64,000 nucleotides of DNA from Bacteroidales bacterium. Lineage in GTDB: Bacteria; Bacteroidota; Bacteroidia; Bacteroidales; UBA1715. Positions within the stretch are counted from its first letter, which is position 1. Each line of letters starts with the position of its first letter. The stretch spans positions 99,428 to 163,427 of the forward strand of contig JAZLFM010000010.1 in the NCBI GenBank assembly GCA_045615765.1, in the 5' to 3' direction. The notes under the pieces are model-generated. The model was not told where the DNA came from. It did not search any database and worked only from the letters and a program-made list of their open reading frames with translations. The translations under genes were made by a program, and so were the position numbers. Of the stretch, positions 1-64,000 are shown one piece after another.

Positions 1-633
1 GCACGAATACTCAGTTCCCGTAATATATTCAGCACCAGTTTCCAATGCAAAGCGCACCTTTTGTTCAACCATTGCCGAAGAAATATCCTTTTGCTTGATA
101 GAAAAAGTACCACCAAATCCGCAACAAGTCGTACTTTCTTCCATTTCTACGATTTCCAACCCTTTCACATTCGAAAGCAATGTACGTGGTTCTGTTACCA
201 TACCATATTCTCGTAAAGCCGAGCACGAATCATGAACAGTCACTTTTGCATTAAAAGTTGCCCCTAAATCAGTTACTTTCACAACATTTACAAGAAAATC
301 ACAGATGTCATAAATTCTATTCGAAAGAGATTCTGCTTGTTGTTTTTCTGCCGCATCGTCGAACAACGAAGCATAGCGGCGTTTTATAAAACCAGTACAA
401 GATCCACCTGGACTTACTATCATTCTATCGCCTTCGAAATCCTTTAGAAATTTACGGGCAAGTTCTTGTGTTTCTTTTGTATAGCCACTATTGAACTGTG
501 GTTGACCGCAACAAGTTTGTTTCGGATTGTAGTTAGTCTCACAACCAACACGATTCAATATTTTTATAAGATTTTCCCCTGTTTCAGGAGTCAACTGATC
601 AACAAAACAAGGTATAAACAAATCAACTTTCAT
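1..633 (-). CDS. lutA: LutA-like (Fe-S)-binding oxidoreductase subunit with CCG domains; the C-terminal part runs off the window
   Basis: Absent from the ORF track because it is open at the window edge. Reading the reverse strand from the ATG (cat at 631-633) gives MKVDLFIPCFVDQLTPETGENLIKILNRVGCETNYNPKQTCCGQPQFNSGY...VHDSCSALRE...STTCCGFGGTFS. In my reading no stop occurs down to position 1. The two CxxCCG-type cysteine motifs match LutA / glycolate-oxidase Fe-S subunits. Confidence 0.8.
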   Translation of the reverse strand, partial: MKVDLFIPCFVDQLTPETGENLIKILNRVGCETNYNPKQTCCGQPQFNSGYTKETQELARKFLKDFEGDRMIVSPGGSCTGFIKRRYASLFDDAAEKQQAESLSNRIYDICDFLVNVVKVTDLGATFNAKVTVHDSCSALREYGMVTEPRTLLSNVKGLEIVEMEESTTCCGFGGTFSIKQKDISSAMVEQKVRFALETGAEYITGTEYSC

Positions 634-650
634 ACTAAAACTTTATAACA

Positions 651-658
651 CAAAAGTA
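651..658 (-). promoter_or_regulatory. Bacteroidota sigma-A -7 box (TACTTTTG on the minus strand) for the lutA-like gene
   Basis: The plus strand reads caaaagta, the reverse complement of TAnnTTTG. It lies 18 nt upstream of the ATG at 633. Confidence 0.45.
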
Positions 659-689
659 ATATTTATCATTAACATTATAAACTTTTAAC

Positions 690-2027
690 CTAATCTCTTT
701 TAAAAATATCGCGCGTATAAACCTTATCTTTCACATCATCAAGGCAGCTATCGTATCGATTCGCAATAATTGCCTGACATTGTTCTTTAAACTTCGCCAA
801 ATCGTTTACTACCACACTACCAAAGAATGTACTGCCATCCTCCAAAGTTGGCTCATAAATTACTACTTGTGCGCCTTTTGCCTTTATACGCTTCATTACT
901 CCCTGTATAGAACTTTGACGGAAATTGTCGCTGTTGCTCTTCATCGTAAGACGGAACACACCGATAGTCACCGACTTTTCTTGCGATTTATCGAAGCCAT
1001 TGGCATTGCTATAACCATAGTAACCTGCTTTTGCAAGCACTTGGTCGGCAATGAAATCTTTACGAGTACGGTTACTTTCTACTATAGCCGACATCATATT
1101 TTGAGGGACATCTTGATAGTTTGCAAGCAACTGTTTAGTATCTTTAGGAAGACAGTAGCCGCCATAACCAAACGAAGGATTATTATAATGAACGCCAATT
1201 CGAGGATCCAAGCCAACACCTTGAATAATTGCTTGAGAATCAAGACCTTTTACTTCGGCGTATGTATCCAATTCATTAAAATAACTGACACGCAAAGCAA
1301 GGTACGTATTTGCGAACAATTTTACCGCTTCGGCTTCGGTCATACCCATAAAAAGCGTATCAATAGATTCTTTTATTGCACCTTCTTGCAATAACTCGGC
1401 AAACGTATGTGCTGCCTGTTCCAAATTGTCACCAATAATCTTTCGCACCAAAGCTTCCTCATCGCCAAACTGCTCTGAATCTTTCGGATAACCGACAATT
1501 ATTCGGCTTGGGTACAAGTTGTCGTACAACGCCTTACTTTCGCGAAGAAATTCCGGAGAAAACAACAAATTCAGTTTGCGGTCATTCCAACCATTTGCAA
1601 TAAACTTAGTTGCATACTTTTTATACAGAGAACGGCAATAGCCAACAGGTATAGTACTTTTTATGATCATTATTGCCTGTGGATTTACCTCCAGCACCAA
1701 ATCAATCACCTCTTCCACATGGCTTGTGTCGAAATAATTTTTTACCGGATCATAATTCGTTGGAGCTGCAATGACTACAAAATCAGCATTTTTGTATGCT
1801 TCCGCGCCATCTAATGTGGCAGTTAGACGCAATTCTTTTTCGGCTAAGAATTTTTCAATATACTCATCTTGTATTGGCGATTTCTTGTTATTTATCATTG
1901 CCACCTTTTCAGGAACAACATCGACTGCCGTAACCATATGTTTTTGAGCTAAAAGTGTAGCAATACTTAAACCTACATAACCCGTTCCTGCAACTGCAAT
2001 ATGTAAATCTGCAAAACTTTTATTCAT
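690..2027 (-). CDS. ugd: UDP-glucose 6-dehydrogenase (nucleotide-sugar dehydrogenase family)
   Basis: 445-aa ORF. It has an N-terminal Rossmann motif ([10 protein letters not shown]) and the catalytic-Cys motif [10 protein letters not shown] typical of the UDP-glucose/GDP-mannose dehydrogenase family. Confidence 0.9.
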
Positions 2028-2139
2028 AGTATTTCTTCCCTATTCACTAAAGATGGCATAAAATTACAGTTTTTATAAATGTGTTCCACCATTTTGTCAA
2101 AAAATAAGTAACTTGCACTCGTTTTAAATACGATTCGAG

Positions 2140-2874
2140 ATGAAAAAACACATTCCTAATACACTCACAATCTGCAATTTGCTTTGTGGTGTATTTTCTG
2201 TAGTAATTTCAACGACCCAATTCAAATCGCTAGAACTTGCCGTTGCATTGATTTTTTTGGGAGCTGTTTTCGATTTTTTTGATGGTTTTTCAGCACGATT
2301 ACTAAAAGTTGCATCTCCTATCGGAAAAGAACTAGACTCACTTGCCGACCTCATCACATTCGGTTTTGCACCTGCAGCCATAACATCAAGTATCATCTTC
2401 GATTTTATATATGGAGGCCAACTAACCGACTATGAAACAATCAGCACTTGTGCGCTTGTTCTTACATTTTTCCCATACATCATAGTAGCATTTTCGGCAC
2501 TTCGTTTGGCAAAATTCAATCTAGACACGCGCCAAGCACATTCATTCATTGGATTGCCTACTCCTGCAAATGCAATTTTTTTTGCAAGTTTTGCATTTCT
2601 ACCAAGCATCGACTGGGAAATCTTTCCTGTTGTGCTTGATGTTCTTTGTCTTATTTTCTCTTTATTACTTGTGTCCGAAATTCCTATGTTCTCGCTCAAA
2701 TTCCAAAACTATTCGTGGGCAGACAATAAAATTCGTTTTTCGTTCTTGATTTGCGCAATTATTTTATTGGCTATATTTCAATTACAGGCACTTACATTCA
2801 TTATGCTGTTGTACATCGTTCTATCAATTGCCGACGATGTGGTGAATAAAAAAACAGCTAACAATTTGGAATAA
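2140..2874 (+). CDS. pssA: CDP-diacylglycerol--serine O-phosphatidyltransferase (CDP-alcohol phosphatidyltransferase family)
   Basis: 244-aa polytopic membrane ORF. It carries the CDP-alcohol phosphatidyltransferase motif DFFDGFSARLLKVASPIGKELDSLADLI (DGxxARx8Gx3Dx3D). Confidence 0.85.
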   Translation: MKKHIPNTLTICNLLCGVFSVVISTTQFKSLELAVALIFLGAVFDFFDGFSARLLKVASPIGKELDSLADLITFGFAPAAITSSIIFDFIYGGQLTDYETISTCALVLTFFPYIIVAFSALRLAKFNLDTRQAHSFIGLPTPANAIFFASFAFLPSIDWEIFPVVLDVLCLIFSLLLVSEIPMFSLKFQNYSWADNKIRFSFLICAIILLAIFQLQALTFIMLLYIVLSIADDVVNKKTANNLE

Positions 2875-2888
2875 TAATGATATTCCGA

Positions 2889-2992
2889 TGGCGAATGTGT
2901 ATTGGGCGAATGCAATACAACCATTGGGCGTATGCGATAAAATAATATCGGGCGAATGCGATACAATAAAATTGGGCGTATGCGATACGCCC
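2889..2992. repeat. Tandem array of about 5 copies of a 22-24-nt unit GGGCG(A/T)ATGC(A/G)ATAC; the last copy is a perfect hairpin
   Basis: Copies start at 2889 (degenerate), 2904, 2926, 2950 and 2974. The array lies in the intergenic gap directly after the pssA stop (2872-2874). The minus-strand ORFs 2778..3005 and 2824..3033 merely translate the repeat (YRIRPILLYRIRPILFYRIRP). Confidence 0.85.
2974..2992 (+). terminator. GC-rich hairpin GGGCGTAT-GCG-ATACGCCC (8-bp stem), possibly a terminator or RNA-stability element after pssA
   Basis: Perfect inverted repeat seen directly in the sequence. No clean T-run follows it (cctacaataatc), so a canonical intrinsic terminator is not certain. Confidence 0.35.
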
Positions 2993-3010
2993 CTACAATA
3001 ATCAATAATT

Positions 3011-3035
3011 ATTAACCATTTAATATTAACCATTT
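3011..3035. repeat. Direct repeat ATTAACCATTT x2 (3011-3021 and 3025-3035) upstream of the adhesin gene
   Basis: Exact 11-nt direct repeat with 14-nt periodicity. It sits about 40-60 nt upstream of the ATG at 3074. Confidence 0.6.
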
Positions 3036-3073
3036 TATTGTAACTTTACCCAAATTTATTTGTCTATTTGATA

Positions 3074-6000
3074 ATGAAACGATTTGGGCTGATAACAATA
3101 TTTCTTTTTGCACTCTTAAGCACATTTGCTCAGGAATCGGCTATCGTTTTCACTGAAAATCAGAGACAATGGCCTTCGAATGTATTGTTTCGAAGCCAAC
3201 TACACAAAGGGAATGTTTTTCTAGAAAGAAATTGTTTTACCTACTATTTTTTCGACAGCGAAAATTCCCAACATCGACATGGTGCATACGACGTTTCAGA
3301 AGATGAATTAAAACAAAGTTTAGAGAAATTTGAAAAAACAGGCGAACAACCGAAGCGAATCCAACAACATAAACCTGACTCACTACGTGCACACGCATAT
3401 AAAGTTTCGTTCGTGAATATGAATCCACGGACAAAAATCTATGGAGTTTCTCAAACGCCATATACCGAAAATTATCTCATCGGAAACAATCCCAAAAACT
3501 GGGCTACTGGAGTGCGTAGTTTTTCGAAGGTCATCTATGAGAACATTTATAAGAATACTTTATTACAAGTATATGGCAACGATAAAGATCTTAAATATGA
3601 TTTCGTGATACGACCAGGTGGCGATCCACAAAAAATACAACTACGATATTCCGATGTGCCTTCTATGACAGTACGAAGCGACGGCGTGTTACAAATAAAA
3701 ACATCGGTAAACGAAGTCTATGAACAAAAACCATACGCTTACCAAATCATACAAGGAGATACAGTTACGATACCTTGCTCTTATCATTTGGAACACTTTG
3801 TAGTTAGTTATGATTTGGGAAAATACAACCCGGAATATACTTTATACATTGACCCCGATTTGATTTTTTCAACTTACACAGGTTCGACATCAGACAACTG
3901 GGGATTTACCGCGACATACGATTCCGAGAACAACGCATATTTAGGAGGCATTGTCGAGGGATTTGGGTATCCTATCAATATGGGAGCTATTCAGACAGAA
4001 TATGCTGGTGGCAACTGGGACATTGGTATCATAAAACTCGACGCTACAGGAACGAAACGACTCTACGCAACATATTTAGGAGGATCTAGTTGCGAGATGC
4101 CACACAGTTTTATTGTAAACAGTAAAAATGAACTGCTCATTTTGGGAACGACCGGTTCTGCCGATTTCCCTACCGCTAATGCATATCAGAAGACATTCGC
4201 CGGAGGAGACTACACGTTGTACGACAACACCATTTTATTTGAGAATGGTGTGGACATCTTCGTAAGCCGACTTTCACCTGACGGAACCACCCTATTATCA
4301 TCTACATTTTTAGGCGGAAGCAAAAATGATGGTATCAACTTTAGTTGGGAAACCGATCTTGAATATGGACACGATTCGCTATATTACAACTATGGCGACG
4401 GCGCTCGTGGAGAAATAATGATTGACGACGACGATAACGTCTATATTGCATCAACAACATTTTCTGACGATTTCCCTATAGTAAATGGATTTCAGAGTAC
4501 TTTTGGAGGAATGCAAGATGGCGTTGTCTGCAAATTCGACCCGGAAATTACAGCACTTCAATGGAGTTCATACATTGGAGGAGACAGCAAAGACGCTTCA
4601 TATTCCATCGACATTGACCACGACAATAGTGCCTATGTGACTGGCGGTACTTGTTCTTCAACCTTAAATATGCCCGCTGGTGGATACCAACCCAATAGAA
4701 TTGGAGGAACAGTCGATGCATATATTCTTAAAATAAACCGTAACTCTGGTGAATTAGAAGCAGGAACGTATTTTGGTTCAACAGAATACGACCAGGCTCA
4801 TTTTGTACGCGTAAATTCAAACAATAAAGTTTTTATTTTCGGGCAAACCACTGCAAAAGGCAACACCCTCATTTACAATGCAAAATACAATAATCCAAAC
4901 AGTGGACAATTCCTCGCTTCATTTTCAAACGATCTACAGACACTGAATTGGTCCACAGTATTTGGTTCAGGACTAGGAAGACCAAACATTTCTCCTACAG
5001 CATTCGAAGTTGACATTTGTAACCGTATTTACTTAGCTGGCGTGGGACGTGATTGGAACGATCAACCTGGTTGGTATTTCTATGGGAATACAGGCTATCG
5101 TCTGTACGACTATGGATGGGAAGCTATACAAGGTACGAAAGGCATGGAAGTTACCGACGATGCCTATCAAAAAGAGACCGACGGTAAAGATTTCTACATT
5201 ATGGTTACCGACGACGAAGCTAACAATCTGGACTATGCAACATTCTTTGGCGAACTTGCCGATGCGTATGTGCTATACAATCCTTTCAACGGGCAATACC
5301 TTTACAATGGATGTACCTCAAGTGGCCGAGACCATGTAGATGGTGGAACAAGTCGTTTTGATGCGAATGGTTATGTATATCAAAGTGTCTGTGCAAGTTG
5401 CGGAGGATGCAACGGATTTCCAATTTATCCAAAACCAGGCGCATGGTCAACAAAAAATAATGCAAGCAACTGTAACAGCGCTATTCTTCGTTTTGTTATT
5501 GACTTTGGACTAATAAAAGCAAATTTCGACTTGCCAGAAGTTGGTTGCGCAAGCAAAGAACTTACATTCAAAAACACCTCCGAAGTGCATTACAACAATC
5601 CAAAACTCACCTATTTATGGGATTTTGGAGATGGGACGACCTCAACCGAGGAATCACCATCGCACACATATTCTGCGAACGGGAAATACACAATCACTCT
5701 TTGGGTAAAGGACTCAACCTCGTGCAACCAAAGCGATTCGGTAACAAAGGTACTTTCTATTGTTACCAAAACAAACTACGAGATACTGGATACCAAGAAT
5801 ATCTGTCTTGGCGATAGCGTAGCCATTGGTATTCCTAACGAATATGACGAATCACTTGAATATTCTTGGTCGCCTACTGATTGGATTACCGACCCATCAA
5901 AACCATCGTCATATACAAAACCAAACGACACAACCACCTACCAGCTTTCTGTTACATCAGGCTGGTGCCAAACAATTTACGAGCAAACGGTCAACACATT

Positions 6001-7525
6001 CAACCAAGATTACTTTGTAAAAAACATTACAGTCGAAAAAAACGGAATATCACAGAAGCCCTATATCTGCAAAGGAGAAAAAGTAACGATTACTGCCGAA
6101 ACAAATGCACCGTCGCAGCGTTTTCTATGGGCAACAGACAAGAATTTCAGGAATATTGTCAATCCTGATTTTTCGCTCGACTACATTGAATTTACCCCAA
6201 CAGAAACCACGACTCTCTATGTAAAAACACTTAGCACCTATTGTGAATTCGAAGCTATAGATTCTATTACTTTGTATGTTTTCTATAATAAAATAGCAGT
6301 AAGAGGCGACACACTTATTTGTAATGGCGACATTACCCCTATTTTCGTAGAAAATCTTACTCCAAAGAATCCTCTTACTTACTTATGGTCTCCAAAAAAC
6401 AAAATTTACGACGGATACAATACTGCCACACCACTTGTCAACCCTGACAAGAAAACAGATTTTATAGTTTATGCTACAGATTCTGTTGGCTGCACCTATA
6501 CCGACACAGTCCATATTGATGTAGATGAATTACTAATACAAGTCGAGAACTTCCAACCAATTAGTTGTCACGGAGAGACCGATGCGCAATTCGAAATTGT
6601 TCCTATGGGATATCCACCGTATCAAGTTACTTGGGACGATAATACTACATTGCTTGGCAAATACAACATCGGACCTGGTTCATACACTGTATTTGTTACA
6701 GATAGTTTAGGTTGCACAAAGAAAAACACAATAGAAATAAACGAGCCTAAAAAACTACAAATTGATTCAAGCACATACACACACGAAACTTGTAAAGGAG
6801 CTTGCAATGGAACCATCTCACTTTCGGTATCAGGTGGAACAGAACCATATTCATATTTATGGAGCAACGAAGACAAAAACGCTAAACAACAACGACTTTG
6901 TCCAGGAGAATATAATGTAACAGTTACCGATGCGCATGGTTGTACAACATCTCTTGCGAAATCAATACAAATTGTTTTAGAAGAAAAAATACCTGATGTT
7001 GACGCATACGCCGAATCAAACATAATTTTCATAGGACAAGAAACAAAAATACACGCAACAAAAAATCCCGAAGAAAACATCACCTATCTTTGGACTCCTA
7101 ACATTTGGTTAGACGACAATACTAAAGCTATTGCCACCGTAACGCCAGATGTACCTTTAGAACTCACATTTAAAGTCATTGCCATAGATGCATACGGTTG
7201 CCAAAATTCTGACACCGTACAATTACAATCAACGGAATGGATTTGCGACAAACCATTTATCTTTGTTCCAACTGCGTTCACTCCAAACAACGACGGAAAG
7301 AACGATGTTATTTCTGTAAACAGCCGAGTAATTACCGACCTAACCTTTGCAATTTACGACCGCTGGGGAGAACTCGTATTCGAAACCAACGATACGAATA
7401 CAACCTGGGACGGCACTTATCACGGCAAGTTATTACAACCACAGGTTTTGGTATATCATTTAAAGGCAACTTGCCTAAATGGTGAGAAATTCGAAGAAAA
7501 AGGAAACATTACGCTTATACGATAA
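3074..7525 (+). CDS. Large T9SS type-B cargo / adhesin-like protein with SBBP beta-propeller repeats, a PKD domain, SprB repeats and a gliding-motility-associated C-terminal (type B) sorting domain
   Basis: - The track ORF starts at TTG 3068; the ATG at 3074 gives MKRFGLITIFLFALLSTFAQ, a signal peptide.
- SBBP-like segments are present (DNVYIASTTFSDDFPIVNGFQ).
- PKD motif: WDFGDGTTSTEESPSHTYSANGKYTITL.
- SprB-type repeats: CHGETDAQFEI...GYPPYQVTW and CKGACNGTISLSVSGGTEPYSYLW.
- The C-terminus (FVPTAFTPNNDGKNDV...DRWGELVFE...WDGTY) matches the type-B sorting domain. Confidence 0.85.
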   Translation: MKRFGLITIFLFALLSTFAQESAIVFTENQRQWPSNVLFRSQLHKGNVFLERNCFTYYFFDSENSQHRHGAYDVSEDELKQSLEKFEKTGEQPKRIQQHKPDSLRAHAYKVSFVNMNPRTKIYGVSQTPYTENYLIGNNPKNWATGVRSFSKVIYENIYKNTLLQVYGNDKDLKYDFVIRPGGDPQKIQLRYSDVPSMTVRSDGVLQIKTSVNEVYEQKPYAYQIIQGDTVTIPCSYHLEHFVVSYDLGKYNPEYTLYIDPDLIFSTYTGSTSDNWGFTATYDSENNAYLGGIVEGFGYPINMGAIQTEYAGGNWDIGIIKLDATGTKRLYATYLGGSSCEMPHSFIVNSKNELLILGTTGSADFPTANAYQKTFAGGDYTLYDNTILFENGVDIFVSRLSPDGTTLLSSTFLGGSKNDGINFSWETDLEYGHDSLYYNYGDGARGEIMIDDDDNVYIASTTFSDDFPIVNGFQSTFGGMQDGVVCKFDPEITALQWSSYIGGDSKDASYSIDIDHDNSAYVTGGTCSSTLNMPAGGYQPNRIGGTVDAYILKINRNSGELEAGTYFGSTEYDQAHFVRVNSNNKVFIFGQTTAKGNTLIYNAKYNNPNSGQFLASFSNDLQTLNWSTVFGSGLGRPNISPTAFEVDICNRIYLAGVGRDWNDQPGWYFYGNTGYRLYDYGWEAIQGTKGMEVTDDAYQKETDGKDFYIMVTDDEANNLDYATFFGELADAYVLYNPFNGQYLYNGCTSSGRDHVDGGTSRFDANGYVYQSVCASCGGCNGFPIYPKPGAWSTKNNASNCNSAILRFVIDFGLIKANFDLPEVGCASKELTFKNTSEVHYNNPKLTYLWDFGDGTTSTEESPSHTYSANGKYTITLWVKDSTSCNQSDSVTKVLSIVTKTNYEILDTKNICLGDSVAIGIPNEYDESLEYSWSPTDWITDPSKPSSYTKPNDTTTYQLSVTSGWCQTIYEQTVNTFNQDYFVKNITVEKNGISQKPYICKGEKVTITAETNAPSQRFLWATDKNFRNIVNPDFSLDYIEFTPTETTTLYVKTLSTYCEFEAIDSITLYVFYNKIAVRGDTLICNGDITPIFVENLTPKNPLTYLWSPKNKIYDGYNTATPLVNPDKKTDFIVYATDSVGCTYTDTVHIDVDELLIQVENFQPISCHGETDAQFEIVPMGYPPYQVTWDDNTTLLGKYNIGPGSYTVFVTDSLGCTKKNTIEINEPKKLQIDSSTYTHETCKGACNGTISLSVSGGTEPYSYLWSNEDKNAKQQRLCPGEYNVTVTDAHGCTTSLAKSIQIVLEEKIPDVDAYAESNIIFIGQETKIHATKNPEENITYLWTPNIWLDDNTKAIATVTPDVPLELTFKVIAIDAYGCQNSDTVQLQSTEWICDKPFIFVPTAFTPNNDGKNDVISVNSRVITDLTFAIYDRWGELVFETNDTNTTWDGTYHGKLLQPQVLVYHLKATCLNGEKFEEKGNITLIR

Positions 7526-8541
7526 TGTTTAAGAAATTGCTGACATATTTGTTCCTTTTTTTTCTTGTGCAAAACATTGAAGCACAAGACATTCACTTCT
7601 CGAACTTTTACTCAAACACTTTAAATTTAAATCCTGCCGAATCAGGTTATTTTGCAGGAAGACACAGATTTTGCCTTGCCTACAGAGACCAATATCGCAC
7701 AGTTGCAAGACCATACAAGACCTTAGCAGCAAGTTATGACCGAAAAATCACCAAGCGAACAATGAATAGTATGTTCGGCATTGGACTACTACTCGACGCA
7801 GATATTGCCGGAGATGCGAACTACACTACTGTACAATTTGGCATTCCGTGCGCACACCATATTCCGTTAGCAGGAAAAACTATTATTCTATCCTACGGAA
7901 TTATGCCGGCATTGCATCATTCTGCTATCGATTACAGTAATCTTACTTTTGGCGAACAATTCAATGGGATTCAATTTATTCCAGATATGGAAATCAACGA
8001 AGATGTTGATATGAATTCCGTACTTTATTTTAATCTAAATGCGGGAACACAAGTAACGTATAAGCCATCAAAAACACAAACATACAGTATTGGTGTTGCA
8101 TGGAATAATATTAATAAACCGACCATGTCGTTCTTTAAAGACGACGACGCACAATTACGCCAACGCATACTACTACACACATCGGCAATAATTTCCATAA
8201 CATCAACTTTTGACATTGTACCTGGAGCAAAAATCCAATTTCAAGGTAAACAACACGAATACCAATTTGGCGCAATGGGAATATACTATTTCCCCAATGC
8301 AACCATATCGCAAGGACAAACAGGAATATGGTTCCGTTCAAAAAATAAAGATGCTATAATATTTGCACTTGGCGCACAATATAATGGATTCGACATTATG
8401 CTCAACTACGACCTTAACATATCGAAACTTCGTACGGCCAGCAATTTCCACGGAGCATTCGAAATCACCCTTTCCTACATTGTAGAAAACAAAAATCGAA
8501 GCAAACGAATGACAGCAATTCGCTGTCCGCATACATTGTAA
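7525..8541 (+). CDS. PorP/SprF family type IX secretion system membrane protein
   Basis: 338 aa with a signal peptide. The N-terminal QDIHFSNFYSNTLNLNPAESGYF is characteristic of PorP/SprF. The ATG overlaps the upstream stop (TAATG at 7523-7527). Pairing directly downstream of a type-B cargo gene is the classic arrangement. Confidence 0.85.
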   Translation: MFKKLLTYLFLFFLVQNIEAQDIHFSNFYSNTLNLNPAESGYFAGRHRFCLAYRDQYRTVARPYKTLAASYDRKITKRTMNSMFGIGLLLDADIAGDANYTTVQFGIPCAHHIPLAGKTIILSYGIMPALHHSAIDYSNLTFGEQFNGIQFIPDMEINEDVDMNSVLYFNLNAGTQVTYKPSKTQTYSIGVAWNNINKPTMSFFKDDDAQLRQRILLHTSAIISITSTFDIVPGAKIQFQGKQHEYQFGAMGIYYFPNATISQGQTGIWFRSKNKDAIIFALGAQYNGFDIMLNYDLNISKLRTASNFHGAFEITLSYIVENKNRSKRMTAIRCPHTL

Positions 8542-8589
8542 CATGTAGATTTTTATCGCGTAACTGCAAGTAGAACAATTCTAAATTTA

Positions 8590-8597
8590 TATCTTTG
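8590..8597 (+). promoter_or_regulatory. -7 box TATCTTTG, an internal promoter for the BNR lipoprotein / CotH genes
   Basis: Exact TAnnTTTG match 20 nt upstream of the ATG at 8618. The track's GTG start (8597) sits inside the motif. Confidence 0.45.
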
Positions 8598-8617
8598 TGA
8601 ATGTAAATAATACGACT

Positions 8618-9607
8618 ATGAAAAAATTACTTTCTACTATATTACTTATTGGCTTAACATCCTTAGTATTTGTTGGTTGCAAGAAACTTGACCGTCTTTA
8701 TTTTACTCCAGTAACCACAATAGACAAAATGGAAATCATTGATATGACACCGGTTACGGATAGCGTTTTTCTTGTTCTTTGTAAAGACAAAGATGACAAA
8801 CGTGAAATCCACCGTTGTACTTGGGGGAAAAATCAAAAAGTAACATCGAAAAAGATGGGAAAAACACTAAGTCTTAAATTCAACACTATAGAATTTAAAG
8901 ACGGAAAGACTTGGATTGGTGGCGACACATTGGCTATTCGTATGAGCGAAGACACCGGAGCAACTTGGGTTCGTTGGAGATCGAAATCGTTCGACGATTG
9001 GAAAGAAAACTGGAAAAGTGACATCTCAAATTTAACCAATATGTACATCAAAAATGACGAGCCATACTTTGCCATAGGTACAGATGACCTTTTCAAAGGA
9101 AACTTTTATTGGTTTAGTTCAGAATGGAACAGTTGGAAAAGTGGACAGAAACAATTTGGTCTAAACGATATGGTGGTATGCGACGATAGTCTTGTGTACA
9201 TTGCAGGCTATGGTTCTATCTGTTTTGCCAATCAATTGGGAGAAAACCAAACATTAGAGAATGTAGGCGGCGAAAACTTTACAAGCATTTGTTCGAATGG
9301 TAAATATATCTATGCCTGCACATATTCCGGGAAAATTTTCCGTACAGAAATACAAGAAAACAAATGGGAAAAAGTTCATTCAAAAGGCGACCATCTATTG
9401 TTTATTGAATCCGACAATGCTGGAAATGTTGTTGCCGTAGGCGAAAGCAAAAAAATCCTTGTTTCTAACGACAACGGCGAAAATTGGAGAGTAGAAAGTT
9501 ACTCGGAAGGAAACAGAATTTCTTGTATGGAAATGCTTAATAATGAATTTTATATAGGAACAGAAAAAGGAGTTATTATAAAACTTAACAACGCAAACCT
9601 TCAATAA
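8618..9607 (+). CDS. Lipoprotein with BNR/Asp-box repeats (Ycf48-like / sialidase-fold beta-propeller)
   Basis: The ATG at 8618 gives MKKLLSTILLIGLTSLVFVGCKK, a lipobox with Cys. Two Asp-boxes are present: SEDTGATW and SNDNGENW. Function unknown. Confidence 0.65.
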   Translation: MKKLLSTILLIGLTSLVFVGCKKLDRLYFTPVTTIDKMEIIDMTPVTDSVFLVLCKDKDDKREIHRCTWGKNQKVTSKKMGKTLSLKFNTIEFKDGKTWIGGDTLAIRMSEDTGATWVRWRSKSFDDWKENWKSDISNLTNMYIKNDEPYFAIGTDDLFKGNFYWFSSEWNSWKSGQKQFGLNDMVVCDDSLVYIAGYGSICFANQLGENQTLENVGGENFTSICSNGKYIYACTYSGKIFRTEIQENKWEKVHSKGDHLLFIESDNAGNVVAVGESKKILVSNDNGENWRVESYSEGNRISCMEMLNNEFYIGTEKGVIIKLNNANLQ

Positions 9608-12600
9608 ATGAGAAAAATAATTTTCCTCGCAACACTTATTATCTCGTCATATTGTTCATTTTCGCAACAAATAATATTAAATGAGATTGTAGCAAAAAAC
9701 GCCAACTCCTACAGTAACGATCAGGAGAAATCTCCAGATTGGATTGAAATAAAAAACACATCCAATTCCGCTATACAACTTTCAAACTTCAGTCTTGCAA
9801 CAAAAGATTGCTTGAATGCGCCTTGGCAACTTCCAGACATACAATTGGCAGCAGGTGCTGTTACATTATTCGAAGCAAAAGATGCAGAATCAATAGCACA
9901 ATGGGAAACGGTTATTGATCTTGGTCATTCTTTTTCATACATTGTTCCTACTACGAACATCGCAAATTGGACAAAAGAAAATTTTGACGACAATGCTTGG
10001 AACAACGGCCCTTCTCCTATTGGATTTGGAGAAACAAACATTGCCAGTTCTGTTCCAACGGGAACACTATCTGTATTTTTACGAACTACATTCTCCATTA
10101 CCGACATACATGATATTTCCACAATAATGCTCCACATGGACTGCGACGATGGATTTATCGCCTATATCAATGGTACAGAAATAGCACGATCAAATATGAG
10201 CCAAAGCGAATATAATGCATTCGCAACAGATTACACCGACGGAGTTATTATCTTAGGTCAATCACCAAAATCGTATCGGTTCGATAACATTACCAATGTT
10301 TTACACGAAGGTAGTAATACATTTTGTGTACAAGTTCACAATTGTAATGCTACATCAAGCGACCTACTAGCAATTCCTATTTTAAGCATAGGTTATAAGA
10401 CAGCTAAAGAAAGTCGTGGAACAACATCACAATATTGCACGTTCTCAACAGGAGAAACATTTCCACATTCATTAGATGCGTCTTCCGACATTGTATATTT
10501 ACTAGAAGGTGGAAAAATTATAGATAGCATTGCCTGGAAAAACCTTCCTGTTGACATTTCTATTGGCAGAAAGAATGGAGACAACATAAACAGCTATTAT
10601 TTCAGCAAACCTACACCAAAAGCGCAAAACAGTTACGAAGCATTTGTTCCCGAAACTCTTGACAAACCAAAGTTATCCGTTCCTGCAAGCGTGTACACAT
10701 CAGGAACATTATTCTATGTTTCCGCCTACTCAAGCGAAAATGACGTAACCATCCGATACACAACAGACGGTTCTGAGCCAAATGAAGATTCAAAAGTCAT
10801 TCCAAAAAATATACTCATAACAGCTACGACAAACTTACGCGTACGAGCATTTCGGAATGGATATCTACCAAGTAAAACCACAACAGCAACATACCTTTTT
10901 CTTAACAGAGAACAAAATCTTCCTATTGCGTCTATTACAGCAAAAAAAGGAGATTTCTTCAGCAATACCGAAGGTATTTATATGCTAGGTCCAAATGCTT
11001 CAAAAGAAGAACCTTATTATGGAGCAAACTACTGGCAAGATTGGGAAAAGCCTATTCATTTTGAATATTTCGATGAATTCGGAGATTGCGTAGTTTCGCA
11101 AGATGCTGGCGTAAAGATTGGTGGCAACTGGAGCCGCGCGCAACCGCAGAAAACATTAAAAATATACGCTCGCGATGAATATGGAAAAGACGAGATGGAA
11201 TATCAATTTTTCAAAGACAAACCTATTTCTTCTTTCCACCTTATTTTATTACGAAATAGCGGTAACGATTTTAACAATACGCAAATGCGCGACGGCGTTA
11301 TTTCCGAGTTAGCAAAACAAATGGATATAGACCGCCAAGCATATCAACCTGCCATAGTTTTCATTAATGGTAAATACTATGGTATTCAAAATGTACGCGA
11401 AAAACAAAACAAACATTATGTTGCCGAAAACTACGGATACGACAAAGACGACATAGATGTTATAAAAAACAATGGAGAAGTTGCAGACGGAAATAACACT
11501 GATTATTTCATTATGCGAAACTTTATGGAAAACAAAGACTTATCCGACAATGCAAATTACGAACAAGCTAAACAATACATTGACATACAAAACTTTATCG
11601 ACTACAACATTTTGGAAATGTATGTAGTAAACGAAGACTGGCCAGGAAACAATATCGCATATTGGCATTCCCGTTCTGCAAACACACCTTGGCGTTACAT
11701 GCTTTTCGACGCCGATTTCGGACTGGGAATCTGGGATCTTGATAAGAAAGTCAATAAAAATATGTTTCAATGGTGTACTTTGCCAAATTCCAGTGATTAC
11801 GCAACTGCACCATGGTCAACAATTATACTACGTCAATTACTAAAAAACAGCGAGTTCAAAAGAGATTTTCTTAACAGTCTTGCTGACCGACTAAACACAA
11901 CCCTTTCTGCATATTCAGTAAATCACACTATTGATTCTGTTTACGAAATCATAGATAATGAAATGTACTACCATAAACAAAAATGGGGAGACAATTGGCA
12001 AGAAGGTTGGCTCAAACAAATGAAAGATTTCGGAAGTCGTAGAGATGATATTATGAGAAGACAAGCCGAAACCTTCTTTTCTACTAACGGCAGTTACAAA
12101 TTAACCATTTCTTCTTCGCACAAAAATGCCGGTTTTATTCGCCTTAACAGCATAACTGTTTCGACTTTCCCTTGGTCTGGAAAATATTTCAACAACAACA
12201 CAATTTCCTTGACGGCTATTGCAAAACCTGGATACAACTTTGTGCGTTGGGAAGGTGCAGTTAATTCTACAGAAAAAACTATCACTATCACCGCAAATCA
12301 AGCGACAAACATTACTGCCGTTTACGAACATGTAGGAAACGAGCCTCAGATTTCATTCACTGAGATTTATTATCACACATACAAAAATGACGAGACGAAA
12401 TGGATAGAATTATGTAACGACAACAACACACAACAAACTCTTGACATATCTAATTGGACACTTACACTCGATAGATATAATCAGACATTTACATTTCCTG
12501 AAGGAAGTTCTTTGGGAACAGAAAAAAATCCAAATATTCTCGTGTTAGCAAAAAACAAAGAACGTTTTTGTACAAAATATCCCGATGTTCCCGCAGAGTC

Positions 12601-13558
12601 AGTCATTGGAAATATAGATGTCGACTTTCCTAAAGATTTTGCAACCGTAACATTGCGAAACGAAAACGGTTGCAAGATGGCAGAGTTGTTCTACTCCGAC
12701 GAATTTGCACATGCTCAAAAAGCAGATGGATATGGGTACTCCTGCGATTTCAAATACGGAAATTACGCATGCGCCCACACTCTAGGAGGAACACCATTAC
12801 AAGTCAATCTCACCGAAGAAGACATTACCCCAGAGCGATGGCCTATAATTACAGAAATAAACTTTGCACCAAGCAAGACATTTGACTCTGGTGACTGGAT
12901 TGAGATATACAACCCTGACAAATACGCTACTTTCAACTTGAAAGATTGGATGATTAAAGATGATGGAGGTAAAATATCTGTAATCTATGATGAAATAACT
13001 ATTGCTCCAGGTGAATACATTGTTTTTGCAAACAATACTGAAAAGTTCCATAACATCTACCCAGATGTACCTTGTTACCAATTAAACTTGTCGTTAAACA
13101 ACTACCAAGACGGTATTTCACTATATAATAAATACGAACGACGAGTAAATTCAGTATCATATTCTATGTTTGACGGCAAATGGGCAACTAACACATTCAA
13201 AACAGGAAGAACACTTTCGCTTCGCGATTACAATTCAAACAACGCCTCTGGTAAAAATTGGTCTGCAAGTAAAAGTTATGGAACACCAGGAAGAGAAAAC
13301 GATTACATTCTAACCGCTATACCAGAGAATGAGAAAATTCAAATTGCTGCTTATCCAAATCCATGTAGTGAATATCTCATTATTGAATGTGAAGGAACCT
13401 TTATCTACGAAATTGTTACGACGAATGGCATCGTAATAAATTCAGAGGAAGCAAACGACCAAACACAAATACAAACAAACGAACTTCCAACAGGAATCTA
13501 TTTCATTGTAATTTACCAAGGAGACCAAACAACAATAAGAAAAATCGTAAAAGAATAG
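9608..13558 (+). CDS. CotH kinase family protein with three lamin-tail domains, a Fn3_assoc-like domain and a T9SS type-A C-terminal sorting domain
   Basis: 1316 aa; the ATG directly follows the upstream stop.
- Lamin-tail motifs: IILNEIVAKN...DWIEIKNTS, ISFTEIYYH...KWIELCND, IITEINFAP...DWIEIYNPD.
- CotH core: VKIGGNWSRAQPQKTLKIYA, LRNSGNDFNNTQMRDGV, INGKYYGIQNVREK, DWPGNNIAYW...MLFDADFGLG.
- The C-terminus (AAYPNPCSEYL...TGIYFIVIYQGDQTTIRKIVKE) is a Por secretion tail. Confidence 0.85.
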   Translation: MRKIIFLATLIISSYCSFSQQIILNEIVAKNANSYSNDQEKSPDWIEIKNTSNSAIQLSNFSLATKDCLNAPWQLPDIQLAAGAVTLFEAKDAESIAQWETVIDLGHSFSYIVPTTNIANWTKENFDDNAWNNGPSPIGFGETNIASSVPTGTLSVFLRTTFSITDIHDISTIMLHMDCDDGFIAYINGTEIARSNMSQSEYNAFATDYTDGVIILGQSPKSYRFDNITNVLHEGSNTFCVQVHNCNATSSDLLAIPILSIGYKTAKESRGTTSQYCTFSTGETFPHSLDASSDIVYLLEGGKIIDSIAWKNLPVDISIGRKNGDNINSYYFSKPTPKAQNSYEAFVPETLDKPKLSVPASVYTSGTLFYVSAYSSENDVTIRYTTDGSEPNEDSKVIPKNILITATTNLRVRAFRNGYLPSKTTTATYLFLNREQNLPIASITAKKGDFFSNTEGIYMLGPNASKEEPYYGANYWQDWEKPIHFEYFDEFGDCVVSQDAGVKIGGNWSRAQPQKTLKIYARDEYGKDEMEYQFFKDKPISSFHLILLRNSGNDFNNTQMRDGVISELAKQMDIDRQAYQPAIVFINGKYYGIQNVREKQNKHYVAENYGYDKDDIDVIKNNGEVADGNNTDYFIMRNFMENKDLSDNANYEQAKQYIDIQNFIDYNILEMYVVNEDWPGNNIAYWHSRSANTPWRYMLFDADFGLGIWDLDKKVNKNMFQWCTLPNSSDYATAPWSTIILRQLLKNSEFKRDFLNSLADRLNTTLSAYSVNHTIDSVYEIIDNEMYYHKQKWGDNWQEGWLKQMKDFGSRRDDIMRRQAETFFSTNGSYKLTISSSHKNAGFIRLNSITVSTFPWSGKYFNNNTISLTAIAKPGYNFVRWEGAVNSTEKTITITANQATNITAVYEHVGNEPQISFTEIYYHTYKNDETKWIELCNDNNTQQTLDISNWTLTLDRYNQTFTFPEGSSLGTEKNPNILVLAKNKERFCTKYPDVPAESVIGNIDVDFPKDFATVTLRNENGCKMAELFYSDEFAHAQKADGYGYSCDFKYGNYACAHTLGGTPLQVNLTEEDITPERWPIITEINFAPSKTFDSGDWIEIYNPDKYATFNLKDWMIKDDGGKISVIYDEITIAPGEYIVFANNTEKFHNIYPDVPCYQLNLSLNNYQDGISLYNKYERRVNSVSYSMFDGKWATNTFKTGRTLSLRDYNSNNASGKNWSASKSYGTPGRENDYILTAIPENEKIQIAAYPNPCSEYLIIECEGTFIYEIVTTNGIVINSEEANDQTQIQTNELPTGIYFIVIYQGDQTTIRKIVKE

Positions 13559-13639
13559 CGAATAACACGAAGGTTACGCTAGGTTGTCAACAATTATGAA
13601 TACTTATTAACAACAGACTTTTGTTTGGTAAGAAATTTC

Positions 13640-13647
13640 TATTTTTG
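13640..13647 (+). promoter_or_regulatory. -7 box TATTTTTG for the Lys-rich protein / TPR / polA string
   Basis: Exact TAnnTTTG match 27 nt upstream of the ATG at 13675. Confidence 0.4.
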
Positions 13648-13674
13648 AAATCGGTAAAAAATGATTATTGAACT

Positions 13675-14226
13675 ATGAGATTTAGTAAACTTGTTCTGTT
13701 ATTAGGAATGTTGATAGTAAGTACTACAGCATTTGCCCAGTATGACGACGATGAAACTGTACAATCAAGAAAGAGTACACATAAAAAGGAAAAAGTACAT
13801 TCTGGTCCTGCGGCAAAAAGTCGCGACATGAAGAAGCAAGACAACTTCAAATCAAGTGTAAACAAGACTACACACTTGAGTAAGAAAGAACAAGCAAAGC
13901 TACAAGCAAAGAAGGAAAAAGAACATCAAAAACGTTTCGAGGCTAACCGCAAGAGAATGCAGGATAAAAAGACTTTGAAACGCATGAAACAAAACGAGAA
14001 ATATTCATATCGCACAAATGCGGCGAAAGGAAAATCATGGCAAAGTCGAAAGCATGATTCTAAAACAACGAAAGCAAACAAAAAACGAGCGAAAGCACTC
14101 GAAAAACGACAAGACGAAGCACGCGATAGATACGAAAACAAAGACTACAAACCAGGAGCACGAAAAACTACTCGTAAAGGTAAAATTCGCGAATTCCAAA
14201 ATCCGTTTAAACGAGACAAGAAATAA
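13675..14226 (+). CDS. Exported, extremely basic (Lys/Arg-rich) low-complexity protein
   Basis: 183 aa with signal peptide MRFSKLVLLLGMLIVSTTAFA. I counted 55 K/R among the 162 mature residues. The stop overlaps the next ATG (TAATG at 14224-14228). No family recognised. Confidence 0.6.
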   Translation: MRFSKLVLLLGMLIVSTTAFAQYDDDETVQSRKSTHKKEKVHSGPAAKSRDMKKQDNFKSSVNKTTHLSKKEQAKLQAKKEKEHQKRFEANRKRMQDKKTLKRMKQNEKYSYRTNAAKGKSWQSRKHDSKTTKANKKRAKALEKRQDEARDRYENKDYKPGARKTTRKGKIREFQNPFKRDKK

Positions 14227-15173
14227 TGAAACGCTATTGCTGGGAAATAGTTATTGCTCTGCTTATTTCAATAACAGCACAAGCCCAACAATGTGATTCT
14301 CTCTACATTGCCTCACTAAAGTTATATGATAGAGAAAATTATAACGGTTCATTAGAGGCAATAAATAGCGTTATTGCAAACTGTGGCAACAAAGTTGACT
14401 ATCAACTGCACCGAGCAAAATGTTATTCCGAACTGAAAGATACCAAGGGTAAACTAGCCGCTCTTAACGCGGCTTTAGCCCTTGATTCAAATTGTATCGC
14501 AGCTTTATCAGAAAAAGCAGCAATGTATATGTCGGCCGATATATATTCGTCTGCAATAAAATGCTACACAAAAATATTATCGCTTGTCCCAACAACAGAC
14601 ACAACCGTCCGCCTATACCTTACAAATCTTGGCGCATTGTATGTACATACAAACCAAAATACCAAAGCATTCAACTTACTTTGGGATTATTGCCAAAAAG
14701 ATTCTTCGACGGACAATGAACATTTGCTAATTAACCTTGCTGCATCTGCTATCTACATAGGGAAATACACGGAAGCAGAATGGGCCCTATCCAAGATACT
14801 AAGTGACAATCCCGCGAATGTAAAAGCGCTTGTTAATATGGGACTTTGCAAAGAAGGTCAAAAAGAATATGAGTCTGCAATCTCATATTACGACAAAGCA
14901 ATGACATTAGTTCCTGATGACGCATACGCGTGGAATAACCGTGGTTTTGCCTACTATATGCAAGGAGATTACAAATCTGCTCTTAACGACATAGAAAAAT
15001 CTCTCAGTATCGATCCTTCAAATTCATACGCATATAAAAACAAAGCCTTAGTTTTAATTGCGATGGGAAAGAAAAAAGATGCTTGTAAAAATCTAGAACA
15101 AGCTATCGCAACAGGATTCACCGAAATGTATGGCAACGAAGTTCTGCAATTAATAGAACAAAACTGCCGCTAA
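14226..15173 (+). CDS. Tetratricopeptide (TPR) repeat protein with signal peptide
   Basis: 315 aa. It contains repeated 34-residue TPR-like units (e.g. AYAWNNRGFAYYMQGDYKSALNDIEKSLSIDPSNSYAYKNKA). Confidence 0.75.
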   Translation: MKRYCWEIVIALLISITAQAQQCDSLYIASLKLYDRENYNGSLEAINSVIANCGNKVDYQLHRAKCYSELKDTKGKLAALNAALALDSNCIAALSEKAAMYMSADIYSSAIKCYTKILSLVPTTDTTVRLYLTNLGALYVHTNQNTKAFNLLWDYCQKDSSTDNEHLLINLAASAIYIGKYTEAEWALSKILSDNPANVKALVNMGLCKEGQKEYESAISYYDKAMTLVPDDAYAWNNRGFAYYMQGDYKSALNDIEKSLSIDPSNSYAYKNKALVLIAMGKKKDACKNLEQAIATGFTEMYGNEVLQLIEQNCR

Positions 15174-15185
15174 AATACTACCACA

Positions 15186-17948
15186 ATGGAAGAAAAGAAA
15201 CTGTTTCTCATAGACGGACACGCCGTTTTATACCGATCATATTTTGCATTCATTAACAATCCTCGTATAAATTCCAAGGGTGTTAATACCTCAGCAGTTT
15301 TTGGATTCGTGAACACAATCTATGAGATGATGCGTTCGCAAAAACCTACTCACATTGGAGTGGTATTCGACCCAAAAGGGAAAACATTTCGCCATACGAT
15401 GTACGAAGCCTATAAGGCTAACCGACAAGCTACTCCCGAAGACCTAAAGGCAGCGATACCCGAGGTCATAGAAATAATTCAAGCTATGAATATCCCGGTT
15501 GTACAAATCGAAGGATACGAGGCTGACGATGTAATCGGAACACTTGCAAAACAAGCTGCCCGCAAAGACTTTATGGTCTATATGGTTACACCAGATAAAG
15601 ACTATGCCCAATTAGTCGAAGACTCAATTTATATGTACCGCCTAGGACACAACGGCATAGACATTATGGGACCACAACAAGTTGCCGACAAGTTTTCAGT
15701 TAAAAGACCTGAACAAGTTATCGACCTATTGGGACTCTGGGGCGATAGCGCCGACAATATTCCTGGAGCTCCAGGTGTAGGCGAAAAAACAGCCAAAGCA
15801 CTCATTGCACAATACGATAGCATTGAAGGCATCTATGAACACATCGAAGAACTAAAAGGAAAACAAAAGGAAAAAATGATTGCGGCAAAAGAACAAGTTC
15901 TTTTATCGAAAGAACTTGCCACAATTTGCACACAAGTTCCTATCTCCTTCGACGACTATAACTTTGAGAAGGAACCTTTTAATGCCGATGCTTTACAAGC
16001 AAAATTCACAGAACTAGAATTTGTAGGATTGGCTCAAAAGATGCTAAAAACAACCATAGAACCACAAAAGATAGAGAAGAAAGTTGTAGAACAAAACACA
16101 TCGGACACACAGTTAGATTTATTCGCAGAACCTGCTACTACACAGCAAGAACCTGTACAAACACAGAATTTTCAAAACTACCATATTGTTAGAGACGTAG
16201 ATTCATTCTTAAAGTTGTTATCTAAACAGCTAACTATCAGTTACACAATATGTACTGACACAACAACGACTGTTGATGCGCGTATTCTCGGTTTTGCTTT
16301 TGCTTGGAAATATGGGGAAGCTCATTATGTGGCTGTGCCTACAAATCCTGACGAGCATAACGAACTCATACAAAAACTAAAACCTATCTTTAATTCGTGC
16401 TCTAAAAAATTCACATACGACATAAAGCAAAGTGTATCAATACTTTCGCACTACGACATCAACATTTATGGTGAATTACACGATATACAACTTGCACATT
16501 ATGTTCTACAACCAGAATTACGACATTCATTAGACACTATTGCAAGACAATATTTAGGTGCAAAAATGCTTCGTATTGAAGATTTTTCGAATACAAAAGC
16601 GGCACAATTCTCATTTAAAAATTGTTCGTTAGACCAACAGAAAAACTACTTCTGCGAACAAGCCGACATTATTTTTCAAACGGCTCCTTTAATTGAAAAA
16701 GAACTTAACGAACGAAATCAGTATGACCTATATCTAAAAATAGAATGTCCTTTAGCTTCCGTATTAAGCAAGATGGAAATGGCTGGCGTAAAAATTGATT
16801 CTAACGCATTACATACATCATCGAAAACGATAAGCGAAGAAGTACAAAAGATAGAAAATCGCATATATGAATTGGCTGGTGAAACATTTAATATTGGTTC
16901 ACCAAAACAATTAGGAGAAATATTATTTGACAAACTCGCAATTGTAGAAAAAGCCAAGAAAACAAAGACCAAGCAATACGCCACAGGCGAAGAAGTTCTC
17001 GACAAACTTCGTGATACTCACGAGATTATTCCTTTAATTTTGGAATATCGAGAAATGAAGAAATTGCTTTCTACTTACATCGATGCTTTACCACAATTGG
17101 TAAATGCACGCACGGGGAAAATACACGCTTCGTTCAACCAAGCGGTAGTCGCAACCGGCCGACTAAGTTCCACAAACCCCAACCTTCAGAATATTCCTGT
17201 CCGTACCGAAATGGGACGAGAAATACGCAAGGTTTTCATTCCATCCGAACCTGGAAATATTTTCTTATCTGCAGATTACTCCCAAATAGAACTCCGACTT
17301 ATCGCCCACTTTAGCGGTGACGAGCATTTTATTTCTGCATTCAAGAACGGAGAAGATATACACCGCGCAACTGCTGCCAAAATATTCGGTGTTTCGTTGG
17401 AAGAAGTTACAGCAGACCAAAGAAGAAAAGCTAAATCTGCAAACTTTGCCATATCTTACGGAACTACAGCATTTGGTCTTTCGCAGACATTAAATATCCC
17501 TCGCAAAGAAGCACAAGAATTAATAGACAGTTACTTTGCCAACTATCCGAAAGTAAAAGCTTTAATGGATTCGTATATAGATATGGCACGCAATAAAGGT
17601 TATGTAGAAACTATGTTCAACCGTCGTAGGTATTTACCTGACATCAACTCGCAAAATGCCACTATACGCGGTGTAGCAGAGCGAAATGCCATTAACGCAC
17701 CTGTACAAGGTTCAGCTGCCGATATTATAAAAATTGCAATGATAAACATTGCAACGAAAATGGAAGAACAAAAACTTCGTAGCCGTATGATTTTACAAGT
17801 ACACGACGAACTCAATTTCGATGTGTTCCCCGATGAATTAGATACGATGAAGAAAATTGTTACAGAAGAAATGCAAAATGCGGTAACATTGCAAGTACCA
17901 CTTATTGCAGAAATGGGAGTAGGAACAAACTGGTTAGAAGCGCATTAG
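15186..17948 (+). CDS. polA: DNA polymerase I
   Basis: 920 aa. The 5'-nuclease N-terminus reads LFLIDGHAVLYRSYFA. Family-A polymerase motifs are present: A (LSADYSQIELR), B (RRKAKSANFAISYG) and C (ILQVHDELNF). Confidence 0.97.
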   Translation: MEEKKLFLIDGHAVLYRSYFAFINNPRINSKGVNTSAVFGFVNTIYEMMRSQKPTHIGVVFDPKGKTFRHTMYEAYKANRQATPEDLKAAIPEVIEIIQAMNIPVVQIEGYEADDVIGTLAKQAARKDFMVYMVTPDKDYAQLVEDSIYMYRLGHNGIDIMGPQQVADKFSVKRPEQVIDLLGLWGDSADNIPGAPGVGEKTAKALIAQYDSIEGIYEHIEELKGKQKEKMIAAKEQVLLSKELATICTQVPISFDDYNFEKEPFNADALQAKFTELEFVGLAQKMLKTTIEPQKIEKKVVEQNTSDTQLDLFAEPATTQQEPVQTQNFQNYHIVRDVDSFLKLLSKQLTISYTICTDTTTTVDARILGFAFAWKYGEAHYVAVPTNPDEHNELIQKLKPIFNSCSKKFTYDIKQSVSILSHYDINIYGELHDIQLAHYVLQPELRHSLDTIARQYLGAKMLRIEDFSNTKAAQFSFKNCSLDQQKNYFCEQADIIFQTAPLIEKELNERNQYDLYLKIECPLASVLSKMEMAGVKIDSNALHTSSKTISEEVQKIENRIYELAGETFNIGSPKQLGEILFDKLAIVEKAKKTKTKQYATGEEVLDKLRDTHEIIPLILEYREMKKLLSTYIDALPQLVNARTGKIHASFNQAVVATGRLSSTNPNLQNIPVRTEMGREIRKVFIPSEPGNIFLSADYSQIELRLIAHFSGDEHFISAFKNGEDIHRATAAKIFGVSLEEVTADQRRKAKSANFAISYGTTAFGLSQTLNIPRKEAQELIDSYFANYPKVKALMDSYIDMARNKGYVETMFNRRRYLPDINSQNATIRGVAERNAINAPVQGSAADIIKIAMINIATKMEEQKLRSRMILQVHDELNFDVFPDELDTMKKIVTEEMQNAVTLQVPLIAEMGVGTNWLEAH

Positions 17949-17958
17949 AAATGTAAAA

Positions 17959-18441
17959 CTACATTTTCTTCACATAATTTGTTGTAGAAAATCCAGTAAC
18001 AAAATCAATAGTTTTCACTTCGCCACCATTGGCAAGGACTTCTTTTGCACCAACAATGTTTTCAACCGAGTAGTCACTTCCTTTTACAAGAACATCGGGA
18101 AGTAACGACGAAATTAGGTTCAACGGCGTATCTTCATCAAACAAGATAACAAGATCTATAAACTCAAAACTTGCAATCGTCAAAGCCCTTGATTCTTCTT
18201 CTTTTATTGGACGACTCTCGCCTTTCAATCTTTTAATAGACGCGTCTGTATTCAATCCTAATATCAATTTTGATCCAAGGTCTCGTGCCTTTGCCAAATA
18301 GTAAATATGTCCTTTATGGATTATATCGAAACAACCATTGGTAAACACTATCTTTTCGCCTTGTTTTTTCCAACCATCAACAATTTGTAACGCCTCATCT
18401 AGTGAAACAATTTTATGCAATATTGTATCTAACTGATTCAT
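17959..18441 (-). CDS. rfaE2: D-glycero-beta-D-manno-heptose 1-phosphate adenylyltransferase (stand-alone RfaE/HldE domain II)
   Basis: 160 aa. FTNGCFDIIHKGHIYYL (HxGH), NTDASIKRLKGESRPI and LLPDVLVKGSDY are colinear with the C-terminal domain of E. coli HldE as I remember it. Confidence 0.8.
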   Translation of the reverse strand: MNQLDTILHKIVSLDEALQIVDGWKKQGEKIVFTNGCFDIIHKGHIYYLAKARDLGSKLILGLNTDASIKRLKGESRPIKEEESRALTIASFEFIDLVILFDEDTPLNLISSLLPDVLVKGSDYSVENIVGAKEVLANGGEVKTIDFVTGFSTTNYVKKM

Positions 18442-19430
18442 TGATTTTGCTTTTTACGAAAAACGAAAAATAAAGAAACTAGGCCTAAAAGTATCTCTAG
18501 AATCAACTGCGATTCATGGCTAATTGTTGCGTATAACAGTCCTACCGAATTGAAATCTAAATTATAGATTGTAAGAGCCAATGCAACGATATAATGATAA
18601 GCACCTATTCCACCTTGTACAGGAACTGCCATACCAATACTTCCAACCACCAACAAGAATAACCCATCAGCAAGACCAAGATGCGCAGTCGCAGGCAAAG
18701 CTAAACAAACAAACCAGGTCATTATCCAATAGCAAAGCCACAATGCTATTGTGTAAAAAACAAACAGACCTCGTTTTTCTAGTTTATATACCGAGGACAA
18801 TCCCTCGAATATACCTTTACAGAATGATTTTATTTTATCAACGAACACATTGTTTTTTCCCTTAAATATGAAATACAACACGATTCCAACCAACAAGGCT
18901 GCGCCTATTAAAACATATATATTCAAAGAAATAGACGAAAAGCGTGCCGCCGTAGGAGCTAAGACTTTGTCACTAATAAAAGCGCCAAATAAATCAATTT
19001 GTAGGAAAAATGTAATAAACGCCAGCAAAAGCGTCACCAATACATCAAATGCACGTTCAACAATAACCGTCCCGATAAGTGTATCGAACGGAAGTTTTTC
19101 GGTTCTGTTCAAAGCACCACATCGTGCTATTTCGCCCACACGAGGCAATGCAAGATTGGCAAAATAGCCAAACATTTCTGCCCAGAAAGCATTTGCAAGA
19201 CCTGGTTTATGATCACAAGTAGATTCAATAAGAAGATTCCATCGTGCCGCACGACAGAGATAGGCAATCATAGCCAGCACAAGTGCAAAACCTATCCACA
19301 CGAAATTAGCGTGGATAATGTCATTCCACATTGCAGAAAAATCTACATCCTTAAAGACGAAAAATAGTAAGCCCACTCCTATCAGAGCAAAAACAATGTA
19401 CGATATTGTTTTTGAAAGGCTTTTATTCAT
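18438..19430 (-). CDS. Flippase-like membrane protein (LPG-synthase TM region, UPF0104 family)
   Basis: 330 aa with about 8 TM segments and the family-typical CRAARWNLLIES motif. It overlaps the rfaE2 start by 4 nt. Confidence 0.6.
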   Translation of the reverse strand: MNKSLSKTISYIVFALIGVGLLFFVFKDVDFSAMWNDIIHANFVWIGFALVLAMIAYLCRAARWNLLIESTCDHKPGLANAFWAEMFGYFANLALPRVGEIARCGALNRTEKLPFDTLIGTVIVERAFDVLVTLLLAFITFFLQIDLFGAFISDKVLAPTAARFSSISLNIYVLIGAALLVGIVLYFIFKGKNNVFVDKIKSFCKGIFEGLSSVYKLEKRGLFVFYTIALWLCYWIMTWFVCLALPATAHLGLADGLFLLVVGSIGMAVPVQGGIGAYHYIVALALTIYNLDFNSVGLLYATISHESQLILEILLGLVSLFFVFRKKQNQ

Positions 19431-19433
19431 ATA

Positions 19434-19784
19434 CTACACTAATTTATTGGTAGCAGTATCAGGGAAGACAACAGAAGGAGTGAATGTTTTTGCTTCTTCA
19501 AAATCCATTTGCGCATACGAAATAACTATGGCAATGTCGCCCACGGTAAACTTATGCGCAGCAGGTCCATTAAGACAAACAACACCACTATTGCGATCAC
19601 CCTTAATCGCGTATGTTTCGATGCGTTCTCCCGTATTTAAATTCAAAACCTGAACCTTTTCGTTTGGAATAATATTAGCAGCCTCCATCAATGCTTCATC
19701 AAGAGTTATGCTTCCGATATAGTTTAGATTTGCCTCAGTAACAGTTACTCGATGAATCTTCGACTTCATTACTTCTATCATCAT
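19434..19784 (-). CDS. panD: Aspartate 1-decarboxylase
   Basis: [24 protein letters not shown] carries the Gly-Ser self-processing site. I prefer the ATG at 19784 (MMIEVMKSK...) because the track start at 19817 would overlap the panC 3' end. Confidence 0.9.
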
Positions 19785-19788
19785 AGTG

Positions 19789-20646
19789 CTATTTGTTTTG
19801 TAATGTGATATTATCAATTAAACGAACATCCCCTACATTCACAGTAATACATCCGACAACCCATTCAGCCTCATTCCACGAAGAAATTGGTTGCATAGTA
19901 TAACCATTCACAACTTCAAAGTACTCAACCTCCAACAATGGGACATTGTTAACAGTATTTTCCACGAAAGTTTTCACCTCTTCCACCGAAGCAGTCTTTG
20001 CTTTTTCTACTGCTTTGAACAATGTTTGTGAAATCTGTACTGCTTGAATACGTTGTTCTGCATTCAAACGAGTATTGCGGGAACTTAAAGCCAAACCATC
20101 ATCTTCGCGAACAATAGGACAAGGAATAATTTCAATGTTTATTCCACGCTGACGTACCATCTCACGAATAATTGCGATTTGTTGAAAATCTTTCATTCCG
20201 AAATAACCTTTGTCGGCAGGAACAAGTTCGAACAAACGATGTACAACTATACCAACGCCATTAAAATGTCCAGGACGAGCAGCACCTTCCATCACCGCAC
20301 CGATTGCTCCAAAATCATACGATTCAGTAACATTATCCAAACCTTCTGGATATATGGCTTCTATTGTTGGTACAAAAGCGATATCAGCGCCAGCTTTTTC
20401 CAACAAAGCCAAATCAGCTTCCACTGTGCGTGGATATGTGAGAAGGTCATTCTTATTGTTGAACTGTGTTGGGTTCACAAATATACTCACAGCCGTACAG
20501 TCATTTTCTGCAATTGACCTCGACACTAATGAAATATGTCCTTGGTGAAGAGCGCCCATAGTTGGAACAAATCCTAGCGAGCGATTTGCCTTACGAACTT
20601 CTGCCACCGCATTCGTAATCTCTTCTCTTGTTCTGCAAACAATCAT
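19789..20646 (-). CDS. panC: Pantoate--beta-alanine ligase
   Basis: [16 protein letters not shown] is the HxGH motif. The track's TTG start (20670) lies inside the -7 promoter box. The ATG at 20646 ([10 protein letters not shown]) is 21 nt downstream of that box. Confidence 0.9.
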
Positions 20647-20667
20647 TTCAATATCAAAAATTTGGAG

Positions 20668-20675
20668 CAAAGGTA
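20668..20675 (-). promoter_or_regulatory. -7 box (TACCTTTG on the minus strand) for the panC-panD-UPF0104-rfaE2 operon
   Basis: The plus strand reads caaaggta, 21 nt upstream of the panC ATG at 20646. Confidence 0.45.
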
Positions 20676-20772
20676 TGTTTTTTTTTCACTATCGTTATTT
20701 TTTTCATAGTTTATTCAAACACTACAGTGTAGTTTTTTGAAATTTCTATAAAAATTCCCGAAAAAATTTTTA

Positions 20773-20780
20773 TAATTTTG
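20773..20780 (+). promoter_or_regulatory. -7 box TAATTTTG for the glycogen-synthase-like / DUF4270 / glmS / GT9 operon
   Basis: Exact TAnnTTTG match 20 nt upstream of the ATG at 20801. It is divergent from the panC promoter. Confidence 0.45.
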
Positions 20781-20800
20781 CATACGAAATTTTTTTTACG

Positions 20801-21610
20801 ATGAAAAAAGCAAAAGTCCTGTATGTAACTCAAGAAATGGCGAAATATCTTCCAGACACGGAAATGTCGTTAAAGAGTCGCTATTTACCTCAGTATATCC
20901 AAGAAAGCGGAAAAGAAATCCGTTGCTTTATGCCTCGATATGGATTAGTTAATGAACGAAGAAACCAACTACACGAAGTAATTCGTTTGTCTGGTATGAA
21001 TCTTATCATCGACGACACCGACCATCCACTTATTATTAAGGTCGCATCTATCCAACAAGCAAGATTACAGGTATATTTCATCGACAATGATGAATTTTTC
21101 CACCGCAAAGCGATGTTCGTTGACGAAAGCGGCAAAGAATTCGAAGACAATGAAGACCGTATGATTTTCTTTGCTCGTGGTGTTTTGGAAACAGTAAAGA
21201 AACTACGTTGGGCTCCAGATATCGTTCACTGCCAAGGATGGTTCACTTCATTGCTTCCATTATATCTTAAAAAGACATTCTACGAAGATCCTTTATTTGC
21301 GAACGCAAAAGTTGTGTACTCATTATACAACAATTCTTTTGAAAAACCGTTCTCTAAAGACTTTGCCAATAAAATTCATTTCGACGGTATTACTTCCGAC
21401 GATATTGCATCAATAAAGAATAATGCCGACTGGTTGAGCATAAACAAATTAGCTATCGACCAAGCCGAAGGTATTGTTCTTGGCGAAGAAAAAGTTAATG
21501 AAGAATTGTTACAATATTGTAAAGAAAAGAATAAGATAATCCTTCCATATCAAGGTCAAGAAGATTATACCCAAGCATATTCTGATTTTTACGATGGCTT
21601 ATTAGACTAG
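20801..21610 (+). CDS. Short glycogen/starch-synthase-like protein (GT5 N-terminal domain type)
   Basis: 269 aa. The N-terminus KVLYVTQEMAKYLPDTEMS, FMPRYG and the HCQGW segment resemble the starch-synthase catalytic domain. Its position between panC and DUF4270/glmS matches the Bacteroidota gene order as I remember it. Confidence 0.65.
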   Translation: MKKAKVLYVTQEMAKYLPDTEMSLKSRYLPQYIQESGKEIRCFMPRYGLVNERRNQLHEVIRLSGMNLIIDDTDHPLIIKVASIQQARLQVYFIDNDEFFHRKAMFVDESGKEFEDNEDRMIFFARGVLETVKKLRWAPDIVHCQGWFTSLLPLYLKKTFYEDPLFANAKVVYSLYNNSFEKPFSKDFANKIHFDGITSDDIASIKNNADWLSINKLAIDQAEGIVLGEEKVNEELLQYCKEKNKIILPYQGQEDYTQAYSDFYDGLLD

Positions 21611-21614
21611 AACT

Positions 21615-22925
21615 ATGAATTTACACTTTCGTGTATTTGTACTGTTTCTCCTATCGCTTTTTTGTATTTCCTGCGAAAAAGAAAATCAAACGATAGGAAT
21701 TGGTATGCTTCCCGACAGCGACCTATTAACAACAGCAGTAGATTCATCTACAATAATCACAATGCAAACTGTTGCCGACGATAGCACTCGTTCAACATTG
21801 GTGACATATATGCTTGGTGAAAACTACGATGAAAAATTTGGAAAAACTCGTGCCTCGTATGCAACCCGCCTTTACATACAATCTATGATTGTAGATATGG
21901 CAGACTATAAATTAGACTCTGCTTGTTTTAGTTTAGCGAAATCAGCTAAATATGTATATGGCGACACTACTGTCGGACAGCAATTTTCTGTATATGAACT
22001 CAGTCAACCTATTACAGTTGAAGATTGTAAAAAATATGAGCAAACGGGTTCAAAACCAGCTTGGACATTTTCAGAAACAAATAAAATCTGCGACATACAA
22101 GTACCTGCCTACAAAGACACCCTTAAAACTTATAGTTGCAAGTTAGCCAAAGAATTCGCTACCGAATTATTCTCAACTATCACAGAATGCAGCAAAACAG
22201 ACACTTCGTTACAATATGTAGATTCTCTGTTTATTAATAAGTTTTATGGTATCTATGTAACAACAAAAAACAACACATTCAACGATAATCATTCTGTAAT
22301 TGTTCATAGTTTGCCTAACATCACGTTCTATCTTTCTGGTAAGGACACAACGAAAACAATCATATTGGCTCCATCGCCACAACCATACAACGAAGCATTA
22401 AAGACTGACCCAAGTCAAATTTATTTACAAGCGATAAACTTCTTTGAACACGATTATTCTACAACAGAAATCACATTTAATACTGAAAGCAATACATCGT
22501 ATGTACAAGGTTTTATGGGAGCAAAAACTAAGATAACATTCTCCGACCTTGAGAAATGGAGAGAGGCCGTTGATTATAACACTCCTTCGGATTCTACCAT
22601 TGTAATAAATTCGGCAAAATTATATCTTCCTATAAAGAAGTACGACACTTGGAATGAGTACCTTCCTCTGAACTTCAGAGTGTACGATGAAACAAAAACG
22701 CCACACAAATTGGTGTACTCTACTCTATCAACAACAGAAGACAGTACAAATTTTATCTTTAATATCCATAGTTTCCTAATAACATTATACAATGGCAAGA
22801 CAAAAGCGAACAATTTCTCATACGAAATTGCTATTCCTGAAAACAACGCATACGGGAATATGTTCGTTCTTGATGGAACTACCGATCCTAAAAAATTGAA
22901 ATTAGTAATAACATACACAAAATAA
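21615..22925 (+). CDS. DUF4270-like lipoprotein
   Basis: 436 aa with signal peptide and lipobox (LFCISCEKEN). Family assignment is from the conserved position between the glycogen-synthase-like gene and glmS, not from an alignment. Confidence 0.5.
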   Translation: MNLHFRVFVLFLLSLFCISCEKENQTIGIGMLPDSDLLTTAVDSSTIITMQTVADDSTRSTLVTYMLGENYDEKFGKTRASYATRLYIQSMIVDMADYKLDSACFSLAKSAKYVYGDTTVGQQFSVYELSQPITVEDCKKYEQTGSKPAWTFSETNKICDIQVPAYKDTLKTYSCKLAKEFATELFSTITECSKTDTSLQYVDSLFINKFYGIYVTTKNNTFNDNHSVIVHSLPNITFYLSGKDTTKTIILAPSPQPYNEALKTDPSQIYLQAINFFEHDYSTTEITFNTESNTSYVQGFMGAKTKITFSDLEKWREAVDYNTPSDSTIVINSAKLYLPIKKYDTWNEYLPLNFRVYDETKTPHKLVYSTLSTTEDSTNFIFNIHSFLITLYNGKTKANNFSYEIAIPENNAYGNMFVLDGTTDPKKLKLVITYTK

Positions 22926-22926
22926 T

Positions 22927-24771
22927 ATGTGTGGAATAGTTGGTTACATTGGCGATAAAGATGCATATCCTATCCTTATTGCAGGTTTAAAACGATTAGA
23001 ATACAGAGGTTACGACTCTACAGGTATTGCTCTCATTCAAAATGGTGAAACAATATCATATAAAAAGCAAGGCAAAGTAGCGGATCTTGAAGCGTATTTG
23101 GAAGACAAAAACACTTCGGGTTGCATTGGAATGGGACACACTCGTTGGGCAACCCATGGCGAGCCTAACGATGTAAATGCGCATCCTCACACTTCTATGA
23201 AAGGTAAATTCTTTGTAATCCACAATGGTATCATAGAAAACTACAACGCTCTAAAGAAAAAACTTACGGCAAAAGGTTACGAATTCAAAAGCGAAACCGA
23301 CACCGAAGTTATTGCCGACTATATTGAATACATTTATCTTAAAGGCAAAGGAAAAGTTACTGCAGAAGTTGCGGTTCGCTTGGCTCTATTGGAAGTGCAA
23401 GGAGCCTATGGATTAGTTGTAATCTGCACCGACGAGCCAGACCAACTTATTGTAGCTCGTAATGGTAGTCCGCTTGTTGTTGGTGTTGGACAAGGAGAAT
23501 ATTTTGTTGCTTCCGACGCTACTCCTATTGTGGAACATACGAAACGTATCATTTACTTGAACGACCTTGAAATGGCAACAATTACAAAGAACGAGTTGTC
23601 GCTAAAGACCATCAAGAATGATATGCTAACACCTGTTATTCAAGAACTTGAACTTGACATTGAAGGAATAGAAAAAGGCGGATACGACCATTTTATGTTG
23701 AAGGAAATTTTTGAGCAACCTTCAGCAATTATGGATACATTCCGTGGCCGTGCCACTAAAAATCCTCCTCAAATTCATCTTGGAGGACTATACAATGCAT
23801 TTGATGCTTTCGACAAAGCAGACAGAATCATTATTGTTGCTTGTGGAACTTCTTGGCACGCAGGACTTGTTGGCGAATATCTTTTCGAAGAATATGCCCG
23901 TATTCCTGTTGAAGTAGAATACGCATCGGAATTCCGCTACAGAAATCCTATTATTCGCGAAAACGATGTAGTGATTGCTATCAGTCAAAGTGGTGAAACC
24001 GCCGATACATTAGCGGCAATCCGCCTTGCAAAAGCGGCAAATGCTACCGTTGTCGGTATATGTAATGTGGTAGGTTCGAGCATTCCACGCGAAACTGACG
24101 CAGGTGTTTATACACACGCTGGACCAGAAATTGGTGTTGCTTCCACAAAATCGTTCACAACACAAGTCACAGTGCTTACAATGATGGCACTAATGCTTGG
24201 TAAACGAAGAAATACTATTGCCGATGATGTTTATAAGAAACTAATTTCCGAGCTCTACAAAATACCAGCAAAAGTAGAAAGTATTCTTACCCATATTGAT
24301 GAATACAAACAAATTGCTGAAGCATACAAGGATGCACAAAACTTCATCTATCTTGGTAGAAGCTATTTATATCCAGTAGCATTGGAAGGCGCATTAAAGC
24401 TAAAAGAAATATCGTACATACATGCCGAAGGTTACCCTGCTGCAGAAATGAAGCATGGTCCTATCGCATTGATAGACAAAAATATGCCTGTAGTTGTTAT
24501 AGCAACGAAAGACAAACAATACGATAAGGTTGTAAGTAATGTTCAAGAGGTAAAAGCGCGTCAAGGTGTTGTAATTGCTGTGGTTACACAAGGTGATACA
24601 GTTCTTTCGAAAATTGCCGACCATGTGATTGAAGTACCAGAAACTTCGCCGGCACTTACTCCGCTGACAACAGTTATTCCTTTACAGATTCTTTCATATT
24701 ACATTGCCGTTATGCGCGGATGTAATGTGGACCAACCTCGTAACTTGGCAAAATCGGTAACGGTAGAATAG
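22927..24771 (+). CDS. glmS: Glutamine--fructose-6-phosphate aminotransferase (isomerising)
   Basis: 614 aa. It starts MCGIVGYIG (Cys2 nucleophile), has two SIS domains and ends with the family-typical NLAKSVTVE. Confidence 0.97.
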   Translation: MCGIVGYIGDKDAYPILIAGLKRLEYRGYDSTGIALIQNGETISYKKQGKVADLEAYLEDKNTSGCIGMGHTRWATHGEPNDVNAHPHTSMKGKFFVIHNGIIENYNALKKKLTAKGYEFKSETDTEVIADYIEYIYLKGKGKVTAEVAVRLALLEVQGAYGLVVICTDEPDQLIVARNGSPLVVGVGQGEYFVASDATPIVEHTKRIIYLNDLEMATITKNELSLKTIKNDMLTPVIQELELDIEGIEKGGYDHFMLKEIFEQPSAIMDTFRGRATKNPPQIHLGGLYNAFDAFDKADRIIIVACGTSWHAGLVGEYLFEEYARIPVEVEYASEFRYRNPIIRENDVVIAISQSGETADTLAAIRLAKAANATVVGICNVVGSSIPRETDAGVYTHAGPEIGVASTKSFTTQVTVLTMMALMLGKRRNTIADDVYKKLISELYKIPAKVESILTHIDEYKQIAEAYKDAQNFIYLGRSYLYPVALEGALKLKEISYIHAEGYPAAEMKHGPIALIDKNMPVVVIATKDKQYDKVVSNVQEVKARQGVVIAVVTQGDTVLSKIADHVIEVPETSPALTPLTTVIPLQILSYYIAVMRGCNVDQPRNLAKSVTVE

Positions 24772-25814
24772 TGGAAAATTCCTCTGAGATATCAAAAATT
24801 CTCGTTTTTCGATTGAGTTCAATAGGCGACATTGTTCTCACTACAGCATTGCTACGCTGCCTACGGAACAAATATCCCCTAGCACAAATCGACTTTGTTG
24901 TAAAGAAACAATTTGCCGCAATTTTACGTTGTGTTCCTTTTGTTAGCAATGTCATTGAACTTGATTCGAAAAAAGGGTTGCCAGAATTATTTGCACTACG
25001 AAAACAACTGAAAAAAGCGAACTATGATGTTGCTCTTGACATACACAAGAATTGGCGTAGTCTATTCATTTGCAGAACGATAGGAGCAAAACAAGTTTTC
25101 GCTTTCAATAAACACGTATTTCGCCGTTGGGTACTTACAACATTCCATAAAAACATATACAAAGAAGTTCGTCCAGTATATCTAAGATTTACAGACACAG
25201 CCAAACAAATTGGCGTGGAACCAGACGGCAAATACACGGAATTAATCGTTCCTACCGAAATACAATCCGCAACAGACAATATCTTACAACAAAAAAGATT
25301 CGATATTTCAAAACCAGCCATTGCATTATGTCCAGGCGCAAGTTTCAAGAACAAGCAATGGCAGCCGGAAAAGTTCGCCGAATTGGCTAAAAAAATCGTT
25401 ACAGAGCTTGACTATCAAGTCATTCTAATTGGCGGCAAAAACGAACAACCATTGTGTGAAATTATACAAAAGGAAGAACCTTTGGCTATTTCTTTTGCTG
25501 GAGAATTTGATTTAAGTCAGTCTATTGCGGCTCTCAACAGAATACGAGCTACCGTTGTAAACGACACTGGTATGCTTCACGCCTCCGAAGCACTTGGAAT
25601 TCCCGTTGTTGGAATTTATGGCGCCACCGCACAACCATTCGGCTACTATCCTATTCTACCGCAAAGCAAAGTTGCCGATGTTGACCTACAATGCAGACCT
25701 TGTACAAAAATGGGTAAAAACTCTTGCCCTAAAGGACATTTCAATTGTATGAACCAATTGCATACGCAAAAAGTTTTCGAATTGCTACAAGAAGTTTTAA
25801 AAGGGAAAGCATAG
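24771..25814 (+). CDS. Glycosyltransferase family 9 (heptosyltransferase-like)
   Basis: 347 aa. The GTG start overlaps the glmS stop (TAGTG). ILVFRLSSIGDIVLTT and NDTGMLHASEALGIPVVGIYG are typical GT9 motifs. Confidence 0.8.
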   Translation: MENSSEISKILVFRLSSIGDIVLTTALLRCLRNKYPLAQIDFVVKKQFAAILRCVPFVSNVIELDSKKGLPELFALRKQLKKANYDVALDIHKNWRSLFICRTIGAKQVFAFNKHVFRRWVLTTFHKNIYKEVRPVYLRFTDTAKQIGVEPDGKYTELIVPTEIQSATDNILQQKRFDISKPAIALCPGASFKNKQWQPEKFAELAKKIVTELDYQVILIGGKNEQPLCEIIQKEEPLAISFAGEFDLSQSIAALNRIRATVVNDTGMLHASEALGIPVVGIYGATAQPFGYYPILPQSKVADVDLQCRPCTKMGKNSCPKGHFNCMNQLHTQKVFELLQEVLKGKA

Positions 25815-25837
25815 AACCTTACGATTCTACGCTTATT

Positions 25838-26335
25838 TTACTTCTTTACAAAATACAATTCATACGAAGAAAGCGGATCTGTTCTAAACTTTGAAGAATA
25901 ATTACCCCAATAGAGAGTATCGTTTTGCAAAAACAAACACGCTTTTCCCGCTTCACATAAAATAAAATCATTATAAGCAACAACTGTATCTCCCAATACA
26001 CTATAAGCACAGCGCTTAATAGTAGAGCCATCTACAACATACGTCTCATAAACTTCGTCTTCAGTAAAATTATAATAAGAACTATATTTGAATTCAGAAT
26101 TATTATAATCATCGAATCCATTTTTACATTCAAGGAACCAGTCTGTTCCTATAATTTGTTGTTGTATTTCAGAAATCTTTTGGACAGCATATTCATCTAA
26201 CAATTGATCATTTTCTTGTTCATTAGGTTGCCCTACTAATTGATTTTCCACTCCACTAGGTTTTGGTTCATCATCTTTATTGCAGGCACACAGTACTAAC
26301 ATACTTGCCGCAAGAAATAAAAAGATTTTCTTCAT
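25838..26335 (-). CDS. Small lipoprotein, function unknown
   Basis: 165 aa. MKKIFLFLAASMLVLCACNKDD is a lipobox signal peptide. No recognisable family. Confidence 0.6.
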   Translation of the reverse strand: MKKIFLFLAASMLVLCACNKDDEPKPSGVENQLVGQPNEQENDQLLDEYAVQKISEIQQQIIGTDWFLECKNGFDDYNNSEFKYSSYYNFTEDEVYETYVVDGSTIKRCAYSVLGDTVVAYNDFILCEAGKACLFLQNDTLYWGNYSSKFRTDPLSSYELYFVKK

Positions 26336-26367
26336 AATTATTTGATTTATAGACTACTTCGCAAAGT

Positions 26368-26379
26368 AAAAAAAAAAAA
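26368..26379. repeat. A12 homopolymer in the divergent intergenic region
   Basis: Twelve consecutive A residues counted at 26368-26379. The tract lies 33-44 nt upstream of the lipoprotein ATG (26335). Confidence 0.9.
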
Positions 26380-26469
26380 TAAATAAACAAATAAAAAACA
26401 GTTTTTTTCAAGAATTTCACATTCGTCGCACTTGAAAAATAAGACATTTTGCATTTATCAGAATTTGTT

Positions 26470-26477
26470 TACATTTG
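26470..26477 (+). promoter_or_regulatory. -7 box TACATTTG driving the leader/uORF upstream of the TonB-dependent receptor
   Basis: Exact TAnnTTTG match 18 nt upstream of the ATG at 26496. The track's TTG start (26475) lies inside the motif. Confidence 0.45.
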
Positions 26478-26495
26478 CCGCATCAAAAAATTACG

Positions 26496-26897
26496 ATGAA
26501 GAAAACCTTCCGATATAAAAAACAGACTTTCCGTTTCCATCGTTGGAATCGTGCGAATTACTCTGCATTTATGAGTATCGGAAAACAAATCACTATTGGT
26601 CGTGTAAACACTGAAGTTGCCGATGGTCTTCTTCGCGACCAACATATTAAAGAAATTTTCACTTCAATATATTTAGACAGTTCATCATCTGATGACGATT
26701 CTTCGGGCGGAGAAGAAAATTGCTTACTTGCTCTTTTAGAACAAACTCTTCTTTGCTCAACACAAACGACTACAGAAGTATGTCCTGCTTCTTGTAGCGT
26801 ATCATATTATGTTAACCCTAATCCTATCCGCTGGTGGCCACAGTCGATAGGATTTTTTATTTTTAAATCTTATGAAAAAAATCAATTTGCTGTGTAG
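26496..26897 (+). CDS. Questionable 133-codon ORF in the leader of the TonB-dependent receptor (uORF, gene remnant or non-coding)
   Basis: Begins MKKTFRYKKQTFRFHRWNRANYSAFMSIGKQITIGRV and then becomes D/S-rich low complexity. It reads through a terminator-like hairpin and overlaps the receptor start in another frame. Only the promoter spacing supports translation. Confidence 0.3.
   Translation: MKKTFRYKKQTFRFHRWNRANYSAFMSIGKQITIGRVNTEVADGLLRDQHIKEIFTSIYLDSSSSDDDSSGGEENCLLALLEQTLLCSTQTTTEVCPASCSVSYYVNPNPIRWWPQSIGFFIFKSYEKNQFAV
26820..26865 (+). terminator. Terminator-like hairpin plus U-tract just upstream of the receptor ATG (candidate attenuator)
   Basis: The 9-bp stem is AATCCTATC (26820-26828) / GATAGGATT (26846-26854), with a further 4 bp inside the loop. 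It is followed by TTTTTTATTTTT. The receptor ATG is at 26872. Confidence 0.45.
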
Positions 26898-28788
26898 CAT
26901 AGCGCTACTCTCCCTATCTGGCTTTTGCCAAAATTCAGACGATTCTTTGTTTGTGAACCTACCAACTATTGAAACAGTAAAACAACAAACAACGCTTGCC
27001 TCAGAATCACTTCGTATTGTAACCACTCTAACGAAGCAAGACATTGCAAAAATTCCCGTACAGAGCATCAACGACTTGCTTGACTATATTCCCGGCATCG
27101 ACATCCGTTCTCGTGGAAATAATGGTGTGCAAGCCGATATGATTATGCGTGGTGGTACATTTGACCAAGTAATCATTCTGTTAAATGGCGTAAACATTAC
27201 CGATCCACAAACGGGTCACCAAAACCTTGATATTCCTATCGACCTTTCTATTGTTGATAGAATTGAAATCTTACAAGGAACTTCAATGAACGTATTTGGA
27301 CTATCGTCTTTTAGTGGCGCCATCAACATTATTACCGGTACACAAAAAGATACAAAAGTAGATGTAGGACTCATTGGTGGTAGCAATGGATATTTTGCTC
27401 CACACATTAGTGCAGCTGCCACAAAAGGTAAATGGGATGTGTCGGCTTCGGCTTCCACAAACCAGTCTTCTGGATATATCGACAACACTGATTTTAAATA
27501 TTCTAATGCCTACGTTCAAACAAATTATACAGATTCAACTCTTGGTAAATTCAGTTTTCAACTTGGCGGACAACTAAAAGAATTTGGTGCAAATTCATTC
27601 TACTCTCTTAAATATCCTAACCAATTCGAAAAAGACAAAACCGTTCTTTCTTCATTGCAATGGAATAAAGGTTTCGGTCGTTTCGATGTGTCTTCTTCTA
27701 TTTTCTACCGTGCACATTACGATGAATTTCAATTATTTCGAGACGATTATGGAACTGTTCCATCTTGGTACACGAACCACAATTATCATATTTCGCAAGT
27801 CACTGGAGGAAACGTAAAAACCTCAGCATATACAAAAATCGGGAAATCAACTTTAGGTATAGAAATACGTAACGAACACATTATCAGCAATGTACTTGGA
27901 GACTCTCTTTCTACGCCGAAAAAAGTTCCTTTCAACGACAACCAATATTTCACAGTTGGGAAAAACAGACTTAATTTCAACTACTTCGGAGAACAAACAT
28001 TTATTATAAAGAAATTTACTGCATCTGTAGGATTTTCGGGAAACTACAACACGATGTTTAACTCTAACTTCTGTGCTGGAGGAAATCTTGGCTACAAATT
28101 TTCATCGCTATGCAAAGTTTACGCAAATGCAAATAGCGCTCTACGCCTACCAACATTCACTGATATGTATTACAAAAGTGCAACACAAATTGCCAACCCA
28201 GACTTACATCCTGAAAAAAGTATTACAATGGAATTGGGAGCCCAAGGTCAATCTCAAGGATTCTCATACCGTGCCTCAACATATTTTCGCATAGGTAAAG
28301 ATATTATTGATTGGGCAAAGTCGGCAGGAGAAGAGAAATGGAGAAGTATGAATATCGACAATGTTAATGCGCTCGGAGCAGAACTATCACTCCAATATAG
28401 ATGCAAAGTTTTCATCAAACAAATTGGCGCAACATTCTCATATTGTAAACTGAACAAAGAATCTGGTGAACTTGTCAGCAAATATGCACTCGATTATTTA
28501 CGAACATCATTCACTATGAATATCGACCATACAATTTACAAGAATTGGGGAGCAAATTGGCAATTTTCATTTCAAAACAGAGCAGGAAACTATATTAGCA
28601 TAAGCGATACTGCTGAAGAATACGAACCAATTGCTTTATTGGATGTACAAACATATTGGACAAATAAAAACACTAAAATATTCTTAGAAGCTACTAACTT
28701 GTTTGGAACCAAATATTTTGATTATGGCGGCATTGAACAACCAGGCTTGCAAGCACGCGTGGGAATCAATGTACATTTTTCAAAATAA
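26872..28788 (+). CDS. TonB-dependent receptor (stand-alone, CirA/BtuB size; no SusD partner)
   Basis: 638 aa with a signal peptide. Plug-domain motifs are DLLDYIPGIDIRSRGNNGVQADMIMRGGTFDQVIILLNGVNITD and VDRIEILQGTSMNVFG. A beta-barrel region follows, ending in VGINVHFSK. Confidence 0.9.
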   Translation: MKKINLLCSIALLSLSGFCQNSDDSLFVNLPTIETVKQQTTLASESLRIVTTLTKQDIAKIPVQSINDLLDYIPGIDIRSRGNNGVQADMIMRGGTFDQVIILLNGVNITDPQTGHQNLDIPIDLSIVDRIEILQGTSMNVFGLSSFSGAINIITGTQKDTKVDVGLIGGSNGYFAPHISAAATKGKWDVSASASTNQSSGYIDNTDFKYSNAYVQTNYTDSTLGKFSFQLGGQLKEFGANSFYSLKYPNQFEKDKTVLSSLQWNKGFGRFDVSSSIFYRAHYDEFQLFRDDYGTVPSWYTNHNYHISQVTGGNVKTSAYTKIGKSTLGIEIRNEHIISNVLGDSLSTPKKVPFNDNQYFTVGKNRLNFNYFGEQTFIIKKFTASVGFSGNYNTMFNSNFCAGGNLGYKFSSLCKVYANANSALRLPTFTDMYYKSATQIANPDLHPEKSITMELGAQGQSQGFSYRASTYFRIGKDIIDWAKSAGEEKWRSMNIDNVNALGAELSLQYRCKVFIKQIGATFSYCKLNKESGELVSKYALDYLRTSFTMNIDHTIYKNWGANWQFSFQNRAGNYISISDTAEEYEPIALLDVQTYWTNKNTKIFLEATNLFGTKYFDYGGIEQPGLQARVGINVHFSK

Positions 28789-28798
28789 TTTGGGATTG

Positions 28799-28833
28799 GT
28801 TGAGACGCAGAATATAGCGTCTCAACTTTTTTT
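28799..28833 (+). terminator. Intrinsic terminator of the TonB-dependent receptor gene
   Basis: GTTGAGACGC (28799-28808), an 8-nt loop and GCGTCTCAAC (28817-28826), followed by T7 (28827-28833). Confidence 0.8.
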
Positions 28834-29791
28834 ATACAAATTGTTGTGTCTTTTCAAAGTATTTCTGCAAAACCAACAACGACACGATGTCTTCTCGTTC
28901 TGCATTTAGAAATTGTTGTACATACTCATTTGCATGATGTATTATTGCAAGCGCCTCGTCCTCATGTGATATATAATAATTCAAGCGCTCTTCCAAATCA
29001 GAAAAATCGTCTGCAATGGCAACATAATGATAATTTGGAATAAGCGTGCCTTCCATAAACCACGTCTCGTATTTGGGTTTTGGCATTACTGCTAATGAAT
29101 TTGTAAGCATCACCCATTTTAGGTTTGTAGCGACATCATTTCCTTCCAAACACAATATAAACTTATACTGTAGATGTGCTTCCCGTGTCATTTTCTTACA
29201 AATCCAAGCTGGATCATACACAGGTTTTTCATTCACCTGACCTAAATCACAAAGCGGCGTACCAAACCATTTTTTATAGAAATCTATTCGATTCTGTTGA
29301 TACAACAATCCACGACCTATCAATTTGTTCTGTTTTGCTGAAAAGGGAGTAGAATCTACTATAAAATTGAAATGGCGAAATTTATTCAATTTTAAGAGTA
29401 TAGAATTCTCGTTTAATTCACTTATAGGACGACTTTTCACTATCGTTGGACATTGCGGAATCCAAGTTATATCGCCAAAAGAGAAACAAAAACGAAGTTT
29501 TTTAGAAAAATATTTCACATACTCATATGTATCAAAATAATATGCAAAATGATACTCCTTACCATATTTAAACTGCCCTAAACACATAGCATCAACAGGC
29601 AAAGACGTATGTGCTTGTAACTTGCAATAATAGTTTACCCTCTGTTCTATGTATGCTTTCTCTTCAGGATGTTTTGCTAAATACCGTCGAATCTTCGCAG
29701 CTCTTCTTATCTCAAACAACTTACGCGGACACAAGTATGAGACTATATTCTTTACCTGATACGGAAATTTTGCATTCTGACGAATTTTCAT
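28832..29791 (-). CDS. Glycosyltransferase family 90 (CAP10 domain) protein
   Basis: 319 aa. FILCLEGNDVATNLKWVMLTNSLAVMPKPKYETWFMEGTLIPNYHYV resembles the CAP10/GT90 core as I remember it. Confidence 0.6.
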   Translation of the reverse strand: MKIRQNAKFPYQVKNIVSYLCPRKLFEIRRAAKIRRYLAKHPEEKAYIEQRVNYYCKLQAHTSLPVDAMCLGQFKYGKEYHFAYYFDTYEYVKYFSKKLRFCFSFGDITWIPQCPTIVKSRPISELNENSILLKLNKFRHFNFIVDSTPFSAKQNKLIGRGLLYQQNRIDFYKKWFGTPLCDLGQVNEKPVYDPAWICKKMTREAHLQYKFILCLEGNDVATNLKWVMLTNSLAVMPKPKYETWFMEGTLIPNYHYVAIADDFSDLEERLNYYISHEDEALAIIHHANEYVQQFLNAEREDIVSLLVLQKYFEKTQQFV

Positions 29792-29794
29792 AAC

Positions 29795-30490
29795 CTACTC
29801 CTTCTTTTCCCTATTTTCTATAGAAAAACCTGGAAAATGCTTCAAAAATGATTTAGGAATTGGCACATCAAACACCATTGGTTGACGAGTAATCGGATGC
29901 ACAAATGCCAATCTATTGTTATGTAACATCAAACGATTTTCCGGATCTGTTTTAGCACCATACTTTCTATCGCCTGCAATGCACCAACCATGTTCAGACA
30001 ATTGCACACGAATCTGATTTTTTCGTCCTGTAAGTATTTGAACATCAAGCAAAGCCATATTCCTATATTCTGCCACAACTTTATAACGAGTTATCGCTAG
30101 TTTTCCTATTTCTCTATTACGAGTTGAATACACATAAGTAGCTGAATTTTCTGCCAAATACGAACGAATTTCTGCTTTCTTTGGATTAGGGACAACTTCA
30201 GTTACAGCAACATAGCGTCTATCCAACACGTAATCGTTCCAAGCATTACGAAATATTTGCTGAATTTCTTCGGTTTTTGCAAATAACAAAATACCAGAAG
30301 TGTATTGATCTAACCTATGACATACATAAGCCTCATTTTTTATATACTTATGCTTCACATAATCACGTACCAGTTGCCAGGCATTTACATCCTTCGAAGT
30401 CTTATTGCCAACCGACAATAAACCCGATGGTTTCTCTATCACAATCAACCATTTGTCTTCATACAAAATATTGAGTTTGCGAGAATTCAT
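29795..30490 (-). CDS. RluA-family pseudouridine synthase
   Basis: 231 aa. Catalytic motif HRLDQYTSGILLFAKT, plus GRKNQIRVQL. Confidence 0.85.
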   Translation of the reverse strand: MNSRKLNILYEDKWLIVIEKPSGLLSVGNKTSKDVNAWQLVRDYVKHKYIKNEAYVCHRLDQYTSGILLFAKTEEIQQIFRNAWNDYVLDRRYVAVTEVVPNPKKAEIRSYLAENSATYVYSTRNREIGKLAITRYKVVAEYRNMALLDVQILTGRKNQIRVQLSEHGWCIAGDRKYGAKTDPENRLMLHNNRLAFVHPITRQPMVFDVPIPKSFLKHFPGFSIENREKKE

Positions 30491-30492
30491 AT

Positions 30493-31761
30493 TTAATCTG
30501 CCAAAACATTTCTATAATACGCACGAACATCATTCCATTTATAATATGGAGCAATGTCACTCTGCAACGGAAGATCAACCTCACGCTCATTTAATAAAAC
30601 TTTCACCAAAATTTCGTCAGATTTCGGTGATTTATAAAATATCATCTGAAAGTTTCCTGCCATTGGAATAATCATATAATCTCTCCAAACATCGCTCAAC
30701 TTTTCCAAATCTGTAACCTGAGCATTGCAACCTTCCAACTGCATTAAACTACATAAAGGCAACAAACCAGTATCGTGACCAAAACGCAAATTCGCACATA
30801 CACCAGTTTTTTTCGACAAAGCCATATCAGCATCGTCTAAAATACCTTGTAAAATAGTTTTTCCAAACAAAACACCTTGATTATTTGTCAACGGACAGGT
30901 ACCATAAGAACCATACCACCAAGCATTCTGCACAACCCAGTTCCCATACAATTCCTCATCTGTGAAAACATCGTCGAAGTCTATATTCAAAGAGTCCATT
31001 CCCTGAATACTACAATGTATTTCATAAAATCTTCGCATAAAAGAACTTGCGTCGATATTTTCATTTACATAAACAGAGTCTTTAAACAAAGCTGTAATCA
31101 TACGCTGTGGTTTCACATATTTTTCACATAAAGCGCCATACGATTTTTGCCACTCATCTTTCGATTGATACGCTGCAACTTTATCCCAAGCATCAACTAC
31201 AATCGATGGCATTATTTTTTTACTACACTCTGTTCTAAATTCCAAATTCGGACTTAACGAAGCCAATTCCGTACAGAAAGCTGACATACTCACAATACAT
31301 CGTGGAGATGTAGAAACCTTTACAGCAACAACAGAAGCATTTTTCTTATTACCAAATATTTCTGGAAAATTGGACACCATTCGTGCTGCTATTCCCTTAT
31401 GTTGTTTCTGACCCAACAATGTTAAATCACCGGCACGTAAATCTGCATACACCTGTAATTTATATATTCGTTCTGCCACCGACTTTCCTAATTCCGTCAA
31501 TACATTAGCAGAATCTGCTTTGTGAAACAAATTAGAGAAATAACTATATTCACTTTGATTCCAATGGAAACGCGATCCATGTCTTCCATAATGACTCATA
31601 TAAACAGGTTTATATCCTTTAGGAGCAGGAGTATATTTTTCATTCGGATTCTCGTACGCCAAATAATTGCTACACATCTGATTACGAGTTGGTCGTGCTG
31701 TTTGTGAAAGACAAACAACAGACAAACACATTGTAAGAACTACAAATAAAAATTTCTTCAT
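30493..31761 (-). CDS. Secreted histidine acid phosphatase (MINPP/phytase-like branch-2 histidine phosphatase)
   Basis: 422 aa with a signal peptide. It has the RHG motif (SHYGRHGSRFH) and a downstream HD motif (RFGHDTG). Confidence 0.7.
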   Translation of the reverse strand: MKKFLFVVLTMCLSVVCLSQTARPTRNQMCSNYLAYENPNEKYTPAPKGYKPVYMSHYGRHGSRFHWNQSEYSYFSNLFHKADSANVLTELGKSVAERIYKLQVYADLRAGDLTLLGQKQHKGIAARMVSNFPEIFGNKKNASVVAVKVSTSPRCIVSMSAFCTELASLSPNLEFRTECSKKIMPSIVVDAWDKVAAYQSKDEWQKSYGALCEKYVKPQRMITALFKDSVYVNENIDASSFMRRFYEIHCSIQGMDSLNIDFDDVFTDEELYGNWVVQNAWWYGSYGTCPLTNNQGVLFGKTILQGILDDADMALSKKTGVCANLRFGHDTGLLPLCSLMQLEGCNAQVTDLEKLSDVWRDYMIIPMAGNFQMIFYKSPKSDEILVKVLLNEREVDLPLQSDIAPYYKWNDVRAYYRNVLAD

Positions 31762-31770
31762 CTCATTAGT

Positions 31771-31804
31771 AAAAAAAATCCCAACAGAAAACTCTATTGG
31801 GATT
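31771..31804 (-). terminator. Intrinsic terminator after frr, abutting the start of the phosphatase gene
   Basis: The plus-strand stem is AATCCCA (31777-31783) / TGGGATT (31798-31804). On the minus strand it is followed by the T-run from the A8 tract (31771-31778, two of whose bases lie in the stem). Confidence 0.55.
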
Positions 31805-31827
31805 CTTAATGTATTAGTTTCTAAAAA

Positions 31828-32388
31828 TTAAATCTTCATAATATCTGCTTCTTTTTCAGCAGCTTTTTCGTCAACCTTTGCAATTGCAGCATCAATGATT
31901 TTTTGAATTTGAGCCTCGCCATCTTTTGCCATATCTTCTGCAAGACCATCTTTTTGCAATTTCTTAATCATTTCGTTTGCATCGCGACGAACATTACGAA
32001 TAACAACCTTTGTATTTTCAGCCTCGGCACGAACTTGTTTACACAAATCCTTACGACGTTCTTCTGTCAACACAGGAATAGAAATTCTAATTAACTGACC
32101 ATCGTTGATAGGAGTCAAACCAAGGTTTGCAACCATGATTGCTTTTTCAATAGGATCAATCATTTTCTTTTCCCATGGTTGTACCACCAAAGTACGAGCG
32201 TCAGCAGAGTTTACATTAGCAACCTGATTCAAAGGCGTCATTGTTCCGTAGTAATCTACACGAACAGACTCCAACATTACAGGAGAAGCCTTACCCGCAC
32301 GCAATTTTGAAAGTTCAGAATCCAAACGCTGTAATGGAGCGTTCATTCTGTCTTTTGTATCTTCAATAACTAATTCTAGTTCTTCCAT
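31828..32388 (-). CDS. frr: Ribosome recycling factor
   Basis: From the ATG at 32388 the product is MEELELVIEDTKDRMNAPLQRLDSELSKLRAGKASPVMLESVRVDYYG...LTEERRKDL...VRNVRRDAN, colinear with Frr. The track start at 32457 would overlap the upstream tonB-like gene. Confidence 0.92.
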   Translation of the reverse strand: MEELELVIEDTKDRMNAPLQRLDSELSKLRAGKASPVMLESVRVDYYGTMTPLNQVANVNSADARTLVVQPWEKKMIDPIEKAIMVANLGLTPINDGQLIRISIPVLTEERRKDLCKQVRAEAENTKVVIRNVRRDANEMIKKLQKDGLAEDMAKDGEAQIQKIIDAAIAKVDEKAAEKEADIMKI

Positions 32389-32389
32389 A

Positions 32390-33088
32390 TTATTTACCCA
32401 ATTTGAATTGAACAGGTAAGTTGAAATATACAGGTACTTTTTCACCAGCTTGTTCACCCGGTTCGAATGCAGGTAATTTTGCTACAACATCCAATGCAGC
32501 TTTATCAAGCAATGGATTTACTGATTTCAAAATTTCAGGATGAACTGCTTTTCCTTGTTTATTTACAACGAATTTCACAACCACTGTACCTTCTGCACCC
32601 ATATCGGCTGCTTCTTGTGGATATTCCAATTTTTCACCAATAAATTTAATCAAAGCACCCATACCACCAGGGAAACTAGGCATTTTCTCTACACGAATGT
32701 GTGGAGTACCTTCGTTTACTTCTTCATCATCATTATCAAAATTTATCGGGTCTTTGATATCAGCATTTTGATCATCATTATTAGCCTGCATTTGGTCTGA
32801 TTGGTCTTCATTTTCGTTTTCTGTTTCCACAACTTGATCAGAAGCAGGAGGTTCTGGCAATTCTGGTTTTGGTTGTTCAACTTCTGGTTGTTCTGGTTCA
32901 CGAGTTACTTCAACCATTTCCATATCATCTTCCGAACCTATAGTTTCACGTTGCACCGAGTTATTTGATTCACTAACACCAACTTCAAATGCAACTAATA
33001 CTATAAGAAGTACAACAACAAATCCTATTTCTCTGAATAACAATCGTTTGTCTTCAAGATTTGCTTTTTCGCTTTTCTTTATTTCCAT
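32390..33088 (-). CDS. tonB: Energy transducer TonB
   Basis: 232 aa with an N-terminal TM anchor and a Pro/Glu-rich spacer (EPEQPEVEQPKPELPEPP). The C-terminal TonB domain reads PSFPGGMGALIKFIGEKLEYPQEAADMGAEGTVVVKFVV. Confidence 0.85.
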   Translation of the reverse strand: MEIKKSEKANLEDKRLLFREIGFVVVLLIVLVAFEVGVSESNNSVQRETIGSEDDMEMVEVTREPEQPEVEQPKPELPEPPASDQVVETENENEDQSDQMQANNDDQNADIKDPINFDNDDEEVNEGTPHIRVEKMPSFPGGMGALIKFIGEKLEYPQEAADMGAEGTVVVKFVVNKQGKAVHPEILKSVNPLLDKAALDVVAKLPAFEPGEQAGEKVPVYFNLPVQFKLGK

Positions 33089-33177
33089 AATACAATGTAT
33101 AAATCGTCAAAATTTTTGCTAAAATAGTAAATTACTTTGAATAAATAAGACGCCATGCCGATTTTTTCGACAACAAA

Positions 33178-34545
33178 TTATTCTGCATCTGATTTTTTAA
33201 ATATTTCTCTGAAAGTATTGTCAATTCTAGAACATGAAACAACCTGACATTGCGAGTTACTTTTTATTTCACAAGGTGGCACAAACATTTTTTGTATACC
33301 CAATTTTGCAGATTCTTTCACGCGTTTTTCTACTTGAGAAACGGAACGAACTTCGCCGGTAAGGCCAATTTCTCCGGCAAAACAAAACGTATTCGGAATA
33401 TAAAAATCAAATAATGACGAAAGTATTGCCGCTACTACAGCAAAATCTATAGAAGTATCTTGTACCCGTATTCCGCCAGCAACATTTATGAACACATCTT
33501 TCGTATATATTTTGACTCCAAGTCTTTTTTCTATCACTGCAAGTAACATATTCAAACGCTTGCTATCATACCCATTCACTGTTCGTTGTGGGGTTCCATA
33601 AGCAGCCGTACTTACTAGCGCTTGGACTTCTATCATCAATGGGCGAATACCTTCCATAACTGAAGCAACCGCTACTCCACTCAATTTTTCAGGGTTTCCG
33701 CTCAACATTATTTCCGAAGGATTTGAGACTTCTTTCAAACCAGAGTGAACCATCTCAAAGATTCCAATTTCCGCAGTTGATCCAAAACGGTTTTTATTAC
33801 TACGCAAAATTCTATACACATTATGCATATCGCCTTCGAACTGCAACACAACATCCACCATGTGTTCTAAAATTTTTGGTCCCGCAATACTGCCTTCTTT
33901 ATTGATATGTCCTATCAATATCATCGGGATATGGGTAGATTTCGCCAATTCTATCAGCAAATTCGACGTTTCGCGTATCTGTGAAACACTACCCGGAGTT
34001 GCATCTATATCTGGATGTTTCAGAGTCTGAACCGAATCAATTATTACCAATTCTGGTTGAAACTGTTTCACTTCCTGTATAATTGCAGCAACATTTGTCT
34101 CACTATAGATATAACAACTTTCGGATTTTGTACTCAATCGTTGTGCGCGAAGAAAGATTTGCTGAGGACTTTCCTCCCCCGACACATACAAGACTTTTTT
34201 ATTTAGAGAAACTGCAACTTGTAACAATAAGGTTGACTTTCCTATTCCCGGTTCTCCTCCTAACAATATTACGGAACCAGGAACAATTCCTCCACCAACT
34301 ACTTGATCAAGTTCATGAATACCTGTTTGAATACGCTCTAACTTCTCAGTTTTGATTTCACCTAAAACAATAGGTTTAGAAGAAGAGACAACAGTTGCAC
34401 TTGACGCAGACTTTCCTACATTCGATTGAATTACTTCTTCTTGAAAGGAATTCCAAGAACCACACGAACTACACTTACCCATCCATTTAGGAGATTGGGC
34501 ACCACAATTTTGGCAAACGAATACAACCTTGGATTTAACAGCCAC
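33178..34545 (-). CDS. radA: DNA repair protein RadA
   Basis: 455 aa. It has a zinc ribbon (CQNCGAQSPKWMGKCSSCGSW), a Walker A motif (GEPGIGKST), the KNRFG motif and a Lon-like C-terminal domain. Confidence 0.95.
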   Translation of the reverse strand: MAVKSKVVFVCQNCGAQSPKWMGKCSSCGSWNSFQEEVIQSNVGKSASSATVVSSSKPIVLGEIKTEKLERIQTGIHELDQVVGGGIVPGSVILLGGEPGIGKSTLLLQVAVSLNKKVLYVSGEESPQQIFLRAQRLSTKSESCYIYSETNVAAIIQEVKQFQPELVIIDSVQTLKHPDIDATPGSVSQIRETSNLLIELAKSTHIPMILIGHINKEGSIAGPKILEHMVDVVLQFEGDMHNVYRILRSNKNRFGSTAEIGIFEMVHSGLKEVSNPSEIMLSGNPEKLSGVAVASVMEGIRPLMIEVQALVSTAAYGTPQRTVNGYDSKRLNMLLAVIEKRLGVKIYTKDVFINVAGGIRVQDTSIDFAVVAAILSSLFDFYIPNTFCFAGEIGLTGEVRSVSQVEKRVKESAKLGIQKMFVPPCEIKSNSQCQVVSCSRIDNTFREIFKKSDAE

Positions 34546-34548
34546 TAC

Positions 34549-34935
34549 TTATTTTGTAAACTCTCGTCGGAGATAGCAGCCTTGAGTATTTCCATCAAGC
34601 AACTCCACACGATTCAATTTTAACTTACGACTATTTACTTTCTCTACACGCCACACACCATTCATTGTAGAGCCTTGAATACGCACATATCGAGTAACGA
34701 TTGATCTTGTAAAGACCTCGTATGAACAAACTTGAACACTATCTGCTTTCCCGAACAAAATATCGTTTGAAATTTCCAACTTGCCCCCAGAATAGAAAGT
34801 CCATTTTGCATCATCCGACCATCCACAGTCACCTACATCTTCAACTTTCCACTCTCCTATCAAACGAGTTTCGGTAGATTTTGAGCAACTAACAAATATT
34901 ATTGCAACAAAAAAAATGTATAAAAATTTTTTCAT
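34549..34935 (-). CDS. Small lipocalin-like lipoprotein (paralog 1)
   Basis: The ATG at 34935 gives MKKFLYIFFVAIIFVSCSK. The product shares GEWKVEDVGDCGW...WTFYSGG and a C-terminal LRREF with the neighbouring paralog. Confidence 0.65.
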   Translation of the reverse strand: MKKFLYIFFVAIIFVSCSKSTETRLIGEWKVEDVGDCGWSDDAKWTFYSGGKLEISNDILFGKADSVQVCSYEVFTRSIVTRYVRIQGSTMNGVWRVEKVNSRKLKLNRVELLDGNTQGCYLRREFTK

Positions 34936-34954
34936 AGGCACACTATATTTCCAA

Positions 34955-34962
34955 CAAATATA
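34955..34962 (-). promoter_or_regulatory. -7 box (TATATTTG on the minus strand) for lipocalin-like paralog 1 / radA
   Basis: The plus strand reads caaatata, 20 nt upstream of the ATG at 34935. Confidence 0.45.
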
Positions 34963-35018
34963 GAAAACTATCTCCTTTTAACAAAGAGAATGAATGTATT
35001 TATAACCGAAAAGAAAAA

Positions 35019-35420
35019 TTAATATTTCTGAAATTCACGGCGAAGGAAAGCACCATCTCGAGAACCATCCAAAAACGATTCACGAGTTAAGATAAGCGTG
35101 CTGCGTTTATGTTTATCAATTCTCCAGTTACCTTGAAACCAACCATAATCAGACCTAATACGAACATAATTACGCCATTTTCCATGGAATGTTTCCCATG
35201 AGCCAACGACGGTTGAATCAGGTTTTGCATTAACATCATTTAATAAAACAACATCCCCATTAGAATAAAATGTCCACGTTGTTACATCAGGCCATCCACA
35301 ATCGCCAACAGTCACAACTGTCCATTCCCCAACCAATCGTGATTCTTCAATTTTAGCACAACCAACAAGCCCTGCTAAAAATACCATCACGGTAAATAGT
35401 GTTACAATTTGCTTTTTCAT
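35019..35420 (-). CDS. Small lipocalin-like lipoprotein (paralog 2)
   Basis: 133 aa with lipobox LAGLVGCAK. It contains GEWTVVTVGDCGWPDVTTWTFYSNG and ends in FLRREF. It overlaps the upstream TonB-like gene by 4 nt. Confidence 0.65.
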   Translation of the reverse strand: MKKQIVTLFTVMVFLAGLVGCAKIEESRLVGEWTVVTVGDCGWPDVTTWTFYSNGDVVLLNDVNAKPDSTVVGSWETFHGKWRNYVRIRSDYGWFQGNWRIDKHKRSTLILTRESFLDGSRDGAFLRREFQKY

Positions 35421-36193
35421 TTCTTTGAAGTAGTGTATTCGTATGTAATTTTTGCGTATCGCGTTGTTCTTTCATCTGGTTGGAAAGTAGTTTTTTTCGC
35501 TGCTTCTTTTGCCGCATTTATACAAGCTTGTTCTGTCAATGCAGTTTCAACAGATTGTATAGAAGTTACTATTCCAGCCGAATTTACAACAACTGTAAGA
35601 ACTATAGGATTATTACAATTTGATGTATTACTTGGTTTCACCAAATTCACAGCATCACCATTTCCGTAAGGACTACCTGGATTTCCTTTTTTATTTTTTG
35701 ATTCTGTACCATTTGGATTTCCCGCACGTCCAGTAGAAGCACCAGTATTCGAATTTCCTTCCGTTCCTACGCCATTTTGTCCGCCACCACCCGACAATTT
35801 ACCGGTAAGTGCATCCATTTTTTGTTTAAATTCGTTTTCTTGACGAATTCTTTCCTGTTCTTCAGGAGATAACTCTGGTTGTTTGGGAGTCTCTACCTTC
35901 GTATTGTTCTTCTTTACCGAAATTGAAGGGACTTCTGTTTGAGTAACATACGAATCGTCGTTTGATTGAGGCTGAGCTGGCGTAGAAGGATTAGATGCCG
36001 TTGCATCTATCGGTGTTCCTGCATCATCGCCCACAACTAATTCACCAAAATCCACAACAATACCATCTGGTTCCGGAAACTCTAATGGTGGAGCAGAAAA
36101 GCCAAATAGCAAAAGAATTATTAGCACAATACCATGAACAAGTAATGTACCAATAATTCCATACTTTCTATCTCCAACAAATAGTTCTTTCAT
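35417..36193 (-). CDS. TonB/TolA-like energy-transducer protein (third gene of the exbB-exbD set)
   Basis: 258 aa with an N-terminal TM anchor, a long Pro/Gln/Gly-rich linker and a short C-terminal domain. Its position is directly after exbB and exbD. Confidence 0.65.
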   Translation of the reverse strand: MKELFVGDRKYGIIGTLLVHGIVLIILLLFGFSAPPLEFPEPDGIVVDFGELVVGDDAGTPIDATASNPSTPAQPQSNDDSYVTQTEVPSISVKKNNTKVETPKQPELSPEEQERIRQENEFKQKMDALTGKLSGGGGQNGVGTEGNSNTGASTGRAGNPNGTESKNKKGNPGSPYGNGDAVNLVKPSNTSNCNNPIVLTVVVNSAGIVTSIQSVETALTEQACINAAKEAAKKTTFQPDERTTRYAKITYEYTTSKK

Positions 36194-36194
36194 A

Positions 36195-36584
36195 TCAAGG
36201 TTTTGTCGCTAAAGTAAACTTCCAACGATTTCTATTTGCGATTTCCATAATCTTAACAGTTTCTCCCGTCGGCACATCTTTATCGACACGCAAAACAATA
36301 GCCGGTTCCTCTTGGCCCGCCAATTCTTGTTTCAAACGACTTTCAACTTCTTCGAAAGGTACAACTGTTGTATTAACAGCAAAACGACCTGACGCATCAA
36401 TTGAAACAGAAACATGAGGAATTAACTTCACCTGTGAAGAACTTTGTGGCAATGACACTTGCAAACCATTAGGCGCAATCTGTGTTGATGTCACCATAAA
36501 AAATATCAGCAACAAAAACACAATATCCGTCATTGACGACATATTGAAACTTGTGGTGATTTTATTTCGAGCTTCTATTGCCAT
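36195..36584 (-). CDS. exbD: Biopolymer transporter ExbD/TolR
   Basis: 129 aa. It has the single TM segment MTDIVFLLLIFFMV typical of ExbD and a periplasmic domain. Confidence 0.85.
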   Translation of the reverse strand: MAIEARNKITTSFNMSSMTDIVFLLLIFFMVTSTQIAPNGLQVSLPQSSSQVKLIPHVSVSIDASGRFAVNTTVVPFEEVESRLKQELAGQEEPAIVLRVDKDVPTGETVKIMEIANRNRWKFTLATKP

Positions 36585-37279
36585 TATGCTGGTTCATTAA
36601 GCAAATCCATAAATTCTGTGGTACGCAATTCCATCATATTAACAACCTTACCAATTTCTGCTGTCAATATGTTATAGCCTAACATTGCAATCACACCAAC
36701 AATAAGACCAGCAACAGTTGTCACCATTGCGGTATAAATACCATTAGACAACATAGCAATACTAAAGTTTCCACCTGCATTTGCCATATCATAGAAAGCC
36801 GTAATCATACCCAAAACAGTACCTAGGAAACCAACCATAGGACCGACACTAGAAATTGTAGCCAACATAGGCAATCCTTTTTCTAGATTTGCGACTTCCA
36901 ATTTTCCCACATTTTCAATTGCCTCACGAGTATCACGCATGTCTTTATTCAAACGACTAAGACCTTTGTCTATCATGCGAGCAATTGGCGAGTCTGTACT
37001 TTGGCAACGAATATGAGCCTCTTCAATTTTTCCTTGTTTTACGAAATTCTTCACTTCATTCATAAAACTAGAATCTTCTTTAGCGGCTTTTCTGATTGCC
37101 AACGCACGTTCAATAATAATATACACTGCGGCAATAGAAAAAAGTAAAAGGAAGATCATAATCCAACCTCCCTTTAATGCCATATTCCACAATGTTAAGT
37201 CTTCTGCTACAGCTTCAGCAACAGCCGGAGAAGTTCCGACTGTTACATCTGCTAATATAGTACAAATTGATGCTAACAT
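36584..37279 (-). CDS. exbB: MotA/TolQ/ExbB proton-channel protein
   Basis: 231 aa with three TM segments. The conserved C-terminal segment is LATISSVGPMVGFLGTVLGMITAF. Confidence 0.85.
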   Translation of the reverse strand: MLASICTILADVTVGTSPAVAEAVAEDLTLWNMALKGGWIMIFLLLFSIAAVYIIIERALAIRKAAKEDSSFMNEVKNFVKQGKIEEAHIRCQSTDSPIARMIDKGLSRLNKDMRDTREAIENVGKLEVANLEKGLPMLATISSVGPMVGFLGTVLGMITAFYDMANAGGNFSIAMLSNGIYTAMVTTVAGLIVGVIAMLGYNILTAEIGKVVNMMELRTTEFMDLLNEPA

Positions 37280-37280
37280 A

Positions 37281-38585
37281 TTATAATCCTAAAACTGCTT
37301 TTTCAACATAAATCCAAGCAACACCAGCCAAGTAACCAACTAAAGCCAACCAGCTAATGTGTTTCAAATACCATACGAAATCAATTTTCTCCAAGCCCAT
37401 TGCAGCTACACCTGCTGCCGAACCGATGATTAAAATTGAACCACCTGTACCAGCACAGTAAGCAAGCATTTGCCAGAATGTTCCATCTTGAGCGAAATCA
37501 ACAACAGAAGGATCTACAAGATACATCTTCATTGAAGCTGCAACAAGTGGCACATTGTCGATAATTGATGACAATACACCTATAACGCTATCGATAACAT
37601 AAATATTGCCTCCAGTAACATCACGCAACCATTCAGACAAAAGTCCAAGTTGACCTGCTGCTCCAAGAGCACCTACAGCTGTCAAAATACCCAAGAAGAA
37701 GAAAATTGTTGGTGTTTCGACATGTTTCAAAATATGAACAACAGTAAGTTTTTGTTTAACTTCTTTTGATTTTTTCTTGTGCATAAGTTCTGTAACCATC
37801 CACATAATACCCAAACCAAGCAACATACCCATAAATGGAGGTAAGTGAGTAATTGTTTTGAATACAGGAACAAACAACAACAAACCAACACCAAGAATCA
37901 ACAATGCTAATTGTTCACCTGGAGTTGTTATTGATTCAGCAGTTTTTGCTTGTTCTGGACGTTCAATTTCACCTTTCATTGTAAAAGTAAGTATCACAAG
38001 AGGTACAATCATAGAAACCAAACTTGGAGCAATAATTCCTGTGATGATTTTAGCCGCAGATATTTGACCACCAATCCATAACATGATTGTTGTCACATCA
38101 CCAATTGGAGACCATGCGCCACCTGCATTTGCTGCAATCACAACAATACTAGCGTATGTCCAACGAGTTGGTTGATCTTTAATAAGTTTACGAAGTAATG
38201 ATAGAATCACAATTGTTGTTGTTAGGTTATCAAGAACAGCTGACATAAAGAATGTCAAGAAACTCAAGATCCACAACAATTTCACCTTACTTGTTGCAGT
38301 AATTCTGTCAGTGATGATTTTAAAACCATTGTGACGGTCAACAATTTCAACAATTGTCATTGCAGCGAACAAGAAGAACAATGTTTGTGCTGTTTCCGCC
38401 AAGTTTTCATCCAATGAATGAACTACTTCGTGAACATCTACACCTCCAAAAAGAATGAACACTGCCCATGTTAATACACCTATCAACAACGCAGAAGCTG
38501 CCTTGTCGATTTTCAAAGGATGCTCCAATGCTATGCATAGATAGCCTAGAACAAAGATTATAACCATTACTAATGAGTAAGACAT
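37281..38585 (-). CDS. nhaD: Sodium:proton antiporter, NhaD/ArsB-type
   Basis: Polytopic membrane protein. The ATG at 38585 gives MSYSLVMVIIFVLGYLCIALEHP. The track's TTG start (38618) lies inside the -7 box. Confidence 0.7.
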   Translation of the reverse strand: MSYSLVMVIIFVLGYLCIALEHPLKIDKAASALLIGVLTWAVFILFGGVDVHEVVHSLDENLAETAQTLFFLFAAMTIVEIVDRHNGFKIITDRITATSKVKLLWILSFLTFFMSAVLDNLTTTIVILSLLRKLIKDQPTRWTYASIVVIAANAGGAWSPIGDVTTIMLWIGGQISAAKIITGIIAPSLVSMIVPLVILTFTMKGEIERPEQAKTAESITTPGEQLALLILGVGLLLFVPVFKTITHLPPFMGMLLGLGIMWMVTELMHKKKSKEVKQKLTVVHILKHVETPTIFFFLGILTAVGALGAAGQLGLLSEWLRDVTGGNIYVIDSVIGVLSSIIDNVPLVAASMKMYLVDPSVVDFAQDGTFWQMLAYCAGTGGSILIIGSAAGVAAMGLEKIDFVWYLKHISWLALVGYLAGVAWIYVEKAVLGL

Positions 38586-38615
38586 AATAATTTGATTTTT
38601 TATTTGTTTTCGTGG

Positions 38616-38623
38616 CAAAAATA
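38616..38623 (-). promoter_or_regulatory. -7 box (TATTTTTG on the minus strand) for nhaD-exbB-exbD-tonB-like
   Basis: The plus strand reads caaaaata, 30 nt upstream of the ATG at 38585. Confidence 0.4.
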
Positions 38624-38681
38624 AAAGAAATCTACAACCTTTAAACTTTCATAGACTTTTTTTTCTTCTATAATGAAAAAA

Positions 38682-39851
38682 TTACCTGATTTCTTTTTTT
38701 GATAATAAATAATTATACCCCACACAAACACCTCTTACCACCATAATTGAAAGTAATAGATACGCCAAACTAGGAATAAATTGTCCTACACTTAGTGAAA
38801 CTACCACAGAAAGAACTGCCATAACAGATGAAAACACAACATACCATTTCACACGATTGCGTATTGATGGCAGCAGCAAGAGAACTGCAAAAATCAAATG
38901 AAATGGAGTCAGCCATATTGTATTACAATTCGGGAACACAAACGAATGAATACTTACAAACGACAAGAACCACAAGACACATCCTACAATACCCAAAATT
39001 AGTAACAACGATGCGTCAAGCCATACAAACCACTTCTTTTTAATGATTTCCACTACAGTCAATATCAATACTAACAGAAACAAACAAACCAATGGCAGAA
39101 CAGCCTCACCCCAATTTGTATCAGTACCTTCGGAAGCACCTTCCACGAGAACTTGTGGAACACCACAAAGTTTACGTCCATCACTTCGGGTTGTTGTTTC
39201 GCATACAGAAGCAATAGCGTCTGGTAAGAACAGTAGTTCTTCTTTTGTTGCCAAGGCATCTGTTTGCACACCTAAAGCAAGATGAATTCCTAAACTTGAC
39301 CATGATGTCTGCCCAACATAGCGTAAAATCGCAGAACGCCAACTTTCTTCATTATACGATGCGTTCCAAGATAAAGTATCTATTTGAGCAGACAATATAT
39401 CCCGCAAACGAGTCGCACAGTTATCATAAAAGAAGTTATACAAATACAATCTATTTTCAGGTAACATATTCTTCATCACAAAGTTACAGATGCCGAGCTT
39501 TTCCTCCGGTTCTAATATCAAGGGATATTCCACTATACCTCTACCTTCCATCTCATACGATAGTGTTGTATATCGGAAATTCTTAGCATCGAGCATATAG
39601 TATGTTTTTCCCGTGAAGAAATTGCCAACAAACTGAAATAAGTCTTCTATAGTAAATGTTCCATAGTCAAAAACAAAATCGAAATCTTGTTTTTCATCGC
39701 AGATTCTCAATGCAGCATGACCAAATTTTGCATACAAGTCTTCCCCTGGTGAGCAAACCAATATAGACACCCGTGTATCGTCTGTTGGGGCAAACGAATA
39801 TGATCGAATGCCAAAAGACAAAAGCACTATGAGGAACAATAGTTTTTTCAT
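38682..39851 (-). CDS. DUF4105-like protein with a C-terminal multi-TM region
   Basis: The ATG at 39851 (MKKLLFLIVLL) overlaps the pgeF stop (ATGA). The N-terminal domain contains DLYAKFGHAALRI, typical of DUF4105 as I remember it. About five TM helices lie at the C-terminus. Confidence 0.55.
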   Translation of the reverse strand: MKKLLFLIVLLSFGIRSYSFAPTDDTRVSILVCSPGEDLYAKFGHAALRICDEKQDFDFVFDYGTFTIEDLFQFVGNFFTGKTYYMLDAKNFRYTTLSYEMEGRGIVEYPLILEPEEKLGICNFVMKNMLPENRLYLYNFFYDNCATRLRDILSAQIDTLSWNASYNEESWRSAILRYVGQTSWSSLGIHLALGVQTDALATKEELLFLPDAIASVCETTTRSDGRKLCGVPQVLVEGASEGTDTNWGEAVLPLVCLFLLVLILTVVEIIKKKWFVWLDASLLLILGIVGCVLWFLSFVSIHSFVFPNCNTIWLTPFHLIFAVLLLLPSIRNRVKWYVVFSSVMAVLSVVVSLSVGQFIPSLAYLLLSIMVVRGVCVGYNYLLSKKEIR

Positions 39852-40582
39852 TTCTTTAATCCTATATATGAGCACATTCGTCCTGTTTGACCATCACGAC
39901 GATATGAATAAAACAAATCCACATTCGAATAAGTATCCAATTTCGAATTAAAAATAGTTCCAACATTACAGTCACGCAAAATTGTTTCCACGCAACAATT
40001 CAGGTCAAAATAATATGACCCATTTCTTGAAATGAAATACTGTTTTGGAAAATAGTCGAGGAACTCTTTACCGACTTGGTAGTTTTCCTGTTGAATCATT
40101 GGACCAATATACGCTGTCAACGAGCGAGGATCAGAGAACTCTGAAAGAATCTTCACCATATTCTGAATAATTCCATCTCGAGTACCTTTCCATCCACAAT
40201 GTAAACCTGCGACAAGAGAAAATGCTTCATCATGAAACAAAACTGAACCACAATCGGCAATGGATACAGAAAGAACAACTCCTTTCTCTGTTGTGTAAAA
40301 GCCATCTGCTTCCGTATCATTACAAAAAGAAGAATCAACACGAACAACATCAGCAGAATGTATCTGTTTTAGATTTGCAACTTGAAAATTTGGAGCAACA
40401 GCATCGAAAAACAAGCGGCGATTTTGTTTTACATTTTCGGCATCATCTTTAGAATGCAAACCTGTATTCATACTTTCATACACTCCAGAACTCACCCCGC
40501 CCTTTCGCGTTGAGAATCCTGCGATACACTTGTCGTTATCGAGCCACAAACCATGTGGAATTGGAGTTTCTGTAGTTTGCAT
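39848..40582 (-). CDS. pgeF: Peptidoglycan editing factor PgeF (YfiH/DUF152 family)
   Basis: Family motifs QIHSADVVRV, SIADCGSVLF and LHCGWKGT. The ATG at 40582 (MQTTETPIPHGLW) is 18 nt downstream of a -7 box. The longer track ORF (to 40711) would overlap the gmhA promoter and start. Confidence 0.85.
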   Translation of the reverse strand: MQTTETPIPHGLWLDNDKCIAGFSTRKGGVSSGVYESMNTGLHSKDDAENVKQNRRLFFDAVAPNFQVANLKQIHSADVVRVDSSFCNDTEADGFYTTEKGVVLSVSIADCGSVLFHDEAFSLVAGLHCGWKGTRDGIIQNMVKILSEFSDPRSLTAYIGPMIQQENYQVGKEFLDYFPKQYFISRNGSYYFDLNCCVETILRDCNVGTIFNSKLDTYSNVDLFYSYRRDGQTGRMCSYIGLKK

Positions 40583-40599
40583 TGTACAAAATTCTGATT

Positions 40600-40607
40600 C
40601 AAATATA
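40600..40607 (-). promoter_or_regulatory. -7 box (TATATTTG on the minus strand) for pgeF-DUF4105
   Basis: The plus strand reads caaatata, 18 nt upstream of the ATG at 40582. Confidence 0.45.
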
Positions 40608-40647
40608 GATAATTCAAGAAATTCCACTCGCTTTTTTTGAAAACTTA

Positions 40648-40655
40648 TACCTTTG
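40648..40655 (+). promoter_or_regulatory. -7 box TACCTTTG for gmhA-DUF1987
   Basis: Exact TAnnTTTG match 19 nt upstream of the ATG at 40674. The track's TTG start (40653) lies inside the motif. Confidence 0.45.
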
Positions 40656-40673
40656 CAAGCAAAGAAAAGGAAA

Positions 40674-41255
40674 ATGAAACAAGAAATCCAAGATACTATT
40701 CGTCGTTCCATTGATGTAAAAACTGCATTACTAAACGATGAATTTGCTATTTCACAAATAGAAACGGTTGCAAAGAAAATGATTGAATCCTACAAACAAG
40801 GACACAAAACAATGTTTGCAGGAAATGGAGGAAGTGCCGCCGACGCGCAACATTTAGCTGCAGAATTAGTTAACCGTTTTCGTTTCGACCACCTTGGACT
40901 TCCAGCATTAGCACTCACAACCGACACATCTATCGTAACAGCAATTGGCAACGATTACGGATACGATTTCTTGTTTACTCGTCAAATTGCTGCACTAGGG
41001 AACAATGGCGATGTATTTATTGGCATTTCTACCTCTGGGAATTCCGAAAACATTGTAAAAGCATTACAATATTGCAAGGAGAAAGGAATATATACAGTTG
41101 GGCTTACAGGTGGCAATGGAGGAAAAATGAAAGCATTATGTGACGAATGTATCGTCGTGCCATCAAACGAGACTGCACGTATTCAAGAATCACATATTTT
41201 AATTGGTCATATTCTTTGTGGCTTTGTTGAATCTGCAATGTTCGAAAAAAAATAA
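40674..41255 (+). CDS. gmhA: D-sedoheptulose 7-phosphate isomerase (SIS domain)
   Basis: MFAGNGGSAADAQHLAAELVNRF and ISTSGNSENIV are typical GmhA motifs. The product is about 193 aa from the ATG at 40674. Confidence 0.88.
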   Translation: MKQEIQDTIRRSIDVKTALLNDEFAISQIETVAKKMIESYKQGHKTMFAGNGGSAADAQHLAAELVNRFRFDHLGLPALALTTDTSIVTAIGNDYGYDFLFTRQIAALGNNGDVFIGISTSGNSENIVKALQYCKEKGIYTVGLTGGNGGKMKALCDECIVVPSNETARIQESHILIGHILCGFVESAMFEKK

Positions 41256-41258
41256 ACT

Positions 41259-41642
41259 ATGGAACATCTCTATATTGAACAATCGGCATGGACACCAGAA
41301 GTTTTCTTCAATATCGACGAAAACAAACTTTGCTTAGTAGGGCGATCTTTTCCTGAAGATGCAGCTACTTTCTACACACCAATTGTTGCATGGTTGGAAA
41401 ATAACATTCAAGAATTCGCTAATGGATTCACCCTAGAGATTAAGTTAGAATATTTCAACACTTCTTCTTCAAAATATCTGCTTAAAATGTTTCGGTTTCT
41501 TGAAAAGTACAAACAAAACCATACGATTCCCGTACAAGTAACATGGAAATATTTCTCTAATGATGAAGAAATGAAAGAATCCGGAATGGAATACCAACAA
41601 TTTGTTGATGTACCATTTGAATTTATTGAAATTGAAAAATAA
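41259..41642 (+). CDS. DUF1987 / SiaC-like regulatory phosphoprotein (copy A)
   Basis: 127 aa starting 3 nt after the gmhA stop. TPEVFFN...LCLVGRSFPEDAATFYTPIVAWL...LEYFNTSSSKYL matches the DUF1987 pattern. Thr68 lies in the NTSS motif. Confidence 0.75.
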   Translation: MEHLYIEQSAWTPEVFFNIDENKLCLVGRSFPEDAATFYTPIVAWLENNIQEFANGFTLEIKLEYFNTSSSKYLLKMFRFLEKYKQNHTIPVQVTWKYFSNDEEMKESGMEYQQFVDVPFEFIEIEK

Positions 41643-41654
41643 CAAACAATTACA

Positions 41655-41682
41655 TTTTGCTGTACGCTTCACGTGAGCAAAA
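41655..41682. terminator. Hairpin between convergent genes (possible bidirectional terminator)
   Basis: TTTTGCT (41655-41661) pairs with AGCAAAA (41676-41682) around a 14-nt loop that has an inner 3-bp ACG/CGT pairing. There is no separate T-run beyond the stem. Confidence 0.35.
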
Positions 41683-41700
41683 CTATCTAACGAACTTCAT

Positions 41701-42711
41701 TTACTTTTTCTTAAACGAAATTGTTATTGGTAAATGGTCGCTATAGCCACCATGGTACATTTCGCCCTGATACGTTCTATACGGAGCAGCTTCACCTGTT
41801 TTCTCGTTTCGTTCTAACAAACCTTCATGTTGAACAACAACATAATCAATTTCATAATCTTTTAGAAAACCTTGGCTAACAATTCCTTGATCCAAGAAGT
41901 TCCAATAACCTTTGTATTTATAAGTACCATCTGCATTTTTATCTTGTAGATTTACAAGACATTGCGGGCAATCGTCAACAGTTCTACGTGCTTTCAATCC
42001 TTTGGTAATACTTTTCTCTGTAGGATAATCATTAAAATCACCTGTGATTACAATATTTGCATCAGGATTGTCAGATAAAATTTTATCAACCACAGTTCTT
42101 AACTGACGAGCAACCGTAATACGATATTGTTCGCTCTCATCCTTTCCACCACGACGAGACGGGAAATGACAAATAAAAATATGGATTGTATCGTTTGTGG
42201 AAAGCATACAACCTTCTACATACAAAATATCGCGTGTTTTTCTTGATGCATCAGCAAAAACAGGTCGGATTATCGTATCACGCAACGGCTTAAATGTATT
42301 TTTATTATATAAAAGAGCCACATCTATTCCTCTGGTATCTAAAGATTCATGATGGATAAAATCATAGTGGAATCTATACAAATCTGTTTTTTGAATAAGA
42401 TCACGAAGACAAGTATCGTTTTCTACTTCGCAAAAACCTATGACATCAGGCATTTGCCATCCACCTGCCAAAGCAATTACTTGAGCTATATTTTTCAATT
42501 TTTTATTATATCGATACGAATTCCATTGTCGATGCGAATTTGGCAAAAATTCATTATCGTTGACTCGAGGATTATCAACCGTATCAAATAAATTTTCGGT
42601 GTTATAAAACATCACCATAAAATCTCGTTCTTTTTGTCCAGAACAGCTACAAGACAAAAACACACAAAACAAGACAAAGAAGATATTACTTATCGCTTTT
42701 CTTTTCTTCAT
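41701..42711 (-). CDS. Endonuclease/exonuclease/phosphatase (EEP) family lipoprotein
   Basis: 336 aa with lipobox FLSCSCSG. EEP motifs are MFYNTENLFD, VITGDFNDYP and GYSDHLPITISF. Confidence 0.8.
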   Translation of the reverse strand: MKKRKAISNIFFVLFCVFLSCSCSGQKERDFMVMFYNTENLFDTVDNPRVNDNEFLPNSHRQWNSYRYNKKLKNIAQVIALAGGWQMPDVIGFCEVENDTCLRDLIQKTDLYRFHYDFIHHESLDTRGIDVALLYNKNTFKPLRDTIIRPVFADASRKTRDILYVEGCMLSTNDTIHIFICHFPSRRGGKDESEQYRITVARQLRTVVDKILSDNPDANIVITGDFNDYPTEKSITKGLKARRTVDDCPQCLVNLQDKNADGTYKYKGYWNFLDQGIVSQGFLKDYEIDYVVVQHEGLLERNEKTGEAAPYRTYQGEMYHGGYSDHLPITISFKKK

Positions 42712-44098
42712 GAAAATATTCTATTGCGCCAACATCTGGTTTCGAGTCAGCTATTCGTGAATGGTTTAGTAAGTCTGTAGGATGCATATTGCCAATCGTT
42801 ACATCGCCAATATTTATTGCCTGCGAAAGAGAATCTAAATAATAATTTCCAGGGTCTTGAAACAACGGTTTATTTTTATCATAAAAAACATTGTTTGCAT
42901 AATAAGAACTATCCGCATGCGTGTATGTATCGCGCAACAAACAATTTTGAATTCGACAAGGCAAAGAATTCTCGCCATTTTGAGCATCCATACTTATTTC
43001 ATTTGTCATAGAGCCAACTACAATCGAATTCGACAAATGTGCTTTCTCTAAAGCAACAAGACAAGTATCATTTTTATAATCCGCAATTGCAAGTGAAGGA
43101 TAATACTTACGACCTCGTGCAGTTCCCTCATTATAAATTGTGTTATGAATACCCTGGAACCAACCACCTAAAACAGCAACAACATAATATTCACAATTGG
43201 CAAAAATACAATTATAACTATCGATATGGGAACCTATCGCATACACCCCATTTCCCGACATATTTGAAATTTGGCTATTTGAAATCGAACAAGAAATCTG
43301 ATGAGTTTCATCCCCTTGTAGATATAAACCATTTACCCCATTTTTTATCATCGCATACGAAATTTCATTATCTGTACTTGATGCTTCAAAAATTATACTT
43401 CCCCATTGCCCTGGCAACAATTGATATGTTTGTTCCAAACGATCGGAAGTAATGGTCACAACACTGTCTTTCGTACCCCGAATTATTAACGACCCTTTCA
43501 CTATTATATTTGCATTATAATGCATATACAACCTCGCTCCTGCTTCAACCACAAGTGTCGAACCTTCAGCTACCACTAGCGAATCATATATCACATACGG
43601 CTTTTTTGCAGTACAAATCGTATTGGAAGTCAAAACACCACTCATATTCTCCACGTCTTGTCCCCAAGCTGTAATCACCACTGCATCCACACGCGAATTA
43701 TATTCCACCAACAACGATTCCTCATGATACAGAATCGTATCGACTTTTTGTTCTTGTAATTTTGTCTGAATAAAAACAAATATGCTATCACCAGGGGCAA
43801 TTTCAATATTTTCTACAACCGGTCCTGGAATACCACTCACATTGATATAAAAACGAGAGTTCTCTCCATTTTTAAGAGAAATTTTATCAATGGAAACAAT
43901 ACCATCACAAGGATTTTTTATTTTAACCCATTGAGTTACACTACCCTTTTCCGTAAATAGTGTATCAAAACTTATCGTATCAACAGAGAATTTTAAAACA
44001 TCCGATTGCGAACTAGCATAAAATTCTTTCTTGCACGAAGTCAAAACGCACAAAAAAAACAAAATTGGCAGTATTGTAACAAAACGAACTTTATTCAT
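42686..44098 (-). CDS. Lipoprotein with an N-terminal Ig-like domain and a right-handed parallel beta-helix region
   Basis: 470 aa with lipobox VLTSCKK. The repetitive segments (NGVNGLYLQGD...ISNSQISNMSGNGVYA...) suggest a pectin-lyase-fold beta-helix. Its 3' end overlaps the EEP gene start by 26 nt. Confidence 0.55.
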   Translation of the reverse strand: MNKVRFVTILPILFFLCVLTSCKKEFYASSQSDVLKFSVDTISFDTLFTEKGSVTQWVKIKNPCDGIVSIDKISLKNGENSRFYINVSGIPGPVVENIEIAPGDSIFVFIQTKLQEQKVDTILYHEESLLVEYNSRVDAVVITAWGQDVENMSGVLTSNTICTAKKPYVIYDSLVVAEGSTLVVEAGARLYMHYNANIIVKGSLIIRGTKDSVVTITSDRLEQTYQLLPGQWGSIIFEASSTDNEISYAMIKNGVNGLYLQGDETHQISCSISNSQISNMSGNGVYAIGSHIDSYNCIFANCEYYVVAVLGGWFQGIHNTIYNEGTARGRKYYPSLAIADYKNDTCLVALEKAHLSNSIVVGSMTNEISMDAQNGENSLPCRIQNCLLRDTYTHADSSYYANNVFYDKNKPLFQDPGNYYLDSLSQAINIGDVTIGNMHPTDLLNHSRIADSKPDVGAIEYFHEEKKSDK

Positions 44099-44136
44099 AC
44101 AAAAACGAACGAGAAAAACGCTGTTTTATTTCATCA

Positions 44137-44144
44137 CAAAACTA
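44137..44144 (-). promoter_or_regulatory. -7 box (TAGTTTTG on the minus strand) for the beta-helix / EEP pair
   Basis: The plus strand reads caaaacta, 39 nt upstream of the ATG at 44098. This spacing is longer than at the other promoters. Confidence 0.3.
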
Positions 44145-44243
44145 ATAAAAGTCTTTCAATAAAAAATTGAAATTTCAAGCCCGATTGTTTGGTCTGTATT
44201 AAATAATGCCGTATATTCGCAAGAGTTTGACATAATTCAAATT

Positions 44244-45365
44244 ATGGAGCAAGAGAAAATTGAACAGCAAATTAACGAATTAACCCTCTTTGAAGGACTT
44301 CAAAGGGAAGATTTGGTATATGTGTACCGCGGTCTTTTCTCTCAAGTTATTACCGACAGTATCATTGCATTGACCGAAAATAATCTTGACTCCACAGGAG
44401 AATCAACAAAATTAAAAAAACGTGTATTCTCCATTATGGTTGAATGTCTACAAAATATTACTCGCCACCAATTCATCGATGGTCGTGAGGATCTTACAGC
44501 CGACCAATCCGGAATGTTTGTTATTTGTAACAAAGACAAGTCATATCAAATGACATCGGGCAATGTTGTAAATAAAGAAGCAATTCCACACCTAACAAAA
44601 TTATTAGAGAAAGTTAACAGCTTAGATAAAGATGCATTGAAACAATACTATAAGCAAGTATTGGAAGATGGAAGTATTTCTAGCAAAGGTGGAGCTGGTC
44701 TCGGTTTGATTGAGATGGCAAGGAAATCAGGGAATAAGTTGTTCTATACATTTGAAGAAATTGATGAACTTATTTCATATTTCTATATGAACACCTCAAT
44801 TTCACAACAACTTGACGAAGCACCTATTGACTTTATCGACATTCAAGATGTTGTAGCGCTACATAAATTTGTTCTTCAAAAAAACATTATGCTTATTTTC
44901 AATGGTGGACTAAACCAAAAAAGCTTAATGGACATTCTTTCGCTAATAAACGAACAAGCATTCGGCCGTTTAGAGCGAAAAAAGAAGATGTACAATGTAA
45001 TGGTAGAAATGCTACAAAACGTTGTAAAACACGGCGTTAAATGTGACGAAAGCAGACCTGGCGGTAACCCTGTGATTTTCTACATTGCTCAAAATGGAGA
45101 TGAATTTAGTCTTAACGCTGGTAACTATATCGACAATGTATCAATAGAAAAAATCACAAGTAAAATTGATCATTTAAATTCTCTCAACGAGGAAGACCTT
45201 GATGACTATTACACAAAATGTCTTTTGAACTTTGACATCGATAATAGTAAAGAAGCTGGATTAGGATTGGTAGATTTGCGAATGAAAAGCGGACATCCAA
45301 TTCAATACACGCTTAAAAAGGTAAACGAAGAGATATCATTTATTTTAATGCAAGTAACTATATAA
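44244..45365 (+). CDS. SiaB-like (DUF6272-type) GHKL-fold protein kinase, internally duplicated
   Basis: 373 aa made of two homologous halves. SIMVECLQNITRH...GGAGLGLIEMARKSGNKLFYTFEEIDELISYFYMNTSI aligns with NVMVEMLQNVVKH...KEAGLGLVDLRMKSGHPIQYTLKKVNEEISFILMQVTI. A DUF1987 gene follows directly. Confidence 0.6.
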   Translation: MEQEKIEQQINELTLFEGLQREDLVYVYRGLFSQVITDSIIALTENNLDSTGESTKLKKRVFSIMVECLQNITRHQFIDGREDLTADQSGMFVICNKDKSYQMTSGNVVNKEAIPHLTKLLEKVNSLDKDALKQYYKQVLEDGSISSKGGAGLGLIEMARKSGNKLFYTFEEIDELISYFYMNTSISQQLDEAPIDFIDIQDVVALHKFVLQKNIMLIFNGGLNQKSLMDILSLINEQAFGRLERKKKMYNVMVEMLQNVVKHGVKCDESRPGGNPVIFYIAQNGDEFSLNAGNYIDNVSIEKITSKIDHLNSLNEEDLDDYYTKCLLNFDIDNSKEAGLGLVDLRMKSGHPIQYTLKKVNEEISFILMQVTI

Positions 45366-45366
45366 T

Positions 45367-45744
45367 ATGGAATCCTTACACATAATTGCAACAGAAGAAA
45401 CTCCAGAAATTCACTTAGACGCAGAAAACAACACATTTTCTATCTCTGGACGATCATTACCCGAAGATTCCATATCATTCTATGAACCTGTATTCAAATG
45501 GTTACAAGAATTCAGCGAAGTTGCCGAAAACGATATTGAATTTGAATTCTTTATGGAATATTACAATACTTCGTCTGCTAAGCAATTAGCCAAAGTTTTT
45601 CTTCTGCTTGAAAAAATGAGCGACAAAGTATTTGTTCAAATAGTATGGAAATACAAGAAAAGCGATCCAGACATGATGTCTTCAGGTATGCGTTTTTCTA
45701 AATTATTAAGTCTTGAATTTGAACTAAGAGAAGTTGACTGCTAA
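45367..45744 (+). CDS. DUF1987 / SiaC-like regulatory phosphoprotein (copy B)
   Basis: 125 aa starting 1 nt after the upstream stop. TPEIHLD...FSISGRSLPEDSISFYEPVFKWL...MEYYNTSSAKQL matches the family pattern, with Thr68 in the NTSS motif. Confidence 0.75.
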   Translation: MESLHIIATEETPEIHLDAENNTFSISGRSLPEDSISFYEPVFKWLQEFSEVAENDIEFEFFMEYYNTSSAKQLAKVFLLLEKMSDKVFVQIVWKYKKSDPDMMSSGMRFSKLLSLEFELREVDC

Positions 45745-45756
45745 TGTCAATATATC

Positions 45757-45828
45757 GGCCGCGTAGTTCAATGGATAGAATAGAAGTTTCCTAAACTTTA
45801 GATTCGGGTTCGATTCCCGGCGCAGCTA
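45757..45828 (+). tRNA. tRNA-Arg (anticodon CCT)
   Basis: Hand-folded cloverleaf:
- acceptor GGCCGCG/CGCAGCT (G1-U72 wobble, C4-A69 mismatch);
- D stem GTTC/GAAT with loop AATGGATA;
- anticodon stem GAAGT/ACTTT with loop TTCCTAA;
- T stem TCGGG/CCCGG with loop TTCGATT;
- discriminator A.
No CCA end is encoded. Confidence 0.75.
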
Positions 45829-45836
45829 CAAATTTA

Positions 45837-46475
45837 TCACCTCAAATTCTCAAACTTTTGATAGCGTGACACACTAAAAACCGAAGGATCAATCTTATGC
45901 GGTTTTACTTCAACATTAGAGAGCACTGATTTAGGCGATCTAAGCAATGTTCTATTTTCAACAAGGAATGGAATCACACCATCTGTTTTAGCAGCAGGAA
46001 GAGCCTTAAAAAACAGAAAAACATCATCGATAGAGATAGCCACATTCGACATCGAGGAATAAAACTTAAAATTATCACCAGCAATCCAATAAGACATCTC
46101 AGTATTTCTCTCTATGTTCCTAACACGCCACTGGTCACACTTATATCCGTTTATATATTTATAATTCCCTGTATTTATAACCTCAAAGCCAGCAAGGTCA
46201 TTATTCTCGCTAGTATACTCTATTGCTGTATAGATATTTTTATTAGGATTTATAACATACAAAGACTTCTCCTGAGTATTTACGACATACGAACGAAGTG
46301 CACGTCTATACTTGTCAAACTCATCAATACGGACATTATTATTTTTAACAGTATAAACATAAAACAAGGTATCGGAATGAGTCACTTTCATATAACTAAT
46401 CTCCCCCTCAAATGGTTGAGAAAACGAAAAGAAACTAACAAGTGAAAAGAAAAGAAAAAGACAAAAGTTTCTCAT
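45837..46475 (-). CDS. Secreted hypothetical protein (possibly DUF4412-like)
   Basis: 212 aa with signal peptide MRNFCLFLFFSLVSFFSFSQ. The family guess is from memory only. Confidence 0.5.
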   Translation of the reverse strand: MRNFCLFLFFSLVSFFSFSQPFEGEISYMKVTHSDTLFYVYTVKNNNVRIDEFDKYRRALRSYVVNTQEKSLYVINPNKNIYTAIEYTSENNDLAGFEVINTGNYKYINGYKCDQWRVRNIERNTEMSYWIAGDNFKFYSSMSNVAISIDDVFLFFKALPAAKTDGVIPFLVENRTLLRSPKSVLSNVEVKPHKIDPSVFSVSRYQKFENLR

Positions 46476-46590
46476 ACGTACACAATGACCTTTTGCGAAT
46501 ATACAAAGTTTACCATATATAAGAAAGAACTTATAGAAAAATTACCACTTGCAATATCACAAGTAAGACCAAGTGTATTGAGTATATAAC

Positions 46591-46624
46591 AAAAAAGGCA
46601 GACCAAATTGGTCTGCCTTTTTTG
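46591..46624 (-). terminator. Intrinsic terminator (bidirectional architecture) after the giant GH8 gene
   Basis: An A6 tract, then GGCAGACCA (46597-46605), a 3-nt loop, TGGTCTGCC (46609-46617) and a T6 tract. It lies 17 nt beyond the stop codon at 46641-46643. Confidence 0.8.
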
Positions 46625-46640
46625 TTATTAATCTAAAAGA

Positions 46641-49600
46641 TTACTTTACGAATCCCTTAACAACTGAACCGTTTTCAGTTTCTACAATTACCTTGTAAAC
46701 ACCTTGAGCGAAACCAGTTGCATCAATTTCGATTTCATCAGCTGAAGCTTGTTCGAATGCTACAACCTTACCTGTTGCAGATACAATCTTAACAGCTACT
46801 AAGTTTTCTGCTGCAACAGTAACATTTGTTGTTACCATTGTTGGATAAACTTTCGCATCGATAACAGTTACATCATCAATTGCTGTTTCTTCTGGTCTGT
46901 CAACATCAATGTCAGCACCCATTGCTTTAATTGCATCATACAACCATCTTGCTGCATCATCTACTTCTTCTTGAGTTGCAAATGGTTCATCGTAAACATC
47001 TTGAGCATTCAACCAAGCGTTTTGGAAGTCATTGTAAACAAGTGGTGATTTTTCACCTTTACCACGTCCGATTACGATTTCACCAGCTTGAACTTTGTAG
47101 TAAACTGCATATGCACCCCATTTTTCATTTTCAATCAATTGATTCAAGAATGCTTTATCAGCTTTCACTGGAGTAACAGTTACTGTAATAGTTTGTGAAA
47201 CACCATCAGCTGGAGCAGTTACTGTTACAATTGCAGTTCCTTCTGCAAGAGAAGTAATATTACCTTCACCATCAACAGAGATGATTGAATTATCGTTTAC
47301 TTCATAGATCAAATTCTTATATGTTGCATTTGAAGGAGCAATTGTTGCTTTAATCTTAGCAGATTGTCCTAATTCTAATTCAACATTTGAAACTGTAATT
47401 GATTGAACTGGAATTGAGGCAACAGTAATGTAGATACTGTTAGAAACACCAGAACCGTCTTTTGCAGTTGCAGTAATTTGAACCATACCAGCACCCTTAG
47501 CTGTTACATAACCTGTTTCAGAAACAGTAGCAATTGAAGGATCATTTGAACTCCAAGTCACAGTTTTGTCTGTTGCAGTTGCTTCACCTGCTACAGCAGA
47601 TAATTGAGCTACATCACCAACATTCAACATTTGTGTACCTGAAATTGTAATGTTCTTAACTTTTTCAATTACAGTAACAGTAATATCTGTAGATATACTT
47701 GGATTAGAAGCAGATCTAATTGTCAAAGTAGCAGTTCCACCTTGGTTACCAATAATTGTGAATGAACCATCACCATTATCAGTGTAAGAGAAGCAGCTTG
47801 TACTAGCAAACAATGTATAATCTGTTTGAGTAGTATTAGCAGGGCTATAAGAGATAGTTACTGTACTACCTTTAGTATCGCCTGCAGTTACTTCTACTTT
47901 ACTAATTGAAGCAGTGATATTAGATACTTCGATTGTTTCTTCAACAATTGTTACTTCACATTCATTAGATTCAACACCTTCAGCATCAGCTGCAGTTGCT
48001 ACTACTACGAATGATTGACCAGCCTTACCAGTTACTGTTACTTTACCAGTAGAAGCATTGATTGTTGCACCAGAACCGATAACAGCCCAAGTTACAGTCT
48101 TATCATCTGCATTTGCTGGCAATACTGTAGCAGAGAATGTGTAAGTACTATTTTCTTCTAATGACAATGTTTTTGGTATTGAGATAGAAGAAACATAAGT
48201 AGGATCTTTTAACAATTTAATTGTCGTTGAAGCAGTAACTTTCTTACCATCTAACGAAGTAATTGTAGCAGTAATTCTAATGTTTTCACGATTTTGTGAA
48301 GTTGTCTTACCACTTACGATACCTGTTTCAGGATCAACAGTTACATAAGAACTAGCTGTTGACCATACAACAGATGCAATTGAAGCATCATCTGGTTCGA
48401 ATGTCAAGAATTCTGACAAATCTAATGTTCCTGATTCAGCAACAGTGTATTCACCTAAAGCGATTGTTGCAGAAGAAACTGGAACTATTTGTTTTGTAAC
48501 ATTTACTGTACAAGTTGTTGAAATACCAGCAGTGTAAGCTGATTCAACAGTAATTGTAGCAGTACCAGGAGCAACAGCAGTTAGAACACCATTTGCATCT
48601 ACAGTTACAACACTTTCATCAGAAGAAGACCATACAAGACCTTTATTGTCAACACCTTCAGTTGGAAGGATTGTAACAGTAAATTTATTGTAAGTATCAC
48701 CTTGAACCATACCTACTGTTGAAACATTCAACTTAACTGAAGTTACAGCAGGATCTGAACAATCTTTTACTTCGAATGTAACATCTGTAGCATTACCAGC
48801 ACAACCATTAACATCAGTATAAGAGTATGCTACTGTGTGTGTGCCTTCGCTCAAAGAACTTGGAACGAAAGAAGTAGCAGCCTTACCATCAAGTTTGAAA
48901 TCACCACCAGCAGGAGTTGCCGACAATGCAACTTCAACTACAGAACTTGAACAGAATTCTTCTGCTATAGCAATTACTGGAGTAGGAAGAGCACTAACTG
49001 TCAATGTAGCAGTAGTTGCTTCAGAAGTACAACCATCAACTGTTTGAGTAACAGTATAAGCATAATCTTTAGCAGTTGTTACGCTAACAGCTTGTGTAGC
49101 AGCAGTTCCAAGAGGAGAACCTGCAGCATCGAACCATTGTAAACCAGCACCTGTTGCAGACAATACATATTTAGATTCTTCACCTAAACATGCAGTAGCA
49201 GAAGTTGCCACTGGAGCAGCAGGAGTTTCTTTAACTGTGTAAACAACTTCAGCGAAATCAGATGCACAACCTGCAACAACTTGATTTACATAATATGTTG
49301 TTGTTGCGCTAATTGATTTTGGAGTAAATGACTTGCTGTCAGTTGCAAGAGCAGCAGCAGCTTTATCAGCATACCAATTTGCAGATTCTACTGTTGTCAT
49401 AGCAACCAATTCTGAACCAGCACAAGAACTTGCACCAGTTGCAGTTGGAGCAGCAGGTTTTGCTTTCACTGTAACAACTACAGAAGCACGAGCACTTTCA
49501 CAAGTTGTTTCTTGAGAAGCATAATATGTACCAGCAGTAGTTACATCGAATGTTGTACCTTCAGCAAGTGCAGTACCTTCTTCACTTACATTGTACCATT

Positions 49601-52600
49601 TAATGTTAGTACCTGTTGCTGATAATGTAGCAGTTTCACCTTCACAGATTTCATCAACTGCAGCAATTGTAGGAGCAGGAACTGTACAATCAGTTACTGT
49701 AACAGTTACAGGAACCTTAGCACTTTCACAAGATCCGTCTGTATTAGTTACATAATATGTATAAGTTGCTTTAGCATCTGTTGTAATTGCAGGTGTATAA
49801 GTTGCACCTGTAGCTACAGAAGCACCAGCCTCTGATTCGTACCAGTTAATAGTACCTTTACCTGTTGCAGAAAGAGCAGGAGCAGCATCACCTAAACCAA
49901 CGATAGCCGAAGTAGCTGTTGGAGCAGTAGCTTTTGTTACTGTAATAGTAACATTATCAGTTGCAGAGCAACCATTAGCTGTTTCTGAATAAGCTAATTC
50001 ATAACTTCCAGCAGTTTCAGATTTGAATGTTGAACCTTCAACACCAGTACCACTCCAAGTACCTGTAGCTGGAGCTAACGTAATTTCTTCACCAGCACAA
50101 GCTGTTGTTGCAATAGCACTCAAATCAATAGAAGGAGCTGCCTTCACAGTGATTGTTTTTGTAATTTCTGATTGGCAACCTGGATCACCAATTGTATAAG
50201 TGATAGTTGCAGTACCTGCACCCGCAGTCTTAGGACTGAATGTTGAACCAGTTACACCTGTACCAGACCAAGAACCTGTTGCAGGAGTTGCAGAAAGGGC
50301 GACTGTTTCAACTGAAGAGCAGTATTCAGATTCAACTGTTGAAGCTATGATTGCAGTTGGTTTAGCTGTGATTGTTGCTTTTACAGCTGTACGAGTTTCA
50401 CTTTCACAACCATCGTTTTTAGCAACATAGTAAGTATATTCACCTGCTTTAGTATCACTAGTTGTAAATGAATTACCTTCTTTAAGAGCAACGCCACCTT
50501 CAGCAGCAGAATACCATACTGCAGTTGCTGTACCTGTAAATGTTGCAGTAAGAACTACAGGGTCACCTTCACAAACTGTTACTGCAGGAACTTGAGCAGC
50601 TGTTGGAGCAGTTGTTTTACATGCACCAGCAGAAATTGTAACAGTTACTGGAGTACGTTCACTTTCGCAGTTTTTCGCATCTTTTCTAGCAACATAATAT
50701 GTATATGTACCTTCCTCTAATTGACCAAGAGCAGTTGCTATTGGAGAGCCACCTGTTGCAGCTGCATACCATACAGCAGTACCACTTGTTAATTTAGCAG
50801 ATAGAGTAACATTATCATCAGCTGTAGCTTTGATTGCAGGAGCCTCAGCAGCTGTAGGAGCAGCAACAGCTGTTACAGTTACTTTTACTGGAGTGCGAGG
50901 ACTTTCGCAAATACCATCATTGTTTGCAACATAATATGTGTATTCACCTGCAGCTTTTTGACCAATCTTAGCAGAAGCTAATGGAGTACCAGCAGTTGCA
51001 ACATCATACCATACAGCAGTACCACTTGCAGTTGCTGTTAAAGTAATATCATCGCAAGGAGTTGCAGTAATATCTTTTGCAGTTGGAGCAACAGCAGTAC
51101 AAGGAGCATCACCATTCTTAACAGTAATTGTAGCAGTTACTGTTGGATCATCTTTTGCAGTTACAGTAATTACAGCAACACCTTCACCACCATTAAAGAT
51201 TACATCAAAAGCATATACGCTTGTTTTTTGTACTGATTGTTTTGATACAGGACCAACCGAAGCGACATCTGTATTCGAAGAAGCAACAGTTACACCTGTG
51301 AAGGCAAAATTTGAAGGTTGGAATGTAACACCAAAAGTAACATAATTTGCATCTTCGTCTTCTGGATCCAACCAGTTATAGTCTTCATCATCAACAACAT
51401 CCATCAAAACCGTAGAAGTTGCATCAGCTTTTTGAATTGCTCCATCACCACCAAATAAAGCGATAGAATTCAAACCAGCTTCTTTTACAGTAATATCAAA
51501 TGAGCCTACTGCATAATCACCACAACCTTTTGTTTTTGCAGTTGCCGTAATTGTTGTTGTACCTAAAGCAACAGCCTTTACAAGACCAATAGAAGAAACT
51601 GTGGCAACTGAAGTATTACTTGATTTCCAAGTAAATTCTGTTGTTGCACCTTCAGGAAGAGCAATTGCAGTCAATGTTTGAGTTTCTGAAGGAGACATTT
51701 TTTCTACACCAGTAATTTCAACTTCAGCAGGAACAAGAACAGAAGATACAGATAAAGTAGCTTTTACAGTTGGATCAGCATCAGAAGTAATAGTAATTGT
51801 ACCTGTACCAGCAGCTTTACCTTCAAGAGAGATTACTGCTGTTTTTTCATCATATGTAACAGTTACAATATCACTTGCACCAGAGAATGACAATGCTTTA
51901 TTTGGATAACGAGCCTCATCAAATGTAACCGCTACTGTAGTAGGTTCACATCCAACTTTAACTTGAGCTGCATCTACATCCAACGAAATTGAATTCAATT
52001 CATAAGAAGCAGGAGTTATTGTAATCAATGGAGAAGGACCAGCCATTTCTTGGCCATCAGCACTTACAATATATATATAATATGTAGTTGCTGTATCTAT
52101 AGCTAATTCTTCTGTTTCTAATTGTGCAAGTCCATACAAATTAGAAGATAAACTTAACACAGCTTTTGATGCAACTGTCTTAATTCTTACAGACTCATCA
52201 GAAGGAACTAGGTAAACTTTTGCTTCACGAGTTGCTGTAACCTTAATTACATCACCAAGTGTGTATTCAGCTGCATCAACTTTGAAATCTAAGGCTACTT
52301 GATTTATTTCAAAACATGAAGCAGGAACTTTTTCTGAATAGTTACCACTACCATCTGCAGCAACTAAATAGAACTGATCACCTGGTTTTATCACTTTACC
52401 TTCATATAGAGCTTCAAAGTTAAATGTTACTGGTTGACCACCTTCTACCATCCACATATAAGGAGAATCATCGATATCTGTTTTTGCAGCAGAGCAAGGC
52501 ATCAAGTAAACAGTAGCATCTTCGTTTACAGTGAAGAATAATGTACCGTCAGCATCGATGTAGTCTTCATTAAAATATTCTGTGAATTCAGGAGGAGTTA

Positions 52601-55600
52601 CGTCCTTAACTTGGCAACCATAAGCTGAAGACACAGAACCTGAAACAGGATCGTATGCATACGCTTTAAAGTAACCATAACCCATACCCATCATATCGAT
52701 TGTAGCAGGAGTATTAGCAGTACAAGCTGTATATGTACCTTCACCAGCATTTACAGCAGCCATCATTGCTGAATATTGAGGATTTACTGTTCCTCTAACA
52801 ACAAAGATGTAACCATCAGCTGAACTTGTAACTTTAAACTTAGAGTCTTCATCTATACCAACTTTAGTATTCAAAACTTCAGCTGGAGAGAAATCAGACA
52901 AGTACAATGGTTGACCTACTGAAATGTAGTCAAAATGTAATGTTCCATTATACAATGTAGGAACATAATCATTCTTATCTGTACCTTCAGCTTTTATGAA
53001 ACGGAATTGAATTTCAGAGATAGCAGTAGGATCTACACCAGAGAAACTTGGATTATAAGTAATCTTAGTTGGAGTAGAGCTTACTGTTAGTCTCGTGAAA
53101 GAACCGTCTTTAGAATTTCCAAAATAATCTTTTACATCTATACGATAATAAACAGTTGCTCTTGCATCTGAAGTAACAGAAAATTCAATCACACCACGAT
53201 CTCCACTTAAGTCAAGAACAAAGCCTTCATTTGTTGATGCAGAATATGGAGCTAAAATAATTTGAGATCCCCATGAGTCACCAGCAGCTTGTGTAAAATC
53301 CAATGTTCCTGCTTTTGCATTTTCAATGATACTATATGCAATATCATCATCAAAACTACCTAAATTCAAGTTTTCTGTTACATAATCTGTAGCATCAGCA
53401 AAGTCATCATACCAACCTGTAGAAGTTGTACAGCCAACAAGATTTGCTAACTCTACAGAGAATGGTGCAGATTTACGACCATCGTTAGATTTAACATCGC
53501 TTGTTTCTGCTGCCAATGTTGCAGTAATTGTTGCAGAAGCAGATTTAATTGGAGTTTCAAGATTGAAAATCAATGTAGAAGCATCACCTGTTTTTGTTTC
53601 TATAGATGTAACAGCATGAGAAGTTGCGCCTTCTTTAATAACTATAGCCGACAAACTTGTAGGAAGTTTCATTGCTGTTGAGAAGTTCAATTCCACTTGC
53701 GAACCATCAAAAGCAACTTTTCCTGACTCAGCTTCAACAACTTGTTTCTTTGGACATAATGCAAATTCATCGATATAAATTTCGAATGCTACATCAGCTT
53801 GTTCACTTGTTGAAGAAGCTTTAAATGGAGCAATCCAAATTTTATTGTATTTATTCTGTTCTGAATATGCTTGCCATGACCATGCTGCTGTTGTTCCAAG
53901 AGGAATATCAAATTCATACCACTTACCTACTGTAATATCTTCAAGCAAGAAAGCAGCATTTTTAGGACTGTAATCTGGAGTATTTAAATCTTCTGTCATC
54001 AAGAAGATAGCCATACCATCAGCACCAGCACCAAGAGATTTCAAATAGAATCTACCTGTCAAACGAGAGTTTGGATCAGCTAAGTTTGTATTCCATTCAG
54101 CTTTATTAGCTGTGTTTGGTGTAAATATCAAACGTTGATAATCACCAGGAGTTTTAAGATACATAGCCTTACCATCAGTCGCGCTAGCAAAATCTGTTTC
54201 CATTGGGATATTAGATACCATACAGTCCCAAGTTCCTGTTTCTACTCCCCCTGTAACATACATTTCCAAACAAGATTCACTCATGTAGAAATTTTGTACA
54301 ACAGCTTTAGTAAATGCTTTTGCTTTCTTAGTTCCTGTTAATGAAGTCAAACCACCTGCATACGAAATAGTAATTGCATCTGCAGAAGAAGACAATAAAG
54401 ATTCACCAAAATCTAATGCCAATACTGTTTTATCTTGTACACCTTCATCATCTGTAAAATAAGAAAGTTTTGGTGTTTTAGAAACTGCTGTTCCATTTAC
54501 ATATACAGTAAAGTCTGAAGCAGCAGCAGATGCTAACTTCACATCTTTAGACCATTGTACATATACTTTTGCACCAATAACATCAGTGTAACGAGCAATT
54601 GGATATGGTTCCATGCTTGTTACTTTATTTGTTACTTGTTGGTCTTCGAAAGTAGATGCTTTTGAACCATCAGTACCTGTTAAAGTTGTTCCTGTATATG
54701 ATACATATATATAAGGATCTGCAATATCAGAAGACAAATTCAATGTCACATCCTTAGACATAACGGAAGCAGAAGAAACAGAGATTTTTGTACCGTTTGT
54801 CTTATTTTTTGCATCATCAGCAGTAGGATATGTAGTAACAACAAATTTGCTTATTGAACTAGTTGCAGAAGCCGCATTGATTGGTTTTGAGAAATTAACA
54901 ATTACAGAACTTCCTGATGCATCAGTTTCCGAACTTAAATATACAGGAAGCATATCGTAGAAGTTAGGCATGTTACCTGTCAAGCACAACATGAACAACA
55001 ACTGAGTTGTATGAGTATAATATGCACCATACACATCAGTTGCAGAACCGTTAGACCAACAAGCATTCATATAGCTTTTATAAGTTGGATCAACCATAGA
55101 ACCGATACTCAAACCAGCTTTGAAACAAGCATTTTTACTTGATCCCCAAGAAGAAAGAGAACCTTTGAATGCACCTGTCCCATCACCCGGACGACCATCA
55201 AGGAAGTAACCATCTAAGATATCACCAGGATTAGGATATGCTTTTTGCGCCCATGAAGTGATTTTTGAAGCAAGTGCCTTTGCACGAGTGTCGCCATACC
55301 ATGCATACGCATGAGCAAGACGCCAAGGAATACGAACAGCATCGTAACCAAAGATAGATTCGAATTTAGAATCTACAATACCTGTCAAATAAGAACCATT
55401 TTCATAACACCAGTCAGGAATCAAACCTGTAGTTGCATTAGCAGATTTTTCCATAATAGTGTAACAGTTATTTGCAACAGTAGTAAAGTCCCAAGAAGCA
55501 CCTAAACTTTCAAGAGCATTTACTTGATCAAACAACTTCATTGCATTTGTAATGAAATAGCAAGGGTTTTTGTAATCATCAAAGTAATCACCTGGTTTTA

Positions 55601-56204
55601 GATTCTTATTAGCGTTAACTTCGTATGTCCAAATACTTTGAATCAATTTTTTTGCATCATTCAAGTATTTCACATCACCCCATTGTTTATACGCCATCAA
55701 CAAAGCTTGAGCTGCATCAAGGTCAGCATCGGTTGCACCGTTGGCATTACCTTGACCTGCGGCAACATTACCAGTAAAAGCATTTACTTTCCAGTTCATC
55801 AAGCCATGATCGTTGGAATTTGCTTTGTAATACGCCCATGTTTTATCGAAATCAAGTTGCGTATTATTCTTCGCATTATCCATATACACAAAGATAAGCA
55901 TACCGTATGCAATACCTTCTGATACAGAATTCGTACCATCTTCACCAGCTTGTACGAATTTCACACGACCAAGTGAACCATCTGTCACATAATACTTTGC
56001 TTTCCAAGCTTCATATAAGCTTTGAATTTTTGTTTGCACTTCGCTACCCGTATAGATACTACCATTCGGATACGCATAATTGTTAGGGAATGGATAGTTC
56101 GGACTTGCCGAAGTAATACCCACAAAACCTAACAGCGCGACACACACAAGCAATAGATGCTTAAGCAAGCCGCCTTTCGTTTTTGTAATCTCTGTTTGTT
56201 TCAT
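46641..56204 (-). CDS. Giant (3187 aa) T9SS-secreted multidomain glycoside hydrolase: N-terminal GH8 catalytic domain, CBM-like beta-sandwich domains, about 10 Ig-like modules, about 9 BIG2 domains and a type-A C-terminal sorting domain
   Basis: - A signal peptide is present.
- GH8 motifs: SVSEGIAYGML (catalytic Glu context) and ATDADLDAAQALLMAYKQW, one mismatch to the PROSITE GH8 signature as I recall it.
- Repeated modules of the type ..WY....G..L...........YTYYV....CES.R..V.VTV.
- BIG2-like units such as VVWSSSDESVVTVDANGVLTAVAPGTATITV.
- The C-terminus (AKVYPTMVTTNVTV...GVYKVIVETENGSVVKGFVK) is a Por secretion tail. Confidence 0.85.
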   Translation of the reverse strand: MKQTEITKTKGGLLKHLLLVCVALLGFVGITSASPNYPFPNNYAYPNGSIYTGSEVQTKIQSLYEAWKAKYYVTDGSLGRVKFVQAGEDGTNSVSEGIAYGMLIFVYMDNAKNNTQLDFDKTWAYYKANSNDHGLMNWKVNAFTGNVAAGQGNANGATDADLDAAQALLMAYKQWGDVKYLNDAKKLIQSIWTYEVNANKNLKPGDYFDDYKNPCYFITNAMKLFDQVNALESLGASWDFTTVANNCYTIMEKSANATTGLIPDWCYENGSYLTGIVDSKFESIFGYDAVRIPWRLAHAYAWYGDTRAKALASKITSWAQKAYPNPGDILDGYFLDGRPGDGTGAFKGSLSSWGSSKNACFKAGLSIGSMVDPTYKSYMNACWSNGSATDVYGAYYTHTTQLLFMLCLTGNMPNFYDMLPVYLSSETDASGSSVIVNFSKPINAASATSSISKFVVTTYPTADDAKNKTNGTKISVSSASVMSKDVTLNLSSDIADPYIYVSYTGTTLTGTDGSKASTFEDQQVTNKVTSMEPYPIARYTDVIGAKVYVQWSKDVKLASAAASDFTVYVNGTAVSKTPKLSYFTDDEGVQDKTVLALDFGESLLSSSADAITISYAGGLTSLTGTKKAKAFTKAVVQNFYMSESCLEMYVTGGVETGTWDCMVSNIPMETDFASATDGKAMYLKTPGDYQRLIFTPNTANKAEWNTNLADPNSRLTGRFYLKSLGAGADGMAIFLMTEDLNTPDYSPKNAAFLLEDITVGKWYEFDIPLGTTAAWSWQAYSEQNKYNKIWIAPFKASSTSEQADVAFEIYIDEFALCPKKQVVEAESGKVAFDGSQVELNFSTAMKLPTSLSAIVIKEGATSHAVTSIETKTGDASTLIFNLETPIKSASATITATLAAETSDVKSNDGRKSAPFSVELANLVGCTTSTGWYDDFADATDYVTENLNLGSFDDDIAYSIIENAKAGTLDFTQAAGDSWGSQIILAPYSASTNEGFVLDLSGDRGVIEFSVTSDARATVYYRIDVKDYFGNSKDGSFTRLTVSSTPTKITYNPSFSGVDPTAISEIQFRFIKAEGTDKNDYVPTLYNGTLHFDYISVGQPLYLSDFSPAEVLNTKVGIDEDSKFKVTSSADGYIFVVRGTVNPQYSAMMAAVNAGEGTYTACTANTPATIDMMGMGYGYFKAYAYDPVSGSVSSAYGCQVKDVTPPEFTEYFNEDYIDADGTLFFTVNEDATVYLMPCSAAKTDIDDSPYMWMVEGGQPVTFNFEALYEGKVIKPGDQFYLVAADGSGNYSEKVPASCFEINQVALDFKVDAAEYTLGDVIKVTATREAKVYLVPSDESVRIKTVASKAVLSLSSNLYGLAQLETEELAIDTATTYYIYIVSADGQEMAGPSPLITITPASYELNSISLDVDAAQVKVGCEPTTVAVTFDEARYPNKALSFSGASDIVTVTYDEKTAVISLEGKAAGTGTITITSDADPTVKATLSVSSVLVPAEVEITGVEKMSPSETQTLTAIALPEGATTEFTWKSSNTSVATVSSIGLVKAVALGTTTITATAKTKGCGDYAVGSFDITVKEAGLNSIALFGGDGAIQKADATSTVLMDVVDDEDYNWLDPEDEDANYVTFGVTFQPSNFAFTGVTVASSNTDVASVGPVSKQSVQKTSVYAFDVIFNGGEGVAVITVTAKDDPTVTATITVKNGDAPCTAVAPTAKDITATPCDDITLTATASGTAVWYDVATAGTPLASAKIGQKAAGEYTYYVANNDGICESPRTPVKVTVTAVAAPTAAEAPAIKATADDNVTLSAKLTSGTAVWYAAATGGSPIATALGQLEEGTYTYYVARKDAKNCESERTPVTVTISAGACKTTAPTAAQVPAVTVCEGDPVVLTATFTGTATAVWYSAAEGGVALKEGNSFTTSDTKAGEYTYYVAKNDGCESETRTAVKATITAKPTAIIASTVESEYCSSVETVALSATPATGSWSGTGVTGSTFSPKTAGAGTATITYTIGDPGCQSEITKTITVKAAPSIDLSAIATTACAGEEITLAPATGTWSGTGVEGSTFKSETAGSYELAYSETANGCSATDNVTITVTKATAPTATSAIVGLGDAAPALSATGKGTINWYESEAGASVATGATYTPAITTDAKATYTYYVTNTDGSCESAKVPVTVTVTDCTVPAPTIAAVDEICEGETATLSATGTNIKWYNVSEEGTALAEGTTFDVTTAGTYYASQETTCESARASVVVTVKAKPAAPTATGASSCAGSELVAMTTVESANWYADKAAAALATDSKSFTPKSISATTTYYVNQVVAGCASDFAEVVYTVKETPAAPVATSATACLGEESKYVLSATGAGLQWFDAAGSPLGTAATQAVSVTTAKDYAYTVTQTVDGCTSEATTATLTVSALPTPVIAIAEEFCSSSVVEVALSATPAGGDFKLDGKAATSFVPSSLSEGTHTVAYSYTDVNGCAGNATDVTFEVKDCSDPAVTSVKLNVSTVGMVQGDTYNKFTVTILPTEGVDNKGLVWSSSDESVVTVDANGVLTAVAPGTATITVESAYTAGISTTCTVNVTKQIVPVSSATIALGEYTVAESGTLDLSEFLTFEPDDASIASVVWSTASSYVTVDPETGIVSGKTTSQNRENIRITATITSLDGKKVTASTTIKLLKDPTYVSSISIPKTLSLEENSTYTFSATVLPANADDKTVTWAVIGSGATINASTGKVTVTGKAGQSFVVVATAADAEGVESNECEVTIVEETIEVSNITASISKVEVTAGDTKGSTVTISYSPANTTQTDYTLFASTSCFSYTDNGDGSFTIIGNQGGTATLTIRSASNPSISTDITVTVIEKVKNITISGTQMLNVGDVAQLSAVAGEATATDKTVTWSSNDPSIATVSETGYVTAKGAGMVQITATAKDGSGVSNSIYITVASIPVQSITVSNVELELGQSAKIKATIAPSNATYKNLIYEVNDNSIISVDGEGNITSLAEGTAIVTVTAPADGVSQTITVTVTPVKADKAFLNQLIENEKWGAYAVYYKVQAGEIVIGRGKGEKSPLVYNDFQNAWLNAQDVYDEPFATQEEVDDAARWLYDAIKAMGADIDVDRPEETAIDDVTVIDAKVYPTMVTTNVTVAAENLVAVKIVSATGKVVAFEQASADEIEIDATGFAQGVYKVIVETENGSVVKGFVK
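47170..48760 (-). repeat. In-frame array of six BIG2-type Ig-like modules within the giant gene (approximate bounds)
   Basis: Six units of about 85-90 aa. Each carries the V.W.SS....A.V...G.V.A...G.A.ITA-type pattern in the translated sequence. Confidence 0.6.
48760..51100 (-). repeat. In-frame array of about 10 divergent modules of about 78 aa, Cys-containing and Ig-like, within the giant gene (approximate bounds)
   Basis: Example modules: AVWYDVATAGTPLAS...YTYYVANNDGICESPRTPVKVTVT, AVWYAAATGGSPIAT...YTYYVARKDAKNCESERTPVTVTIS, INWYESEAGASVAT...YTYYVTNTDGSCESAKVPVTVTVT, and others. Confidence 0.7.
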
Positions 56205-56242
56205 AATTATATTAATTAAAAATTTACATTACATTAAGCATG

Positions 56243-56250
56243 CAAAAGTA
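56243..56250 (-). promoter_or_regulatory. -7 box (TACTTTTG on the minus strand), candidate promoter of the giant GH8 gene
   Basis: The plus strand reads caaaagta, 39 nt upstream of the ATG at 56204. Confidence 0.35.
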
Positions 56251-56641
56251 AACTATTTTTTTCAATACTTTACTAACAAGCATACTTTTTCTTTGTTCCT
56301 ATTAGACAAACGAAATAAACAAAACCCTATAACATACTGATAAAAAATTTGGACTGTCTATTTCCTAAAAATATAGCGGTATTTACAATGTCAACTCCTA
56401 CGGAGTTATTTACTCCGAAAGAGGATATTATGTATTCTACCAATAGACATCCCCTACGGGGAGATACGAAACACCAAGATATAATTGTCAATTAAGAATT
56501 TCGTAACATTATTAAAGTATGTCAAAAATAGCAACCAAAGGCTGACCATCTATACTTAATGAATGAGTATTTTTTCAAAGTAAGACGAATGCAAAAGATC
56601 TTTCGTCTTACACAAGAAGACTAACAACCAACGGAAAGTCT

Positions 56642-56678
56642 CAAAAACAAAAAGGGCGAACCACTTGGTTCGCCCTTT
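56642..56678 (-). terminator. Intrinsic terminator after the 468-aa T9SS cargo gene
   Basis: GGGCGAACC (56654-56662), loop ACTT, then GGTTCGCCC (56667-56675). On the minus strand a T-rich run follows (the plus strand reads caaaaacaaaaa). Confidence 0.8.
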
Positions 56679-56702
56679 GTTATACATATATATAATGTAC
56701 AA

Positions 56703-58109
56703 TTATTTTACGAATTTAATTGTACCTTCTTGAGCTGTGATGAAATAAACACCAGCATTCAAAGAATTTACATTGAATTCTTGAGAAGCAACAGCTACAA
56801 TTTTACCAGCGACATTGTAAACAACGATTTCGCCTGCTGAGTAAACCATGCCACCTTGAACTGCAAATGCAGAAGCGGCAACTTCATCTACTGCAGTTGG
56901 TTCTGGAGTAGAGCCTGCTACTTTAATGTTGATAGCATCAATACCTTCAGCAACAGCATCAGTTGTTACAATAACCAATTTACAAACTGCAGAAGCAGAA
57001 GAAACTTCTACAACACCTGAGAAATCAATTTCGTCACCTTTTGCGATATCAGATTTAATTGGAAGGTATGCAGAGATTGCATTGTAAGAATCATCCATTA
57101 AGTATGCTTGAAGACCAGCGATAGATTGATCAGCAATACCTTTAACTGAGAATGTAACAAAGTCACCTGCGAATACATCAGAAGCAATGTTTTCAACTGT
57201 TTGATAGTTCGAACCTGTTTCCCAAACATTAGCAGACAATGTAATGTTAGTATATTCTTTTGTTGCTAACTCAACAGCTTCGTGTTCTACATCACCATCT
57301 TTCAAGAATTTAATTTCTTTCTCTGCATCGTAACCAGCAATAAAGGCAGTCAATTTATATTCAGTACCTGTTGCAGCTTTTGGAACTGTGAACTCGAACT
57401 CAGTACCTGCTACTTTTTCACCAGCAGTAGCAACAAATGGACGAGAAGTCCAAGGTAAGATAGTGTTTCCTTCCTTGTCGAACACCATAAAATTGATACC
57501 ATCTATATCTTGGTTGAATGTACCATCAATTGTCACCTTAATGATATCATCTGCAGCTAAATTATCATCAGTTGTAAATAAAGCATCAGCTTTATAGTTT
57601 ACTGGATTTGCAGGATCATCAGCACCAAATTTTACTGTTGGCATTGCAACAGGATATGTTGCACCAGCAACGAATGATGGAGTTGGACGCATTTTAACCA
57701 TTGGTACATCAGCAAGAGGATCCATTCGGATAACAATCTTTTCTGCTGACACTGCATCATCTGTTATTTCAAATTCATAATATTCATCAAACAAGGTTAA
57801 AGCAGAAGTTGAACCACCAACTTTTTCAACAGACCATGCTGTAAGATTTTTCCAATAACTAGCAGCTTCAGAATTATCTGCAACAGCAGTAAAATTCACA
57901 CCTCTAATATCATTATCGAAATAACCTTTAACTGTAACAAGAATCCAGTCACCTGTTTGCAACAATGCACCACCTAATTGATCTGTGATATCAACATTGT
58001 TTTCATTACCAATAACAAAGTCAAATTTATCAACTGTTACTTCGTACTCTGTTGCACTTACACCAAGTGACAATAAAGCACCACTTAAAAATAATAAAAT
58101 CTTCTTCAT
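56703..58109 (-). CDS. T9SS type-A cargo protein with three internal repeats of about 125 aa; function unknown
   Basis: 468 aa with a signal peptide. Three repeats share G-D-(W/I/F)-(I/V)-x-(V/F)-(T/S)-(V/I)-x-G-x-(F/A)-(D/N)-x-(D/S)-I-x-G-(V/I/L): GDWILVTVKGYFDNDIRGVNF, DDIIKVTIDGTFNQDIDGINF and GDFVTFSVKGIADQSIAGLQA. The C-terminus (VYNVAGKIVAVA...AGVYFITAQEGTIKFVK) is a Por secretion tail. Confidence 0.75.
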   Translation of the reverse strand: MKKILLFLSGALLSLGVSATEYEVTVDKFDFVIGNENNVDITDQLGGALLQTGDWILVTVKGYFDNDIRGVNFTAVADNSEAASYWKNLTAWSVEKVGGSTSALTLFDEYYEFEITDDAVSAEKIVIRMDPLADVPMVKMRPTPSFVAGATYPVAMPTVKFGADDPANPVNYKADALFTTDDNLAADDIIKVTIDGTFNQDIDGINFMVFDKEGNTILPWTSRPFVATAGEKVAGTEFEFTVPKAATGTEYKLTAFIAGYDAEKEIKFLKDGDVEHEAVELATKEYTNITLSANVWETGSNYQTVENIASDVFAGDFVTFSVKGIADQSIAGLQAYLMDDSYNAISAYLPIKSDIAKGDEIDFSGVVEVSSASAVCKLVIVTTDAVAEGIDAINIKVAGSTPEPTAVDEVAASAFAVQGGMVYSAGEIVVYNVAGKIVAVASQEFNVNSLNAGVYFITAQEGTIKFVK

Positions 58110-58191
58110 TTACTTTTTTTATTTAGTTTAACTTAAATTTTATTGTGGGGTAAAGATAGTATTTTTTCAGAATGAAAACTCTTTTTCTATA

Positions 58192-61100
58192 TTATTTTTC
58201 TTTTCTAAAAAACTCACGTAAAGTATTAAAGTCTTTTGTAAACGAGAAACCTAAACCATTGGTATTCTCTTGTTTTTCTGACAATTCATCATCATTACTT
58301 CGAGAAAATCCCTTTACCTTTAACGTTCCTTTTTTGTTCACTTTCATTTCCACACTTACATTACCAGAAAAATCACTTGACTGCGCCGTTGCTGAAGCAG
58401 CATCCGCACCAGTAGTACCTCCACCGAAATCGGTATAACCATTCACATTTACCAAGATTCTATCGTTCCAAAACTGTCGGGATATTCCGAATTCAAATTC
58501 ATTATTAGTTGTATTATCGGTACCTAATCTATAGTTTACATTCACATCAAGGTTCGGATCAATTTGTGACAACAAGTTGTTAATCTGATTACTCAATACC
58601 TCAAATGAAAGCGACCCTCCTACAGTCGAAGAATTTACAGCCATAAATGAACCCTGCAACATAAGCGATAAGAATTGAAGTGTTTTTTCATCCTCACTCA
58701 ATGTTGACAAAACTTCGCTAACTTGAGTAGCGGAACTAGGAACTGCAATATCATACGAAATATCTGGTGACATAAGATTATTTTGAAGCATAGCCTTACA
58801 AGTAACAGGAATTCGCTTTGAAAAAGAAACTGTACTATCAAATAAAGGTTGTGGAGAAGCTTTTGTTTCATAATGTGCAGTCAAATTTACCTGCGCATTC
58901 AAAGGGTCACCATTCCAAGCAATAGTTCCACCTTTCTGCAAAACCAATTTCTTGTTTATTAGATTCTTCAATGTAAATAGATATTCCCCCTCTTCTATTT
59001 GATATTTTCCATATACACGCAAGTCTCCATCTTTTTCCATTTTCACTTGTAAATCTCCGTTACCTCTCGCCTTTATCACATCGCCAACTTTTGGATCAAA
59101 GACAATCTGAGCCAATGCGTCTGGAGTTATTGCCAAAGTCATATTCATTGTCATACCAGAAGCCGTTGTTGGTTTCTCCAATACTTGCGTTGCTGTATCA
59201 GCAGAAAACGATAGGAAATCATAAGCGCCCGACAATTCAGAATAACTAACCGGTATAGAACAAACCGTATTCTCTAATGACTTACCATTTGCAGAAATAT
59301 CAGTTTCATTCAAATCACCCTCAATTTTTGCCGTACCATTATAATATATAGTACCATAAAAATAATCATTATCTTTTGCCGTAGTATTCATTACAAGAAT
59401 CTTAGGAGAAGAAATATCTATACGATAATGAGGATTTGCTATTTCTTTTATATCCACAAAACCACGAATTTCTCCTGTATTACGATGAGTATCAGCAATA
59501 TTGAAATCGGAGAAAAGGAAACGGGTTTTCTGAGCGCGAAGTTTTCCAGAAAATAAATATGGCACATTTGTATAACTTACCGTGAATGAGCCTTCTGTTG
59601 CCTCTAACTCACCACTATAAATAGGAGATGCAAGTGTTCCATCCACATTTATATTACCATTAATTACACCTGCAAGATTGTCAACCGTACCTTGTAAAAC
59701 TTCACTAAATACTTTCAAATTCAAATCATTACAAGCGACTGTACATCGCAACGAATCAGAAGAAGGGACATATTTTCCCTCTACCGCAACGAGGTTCTCT
59801 TTTTCGCGCATTATTAAAGCTTTTAACAACAAAGCCTTTTGCCTATTTTCCCAAAAACTTCGGAATAGTAACGAACCCAATTCATTATCATTGAAAGACA
59901 CCAAACCTGAATTTATATCAGCAAAAATCAATGGAGTTGCATACAAATTTTTCATACGTACACGACCTTGTATCTGTCCAGCAAGACGAACACTTTCATT
60001 GCCAATCAATGAATTTAGCTCACTCAAATCATAGTTTTCCACATTCACGACAACATAGTCGTTAGTATTTTCTGAAACAACTCCGTCAATATGGATTTTT
60101 TTCGCATCTTTCGAAAGACAAAACCCTGAAATTGAAATACTTGTTGTATCAACAACAACATGAGATTGTGCAATATTCCACAACGAATCTGCAATATAAA
60201 ATTGAGAAGGAAGAATCTGCAATATAAATTTCGGAAGCTGTCCGACACTTTTTGTCTGCATAGCCCCACGAATAGCACACTCTCCATAAGTTTTTAGTGC
60301 CGATTCCAAATTCCAAGATGTATGCATAGCTAAACTATCTTTCACAATAGAACAGTCTGCAGTAAGAGTATTTCCCGATTTTGAATCAGAATCCAAGGTA
60401 CACTTTGAGTTTACAAGAATACCTGTTTCATCACAATCTAAAGCTATATCACCATTATACATAACAACAGATCCATACGAACAACGTGGAAAATGGAGAT
60501 CTACAGAAGCTGTATTCTTTTCCTTACTAAATACAGCACTACAAGTTGTTCCATTTTTTATTCGTAAATCTGGCAAAAGAAGAGAGAATACCGTATCAAT
60601 ATTCTTAATTGTGGCCGAGAACGTAAATTCCGAATTTTGATTGCTTTTATTTACAGTTATCGGCAACGACGAAATGTTTTCCGCCAACAACGATACTATA
60701 TTATTATATAAATCTCCATACGACCCTTCTCCATTAATTTCCGCATCGGCAAATGCAGATCGAAGAGCAATATTTCTTTTTTGTTTTTCATTCGAGAAGT
60801 TCAAAGCGATATTCTTTGTTGCAATTGTTCCTTTTGCATTTGAATACTCCAAATTACGAATAGAAGCTATACCATTTAAATCATCAAGATCGACACCATA
60901 CAAGTCAACTTGCGTAGAAAATGAGACCGACGACATTGCATCGGAAAACAAGTGTAATTTGTCTAAATGTGCTTTTTCTATCGTTGATATAAATTTGATT
61001 TCTGGCGTTTCCACTGAGAAATCCACGCCTCCAGCAAAATTCATTTTCAAATTCGGGTCTTCTATTGAGAATTTTCCACCTATTCGTTCTGAAGAAAGTT

Positions 61101-62547
61101 TTGCGTTAACATCAATTGAAGAATACGCATAGTCATTACAAATAAGAGTATCAACTATTCCTTTCACTGTTCCTTCTAAAAAAGAGTCTCCTTTAAACTT
61201 AGCATAGACGTCAAAAGAACCAGAAATGTCTTTCACTAAATCAGAGCCATCTAAGAAATATGAACAATTCAATCTATCAAGCGACAAAGATCCTTCACAA
61301 GACACATAATCATCTTGAAGAACACGAGCATCCACATCTACTTTTCCAGCATCAGACAGAAGTGTACCAGTAAGAGAAACATTGTTCAGATTACCACTAG
61401 CCTTACCATTAAATTTATAGAATGAGAAAGTTTTGAGAATATCTGGAAGTTGTACATATTCTTCATTATCTTGAAATGGCAGTTGCGTATGAGAAATGTC
61501 GTACGAATTTGTAGATATATTTTTTGCCAGAACATCAAAGTTCATCTTATCCAAATCTGGTAACCCCTTTATTGTCACATCACCGACAAACTGCGTACTT
61601 TTACCATAACCAATATGAACATTTGACGCGACAAAATCTGCAATAGTGCCAACAAAATCTCCAAACACAGTAAAACGATATGGCAATTGTTCTACAGATG
61701 AAGCAAAATAAGACACATCGTGTAGATTAACCGTACTATGATTAACATTCGCAGTAATCACGACCTTATTACAGAAATCACTGAAGTCTGAGAAATCATC
61801 ATAACTCATAGCAAAATGCTTTGCATAAACTTTCGAATCTGTCGCAGAAATTGCGACATTCGAGCAATCTATAATCGTATCAGTAACAAACACATCGCCA
61901 TACAAATAGGAAAGTTCAAATCCAGATTTCTCACGAGCGGACAATTTCTGTATTGCTGCAGAATACGAACCATTTTCAACCAATAAATTACTGATAGAAG
62001 CGGTAATATTTTCTACTTGAAGATGCGAAAAATCAATACCTTTTTCTGAAGATATAGATTCTGTCATATCTTCAAAAGAAAAAAATCCTTTTCGTATTAC
62101 AATATCATCAATAGAAAGTTTCAGATTTGATGTCGTATCGTCCGATGAGAACGATTGAAGAAGTGGATCCAAATTAAACACTCCTGTGGAGTCATAAGCA
62201 AGACAAACTTTCGGTTGCGACAAAACAATTTTTGACAACGCAAACGAAGAAGAATCTATATCTATTTTTTTAACAGAAGCTGCTAAATAAGCTGAAGCAA
62301 TGATGGTATCATTCTGTTCACCCAAAATACACAAGTCATATAAAGCGACACCATTCCAAAATATTGGAGACACCTTACCAACTTTTACATTCAATCCGGT
62401 AATGTCTGAAATCTTTTGTTCTGCAATATGAATGAGTTTTGCTTGAACAGCAGGAATTTGCAATACAGCAAAAGCCAACAAAATCAGAGCAACAACACTT
62501 GCAATGACTACACCAAAGATTTTTGCTATACGTTTTATAAAACTCAC
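58192..62547 (-). CDS. tamB: Translocation/assembly module protein TamB (DUF490 C-terminal domain)
   Basis: About 1451 aa from GTG 62547 (VSFIKRIAKIFGVVIASVVALILLAFAVL, an N-terminal anchor). The protein is long and beta-rich, with a TamB-type C-terminus (NVNYRLGTDNTTNNEFEFGISRQFWNDRILVNVNGY). The track start at 62703 overlaps tsaD and contains the promoter box. Confidence 0.8.
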   Translation of the reverse strand: MSFIKRIAKIFGVVIASVVALILLAFAVLQIPAVQAKLIHIAEQKISDITGLNVKVGKVSPIFWNGVALYDLCILGEQNDTIIASAYLAASVKKIDIDSSSFALSKIVLSQPKVCLAYDSTGVFNLDPLLQSFSSDDTTSNLKLSIDDIVIRKGFFSFEDMTESISSEKGIDFSHLQVENITASISNLLVENGSYSAAIQKLSAREKSGFELSYLYGDVFVTDTIIDCSNVAISATDSKVYAKHFAMSYDDFSDFSDFCNKVVITANVNHSTVNLHDVSYFASSVEQLPYRFTVFGDFVGTIADFVASNVHIGYGKSTQFVGDVTIKGLPDLDKMNFDVLAKNISTNSYDISHTQLPFQDNEEYVQLPDILKTFSFYKFNGKASGNLNNVSLTGTLLSDAGKVDVDARVLQDDYVSCEGSLSLDRLNCSYFLDGSDLVKDISGSFDVYAKFKGDSFLEGTVKGIVDTLICNDYAYSSIDVNAKLSSERIGGKFSIEDPNLKMNFAGGVDFSVETPEIKFISTIEKAHLDKLHLFSDAMSSVSFSTQVDLYGVDLDDLNGIASIRNLEYSNAKGTIATKNIALNFSNEKQKRNIALRSAFADAEINGEGSYGDLYNNIVSLLAENISSLPITVNKSNQNSEFTFSATIKNIDTVFSLLLPDLRIKNGTTCSAVFSKEKNTASVDLHFPRCSYGSVVMYNGDIALDCDETGILVNSKCTLDSDSKSGNTLTADCSIVKDSLAMHTSWNLESALKTYGECAIRGAMQTKSVGQLPKFILQILPSQFYIADSLWNIAQSHVVVDTTSISISGFCLSKDAKKIHIDGVVSENTNDYVVVNVENYDLSELNSLIGNESVRLAGQIQGRVRMKNLYATPLIFADINSGLVSFNDNELGSLLFRSFWENRQKALLLKALIMREKENLVAVEGKYVPSSDSLRCTVACNDLNLKVFSEVLQGTVDNLAGVINGNINVDGTLASPIYSGELEATEGSFTVSYTNVPYLFSGKLRAQKTRFLFSDFNIADTHRNTGEIRGFVDIKEIANPHYRIDISSPKILVMNTTAKDNDYFYGTIYYNGTAKIEGDLNETDISANGKSLENTVCSIPVSYSELSGAYDFLSFSADTATQVLEKPTTASGMTMNMTLAITPDALAQIVFDPKVGDVIKARGNGDLQVKMEKDGDLRVYGKYQIEEGEYLFTLKNLINKKLVLQKGGTIAWNGDPLNAQVNLTAHYETKASPQPLFDSTVSFSKRIPVTCKAMLQNNLMSPDISYDIAVPSSATQVSEVLSTLSEDEKTLQFLSLMLQGSFMAVNSSTVGGSLSFEVLSNQINNLLSQIDPNLDVNVNYRLGTDNTTNNEFEFGISRQFWNDRILVNVNGYTDFGGGTTGADAASATAQSSDFSGNVSVEMKVNKKGTLKVKGFSRSNDDELSEKQENTNGLGFSFTKDFNTLREFFRKEK

Positions 62548-62569
62548 AGAAATAACCGTATTTTTGCCA

Positions 62570-62577
62570 CAAATATA
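62570..62577 (-). promoter_or_regulatory. -7 box (TATATTTG on the minus strand) for tamB
   Basis: The plus strand reads caaatata, 22 nt upstream of the GTG at 62547. It is divergent from tsaD. Confidence 0.4.
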
Positions 62578-62614
62578 ATTATAAGTTGGTAGGTAGCAAC
62601 CAGAAAAGACAATT

Positions 62615-63655
62615 ATGAGTACAACAATTCTCGCCATAGAATCTTCGTGCGACGACACATCTGCAGCTGTTCTTAGAGACGGCATTTTGCTTTCCAATAC
62701 CATTGCGAGCCAAAAGGTTCACGAGCGCTACGGCGGAGTTGTTCCAGAGCTTGCATCACGCTCGCATCAGCAAAACATTATTCCCGTTGTTGATGATGCT
62801 CTCAAACAAGCCGGAGTGACGAAAGACGAAATCGATGCTGTTGGATATACACGAGGTCCTGGACTTCTTGGTTCACTACTTGTAGGTGGTTCGTTCGCGA
62901 AATCTTTCGCCCTTGCAAAGGGTTGCAAACTTATAGAGGTCAATCATCTACACGGTCATGTACTTGCAAACTTTATTGTAACTCCTGAAACCGTAGGACG
63001 CGAGCAAGCAAAATTTCCTTTCTTGTGCTTACTTGTATCTGGAGGTCACACGCAAATCATAATTGTAAAAGACTACACCGATATGGAAATTATCGGTACA
63101 ACCATTGACGACGCAGCCGGCGAAGCGTTCGACAAAAGCGCAAAAGTACTTGGACTCCCTTATCCTGGAGGTCCACAAATAGACAGTAGGGCTCAAGAAG
63201 GTAATTCCAAAGCCTTTACTTTTAACAAACCGCAAATTCCTAATCTCGACTACAGCTTTAGCGGATTAAAAACTTCTATTCTCTATTTCTTGCAAAAAGA
63301 AGTACAAAAGAATCCTAATTTTGTTGCAGAAAACATCAACGATATTTGTGCCTCAGTACAATACACAATTATAGACATTCTGCTTAAGAAACTTATACTT
63401 GCATCAAAACAAACGGGTATAAAAGACATCGTAATTGGCGGAGGTGTTGCTGCAAATTCTGGCCTTCGTGACGCTATCGTTGCAACAGGAGAAAAATATC
63501 ACTGGCGTACATTCCTTCCAGAAAGAAGATTTACTACCGACAATGCAGCAATGGTAGGTCTTGCTGCATATCATAAATATCTAGCAGGGCAATTTGCCGG
63601 ACAAGATTTAGCGCCAAGAGCACGATATTCACTACAAGAATACTTTAGTAAATAA
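62615..63655 (+). CDS. tsaD: tRNA N6-adenosine threonylcarbamoyltransferase
   Basis: 346 aa. ILAIESSCDDTSAAV, the metal-binding VNHLHGHVLA, and GGVAANSGLR identify the Kae1/TsaD family. Confidence 0.95.
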   Translation: MSTTILAIESSCDDTSAAVLRDGILLSNTIASQKVHERYGGVVPELASRSHQQNIIPVVDDALKQAGVTKDEIDAVGYTRGPGLLGSLLVGGSFAKSFALAKGCKLIEVNHLHGHVLANFIVTPETVGREQAKFPFLCLLVSGGHTQIIIVKDYTDMEIIGTTIDDAAGEAFDKSAKVLGLPYPGGPQIDSRAQEGNSKAFTFNKPQIPNLDYSFSGLKTSILYFLQKEVQKNPNFVAENINDICASVQYTIIDILLKKLILASKQTGIKDIVIGGGVAANSGLRDAIVATGEKYHWRTFLPERRFTTDNAAMVGLAAYHKYLAGQFAGQDLAPRARYSLQEYFSK

Positions 63656-63759
63656 GTTAACAAGTAAAATATCTAAGAGACCGCTGTAGTCCACAATTTT
63701 CTACTATTTCTTGTTATTTCTTAATTTATTTTGCTATCTTGCTCTCAGATTTTTATATA

Positions 63760-64000
63760 ATGGAAAAAGAATTCTTTTCATTCACAGGAAATTGCTTAAC
63801 AGATGCAGAAGTTGAGCCTTTGCTACAAAAGATAATGGCAGTAGCAGAAGAGCAACATTTTTCTCGTGCAGTAGTACACAATGTACGAACTGTTGCGTCA
63901 GAAATATTAGGCAATATTGTTTCGCACGCAATCCTCGAAGAAGACTCGCAACGTTCAATAAACTTAACTTTATCAACAACAGACGAAGGAACTATAGTTG
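63760..64000 (+). CDS. N-terminal part of a GHKL/anti-sigma-kinase-like (possibly SiaB-like) protein; continues beyond the window
   Basis: Open frame from the ATG at 63760 to the window end: MEKEFFSFTGNCLTDAEVEPLLQKIMAVAEEQHFSRAVVHNVRTVASEILGNIVSHAILEE.... The E-x-L-x-N-I-x-x-H segment resembles the MVECLQNITRH box of the 44244 gene. Confidence 0.4.
   Translation, partial: MEKEFFSFTGNCLTDAEVEPLLQKIMAVAEEQHFSRAVVHNVRTVASEILGNIVSHAILEEDSQRSINLTLSTTDEGTIV

Follow-up and report, generated by a model that had tools for sequence, protein, structure and literature searches.

The window analysed here, i.e., a whole stretch of 64 kb of Bacteroidales DNA, encodes a kinase in which two SiaB-family domains are joined in a single chain, followed directly by a SiaC-family protein. 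We consider it somewhat more probable than the sum of its alternatives that both belong to a SiaB/SiaC phospho-switch with a covalent pseudo-dimer as kinase, an unlinked PP2C input and an output other than c-di-GMP. The SiaABCD system of Pseudomonas aeruginosa consists of the PP2C phosphatase SiaA, the kinase SiaB, the DUF1987 phosphoprotein SiaC and the diguanylate cyclase SiaD. To our knowledge, SiaB/SiaC signalling has been studied only in P. aeruginosa, its sole known role being that of an on/off switch for the diguanylate cyclase, and a literature search found no biochemical data for any Bacteroidota SiaB or SiaC. The features of the window on which the analysis is built are the following:

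40674..41255, + strand: gmhA, phosphoheptose isomerase (SIS_2 family), forming a two-gene unit with SiaC2
41259..41642, + strand: SiaC2, second SiaC paralog, 127 aa, beginning 3 nt after gmhA
41460-41462: codon of SiaC2 Thr68
44244..45365, + strand: tandem SiaB-family kinase, 373 aa, two DUF6272/GHKL-like domains in a single chain
44244-44813: N half of the kinase (~residues 1-190)
44442-44444: predicted catalytic Glu of the N half (E67)
44814-45362: C half of the kinase (~residues 191-373)
45006-45008: predicted catalytic Glu of the C half (E255)
45367..45744, + strand: SiaC1, SiaC/DUF1987 phosphoprotein family, 125 aa, starting 1 nt past the kinase stop
45568-45570: codon of SiaC1 Thr68
63760..64000, + strand: 5' portion, 80 codons long, of a third and divergent gene for a SiaB-type kinase, which continues past the 3' end of the window

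The kinase gene ends with TAA at 45363-45365 and is separated from the ATG of SiaC1 at 45367 by a single T at 45366. The first-pass annotation had described the 373-aa ORF as two homologous halves, each with an E-x-L-Q-N and an AGLGL box, followed after 1 nt by a 125-aa DUF1987 protein, and this description was borne out. The N and C halves share 30% identity over 129 aa (E 2e-22), and two stretches of the kinase match both Pfam DUF6272 (PF19788; E 2e-70, 235 bits versus a cut-off of 26.6) and NCBIfam SiaB_fam_kinase (NF038262; 248 bits versus a cut-off of 85). In the N half the boxes read VECLQNITRH and GGAGLGLI; their counterparts in the C half are VEMLQNVVKH and EAGLGLV. For the 125-aa protein, the Pfam model SiaC (PF09345) gives E 3e-32 and 111 bits (gathering cut-off 24.5), so that HMM searches place both proteins above the cut-offs of their families, DUF6272/SiaB and SiaC/DUF1987, respectively. 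The scores at the equivalog level are different: 131.7 bits for the kinase with the SiaB model (NF038264, cut-off 225), and 69.4 and 73.7 bits for the two SiaC paralogs of the window with the SiaC model (NF038265, cut-off 150). Because these scores fall under the NCBIfam equivalog cut-offs, the kinase and the SiaCs are, as judged from sequence, family members and not orthologues of the Pseudomonas proteins. SiaB proper combines an equivalog score with a single-domain homodimer; the window kinase has neither and is a two-domain tandem.

AlphaFold2 predicts a SiaB-type GHKL-like fold for the kinase, with good confidence over the model as a whole (pLDDT 81, pTM 0.81). Foldseek ranks 6KKO_A first among the PDB entries, which is SiaB in the crystallised SiaB-SiaC complex (TM 0.85 when normalised to the target, rmsd 2.7 Å). 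Across 89 aligned homologues, the invariant positions include E67, Q70, N71, H75 and G149-L155 of the N half as well as E255, Q258, N259, H263 and G339-L340-G341 of the C half. Both halves also have every residue that does not vary among single-domain SiaBs (Glu, Gln-Asn, Gly-Asn and Leu-Gly), and each half has the counterpart of Glu61, the predicted catalytic residue of P. aeruginosa SiaB (PaSiaB) (PMC7647112). Both kinase domains retain what ATP/Mg binding and catalysis are expected to require. Sequence and model give no assurance that the two halves are equally active, because a nearly invariant K-E takes the place of the GG of GGAGLGL in the C half (KEAGLGL) and the ATP-lid loop of this half has low confidence in the AlphaFold2 model.

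A rather unlikely arrangement, to which we nevertheless give some weight, is an asymmetric pseudo-dimer in which the N domain is the sole active kinase, while the C domain has given up catalysis for docking or regulation and holds SiaC, the second paralog or some further partner, much as in pseudokinase-kinase pairs. The K-E substitution points in this direction, as do the change from A159 in the N half to R346 in the C half, the faster divergence of the C halves (mean distance 0.47 versus 0.40 for the N halves) with fewer invariant columns among the 89 homologues, and a phmmer search against PDB sequences in which only the N half reached PaSiaB. In addition, SiaC is tethered to the C half by a linker of ~6-8 residues where all three domains are fused (see below). 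Yet the residues invariant in single-domain SiaBs are retained by the C half and are invariant in the 89 homologues, which is unexpected of a dead site. In the reading that we favour, with the same modest preference that we give to the switch as a whole, two SiaB kinase domains were joined covalently long ago and the 373-aa protein is the resulting pseudo-dimer. The N halves and the C halves of the duplicated kinase each form their own clade. PaSiaB and P. aeruginosa SiaC (PaSiaC) form a 2:2 complex (PMC7647112), and the residues of the SiaB dimer interface have been defined in the crystal structure (PMC7278518). The tandem kinase would replace the SiaB homodimer that binds two SiaC proteins in Pseudomonas.

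The alignment of SiaC1 with PaSiaC (6KKO_C) is gapless. Thr68, which had been placed in a Y-x-N-T-S-S motif in the first reading of the DNA, indeed lies in Y-Y-N-T-S-S and is homologous to the phosphorylated Thr68 of PaSiaC. SiaC2, absent from that reading, matches Pfam SiaC with E 6e-35 and 120 bits (gathering cut-off 24.5) and is 37% identical to SiaC1 (E 3e-30); its Thr68 is likewise aligned to Thr68 of PaSiaC in a region without gaps. Among 119 SiaC homologues, 118 have Thr or Ser at position 68, the surrounding motif being Y-x-N-T-[SA]-S-x-K. Both paralogs keep Y65, N67, T68 and S69, and in both the residues D79, R103 and D114, by which PaSiaC contacts SiaD (PMC8457831), are replaced; E110 of PaSiaC is kept in SiaC2 only, not in SiaC1. 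From these data we infer kinase activity and the choice of SiaC substrate: the tandem kinase would phosphorylate SiaC1 on Thr68 and may also phosphorylate the unlinked paralog SiaC2.

SiaC2 is preceded by gmhA, whose product catalyses the first step in making heptose for the cell envelope. The likely true start of gmhA is the ATG at 40674 (the ORF listing gave TTG at 40653), and the gene is called at 192-193 aa in relatives. Its product matches Pfam SIS_2 (E 1e-27), scores slightly under the cut-offs of the NCBIfam GmhA models, and is matched over its full length by the solved Burkholderia GmhA 2XBL (E 2e-64), which identifies this SIS protein, at the level of sequence, as a genuine GmhA. The gmhA-SiaC2 pair is kept in 7 of the 7 lineages examined, with a gap of 1-3 nt and a SiaC2 identity down to 56%. 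This link is synteny inside one clade, and no gmhA was detected in the neighbourhood of the tandem kinase of other lineages. GmhA is the sole concrete output candidate, and a speculative one, for SiaC2; as the best candidate available, the co-transcribed GmhA may be its target. A broader proposal, which we regard as unlikely, is a multi-paralog phospho-switch network of the SiaC family in gut/rumen Bacteroidales that would act on envelope biosynthesis and not on c-di-GMP, with SiaC2 binding GmhA under the control of the tandem kinase and remote PP2Cs.

The truncated SiaB-type ORF at the 3' edge of the window was also missing from the first-pass annotation. Pfam assigns the fragment to HATPase_c_2 (E 1.2e-5), with a weak match to DUF6272 (E 0.016), and its 80 aa gave no match in the word-index homologue search or the first metagenome scan. 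Relatives of the edge gene were obtained by an exhaustive search of representatives and a TsaD-anchored metagenome scan. The closest cluster representative (P0156; 54% identity, E 8e-17) carries DUF6272 and SiaC domains, and in relatives the full-length gene encodes a SiaB-SiaC fusion of 290-291 aa, followed by a free SiaC of 126 aa. The order TsaD, fusion, free SiaC is found in three syntenic loci (L093, L095 and L096; TsaD 87% identical). The terminal genes of the window include those for TsaD, UDP-glucose dehydrogenase and a CDP-alcohol phosphatidyltransferase. Within ~24 kb, this region probably has three kinase domains of the SiaB type and three to four SiaC domains. The module does not stand alone, as a gmhA-linked SiaC paralog and a third SiaB-type gene lie in the same window.

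The tandem kinase is common rather than unique. A relative is encoded in at least 554 species-representative genomes, and the 80 loci kept among the relatives are nearly all from MAGs of Bacteroidia. One assembly, GCA_024402335.1, encodes a kinase with 96% identity to that of the window. Because this architecture is widespread and the protein is already auto-annotated as 'SiaB family protein kinase', the novelty is functional and not one of discovery. Of 81 related loci, ~62 have a SiaC gene at position +1 of the kinase, and 12 others have SiaC joined to the kinase itself; these Pfam-confirmed SiaB-SiaB-SiaC triple fusions, for example at 9974-11494 of locus L056, link the two proteins to each other. 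In 30 of 79 loci, nothing but the kinase, alone or with SiaC, makes up the operon. Other same-strand partners (the FtsA/FtsZ cluster, DapF, DUF5698 and PPK1) were rejected as output, being heterogeneous and a matter of clade-specific synteny; an Ion_trans_2 protein directly 3' of the triple fusions in seven loci is the exception. A scan of 40.5-46.6 kb for sigma-70 promoters and intrinsic terminators, with a model unsuited to Bacteroidota promoters, gave counts at or below those of shuffled sequence. We find it hardly credible that the pair is what remains, in decay or without function, of a SiaABCD-like operon whose phosphatase and cyclase genes were lost. The absence of a SiaA- or SiaD-type gene from the window would agree with such a loss, but both ORFs are intact, their motifs are invariant in 89 homologues, a relative of the kinase is present in at least 554 species representatives, and independent gene fusions together with paralog expansion point to selection, not decay.

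The phosphatase arm is a property of the family. The first-pass annotation had noted no visible phosphatase, and this stands for the 64-kb window, where neither a Pfam scan of ORFs of at least 110 aa nor a six-frame PP2C HMM detected a PP2C, but it does not hold for the family: sensor-PP2C/SpoIIE genes occur within 10 kb of the kinase in 31 of 81 related loci versus 0 of 80 control loci (Fisher p 2.5e-11). These 31 loci have one to three such genes each, mostly convergent and right after SiaC, and the linked phosphatases carry TPR, PAS or Reg_prop/Y_Y_Y input domains, the TPR-SpoIIE proteins of L006 and L044 being examples. Because of this enrichment, a SiaA-type phosphatase arm is assigned to the family. 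Among the closer kinase relatives (L001-L004, 56-96% identity), no PP2C gene was found within 10 kb. That a canonical SiaA/SiaD pair might lie immediately beyond the window had been named as a finding that would count against the first reading; over ~9 kb on the 3' side, the relatives show further SiaB/SiaC genes and no PP2C. Since PP2C genes are absent from the window and from these ~9 kb, the phosphatase arm is one that we infer for this genome, most likely encoded elsewhere in it. Sensor-PP2C/SpoIIE phosphatases, here encoded outside the window, would remove the phosphate from SiaC and act as the signal-input arm, as suggested by the related loci. Two proteins of the window were rejected as the missing phosphatase, since neither family is one of protein Ser/Thr phosphatases: an Exo_endo_phos_3 lipoprotein (41701-42711), which has a lipoprotein signal sequence, and a His_Phos_2 protein (30493-31761).

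The absence of a GGDEF protein from the 64 kb, as previously stated, was likewise confirmed. A six-frame probe, a GG[DE]EF regex and the Pfam scan of the ORFs detected no GGDEF in the window, nor does any of 82 related loci have a GGDEF gene; the probe sequence is approximate, and the regex is independent of it. Unphosphorylated SiaC would bind and modulate a target other than a diguanylate cyclase. Alternatively, the output might run via the kinase, which would sequester a sigma factor or an enzyme as RsbW and SpoIIAB do, while unphosphorylated SiaC competes for the kinase and is an antagonist only. After SiaB, the next structural matches of the kinase model are indeed the anti-sigma kinases SpoIIAB, RsbW and UsfX, the second kinase domain could offer a second binding surface, and the edge ORF matches HATPase_c_2, which is the RsbW-type Pfam family. 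We judge this anti-sigma reading quite improbable, as the 81 loci show no recurrent sigma-factor or STAS neighbour of the kinase and the window lacks such genes altogether, the only studied system sends its output via SiaC and not via SiaB (PMC7278518), and free-standing orphan SiaC genes fit an effector role better.

The proposed SiaC-mediated switch shares its parts with known systems to different degrees. Similar to SiaABCD, the kinase has the same family and fold, SiaC belongs to the same family and keeps Thr68 in N-T-S, the kinase and SiaC genes adjoin, and sensor-domain PP2Cs are linked to the module at the family level. Unlike SiaABCD, the kinase is a covalent tandem instead of a homodimer, the proteins fall under the equivalog cut-offs with the SiaD-contact residues of SiaC replaced, a GGDEF partner is lacking in the window and in 82 loci, no phosphatase is linked in this window, and there are several SiaC and SiaB paralogs as well as fusions between them. 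With RsbW/RsbV/RsbU and SpoIIAB/SpoIIAA/SpoIIE, the module would share the logic of a GHKL-type Ser/Thr kinase, a small antagonist phosphorylated on Ser or Thr, and PP2C input; the folds are related. Of these partner-switch parts, kinase and antagonist are found in the window and the phosphatase in relatives only. SiaC is structurally related to STAS domains (PMC8457831). In contrast to the Rsb and SpoII systems, however, the antagonist is a DUF1987 protein and not a canonical STAS protein, no sigma factor is associated, and the output is expected via the phosphoprotein, not via release of a sigma factor. Bacteroidota and related phyla also have pairs of SiaC with a single-domain SiaB (for example L090, L092, L012 and L071), which comprise the same families, again lack a diguanylate cyclase and, in L071 and L074, are directly followed on the same strand by a PAS-SpoIIE gene. 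Their kinase has one domain of ~186-192 aa, of which the window kinase is the duplicated form.

In summary, SiaB/SiaC kinase-phosphoprotein chemistry is widespread in Bacteroidia without linkage to a GGDEF enzyme. Its kinase is often a two-domain chain or a kinase-kinase-substrate chain, with sensor-PP2C phosphatases as frequent partners; the family may therefore be seen as a general-purpose switch. The natural fusions and the conserved gmhA-SiaC2 pair provide concrete experimental entry points to the stoichiometry of the pseudo-dimer, the specificity of each half for a SiaC paralog and the regulation of envelope heptose synthesis. If the envelope proposal is true, the supply of heptose phosphate for LPS or surface glycans would be tuned by unphosphorylated SiaC2 bound to the co-transcribed GmhA, and the SiaC family would have in GmhA its first effector other than a cyclase.

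Judged from its sequence, the locus appears to be a partner-switch module of the SiaB/SiaC type in which the kinase is covalently duplicated. The two ORFs lie where the first-pass annotation had placed them, and the kinase stop codon (TAA, 45363-45365) is followed by a single T and then by the ATG of SiaC1. The relevant features are:

44244..45365 (+), tandem kinase, 373 aa
45367..45744 (+), SiaC1, 125 aa
41259..41642 (+), SiaC2, paralog of SiaC1, 127 aa, Pfam SiaC E 6e-35
40674-41642 (+), gmhA-SiaC2 unit, with a divergent PgeF-like gene at 39848-40582 (-)
63760-64000 (+), divergent N-terminus of a third SiaB/RsbW-type kinase, 80 visible residues, running off the 3' end

The internal duplication claimed for the 373-aa protein is borne out: its two halves share 30% identity across 129 aligned residues (E 2e-22), and both Pfam DUF6272 (E 2e-70) and NCBIfam SiaB_fam_kinase (248 bits, cut-off 85) match it in two stretches. 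Each half also aligns with P. aeruginosa SiaB (PaSiaB), with identities of 27% and 24%. Across 89 aligned homologues, the invariant positions are E67/Q70/N71/H75 and G149-L155 in the N half, and E255/Q258/N259/H263 and G339-L340-G341 in the C half. When aligned with six single-domain SiaBs, PaSiaB among them, both halves retain all residues invariant in that set, including the counterpart of Glu61, the predicted catalytic residue of PaSiaB (PMC7647112). The C half differs consistently from the N half in that GGAGLGL reads KEAGLGL and A159 is replaced by R346. All N halves group in one clade and all C halves in another, indicating that the duplication occurred before the family spread; of the two, the C halves have evolved somewhat faster.

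An AlphaFold2 model based on the 89-homologue alignment reaches a pLDDT of 81 and a pTM of 0.81 over the whole chain, so that the mutual placement of the two domains is confidently predicted. The order of secondary structure elements occurs twice, and the top PDB matches are the two chains of SiaB in its complex with SiaC (6KKO_A, target-normalised TM 0.85), followed by the anti-sigma kinases SpoIIAB, RsbW and UsfX. Since the fold matches SiaB in this complex and PaSiaB acts as a dimer, bound to SiaC at 2:2 stoichiometry (PMC7278518, PMC7647112), the predicted organization of the tandem kinase as a covalent pseudo-dimer is well founded.

SiaC1 was recognized as a SiaC/DUF1987 protein by Pfam (E 3e-32), as anticipated. 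Its alignment with P. aeruginosa SiaC (PaSiaC) is gap-free through residue 85, which makes Thr68, indeed located in Y-Y-N-T-S-S, the counterpart of the phosphorylated Thr68 of PaSiaC. Position 68 is Thr or Ser in 118 of 119 homologues, fused ones included. The kinase family and fold, the phospho-acceptor motif and the PP2C phosphatases as family-level partners are shared with SiaABCD (phosphatase, kinase, phosphoprotein and diguanylate cyclase), and the switch chemistry looks the same. In contrast to SiaABCD, the tandem kinase scores below the NCBIfam SiaB equivalog cut-off (132 vs 225), as do SiaC1 and SiaC2 for SiaC (69 and 74 vs 150), and a SiaD-type gene is absent; the locus is thus not a SiaABCD system in the strict sense. 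Residues D79, R103, E110 and D114 of PaSiaC grip the SiaD stalk (PMC8457831). They correspond to L, D, R and L in SiaC1 and to R, E, E and F in SiaC2, while the core Y65/N67/T68/S69 is kept in both. This pattern fits a conserved kinase/phosphatase interface combined with a different target.

A word-index search with the tandem kinase gave 1786 homologues, the best 120 of which are all 356-398 aa long with at least 47% identity to the window protein; several of these carry the NCBI name 'SiaB family protein kinase'. Scanning one genome per GTDB species revealed at least 554 stretches encoding a relative. The 80 loci kept are nearly all from Bacteroidales/Bacteroidia MAGs of gut, rumen, sediment and groundwater, and some MAGs have two or three relatives. 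ORFs were called and clustered in 82 loci, comprising these 80 species representatives and two close relatives, and SiaC and PP2C/SpoIIE emerged as the recurrent partners. SiaC is the sole family-wide neighbour: about 62 loci have a same-strand SiaC gene at +1, and consecutive pairs of SiaC genes occur in three loci. A SiaB-SiaB-SiaC triple fusion is encoded by a single ORF (503-518 aa) in 12 loci; it joins two DUF6272 domains to one SiaC domain, an order verified by Pfam for locus L056, and the kinase-to-SiaC linker has about 6-8 residues. These natural fusions strongly suggest that kinase and SiaC are directly linked in function. The remaining neighbours on the same strand are housekeeping genes specific to particular clades, and the operon consists of the kinase with or without SiaC and nothing else in 30/79 loci.

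In seven loci (L035, L038, L056, L062, L071, L073 and L075) the triple fusion is followed by a same-strand protein of about 660 aa (e.g., L056 9974-15615), matched by Pfam at its C-terminus only, to the ion-channel family Ion_trans_2. PPK1 (polyphosphate kinase) often comes next, and the upstream genes often include those for a MORN-caspase protein and a DUF4384-containing papain-like protease. The channel-like protein is a possible output in this sub-clade. In loci L071 (3982-7957) and L074 (564-4685), a SiaABC-like operon lacking SiaD encodes, all on one strand, a single-domain SiaB of 191 aa, a SiaC of 128 aa and a 938-aa PAS-SpoIIE phosphatase. Each of the two contigs also carries a triple fusion a few kb from this operon, hence several architectures coexist within one genome.

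PP2C, GGDEF, STAS and sigma-factor genes were not found in the 64-kb window by Pfam on ORFs of at least 110 aa, nor did a six-frame search reveal PP2C or GGDEF when run with a custom-built PP2C HMM plus a GGDEF probe and a GG[DE]EF regex. The first-pass statement that no phosphatase is visible therefore stands for the window but not for the system, since fifty PP2C/SpoIIE ORFs occur in 31/81 related loci. Mostly convergent and starting directly after SiaC, they are present in two or three copies in many loci and carry TPR, PAS, Reg_prop/Y_Y_Y, solute-binding or, together with PAS, Fe-hydrogenase-like sensor domains. None was detected in 80 TsaD-centred control loci (0.88 Mb; Fisher p 2.5e-11), which are mutually syntenic and were searched with an HMM built from the PP2Cs of the kinase loci. 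PP2C is absent within 10 kb in the loci nearest to the window (kinase identity 56-96%), and a phosphatase in this sub-clade, if present, would be unlinked. The missing phosphatase is a matter of the window or of such unlinked placement, not of the whole system. The lack of a c-di-GMP output, likewise noted at first reading, holds family-wide: none of the 82 loci contains a GGDEF domain. Sigma-factor or STAS genes are not recurrent across the kinase loci either.

SiaC2 shares 37% identity with SiaC1, keeps Thr68 and follows a SIS_2 gene with a gap of 3 nt. The product of the latter is a genuine phosphoheptose isomerase, GmhA, given its full-length match to the Burkholderia enzyme of known structure, 2XBL (E 2e-64). 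SiaC2 orthologues form their own group (56-100% identity), and gmhA is followed by SiaC2 with a gap of 1-3 nt in 7/7 lineages inspected (the window and loci L001/L002, L083-85, L086-87, L088-89, L173-174 and L175). A divergent Cu-oxidase_4 (PgeF-like) gene lies upstream wherever that flank is available (not in L175), and the downstream genes vary by lineage. The calls starting pgeF at 40711 and gmhA at 40653 look too long compared to those of relatives (244 aa and 192-193 aa, respectively). The window and its nearest relatives are the only cases with the tandem kinase close to this unit, 2.6 kb away. In L083-85, a Reg_prop/Y_Y_Y-SpoIIE gene 5.6 kb downstream of SiaC2 shows that the clade encodes such phosphatases. 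In one lineage (L088/L089, 1-1336 (-)), a protein of about 1190 aa with Reg_prop/Y_Y_Y sensors, a class III nucleotidyl cyclase (Guanylate_cyc) and an HD domain is encoded about 6.7 kb upstream of gmhA-SiaC2; its sensor architecture is also that of kinase-linked PP2C phosphatases elsewhere. In the work on the SiaC-SiaD structure, DUF1987 proteins were proposed to modulate neighbour-encoded proteins generally (PMC8457831); on that view GmhA is the obvious candidate target of SiaC2, a speculative assignment from synteny that we consider rather unlikely.

The ORF at the 3' edge carries an E-x-L-x-N-I-x-x-H box and matches HATPase_c_2 (E 1.2e-5) and, weakly, DUF6272. Its nearest cluster representative (54% identity, E 8e-17) is a 291-aa protein with DUF6272 followed by a SiaC domain. 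Syntenic metagenome contigs (TsaD 87% identical) encode TamB, TsaD, a 290-291-aa SiaB-SiaC fusion and a free 126-aa SiaC, with no PP2C in the approximately 9 kb thereafter. Based on the window genes and the edge ORF with its syntenic relatives, this genome stretch probably holds three SiaB-type kinase domains and three to four SiaC domains in about 24 kb. In this genome, the tandem kinase module is one node in a larger SiaB/SiaC paralog set.

The window as a whole is a densely coded Bacteroidales chromosomal region including genes for T9SS cargo proteins, PorP/SprF, polA, glmS, ExbBD-TonB, TamB and TsaD. A small convergent DUF4412 gene (45837-46475) follows the kinase-SiaC1 operon; beyond it lies a 3187-aa protein (46641-56204 (-)) that combines an N-terminal GH8 glycoside hydrolase domain with numerous Ig_7 and Big_2 repeats and has a T9SS sorting domain at its C-terminus. 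In a T9SS cargo cluster (3068-13558 (+)), a 1485-aa protein (DUF7948, PKD, SprB, CHU_C) adjoins the PorP/SprF gene, and a 1316-aa secreted protein has CotH-kinase, lamin-tail and Por_Secre_tail domains. No Pfam match was found for several ORFs of 130-260 aa (34549-36193 (-), 13675-14226 (+), 25838-26897), three of them located between the ExbB/ExbD genes and radA.

Taken as a whole, we favour, with some reserve, a mechanism in which the pseudo-dimer would phosphorylate SiaC on Thr68, remote sensor-PP2C phosphatases would remove the phosphate, and unphosphorylated SiaC would act on a non-cyclase target. The components are already recognized and annotated automatically, and experimental characterization of the SiaB/SiaC family is confined to P. 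aeruginosa. Full-text literature searches returned nothing on DUF6272 or on SiaB or SiaC in Bacteroidota, and the Pseudomonas structural paper was the one source mentioning DUF1987. Within an important phylum the family is widespread, and its natural fusions permit clean experiments.

What the first reader, a model, noticed from the sequence alone, without database searches (positions are those of the whole stretch)
46641..56204. 3187-aa GH8 enzyme fused to about 19 Ig-like modules and a T9SS sorting tail
The N-terminal 400 aa or so carry GH8 hallmarks: SEGIAYGM and ATDADLDAAQALLMAYKQW. The rest of the protein contains:
- two CBM-like beta-sandwich regions;
- three BIG2 units;
- about 10 Cys-containing Ig-like modules;
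- six further BIG2 units;
- a helical FIVAR-like segment;
- a type-A Por secretion tail.

GH8 catalytic domains are usually found in proteins of 350-800 aa. A cell-surface-anchored GH8 held on a stalk of more than 2500 aa is unusual. Multi-modular T9SS-linked glycanases have been reported from uncultured rumen Bacteroidota. Here the gene is not in a SusC/SusD polysaccharide-utilisation locus. GH8 includes cellulase, chitosanase, xylanase and licheninase activities, so the substrate cannot be read from the sequence.
Basis: partly seen in the sequence, partly recalled or inferred. Interest (0 to 1): 0.62.

Follow-up and report, generated by a model that had tools for sequence, protein, structure and literature searches.

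The report
Giant secreted GH8 glycanase on stalk
This is a real, conserved and probably transcribed gene for a 3,187-residue secreted enzyme of an uncultured herbivore-gut Bacteroidales bacterium, with an intact family-8 glycoside hydrolase and two sugar-binding-like modules at the tip of a long chain of Ig-like domains. The design is already known from Cytophaga and is common in this lineage, so it is a new member of a known kind.

Summary
The ORF at 46641-56204 (minus strand) encodes 3,187 aa:
- a Sec signal peptide;
- a GH8 domain (Pfam E 6e-29; best solved relative C. thermocellum CelA, E 9e-39) that keeps the CelA catalytic residues (E96, D159, Y216, D288, R291);
- two confidently modelled beta-jelly-roll modules with type-B CBM folds;
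- about 25 Ig-like modules, including 10 Ig_7 and 8-9 Big_2;
- a helical segment and a type-A T9SS sorting domain.

It is not an assembly artefact. Internal DNA repeats are at most 83% identical, and 34 collinear orthologues come from independent assemblies. A gut metatranscriptome carries contigs of the 5' half.

The claim that the design is unusual fails. At least 95 GH8 proteins of 1,750 aa or more were found, and C. hutchinsonii CHU_1075 (2,690 aa, GH8 + Ig + CTD) is published. All 24 genomes of this bacterial family carry 2-9 GH8 genes, against 14 of 151 across the order.

The genome has about 49 T9SS cargo proteins, PorU, two SusD, three GH94 and no GH10. This points to a PUL-poor degrader of beta-glucan and cellodextrins.

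Best reading: a T9SS-exported endo-beta-1,4-glucanase, probably held on the cell surface. Substrate and anchoring remain inferred.

The parts
46641..56204 (-). Whole ORF, 3,187 aa (P0001); mature protein about 324 kDa, pI about 4.3
56243..56250 (-). Candidate Bacteroidetes-type -7 promoter box TAcTTTTG, 39 nt upstream of the ATG. The upstream gene ends with its own hairpin + T-run terminator at about 56640-56672.
   Evidence: Read from the sequence. The RNA contig of run X3 ends at 56217. The promoter call is an inference.
56106..56204 (-). Sec signal peptide (residues 1-33): K-rich n-region, hydrophobic LLLVCVALLGFVGI, TSA|SP cleavage site. No lipobox.
   Evidence: Read from the sequence; inference
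54945..56105 (-). GH8 catalytic domain (residues 34-420) with E96 (acid), D159, Y216, D288 (base, GH8a position) and R291
54297..54944 (-). Two Ig-like/SWM-repeat-like spacer modules (residues 421-636)
   Evidence: SWM_repeat E 3.9e-4, below cut-off; conserved in orthologues
53727..54296 (-). X1: beta-jelly-roll, type-B-CBM-like module (residues 637-826). Distant homologue of the xyloglucan-binding domain D of B. ovatus SGBP-B. W659 is near-invariant.
53445..53726 (-). Ig-like module (residues 827-920), weak Big_5 match
   Evidence: E 0.0011, below cut-off
52920..53444 (-). X2: second beta-jelly-roll, type-B-CBM-like module (residues 921-1095)
   Evidence: no match by sequence
52005..52919 (-). 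About three modules without any family match (residues 1096-1400). Conserved in orthologues and unique to this protein within the genome.
51105..52004 (-). Three Big_2-like modules (residues 1401-1700)
48765..51104 (-). Ten Ig_7 (CHU_C-associated Ig) modules (residues 1701-2480), eight with a Cys pair about 49 residues apart
47169..48764 (-). Five clear Big_2 modules plus one weak (residues 2481-3012)
46890..47168 (-). Probably helical, FIVAR-like linker (residues 3013-3105); the family match is below threshold
   Evidence: FIVAR E 0.051
46644..46850 (-). Type-A T9SS C-terminal sorting domain (residues 3119-3187)

Best explanation
The gene encodes a T9SS-exported glycanase.

**Export (inferred from the parts).** A Sec signal peptide takes the 324-kDa chain to the periplasm. 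The type-A C-terminal domain directs it through the type IX secretion system. The PorU sortase, which is present in the genome, is expected to remove that domain and may attach the protein to surface lipopolysaccharide.

**Layout.** The C-terminus is the attachment end and the catalytic domain is N-terminal. The working head therefore sits at the far end of about 19 generic Ig_7/Big_2 stalk modules. The head is residues 34-1400 and comprises GH8, two CBM-like beta-jelly-rolls and Ig spacers. If the roughly 28 beta-sandwich modules are extended at about 3.5-4 nm each, the reach is on the order of 100 nm (an estimate).

**Catalysis.** The GH8 domain is a GH8a-type inverting endo-glycanase with acid E96 and base D288. 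It most likely cuts beta-1,4-glucan chains: amorphous cellulose, mixed-linkage glucan or the xyloglucan backbone. X1 and X2 would hold single glycan chains. The oligosaccharides released would feed the cell's three GH94 cellodextrin/cellobiose phosphorylases.

**Shown here:** ORF integrity, domain identities, conservation of the catalytic residues, the CBM-like folds, the presence of PorU and other T9SS genes, conservation across many genomes, and RNA contigs.

**Inferred:** enzymatic activity, substrate, cleavage and anchoring, and an extended stalk.
For: **GH8 identity and catalytic residues**
- Pfam gives 101.6 bits and CelA 1CEM matches at E 9.4e-39 over the whole domain.
- E96, D159, Y216, D288 and R291 align to CelA E95, D152, Y215, D278 and R281. 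They are invariant in all 35 orthologues.
- GH8 is the most conserved part of the protein, at 69% mean identity against 29-55% for the stalk.

**CBM-like modules**
- X1 and X2 model at pLDDT 86.6 and 88.7.
- Their best fold matches are CBM11, CBM22, CBM16, CBM30, CBM4, CBM29 and the BiXyn10A CBM, at E 1e-4 to 8e-6 and TM about 0.5.
- The X1 profile hits domain D of SGBP-B at E 1e-4. The near-invariant W659 sits on platform residue W330 (PMC4850273).

**T9SS**
- TIGR04183 is above its cut-off.
- The genome has about 49 such cargo proteins.
- PorU scores 1079 bits, and a PorP/SprF gene lies in the window.

**Real gene**
- Internal DNA repeats are at most 83% identical.
- Five independent assemblies give collinear proteins of 3,186-3,218 aa.
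- Synteny is conserved in UBA1715.
- Metatranscriptome run X3 has contigs at 97-100% identity over 51383-56217 and none over the flanking genes.

**Substrate context**
- The genome has 9 GH8, 4 GH5, 3 GH9, 3 GH94, no GH10 and only 2 SusD.

**Precedent**
- C. hutchinsonii GH8 giants were detected in proteomes during growth on filter paper (PMC6247017).
Against: - No activity data exist for any member of this clade.
- The nearest characterised relatives are only about 30-43% identical. The six F. succinogenes GH8 enzymes include both cellulases and xylanases (PMC3079729).
- The fold matches of X1 and X2 include xylan-binding CBM22 and BiXyn10A CBM1. X2 has no detectable sequence relative among solved structures.
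- Only one of the three SGBP-B platform aromatics is clearly kept in X1.
- CHU_1075, the published analogue, was found in the soluble extracellular fraction, so retention on the surface is not assured.
- RNA contigs are absent from the 3' 1.6 kb of the gene, and metatranscriptomes can carry DNA.
Confidence: 0.7

Rival explanations
1. It is an enzyme, but its substrate is xylan (or another beta-1,4-glycan such as chitosan or lichenan) rather than a beta-1,4-glucan.
For: - GH8 contains xylanases, and two F. succinogenes GH8 enzymes tested as xylanases.
- Fibrobacterota GH8s are the sister groups of the query clade.
- X1 and X2 also match xylan-binding CBM22 and the BiXyn10A CBM.
- Chitosanases 7CJU and 1V5C score at E 1e-29 to 1e-30.
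Against: - The best solved match is the endoglucanase CelA.
- The catalytic base is Asp at the GH8a position. The GH8b relative 5XD0 has Asn there. Chitosanases and licheninases are assigned to GH8b from recalled literature.
- The genome lacks GH10 and has three GH94 phosphorylases.
- X1 is related to a xyloglucan-binding domain.
Confidence: 0.2
2. It is mainly an adhesin or fibre-tethering fibril. The GH8 head and the CBM-like modules would serve chiefly to bind plant glycans and hold the cell on fibre, with hydrolysis secondary or lost.
For: - About 85% of the chain is non-catalytic.
- The stalk modules are shared with other giant non-enzymatic T9SS proteins of the same genome.
- Two other giants in this genome carry GH8-like heads with the base replaced, by Gly in C54_3433 and by Glu in C50_3775.
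- The roles of the Cytophaga GH8 giants are described as unknown.
Against: - All five catalytic-centre residues are invariant in all 35 orthologues.
- The GH8 domain is the most strongly conserved part of the protein. This is what selection on catalysis would produce.
Confidence: 0.08
3. The long ORF is an assembly artefact: collapse, expansion or chimeric joining of repeats.
For: - The protein is highly repetitive at module level and comes from a short-read MAG.
- Some Logan contigs in other runs show spurious joints within the gene.
- The orthologue on contig tig00000997 (locus L017) is split into two frames.
Against: - DNA copies of the modules are at most 83% identical, and there is no tandem array beyond 36 nt.
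- Thirty-four orthologues from different samples and assemblers are collinear. Five of them (3,186-3,218 aa) have no indel of 40 aa or more.
- Gene order around the gene is the same in UBA1715.
Confidence: 0.02

Closest known systems
Cytophaga hutchinsonii CHU_1075 and the other large GH8 proteins of C. hutchinsonii and Sporocytophaga myxococcoides (Taillefer et al. 2018, PMC6247017)
   Same: - One N-terminal GH8 domain of about 400 aa, about 30% identical to CelA.
- A galactose-binding-like/CBM-like module, many Ig-like folds (including the Ig_7 'CHU_C-associated' type) and a T9SS C-terminal domain.
- Total length of 2-3 thousand residues, encoded outside any PUL.
   Different: - In the tree, the GH8 domains of the Cytophagales giants fall in a different clade from the query. 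CHU_1075 itself was not included.
- The host here is an anaerobic, small-genome gut Bacteroidales.
- The head carries two jelly-roll modules that match no Pfam family.
- The CTD is type A.
Clostridium (Acetivibrio) thermocellum endoglucanase CelA, GH8a (PDB 1CEM/1KWF)
   Same: It is the best solved relative (E 9.4e-39, full domain). The acid, the base and the D152, Y215 and R281 equivalents are all kept.
   Different: CelA is a 363-residue catalytic domain plus a dockerin, displayed on a cellulosome. Here the display is by a covalent Ig stalk and the T9SS.
Multi-modular T9SS CAZymes of 'Candidatus Paraporphyromonas polyenzymogenes' / Ca. MH11 (Naas et al. 2018, PMC5831590)
   Same: An uncultured herbivore-gut Bacteroidales with a PUL-poor genome. 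Its fibre-degrading enzymes carry T9SS CTDs, and GH94 phosphorylases handle the products.
   Different: Those enzymes are mostly GH5-based, often have several catalytic domains and reach about 1,900 aa. Here there is one GH8 domain on a stalk of about 1,800 aa (residues 1401-3187), and the family-wide expansion is of GH8.
Fibrobacter GH8 endoglucanases and xylanases (for example F. succinogenes Cel8B)
   Same: Apart from this genome's own C34 paralogues, they are the closest GH8 sequences outside the giant clade (33-43% identity). They occupy the same gut niche.
   Different: The nearest shorter relatives in the protein library are 450-1,000 aa, without the Ig stalk.
Bacteroides ovatus SGBP-B (BACOVA_02650) domain D
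   Same: The X1 profile matches domain D (E 1e-4), with fold matches at ranks 2, 4 and 13. Platform residue W330 aligns with the near-invariant W659. Both place a glycan-binding jelly-roll at the end of tandem Ig domains.
   Different: SGBP-B is a 489-aa lipoprotein of a PUL. Y363 and W364 are not clearly conserved in X1.

Membership tests
Glycoside hydrolase family 8 (CAZy GH8; Pfam PF01270) | Significant match to the family model over the catalytic domain | tested here: met
   PF01270 scores 101.6 bits against a cut-off of 24. 1CEM matches at E 9.4e-39 over residues 37-415.
Glycoside hydrolase family 8 (CAZy GH8; Pfam PF01270) | Catalytic acid Glu (CelA E95) and the conserved Asp (CelA D152) | tested here: met
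   E96 and D159 are present and invariant in all 35 orthologues.
Glycoside hydrolase family 8 (CAZy GH8; Pfam PF01270) | (alpha/alpha)6 barrel fold | not tested
The fold is implied only by the full-length alignment to 1CEM.
Glycoside hydrolase family 8 (CAZy GH8; Pfam PF01270) | Inverting hydrolysis of a beta-1,4-glycan | not testable with these tools
   Needs an enzyme assay.
GH8 subfamily a (catalytic base at the CelA D278 position; subfamily scheme recalled from Adachi et al. 2004) | Asp at the position of CelA D278 | tested here: met
   D288 lies in GYDAVR. The GH8b relative 5XD0 has Asn at that position.
T9SS type-A CTD cargo | C-terminal TIGR04183 / PF18962 domain at the very C-terminus | tested here: met
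   TIGR04183 scores 31 bits against a cut-off of 23 at residues 3119-3187. PF18962 scores 29.1 bits against 27 on the isolated C-terminus.
T9SS type-A CTD cargo | N-terminal Sec signal peptide | tested here: met
   Read from the sequence: n-, h- and c-regions with a TSA|SP site. No predictor was run.
T9SS type-A CTD cargo | T9SS machinery encoded in the same genome | tested here: met
   PorU NF033707 scores 1079 bits against a cut-off of 420. PorP/SprF lies at 7525-8541. About 49 CTD-bearing frames were found.
T9SS type-A CTD cargo | Demonstrated secretion, CTD cleavage and surface attachment | not testable with these tools
   Needs proteomics or a genetic system.
Carbohydrate-binding modules, type B beta-sandwich (X1, X2) | Beta-jelly-roll fold like the known CBM families | tested here: met
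   pLDDT is 86.6 and 88.7. Foldseek top hits are CBM11, 22, 16, 30, 4 and 29, with TM 0.4-0.54 and E 8e-6 to 1e-3.
Carbohydrate-binding modules, type B beta-sandwich (X1, X2) | Sequence membership of a defined CBM family | tested here: not met
   Neither module has a Pfam hit. The X2 profile has no PDB hit. X1 hits only SGBP-B domain D and, weakly, CBM22. dbCAN was not available.
Carbohydrate-binding modules, type B beta-sandwich (X1, X2) | Carbohydrate binding | not testable with these tools
   Needs affinity gels or ITC.
FIVAR domain (PF07554) | Match above the Pfam gathering score | tested here: not met
   14.7 bits against a cut-off of 29.2, E 0.051.
PUL-encoded (SusC/SusD-linked) glycanase | Adjacent SusC/SusD pair | tested here: not met
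   The neighbours are TamB, a T9SS protein, DUF4412 and SiaB/SiaC-like genes. The genome has only two SusD genes, on other contigs.
BcsZ-type GH8 (cellulose-synthase operon endoglucanase) | NCBIfam NF008305 above its cut-off | tested here: not met
   38.3 bits against a cut-off of 299. No bcs genes lie in the neighbourhood.
Cytophaga-type GH8 giants (CHU_1075-like) | Architecture of GH8 + Ig-like region + T9SS CTD in a protein longer than 2,000 aa | tested here: met
   description in PMC6247017
Cytophaga-type GH8 giants (CHU_1075-like) | Common descent of the GH8 domain with the Cytophagales giants | tested here: inconclusive
   The Cytophagales and Sporocytophaga giants (P0074-P0091) and own paralogue C20_2582 form a separate clade from the query clade (quick tree). 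CHU_1075 itself was not in the data set.

The most novel reading that the evidence does not exclude
The giant GH8 proteins may be the main fibre-attacking device of a whole family of small-genome, PUL-poor Bacteroidales of herbivore hindguts. On this reading each is a tethered 'fishing-rod' enzyme about 100 nm long. Its head carries two undescribed CBM families, one of them descended from the SGBP-B xyloglucan-binding domain. Because the genome also encodes GldJ and SprB/SprF-like genes, the tether could be carried along the cell surface by the gliding machinery. This would be an anaerobic counterpart of Cytophaga's contact-dependent cellulolysis.
Probability: 0.15. Interest if true: 0.6.

Novelty: new member of a known kind. 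Interest (0 to 1): 0.3.

Why it matters
The gene is one well-preserved example of a large, uncharacterised clade of GH8 giants. The clade seems typical of one family of uncultured Bacteroidales from horse, elephant and ruminant guts. GH8 is present in 24 of 24 genomes of that family, against 14 of 151 across the order.

No member of the clade has been assayed. The role of the long non-catalytic region is an acknowledged open question, even for the cultured Cytophaga analogues.

The gene offers concrete targets:
- a catalytic head with clean boundaries (residues 34-425);
- two confidently folded CBM-like modules that match no Pfam or PDB-sequence CBM family (dbCAN not run).

It does not reveal a new principle.

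Tried and rejected
1. **Assembly artefact.** Rejected on the low identity of the DNA repeats and the collinear independent orthologues.
2. **Long-read confirmation.** I tried locus L017, whose contig name (tig00000997) suggests a long-read assembler. The orthologue there is split into two frames, so it neither confirms nor refutes anything.
3. **BcsZ-type function.** The NCBIfam hit is far below its cut-off and there is no bcs context.
4. **GH8b chitosanase/licheninase type.** The query has Asp where the GH8b relative 5XD0 has Asn.
5. **Pfam on the separated segments.** This gave nothing for X1, X2 or residues 1096-1400. The X2 profile and residues 1096-1400 have no match among PDB sequences.
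6. **FIVAR.** Below threshold.
7. **Operon partners.** The 468-aa T9SS gene upstream is conserved in only 4 of 8 related loci and has its own terminator. DUF4412 downstream is conserved only in the closest relative.
8. **Literature search for the closest MAG (UBA1715).** It returned only unrelated papers.
9. **Papers on GH8 giants in hindgut Bacteroidales.** None was found among the papers held.
Full report
**1. The observation**

The window holds one uninterrupted ORF at 46641-56204 on the minus strand, encoding 3,187 aa.

Whole-protein scans gave these family matches:
- Pfam: Glyco_hydro_8 (residues 38-325, 101.6 bits, cut-off 24), Ig_7 (7 stretches), Big_2 (5 stretches) and Por_Secre_tail.
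- NCBIfam: TIGR04183, the type-A T9SS sorting domain, passes its cut-off at 31 bits against 23.

An HMM iterated on the protein itself resolves the modules:
- ten Ig_7 modules (1706-2479), eight with a Cys pair about 49 residues apart;
- three Big_2-like units (1423-1686);
- five clear Big_2 units (2507-3000), with room for a sixth.

The 'FIVAR-like' segment is only a sub-threshold match (E 0.051).

**2. A real gene, not an assembly product**

- At DNA level the module copies are at most 83% identical. The only tandem repeat is 36 nt long, so short reads can resolve the gene.
- A search restricted to long proteins found 95 GH8 giants.
- The top 34 are collinear with the query over their whole length. 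Five come from different sources (NCBI UBA1715/JGI, Logan, ENA), are 3,186-3,218 aa long and have no indel of 40 aa or more. The versions of about 3,540 aa differ by about two extra Ig_7 and two extra Big_2 modules at fixed places.
- Gene order is the same in UBA1715: TsaD, TamB, the 468-aa T9SS protein, the giant, DUF4412, then the SiaC and DUF6272 genes.
- One gut metatranscriptome (run X3) carries contigs at 97-100% identity over 51383-56217, and none over the flanking genes. Its longest contig ends at 56217, which lies between a TAcTTTTG box (56243-56250) and the ATG.
- The upstream gene has its own hairpin + T-run terminator, so the giant is probably transcribed from its own promoter. DNA carry-over into the RNA library cannot be excluded.

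**3. The catalytic head**

Among solved structures the best match is C. thermocellum CelA (1CEM, E 9.4e-39, query 37-415 against chain 3-359). Next come a Paenibacillus glucanase (5XD0) and chitosanases.

Counting along the printed alignment and a MAFFT alignment gives these equivalences to CelA:

| CelA | Query |
|---|---|
| E95 (acid) | E96 |
| D152 | D159 |
| Y215 | Y216 |
| D278 (base) | D288 |
| R281 | R291 |

All five are invariant in the 35 orthologues. 5XD0 has Asn at the base position, as GH8b enzymes do according to recalled literature, so the query is of the GH8a type. GH8 is the most conserved region, at 69% mean identity against 29-55% for the stalk.

**4. The two 'CBM-like' regions**

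I modelled both regions with AlphaFold2 on alignments of orthologues. X1 (632-832) reached pLDDT 86.6 and X2 (915-1100) reached 88.7.

Foldseek against the PDB returned almost only type-B carbohydrate-binding modules among the best hits:
- CBM11, CBM22, CBM16, CBM30, CBM4 and CBM29, the BiXyn10A CBM and a laminarin-binding CBM;
- the glycan-binding domain of the Bacteroides xyloglucan-locus protein SGBP-B.

E-values ran from 8e-6 to 1e-3 and TM-scores were about 0.4-0.54.

By sequence, neither module hits any Pfam family. The X1 profile does match SGBP-B domain D (5E7H, E 1e-4). The Trp that is near-invariant in X1 (W659) aligns with W330, one of the three aromatic platform residues of SGBP-B (PMC4850273). 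The other two, Y363 and W364, are not clearly kept.

X2 has no sequence relative among solved structures. The fold assignment is therefore confirmed, but neither module can be placed in a named CBM family.

**5. Genome and lineage context**

The window lies in a 2.63-Mb genome that is 97% complete. Family searches of that genome found:

| Feature | Count |
|---|---|
| GH8 matches | 9 |
| Type-A CTD frames | about 49 |
| SusD | 2 |
| GH5 | 4 |
| GH9 | 3 |
| GH94 phosphorylases | 3 |
| GH10 | 0 |

- Seven of the nine GH8 domains have the full catalytic set. Two giants have the base replaced, by Gly in C54_3433 and by Glu in C50_3775.
- PorU scores 1079 bits. A GldJ match sits at the family cut-off.
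- Sixteen ORFs of 2,000 aa or more take up about 5.6% of the genome (summed from the ORF list).
- Within the genome, the head (421-1400) is unique to this protein. The Ig_7 and Big_2 stalk modules are shared with other giants.
- All 24 genomes of the same GTDB family (5 genera, 1.6-5.0 Mb, most 2.1-3.2 Mb) carry 2-9 GH8 matches, many in frames of 2,500-4,500 aa.
- Across the order only 14 of 151 genomes have any GH8 at E 1e-10 or better, mostly one gene of about 440 aa.
- The relatives named by their records are MAGs from horse faeces, UBA1715, sheep rectum and rumen.

**6. Phylogeny**

In a quick maximum-likelihood tree of 81 GH8 domains:
- the query sits in a well-supported clade (SH-aLRT 99) of 29 giant Bacteroidales proteins;
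- that clade groups with Fibrobacterota GH8s and with the three tandem paralogues on contig C34;
- the giants named as Cytophagaceae, Cytophaga or Sporocytophaga fall, together with own paralogue C20_2582, in another clade;
- CelA lies elsewhere.

The giant architecture is therefore found on at least two GH8 lineages.

In the 1.84-billion-protein library there are 2,775 relatives at E 1e-3 or better and 366 at E 1e-30 or better. Every complete hit at 49% identity or more is 2,000-4,100 aa long. Below about 48% identity the proteins are mostly 450-1,000 aa.

**7. Mechanism**

The anatomy gives the following model. Sec export is followed by T9SS translocation, directed by the type-A CTD. PorU then removes the CTD and may attach the protein to surface LPS, as established for type-A cargo in Porphyromonas and as recently reported for C. 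hutchinsonii cellulases (abstract of PMC12860637, listed).

Because the anchor end is C-terminal, the GH8/CBM head is distal. About 28 beta-sandwich modules at about 3.5-4 nm each would give a reach of roughly 100 nm (an estimate).

The most likely substrate is a beta-1,4-glucan. The evidence for this is:
- CelA is the best solved match;
- the catalytic base is of the GH8a type;
- X1 is related to a xyloglucan binder;
- the genome has three GH94 and no GH10.

Xylan remains a serious alternative, because Fibrobacter GH8s include xylanases and the CBM fold matches include xylan binders.

Surface retention is not assured. The Cytophaga analogue CHU_1075 was found in the soluble extracellular fraction.

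**8. Comparison with what is known, and verdict**

- Taillefer et al. 2018 (PMC6247017) describe C. hutchinsonii CHU_1075: 2,690 aa, with a GH8 of about 400 aa that is 32% identical to CelA, a galactose-binding-like domain, several Ig-like folds and a CTD. They describe similar proteins in Sporocytophaga and state that their role is unknown.
- Naas et al. 2018 (PMC5831590) describe T9SS-linked multi-modular CAZymes in a PUL-poor rumen Bacteroidales.

The present gene is thus a new member of a known kind. Its particular points are:
- a fully intact catalytic centre;
- two CBM-like modules that no CBM family claims by sequence;
- membership of a GH8-expanded hindgut family.

Its functional reading is largely right, but its claim of unusualness is not. 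Earlier notes of this scan on other genomes reached similar conclusions for related GH8 giants. I treated those notes as leads only.

Noticed in passing
window 56703-58109 (-): A 468-aa T9SS type-A cargo protein (P0097) made of three internal repeats of about 130 aa, with no Pfam family apart from the tail. It lies directly upstream of the giant in 4 of 8 related loci (40-85% identity) but has its own terminator at about 56640-56672.
   Followed up: partly
window 3068-8541 (+): A 1,485-aa protein with DUF7948, PKD, a SprB repeat and a type-B CHU_C sorting domain. It is followed immediately by a PorP/SprF gene, which makes a SprB/SprF-like gliding-adhesin pair.
   Followed up: no
window 9608-13558 (+): A 1,316-aa T9SS cargo protein combining a CotH kinase-like domain, lamin-tail domains and a type-A tail.
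   Followed up: no
own genome, contig C34 about 37-57 kb (outside the window): A tandem array of four GH8 genes (989, 648, 926 and 2,534 aa). At least three carry T9SS tails. A 4,213-aa giant lies just downstream.
   Followed up: partly
own genome, C54:8603-18904 and C50:26323-37650 (outside the window): Two giants (3,433 and 3,775 aa) carry divergent GH8-like heads. The acid Glu and the D152 equivalent are kept, but the catalytic base is Gly in one and Glu in the other. They may be non-hydrolytic or re-wired heads.
   Followed up: partly
own genome, C43:13348-19273 (outside the window): PorU (1079 bits) and a GldJ-type gene (451 bits alone, 458.3 with neighbouring matches, against a cut-off of 458.2) lie within 1.2 kb of each other. 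Gliding-type machinery may therefore be present in this gut anaerobe.
   Followed up: no
own genome as a whole: Sixteen ORFs of 2,000 aa or more occupy about 5.6% of a 2.63-Mb genome. There are only two SusD genes, three GH94 and no GH10. This is a PUL-poor, T9SS-rich profile oriented towards cellodextrins.
   Followed up: partly
L017 10001-18908: The orthologue on contig tig00000997 of MAG OdNW_18-Q3-R42-56_BATAC.352 is split: the GH8 match ends near 10921 and a 2,612-aa frame restarts at 11070. This is either a frameshift error or a pseudogene.
   Followed up: no
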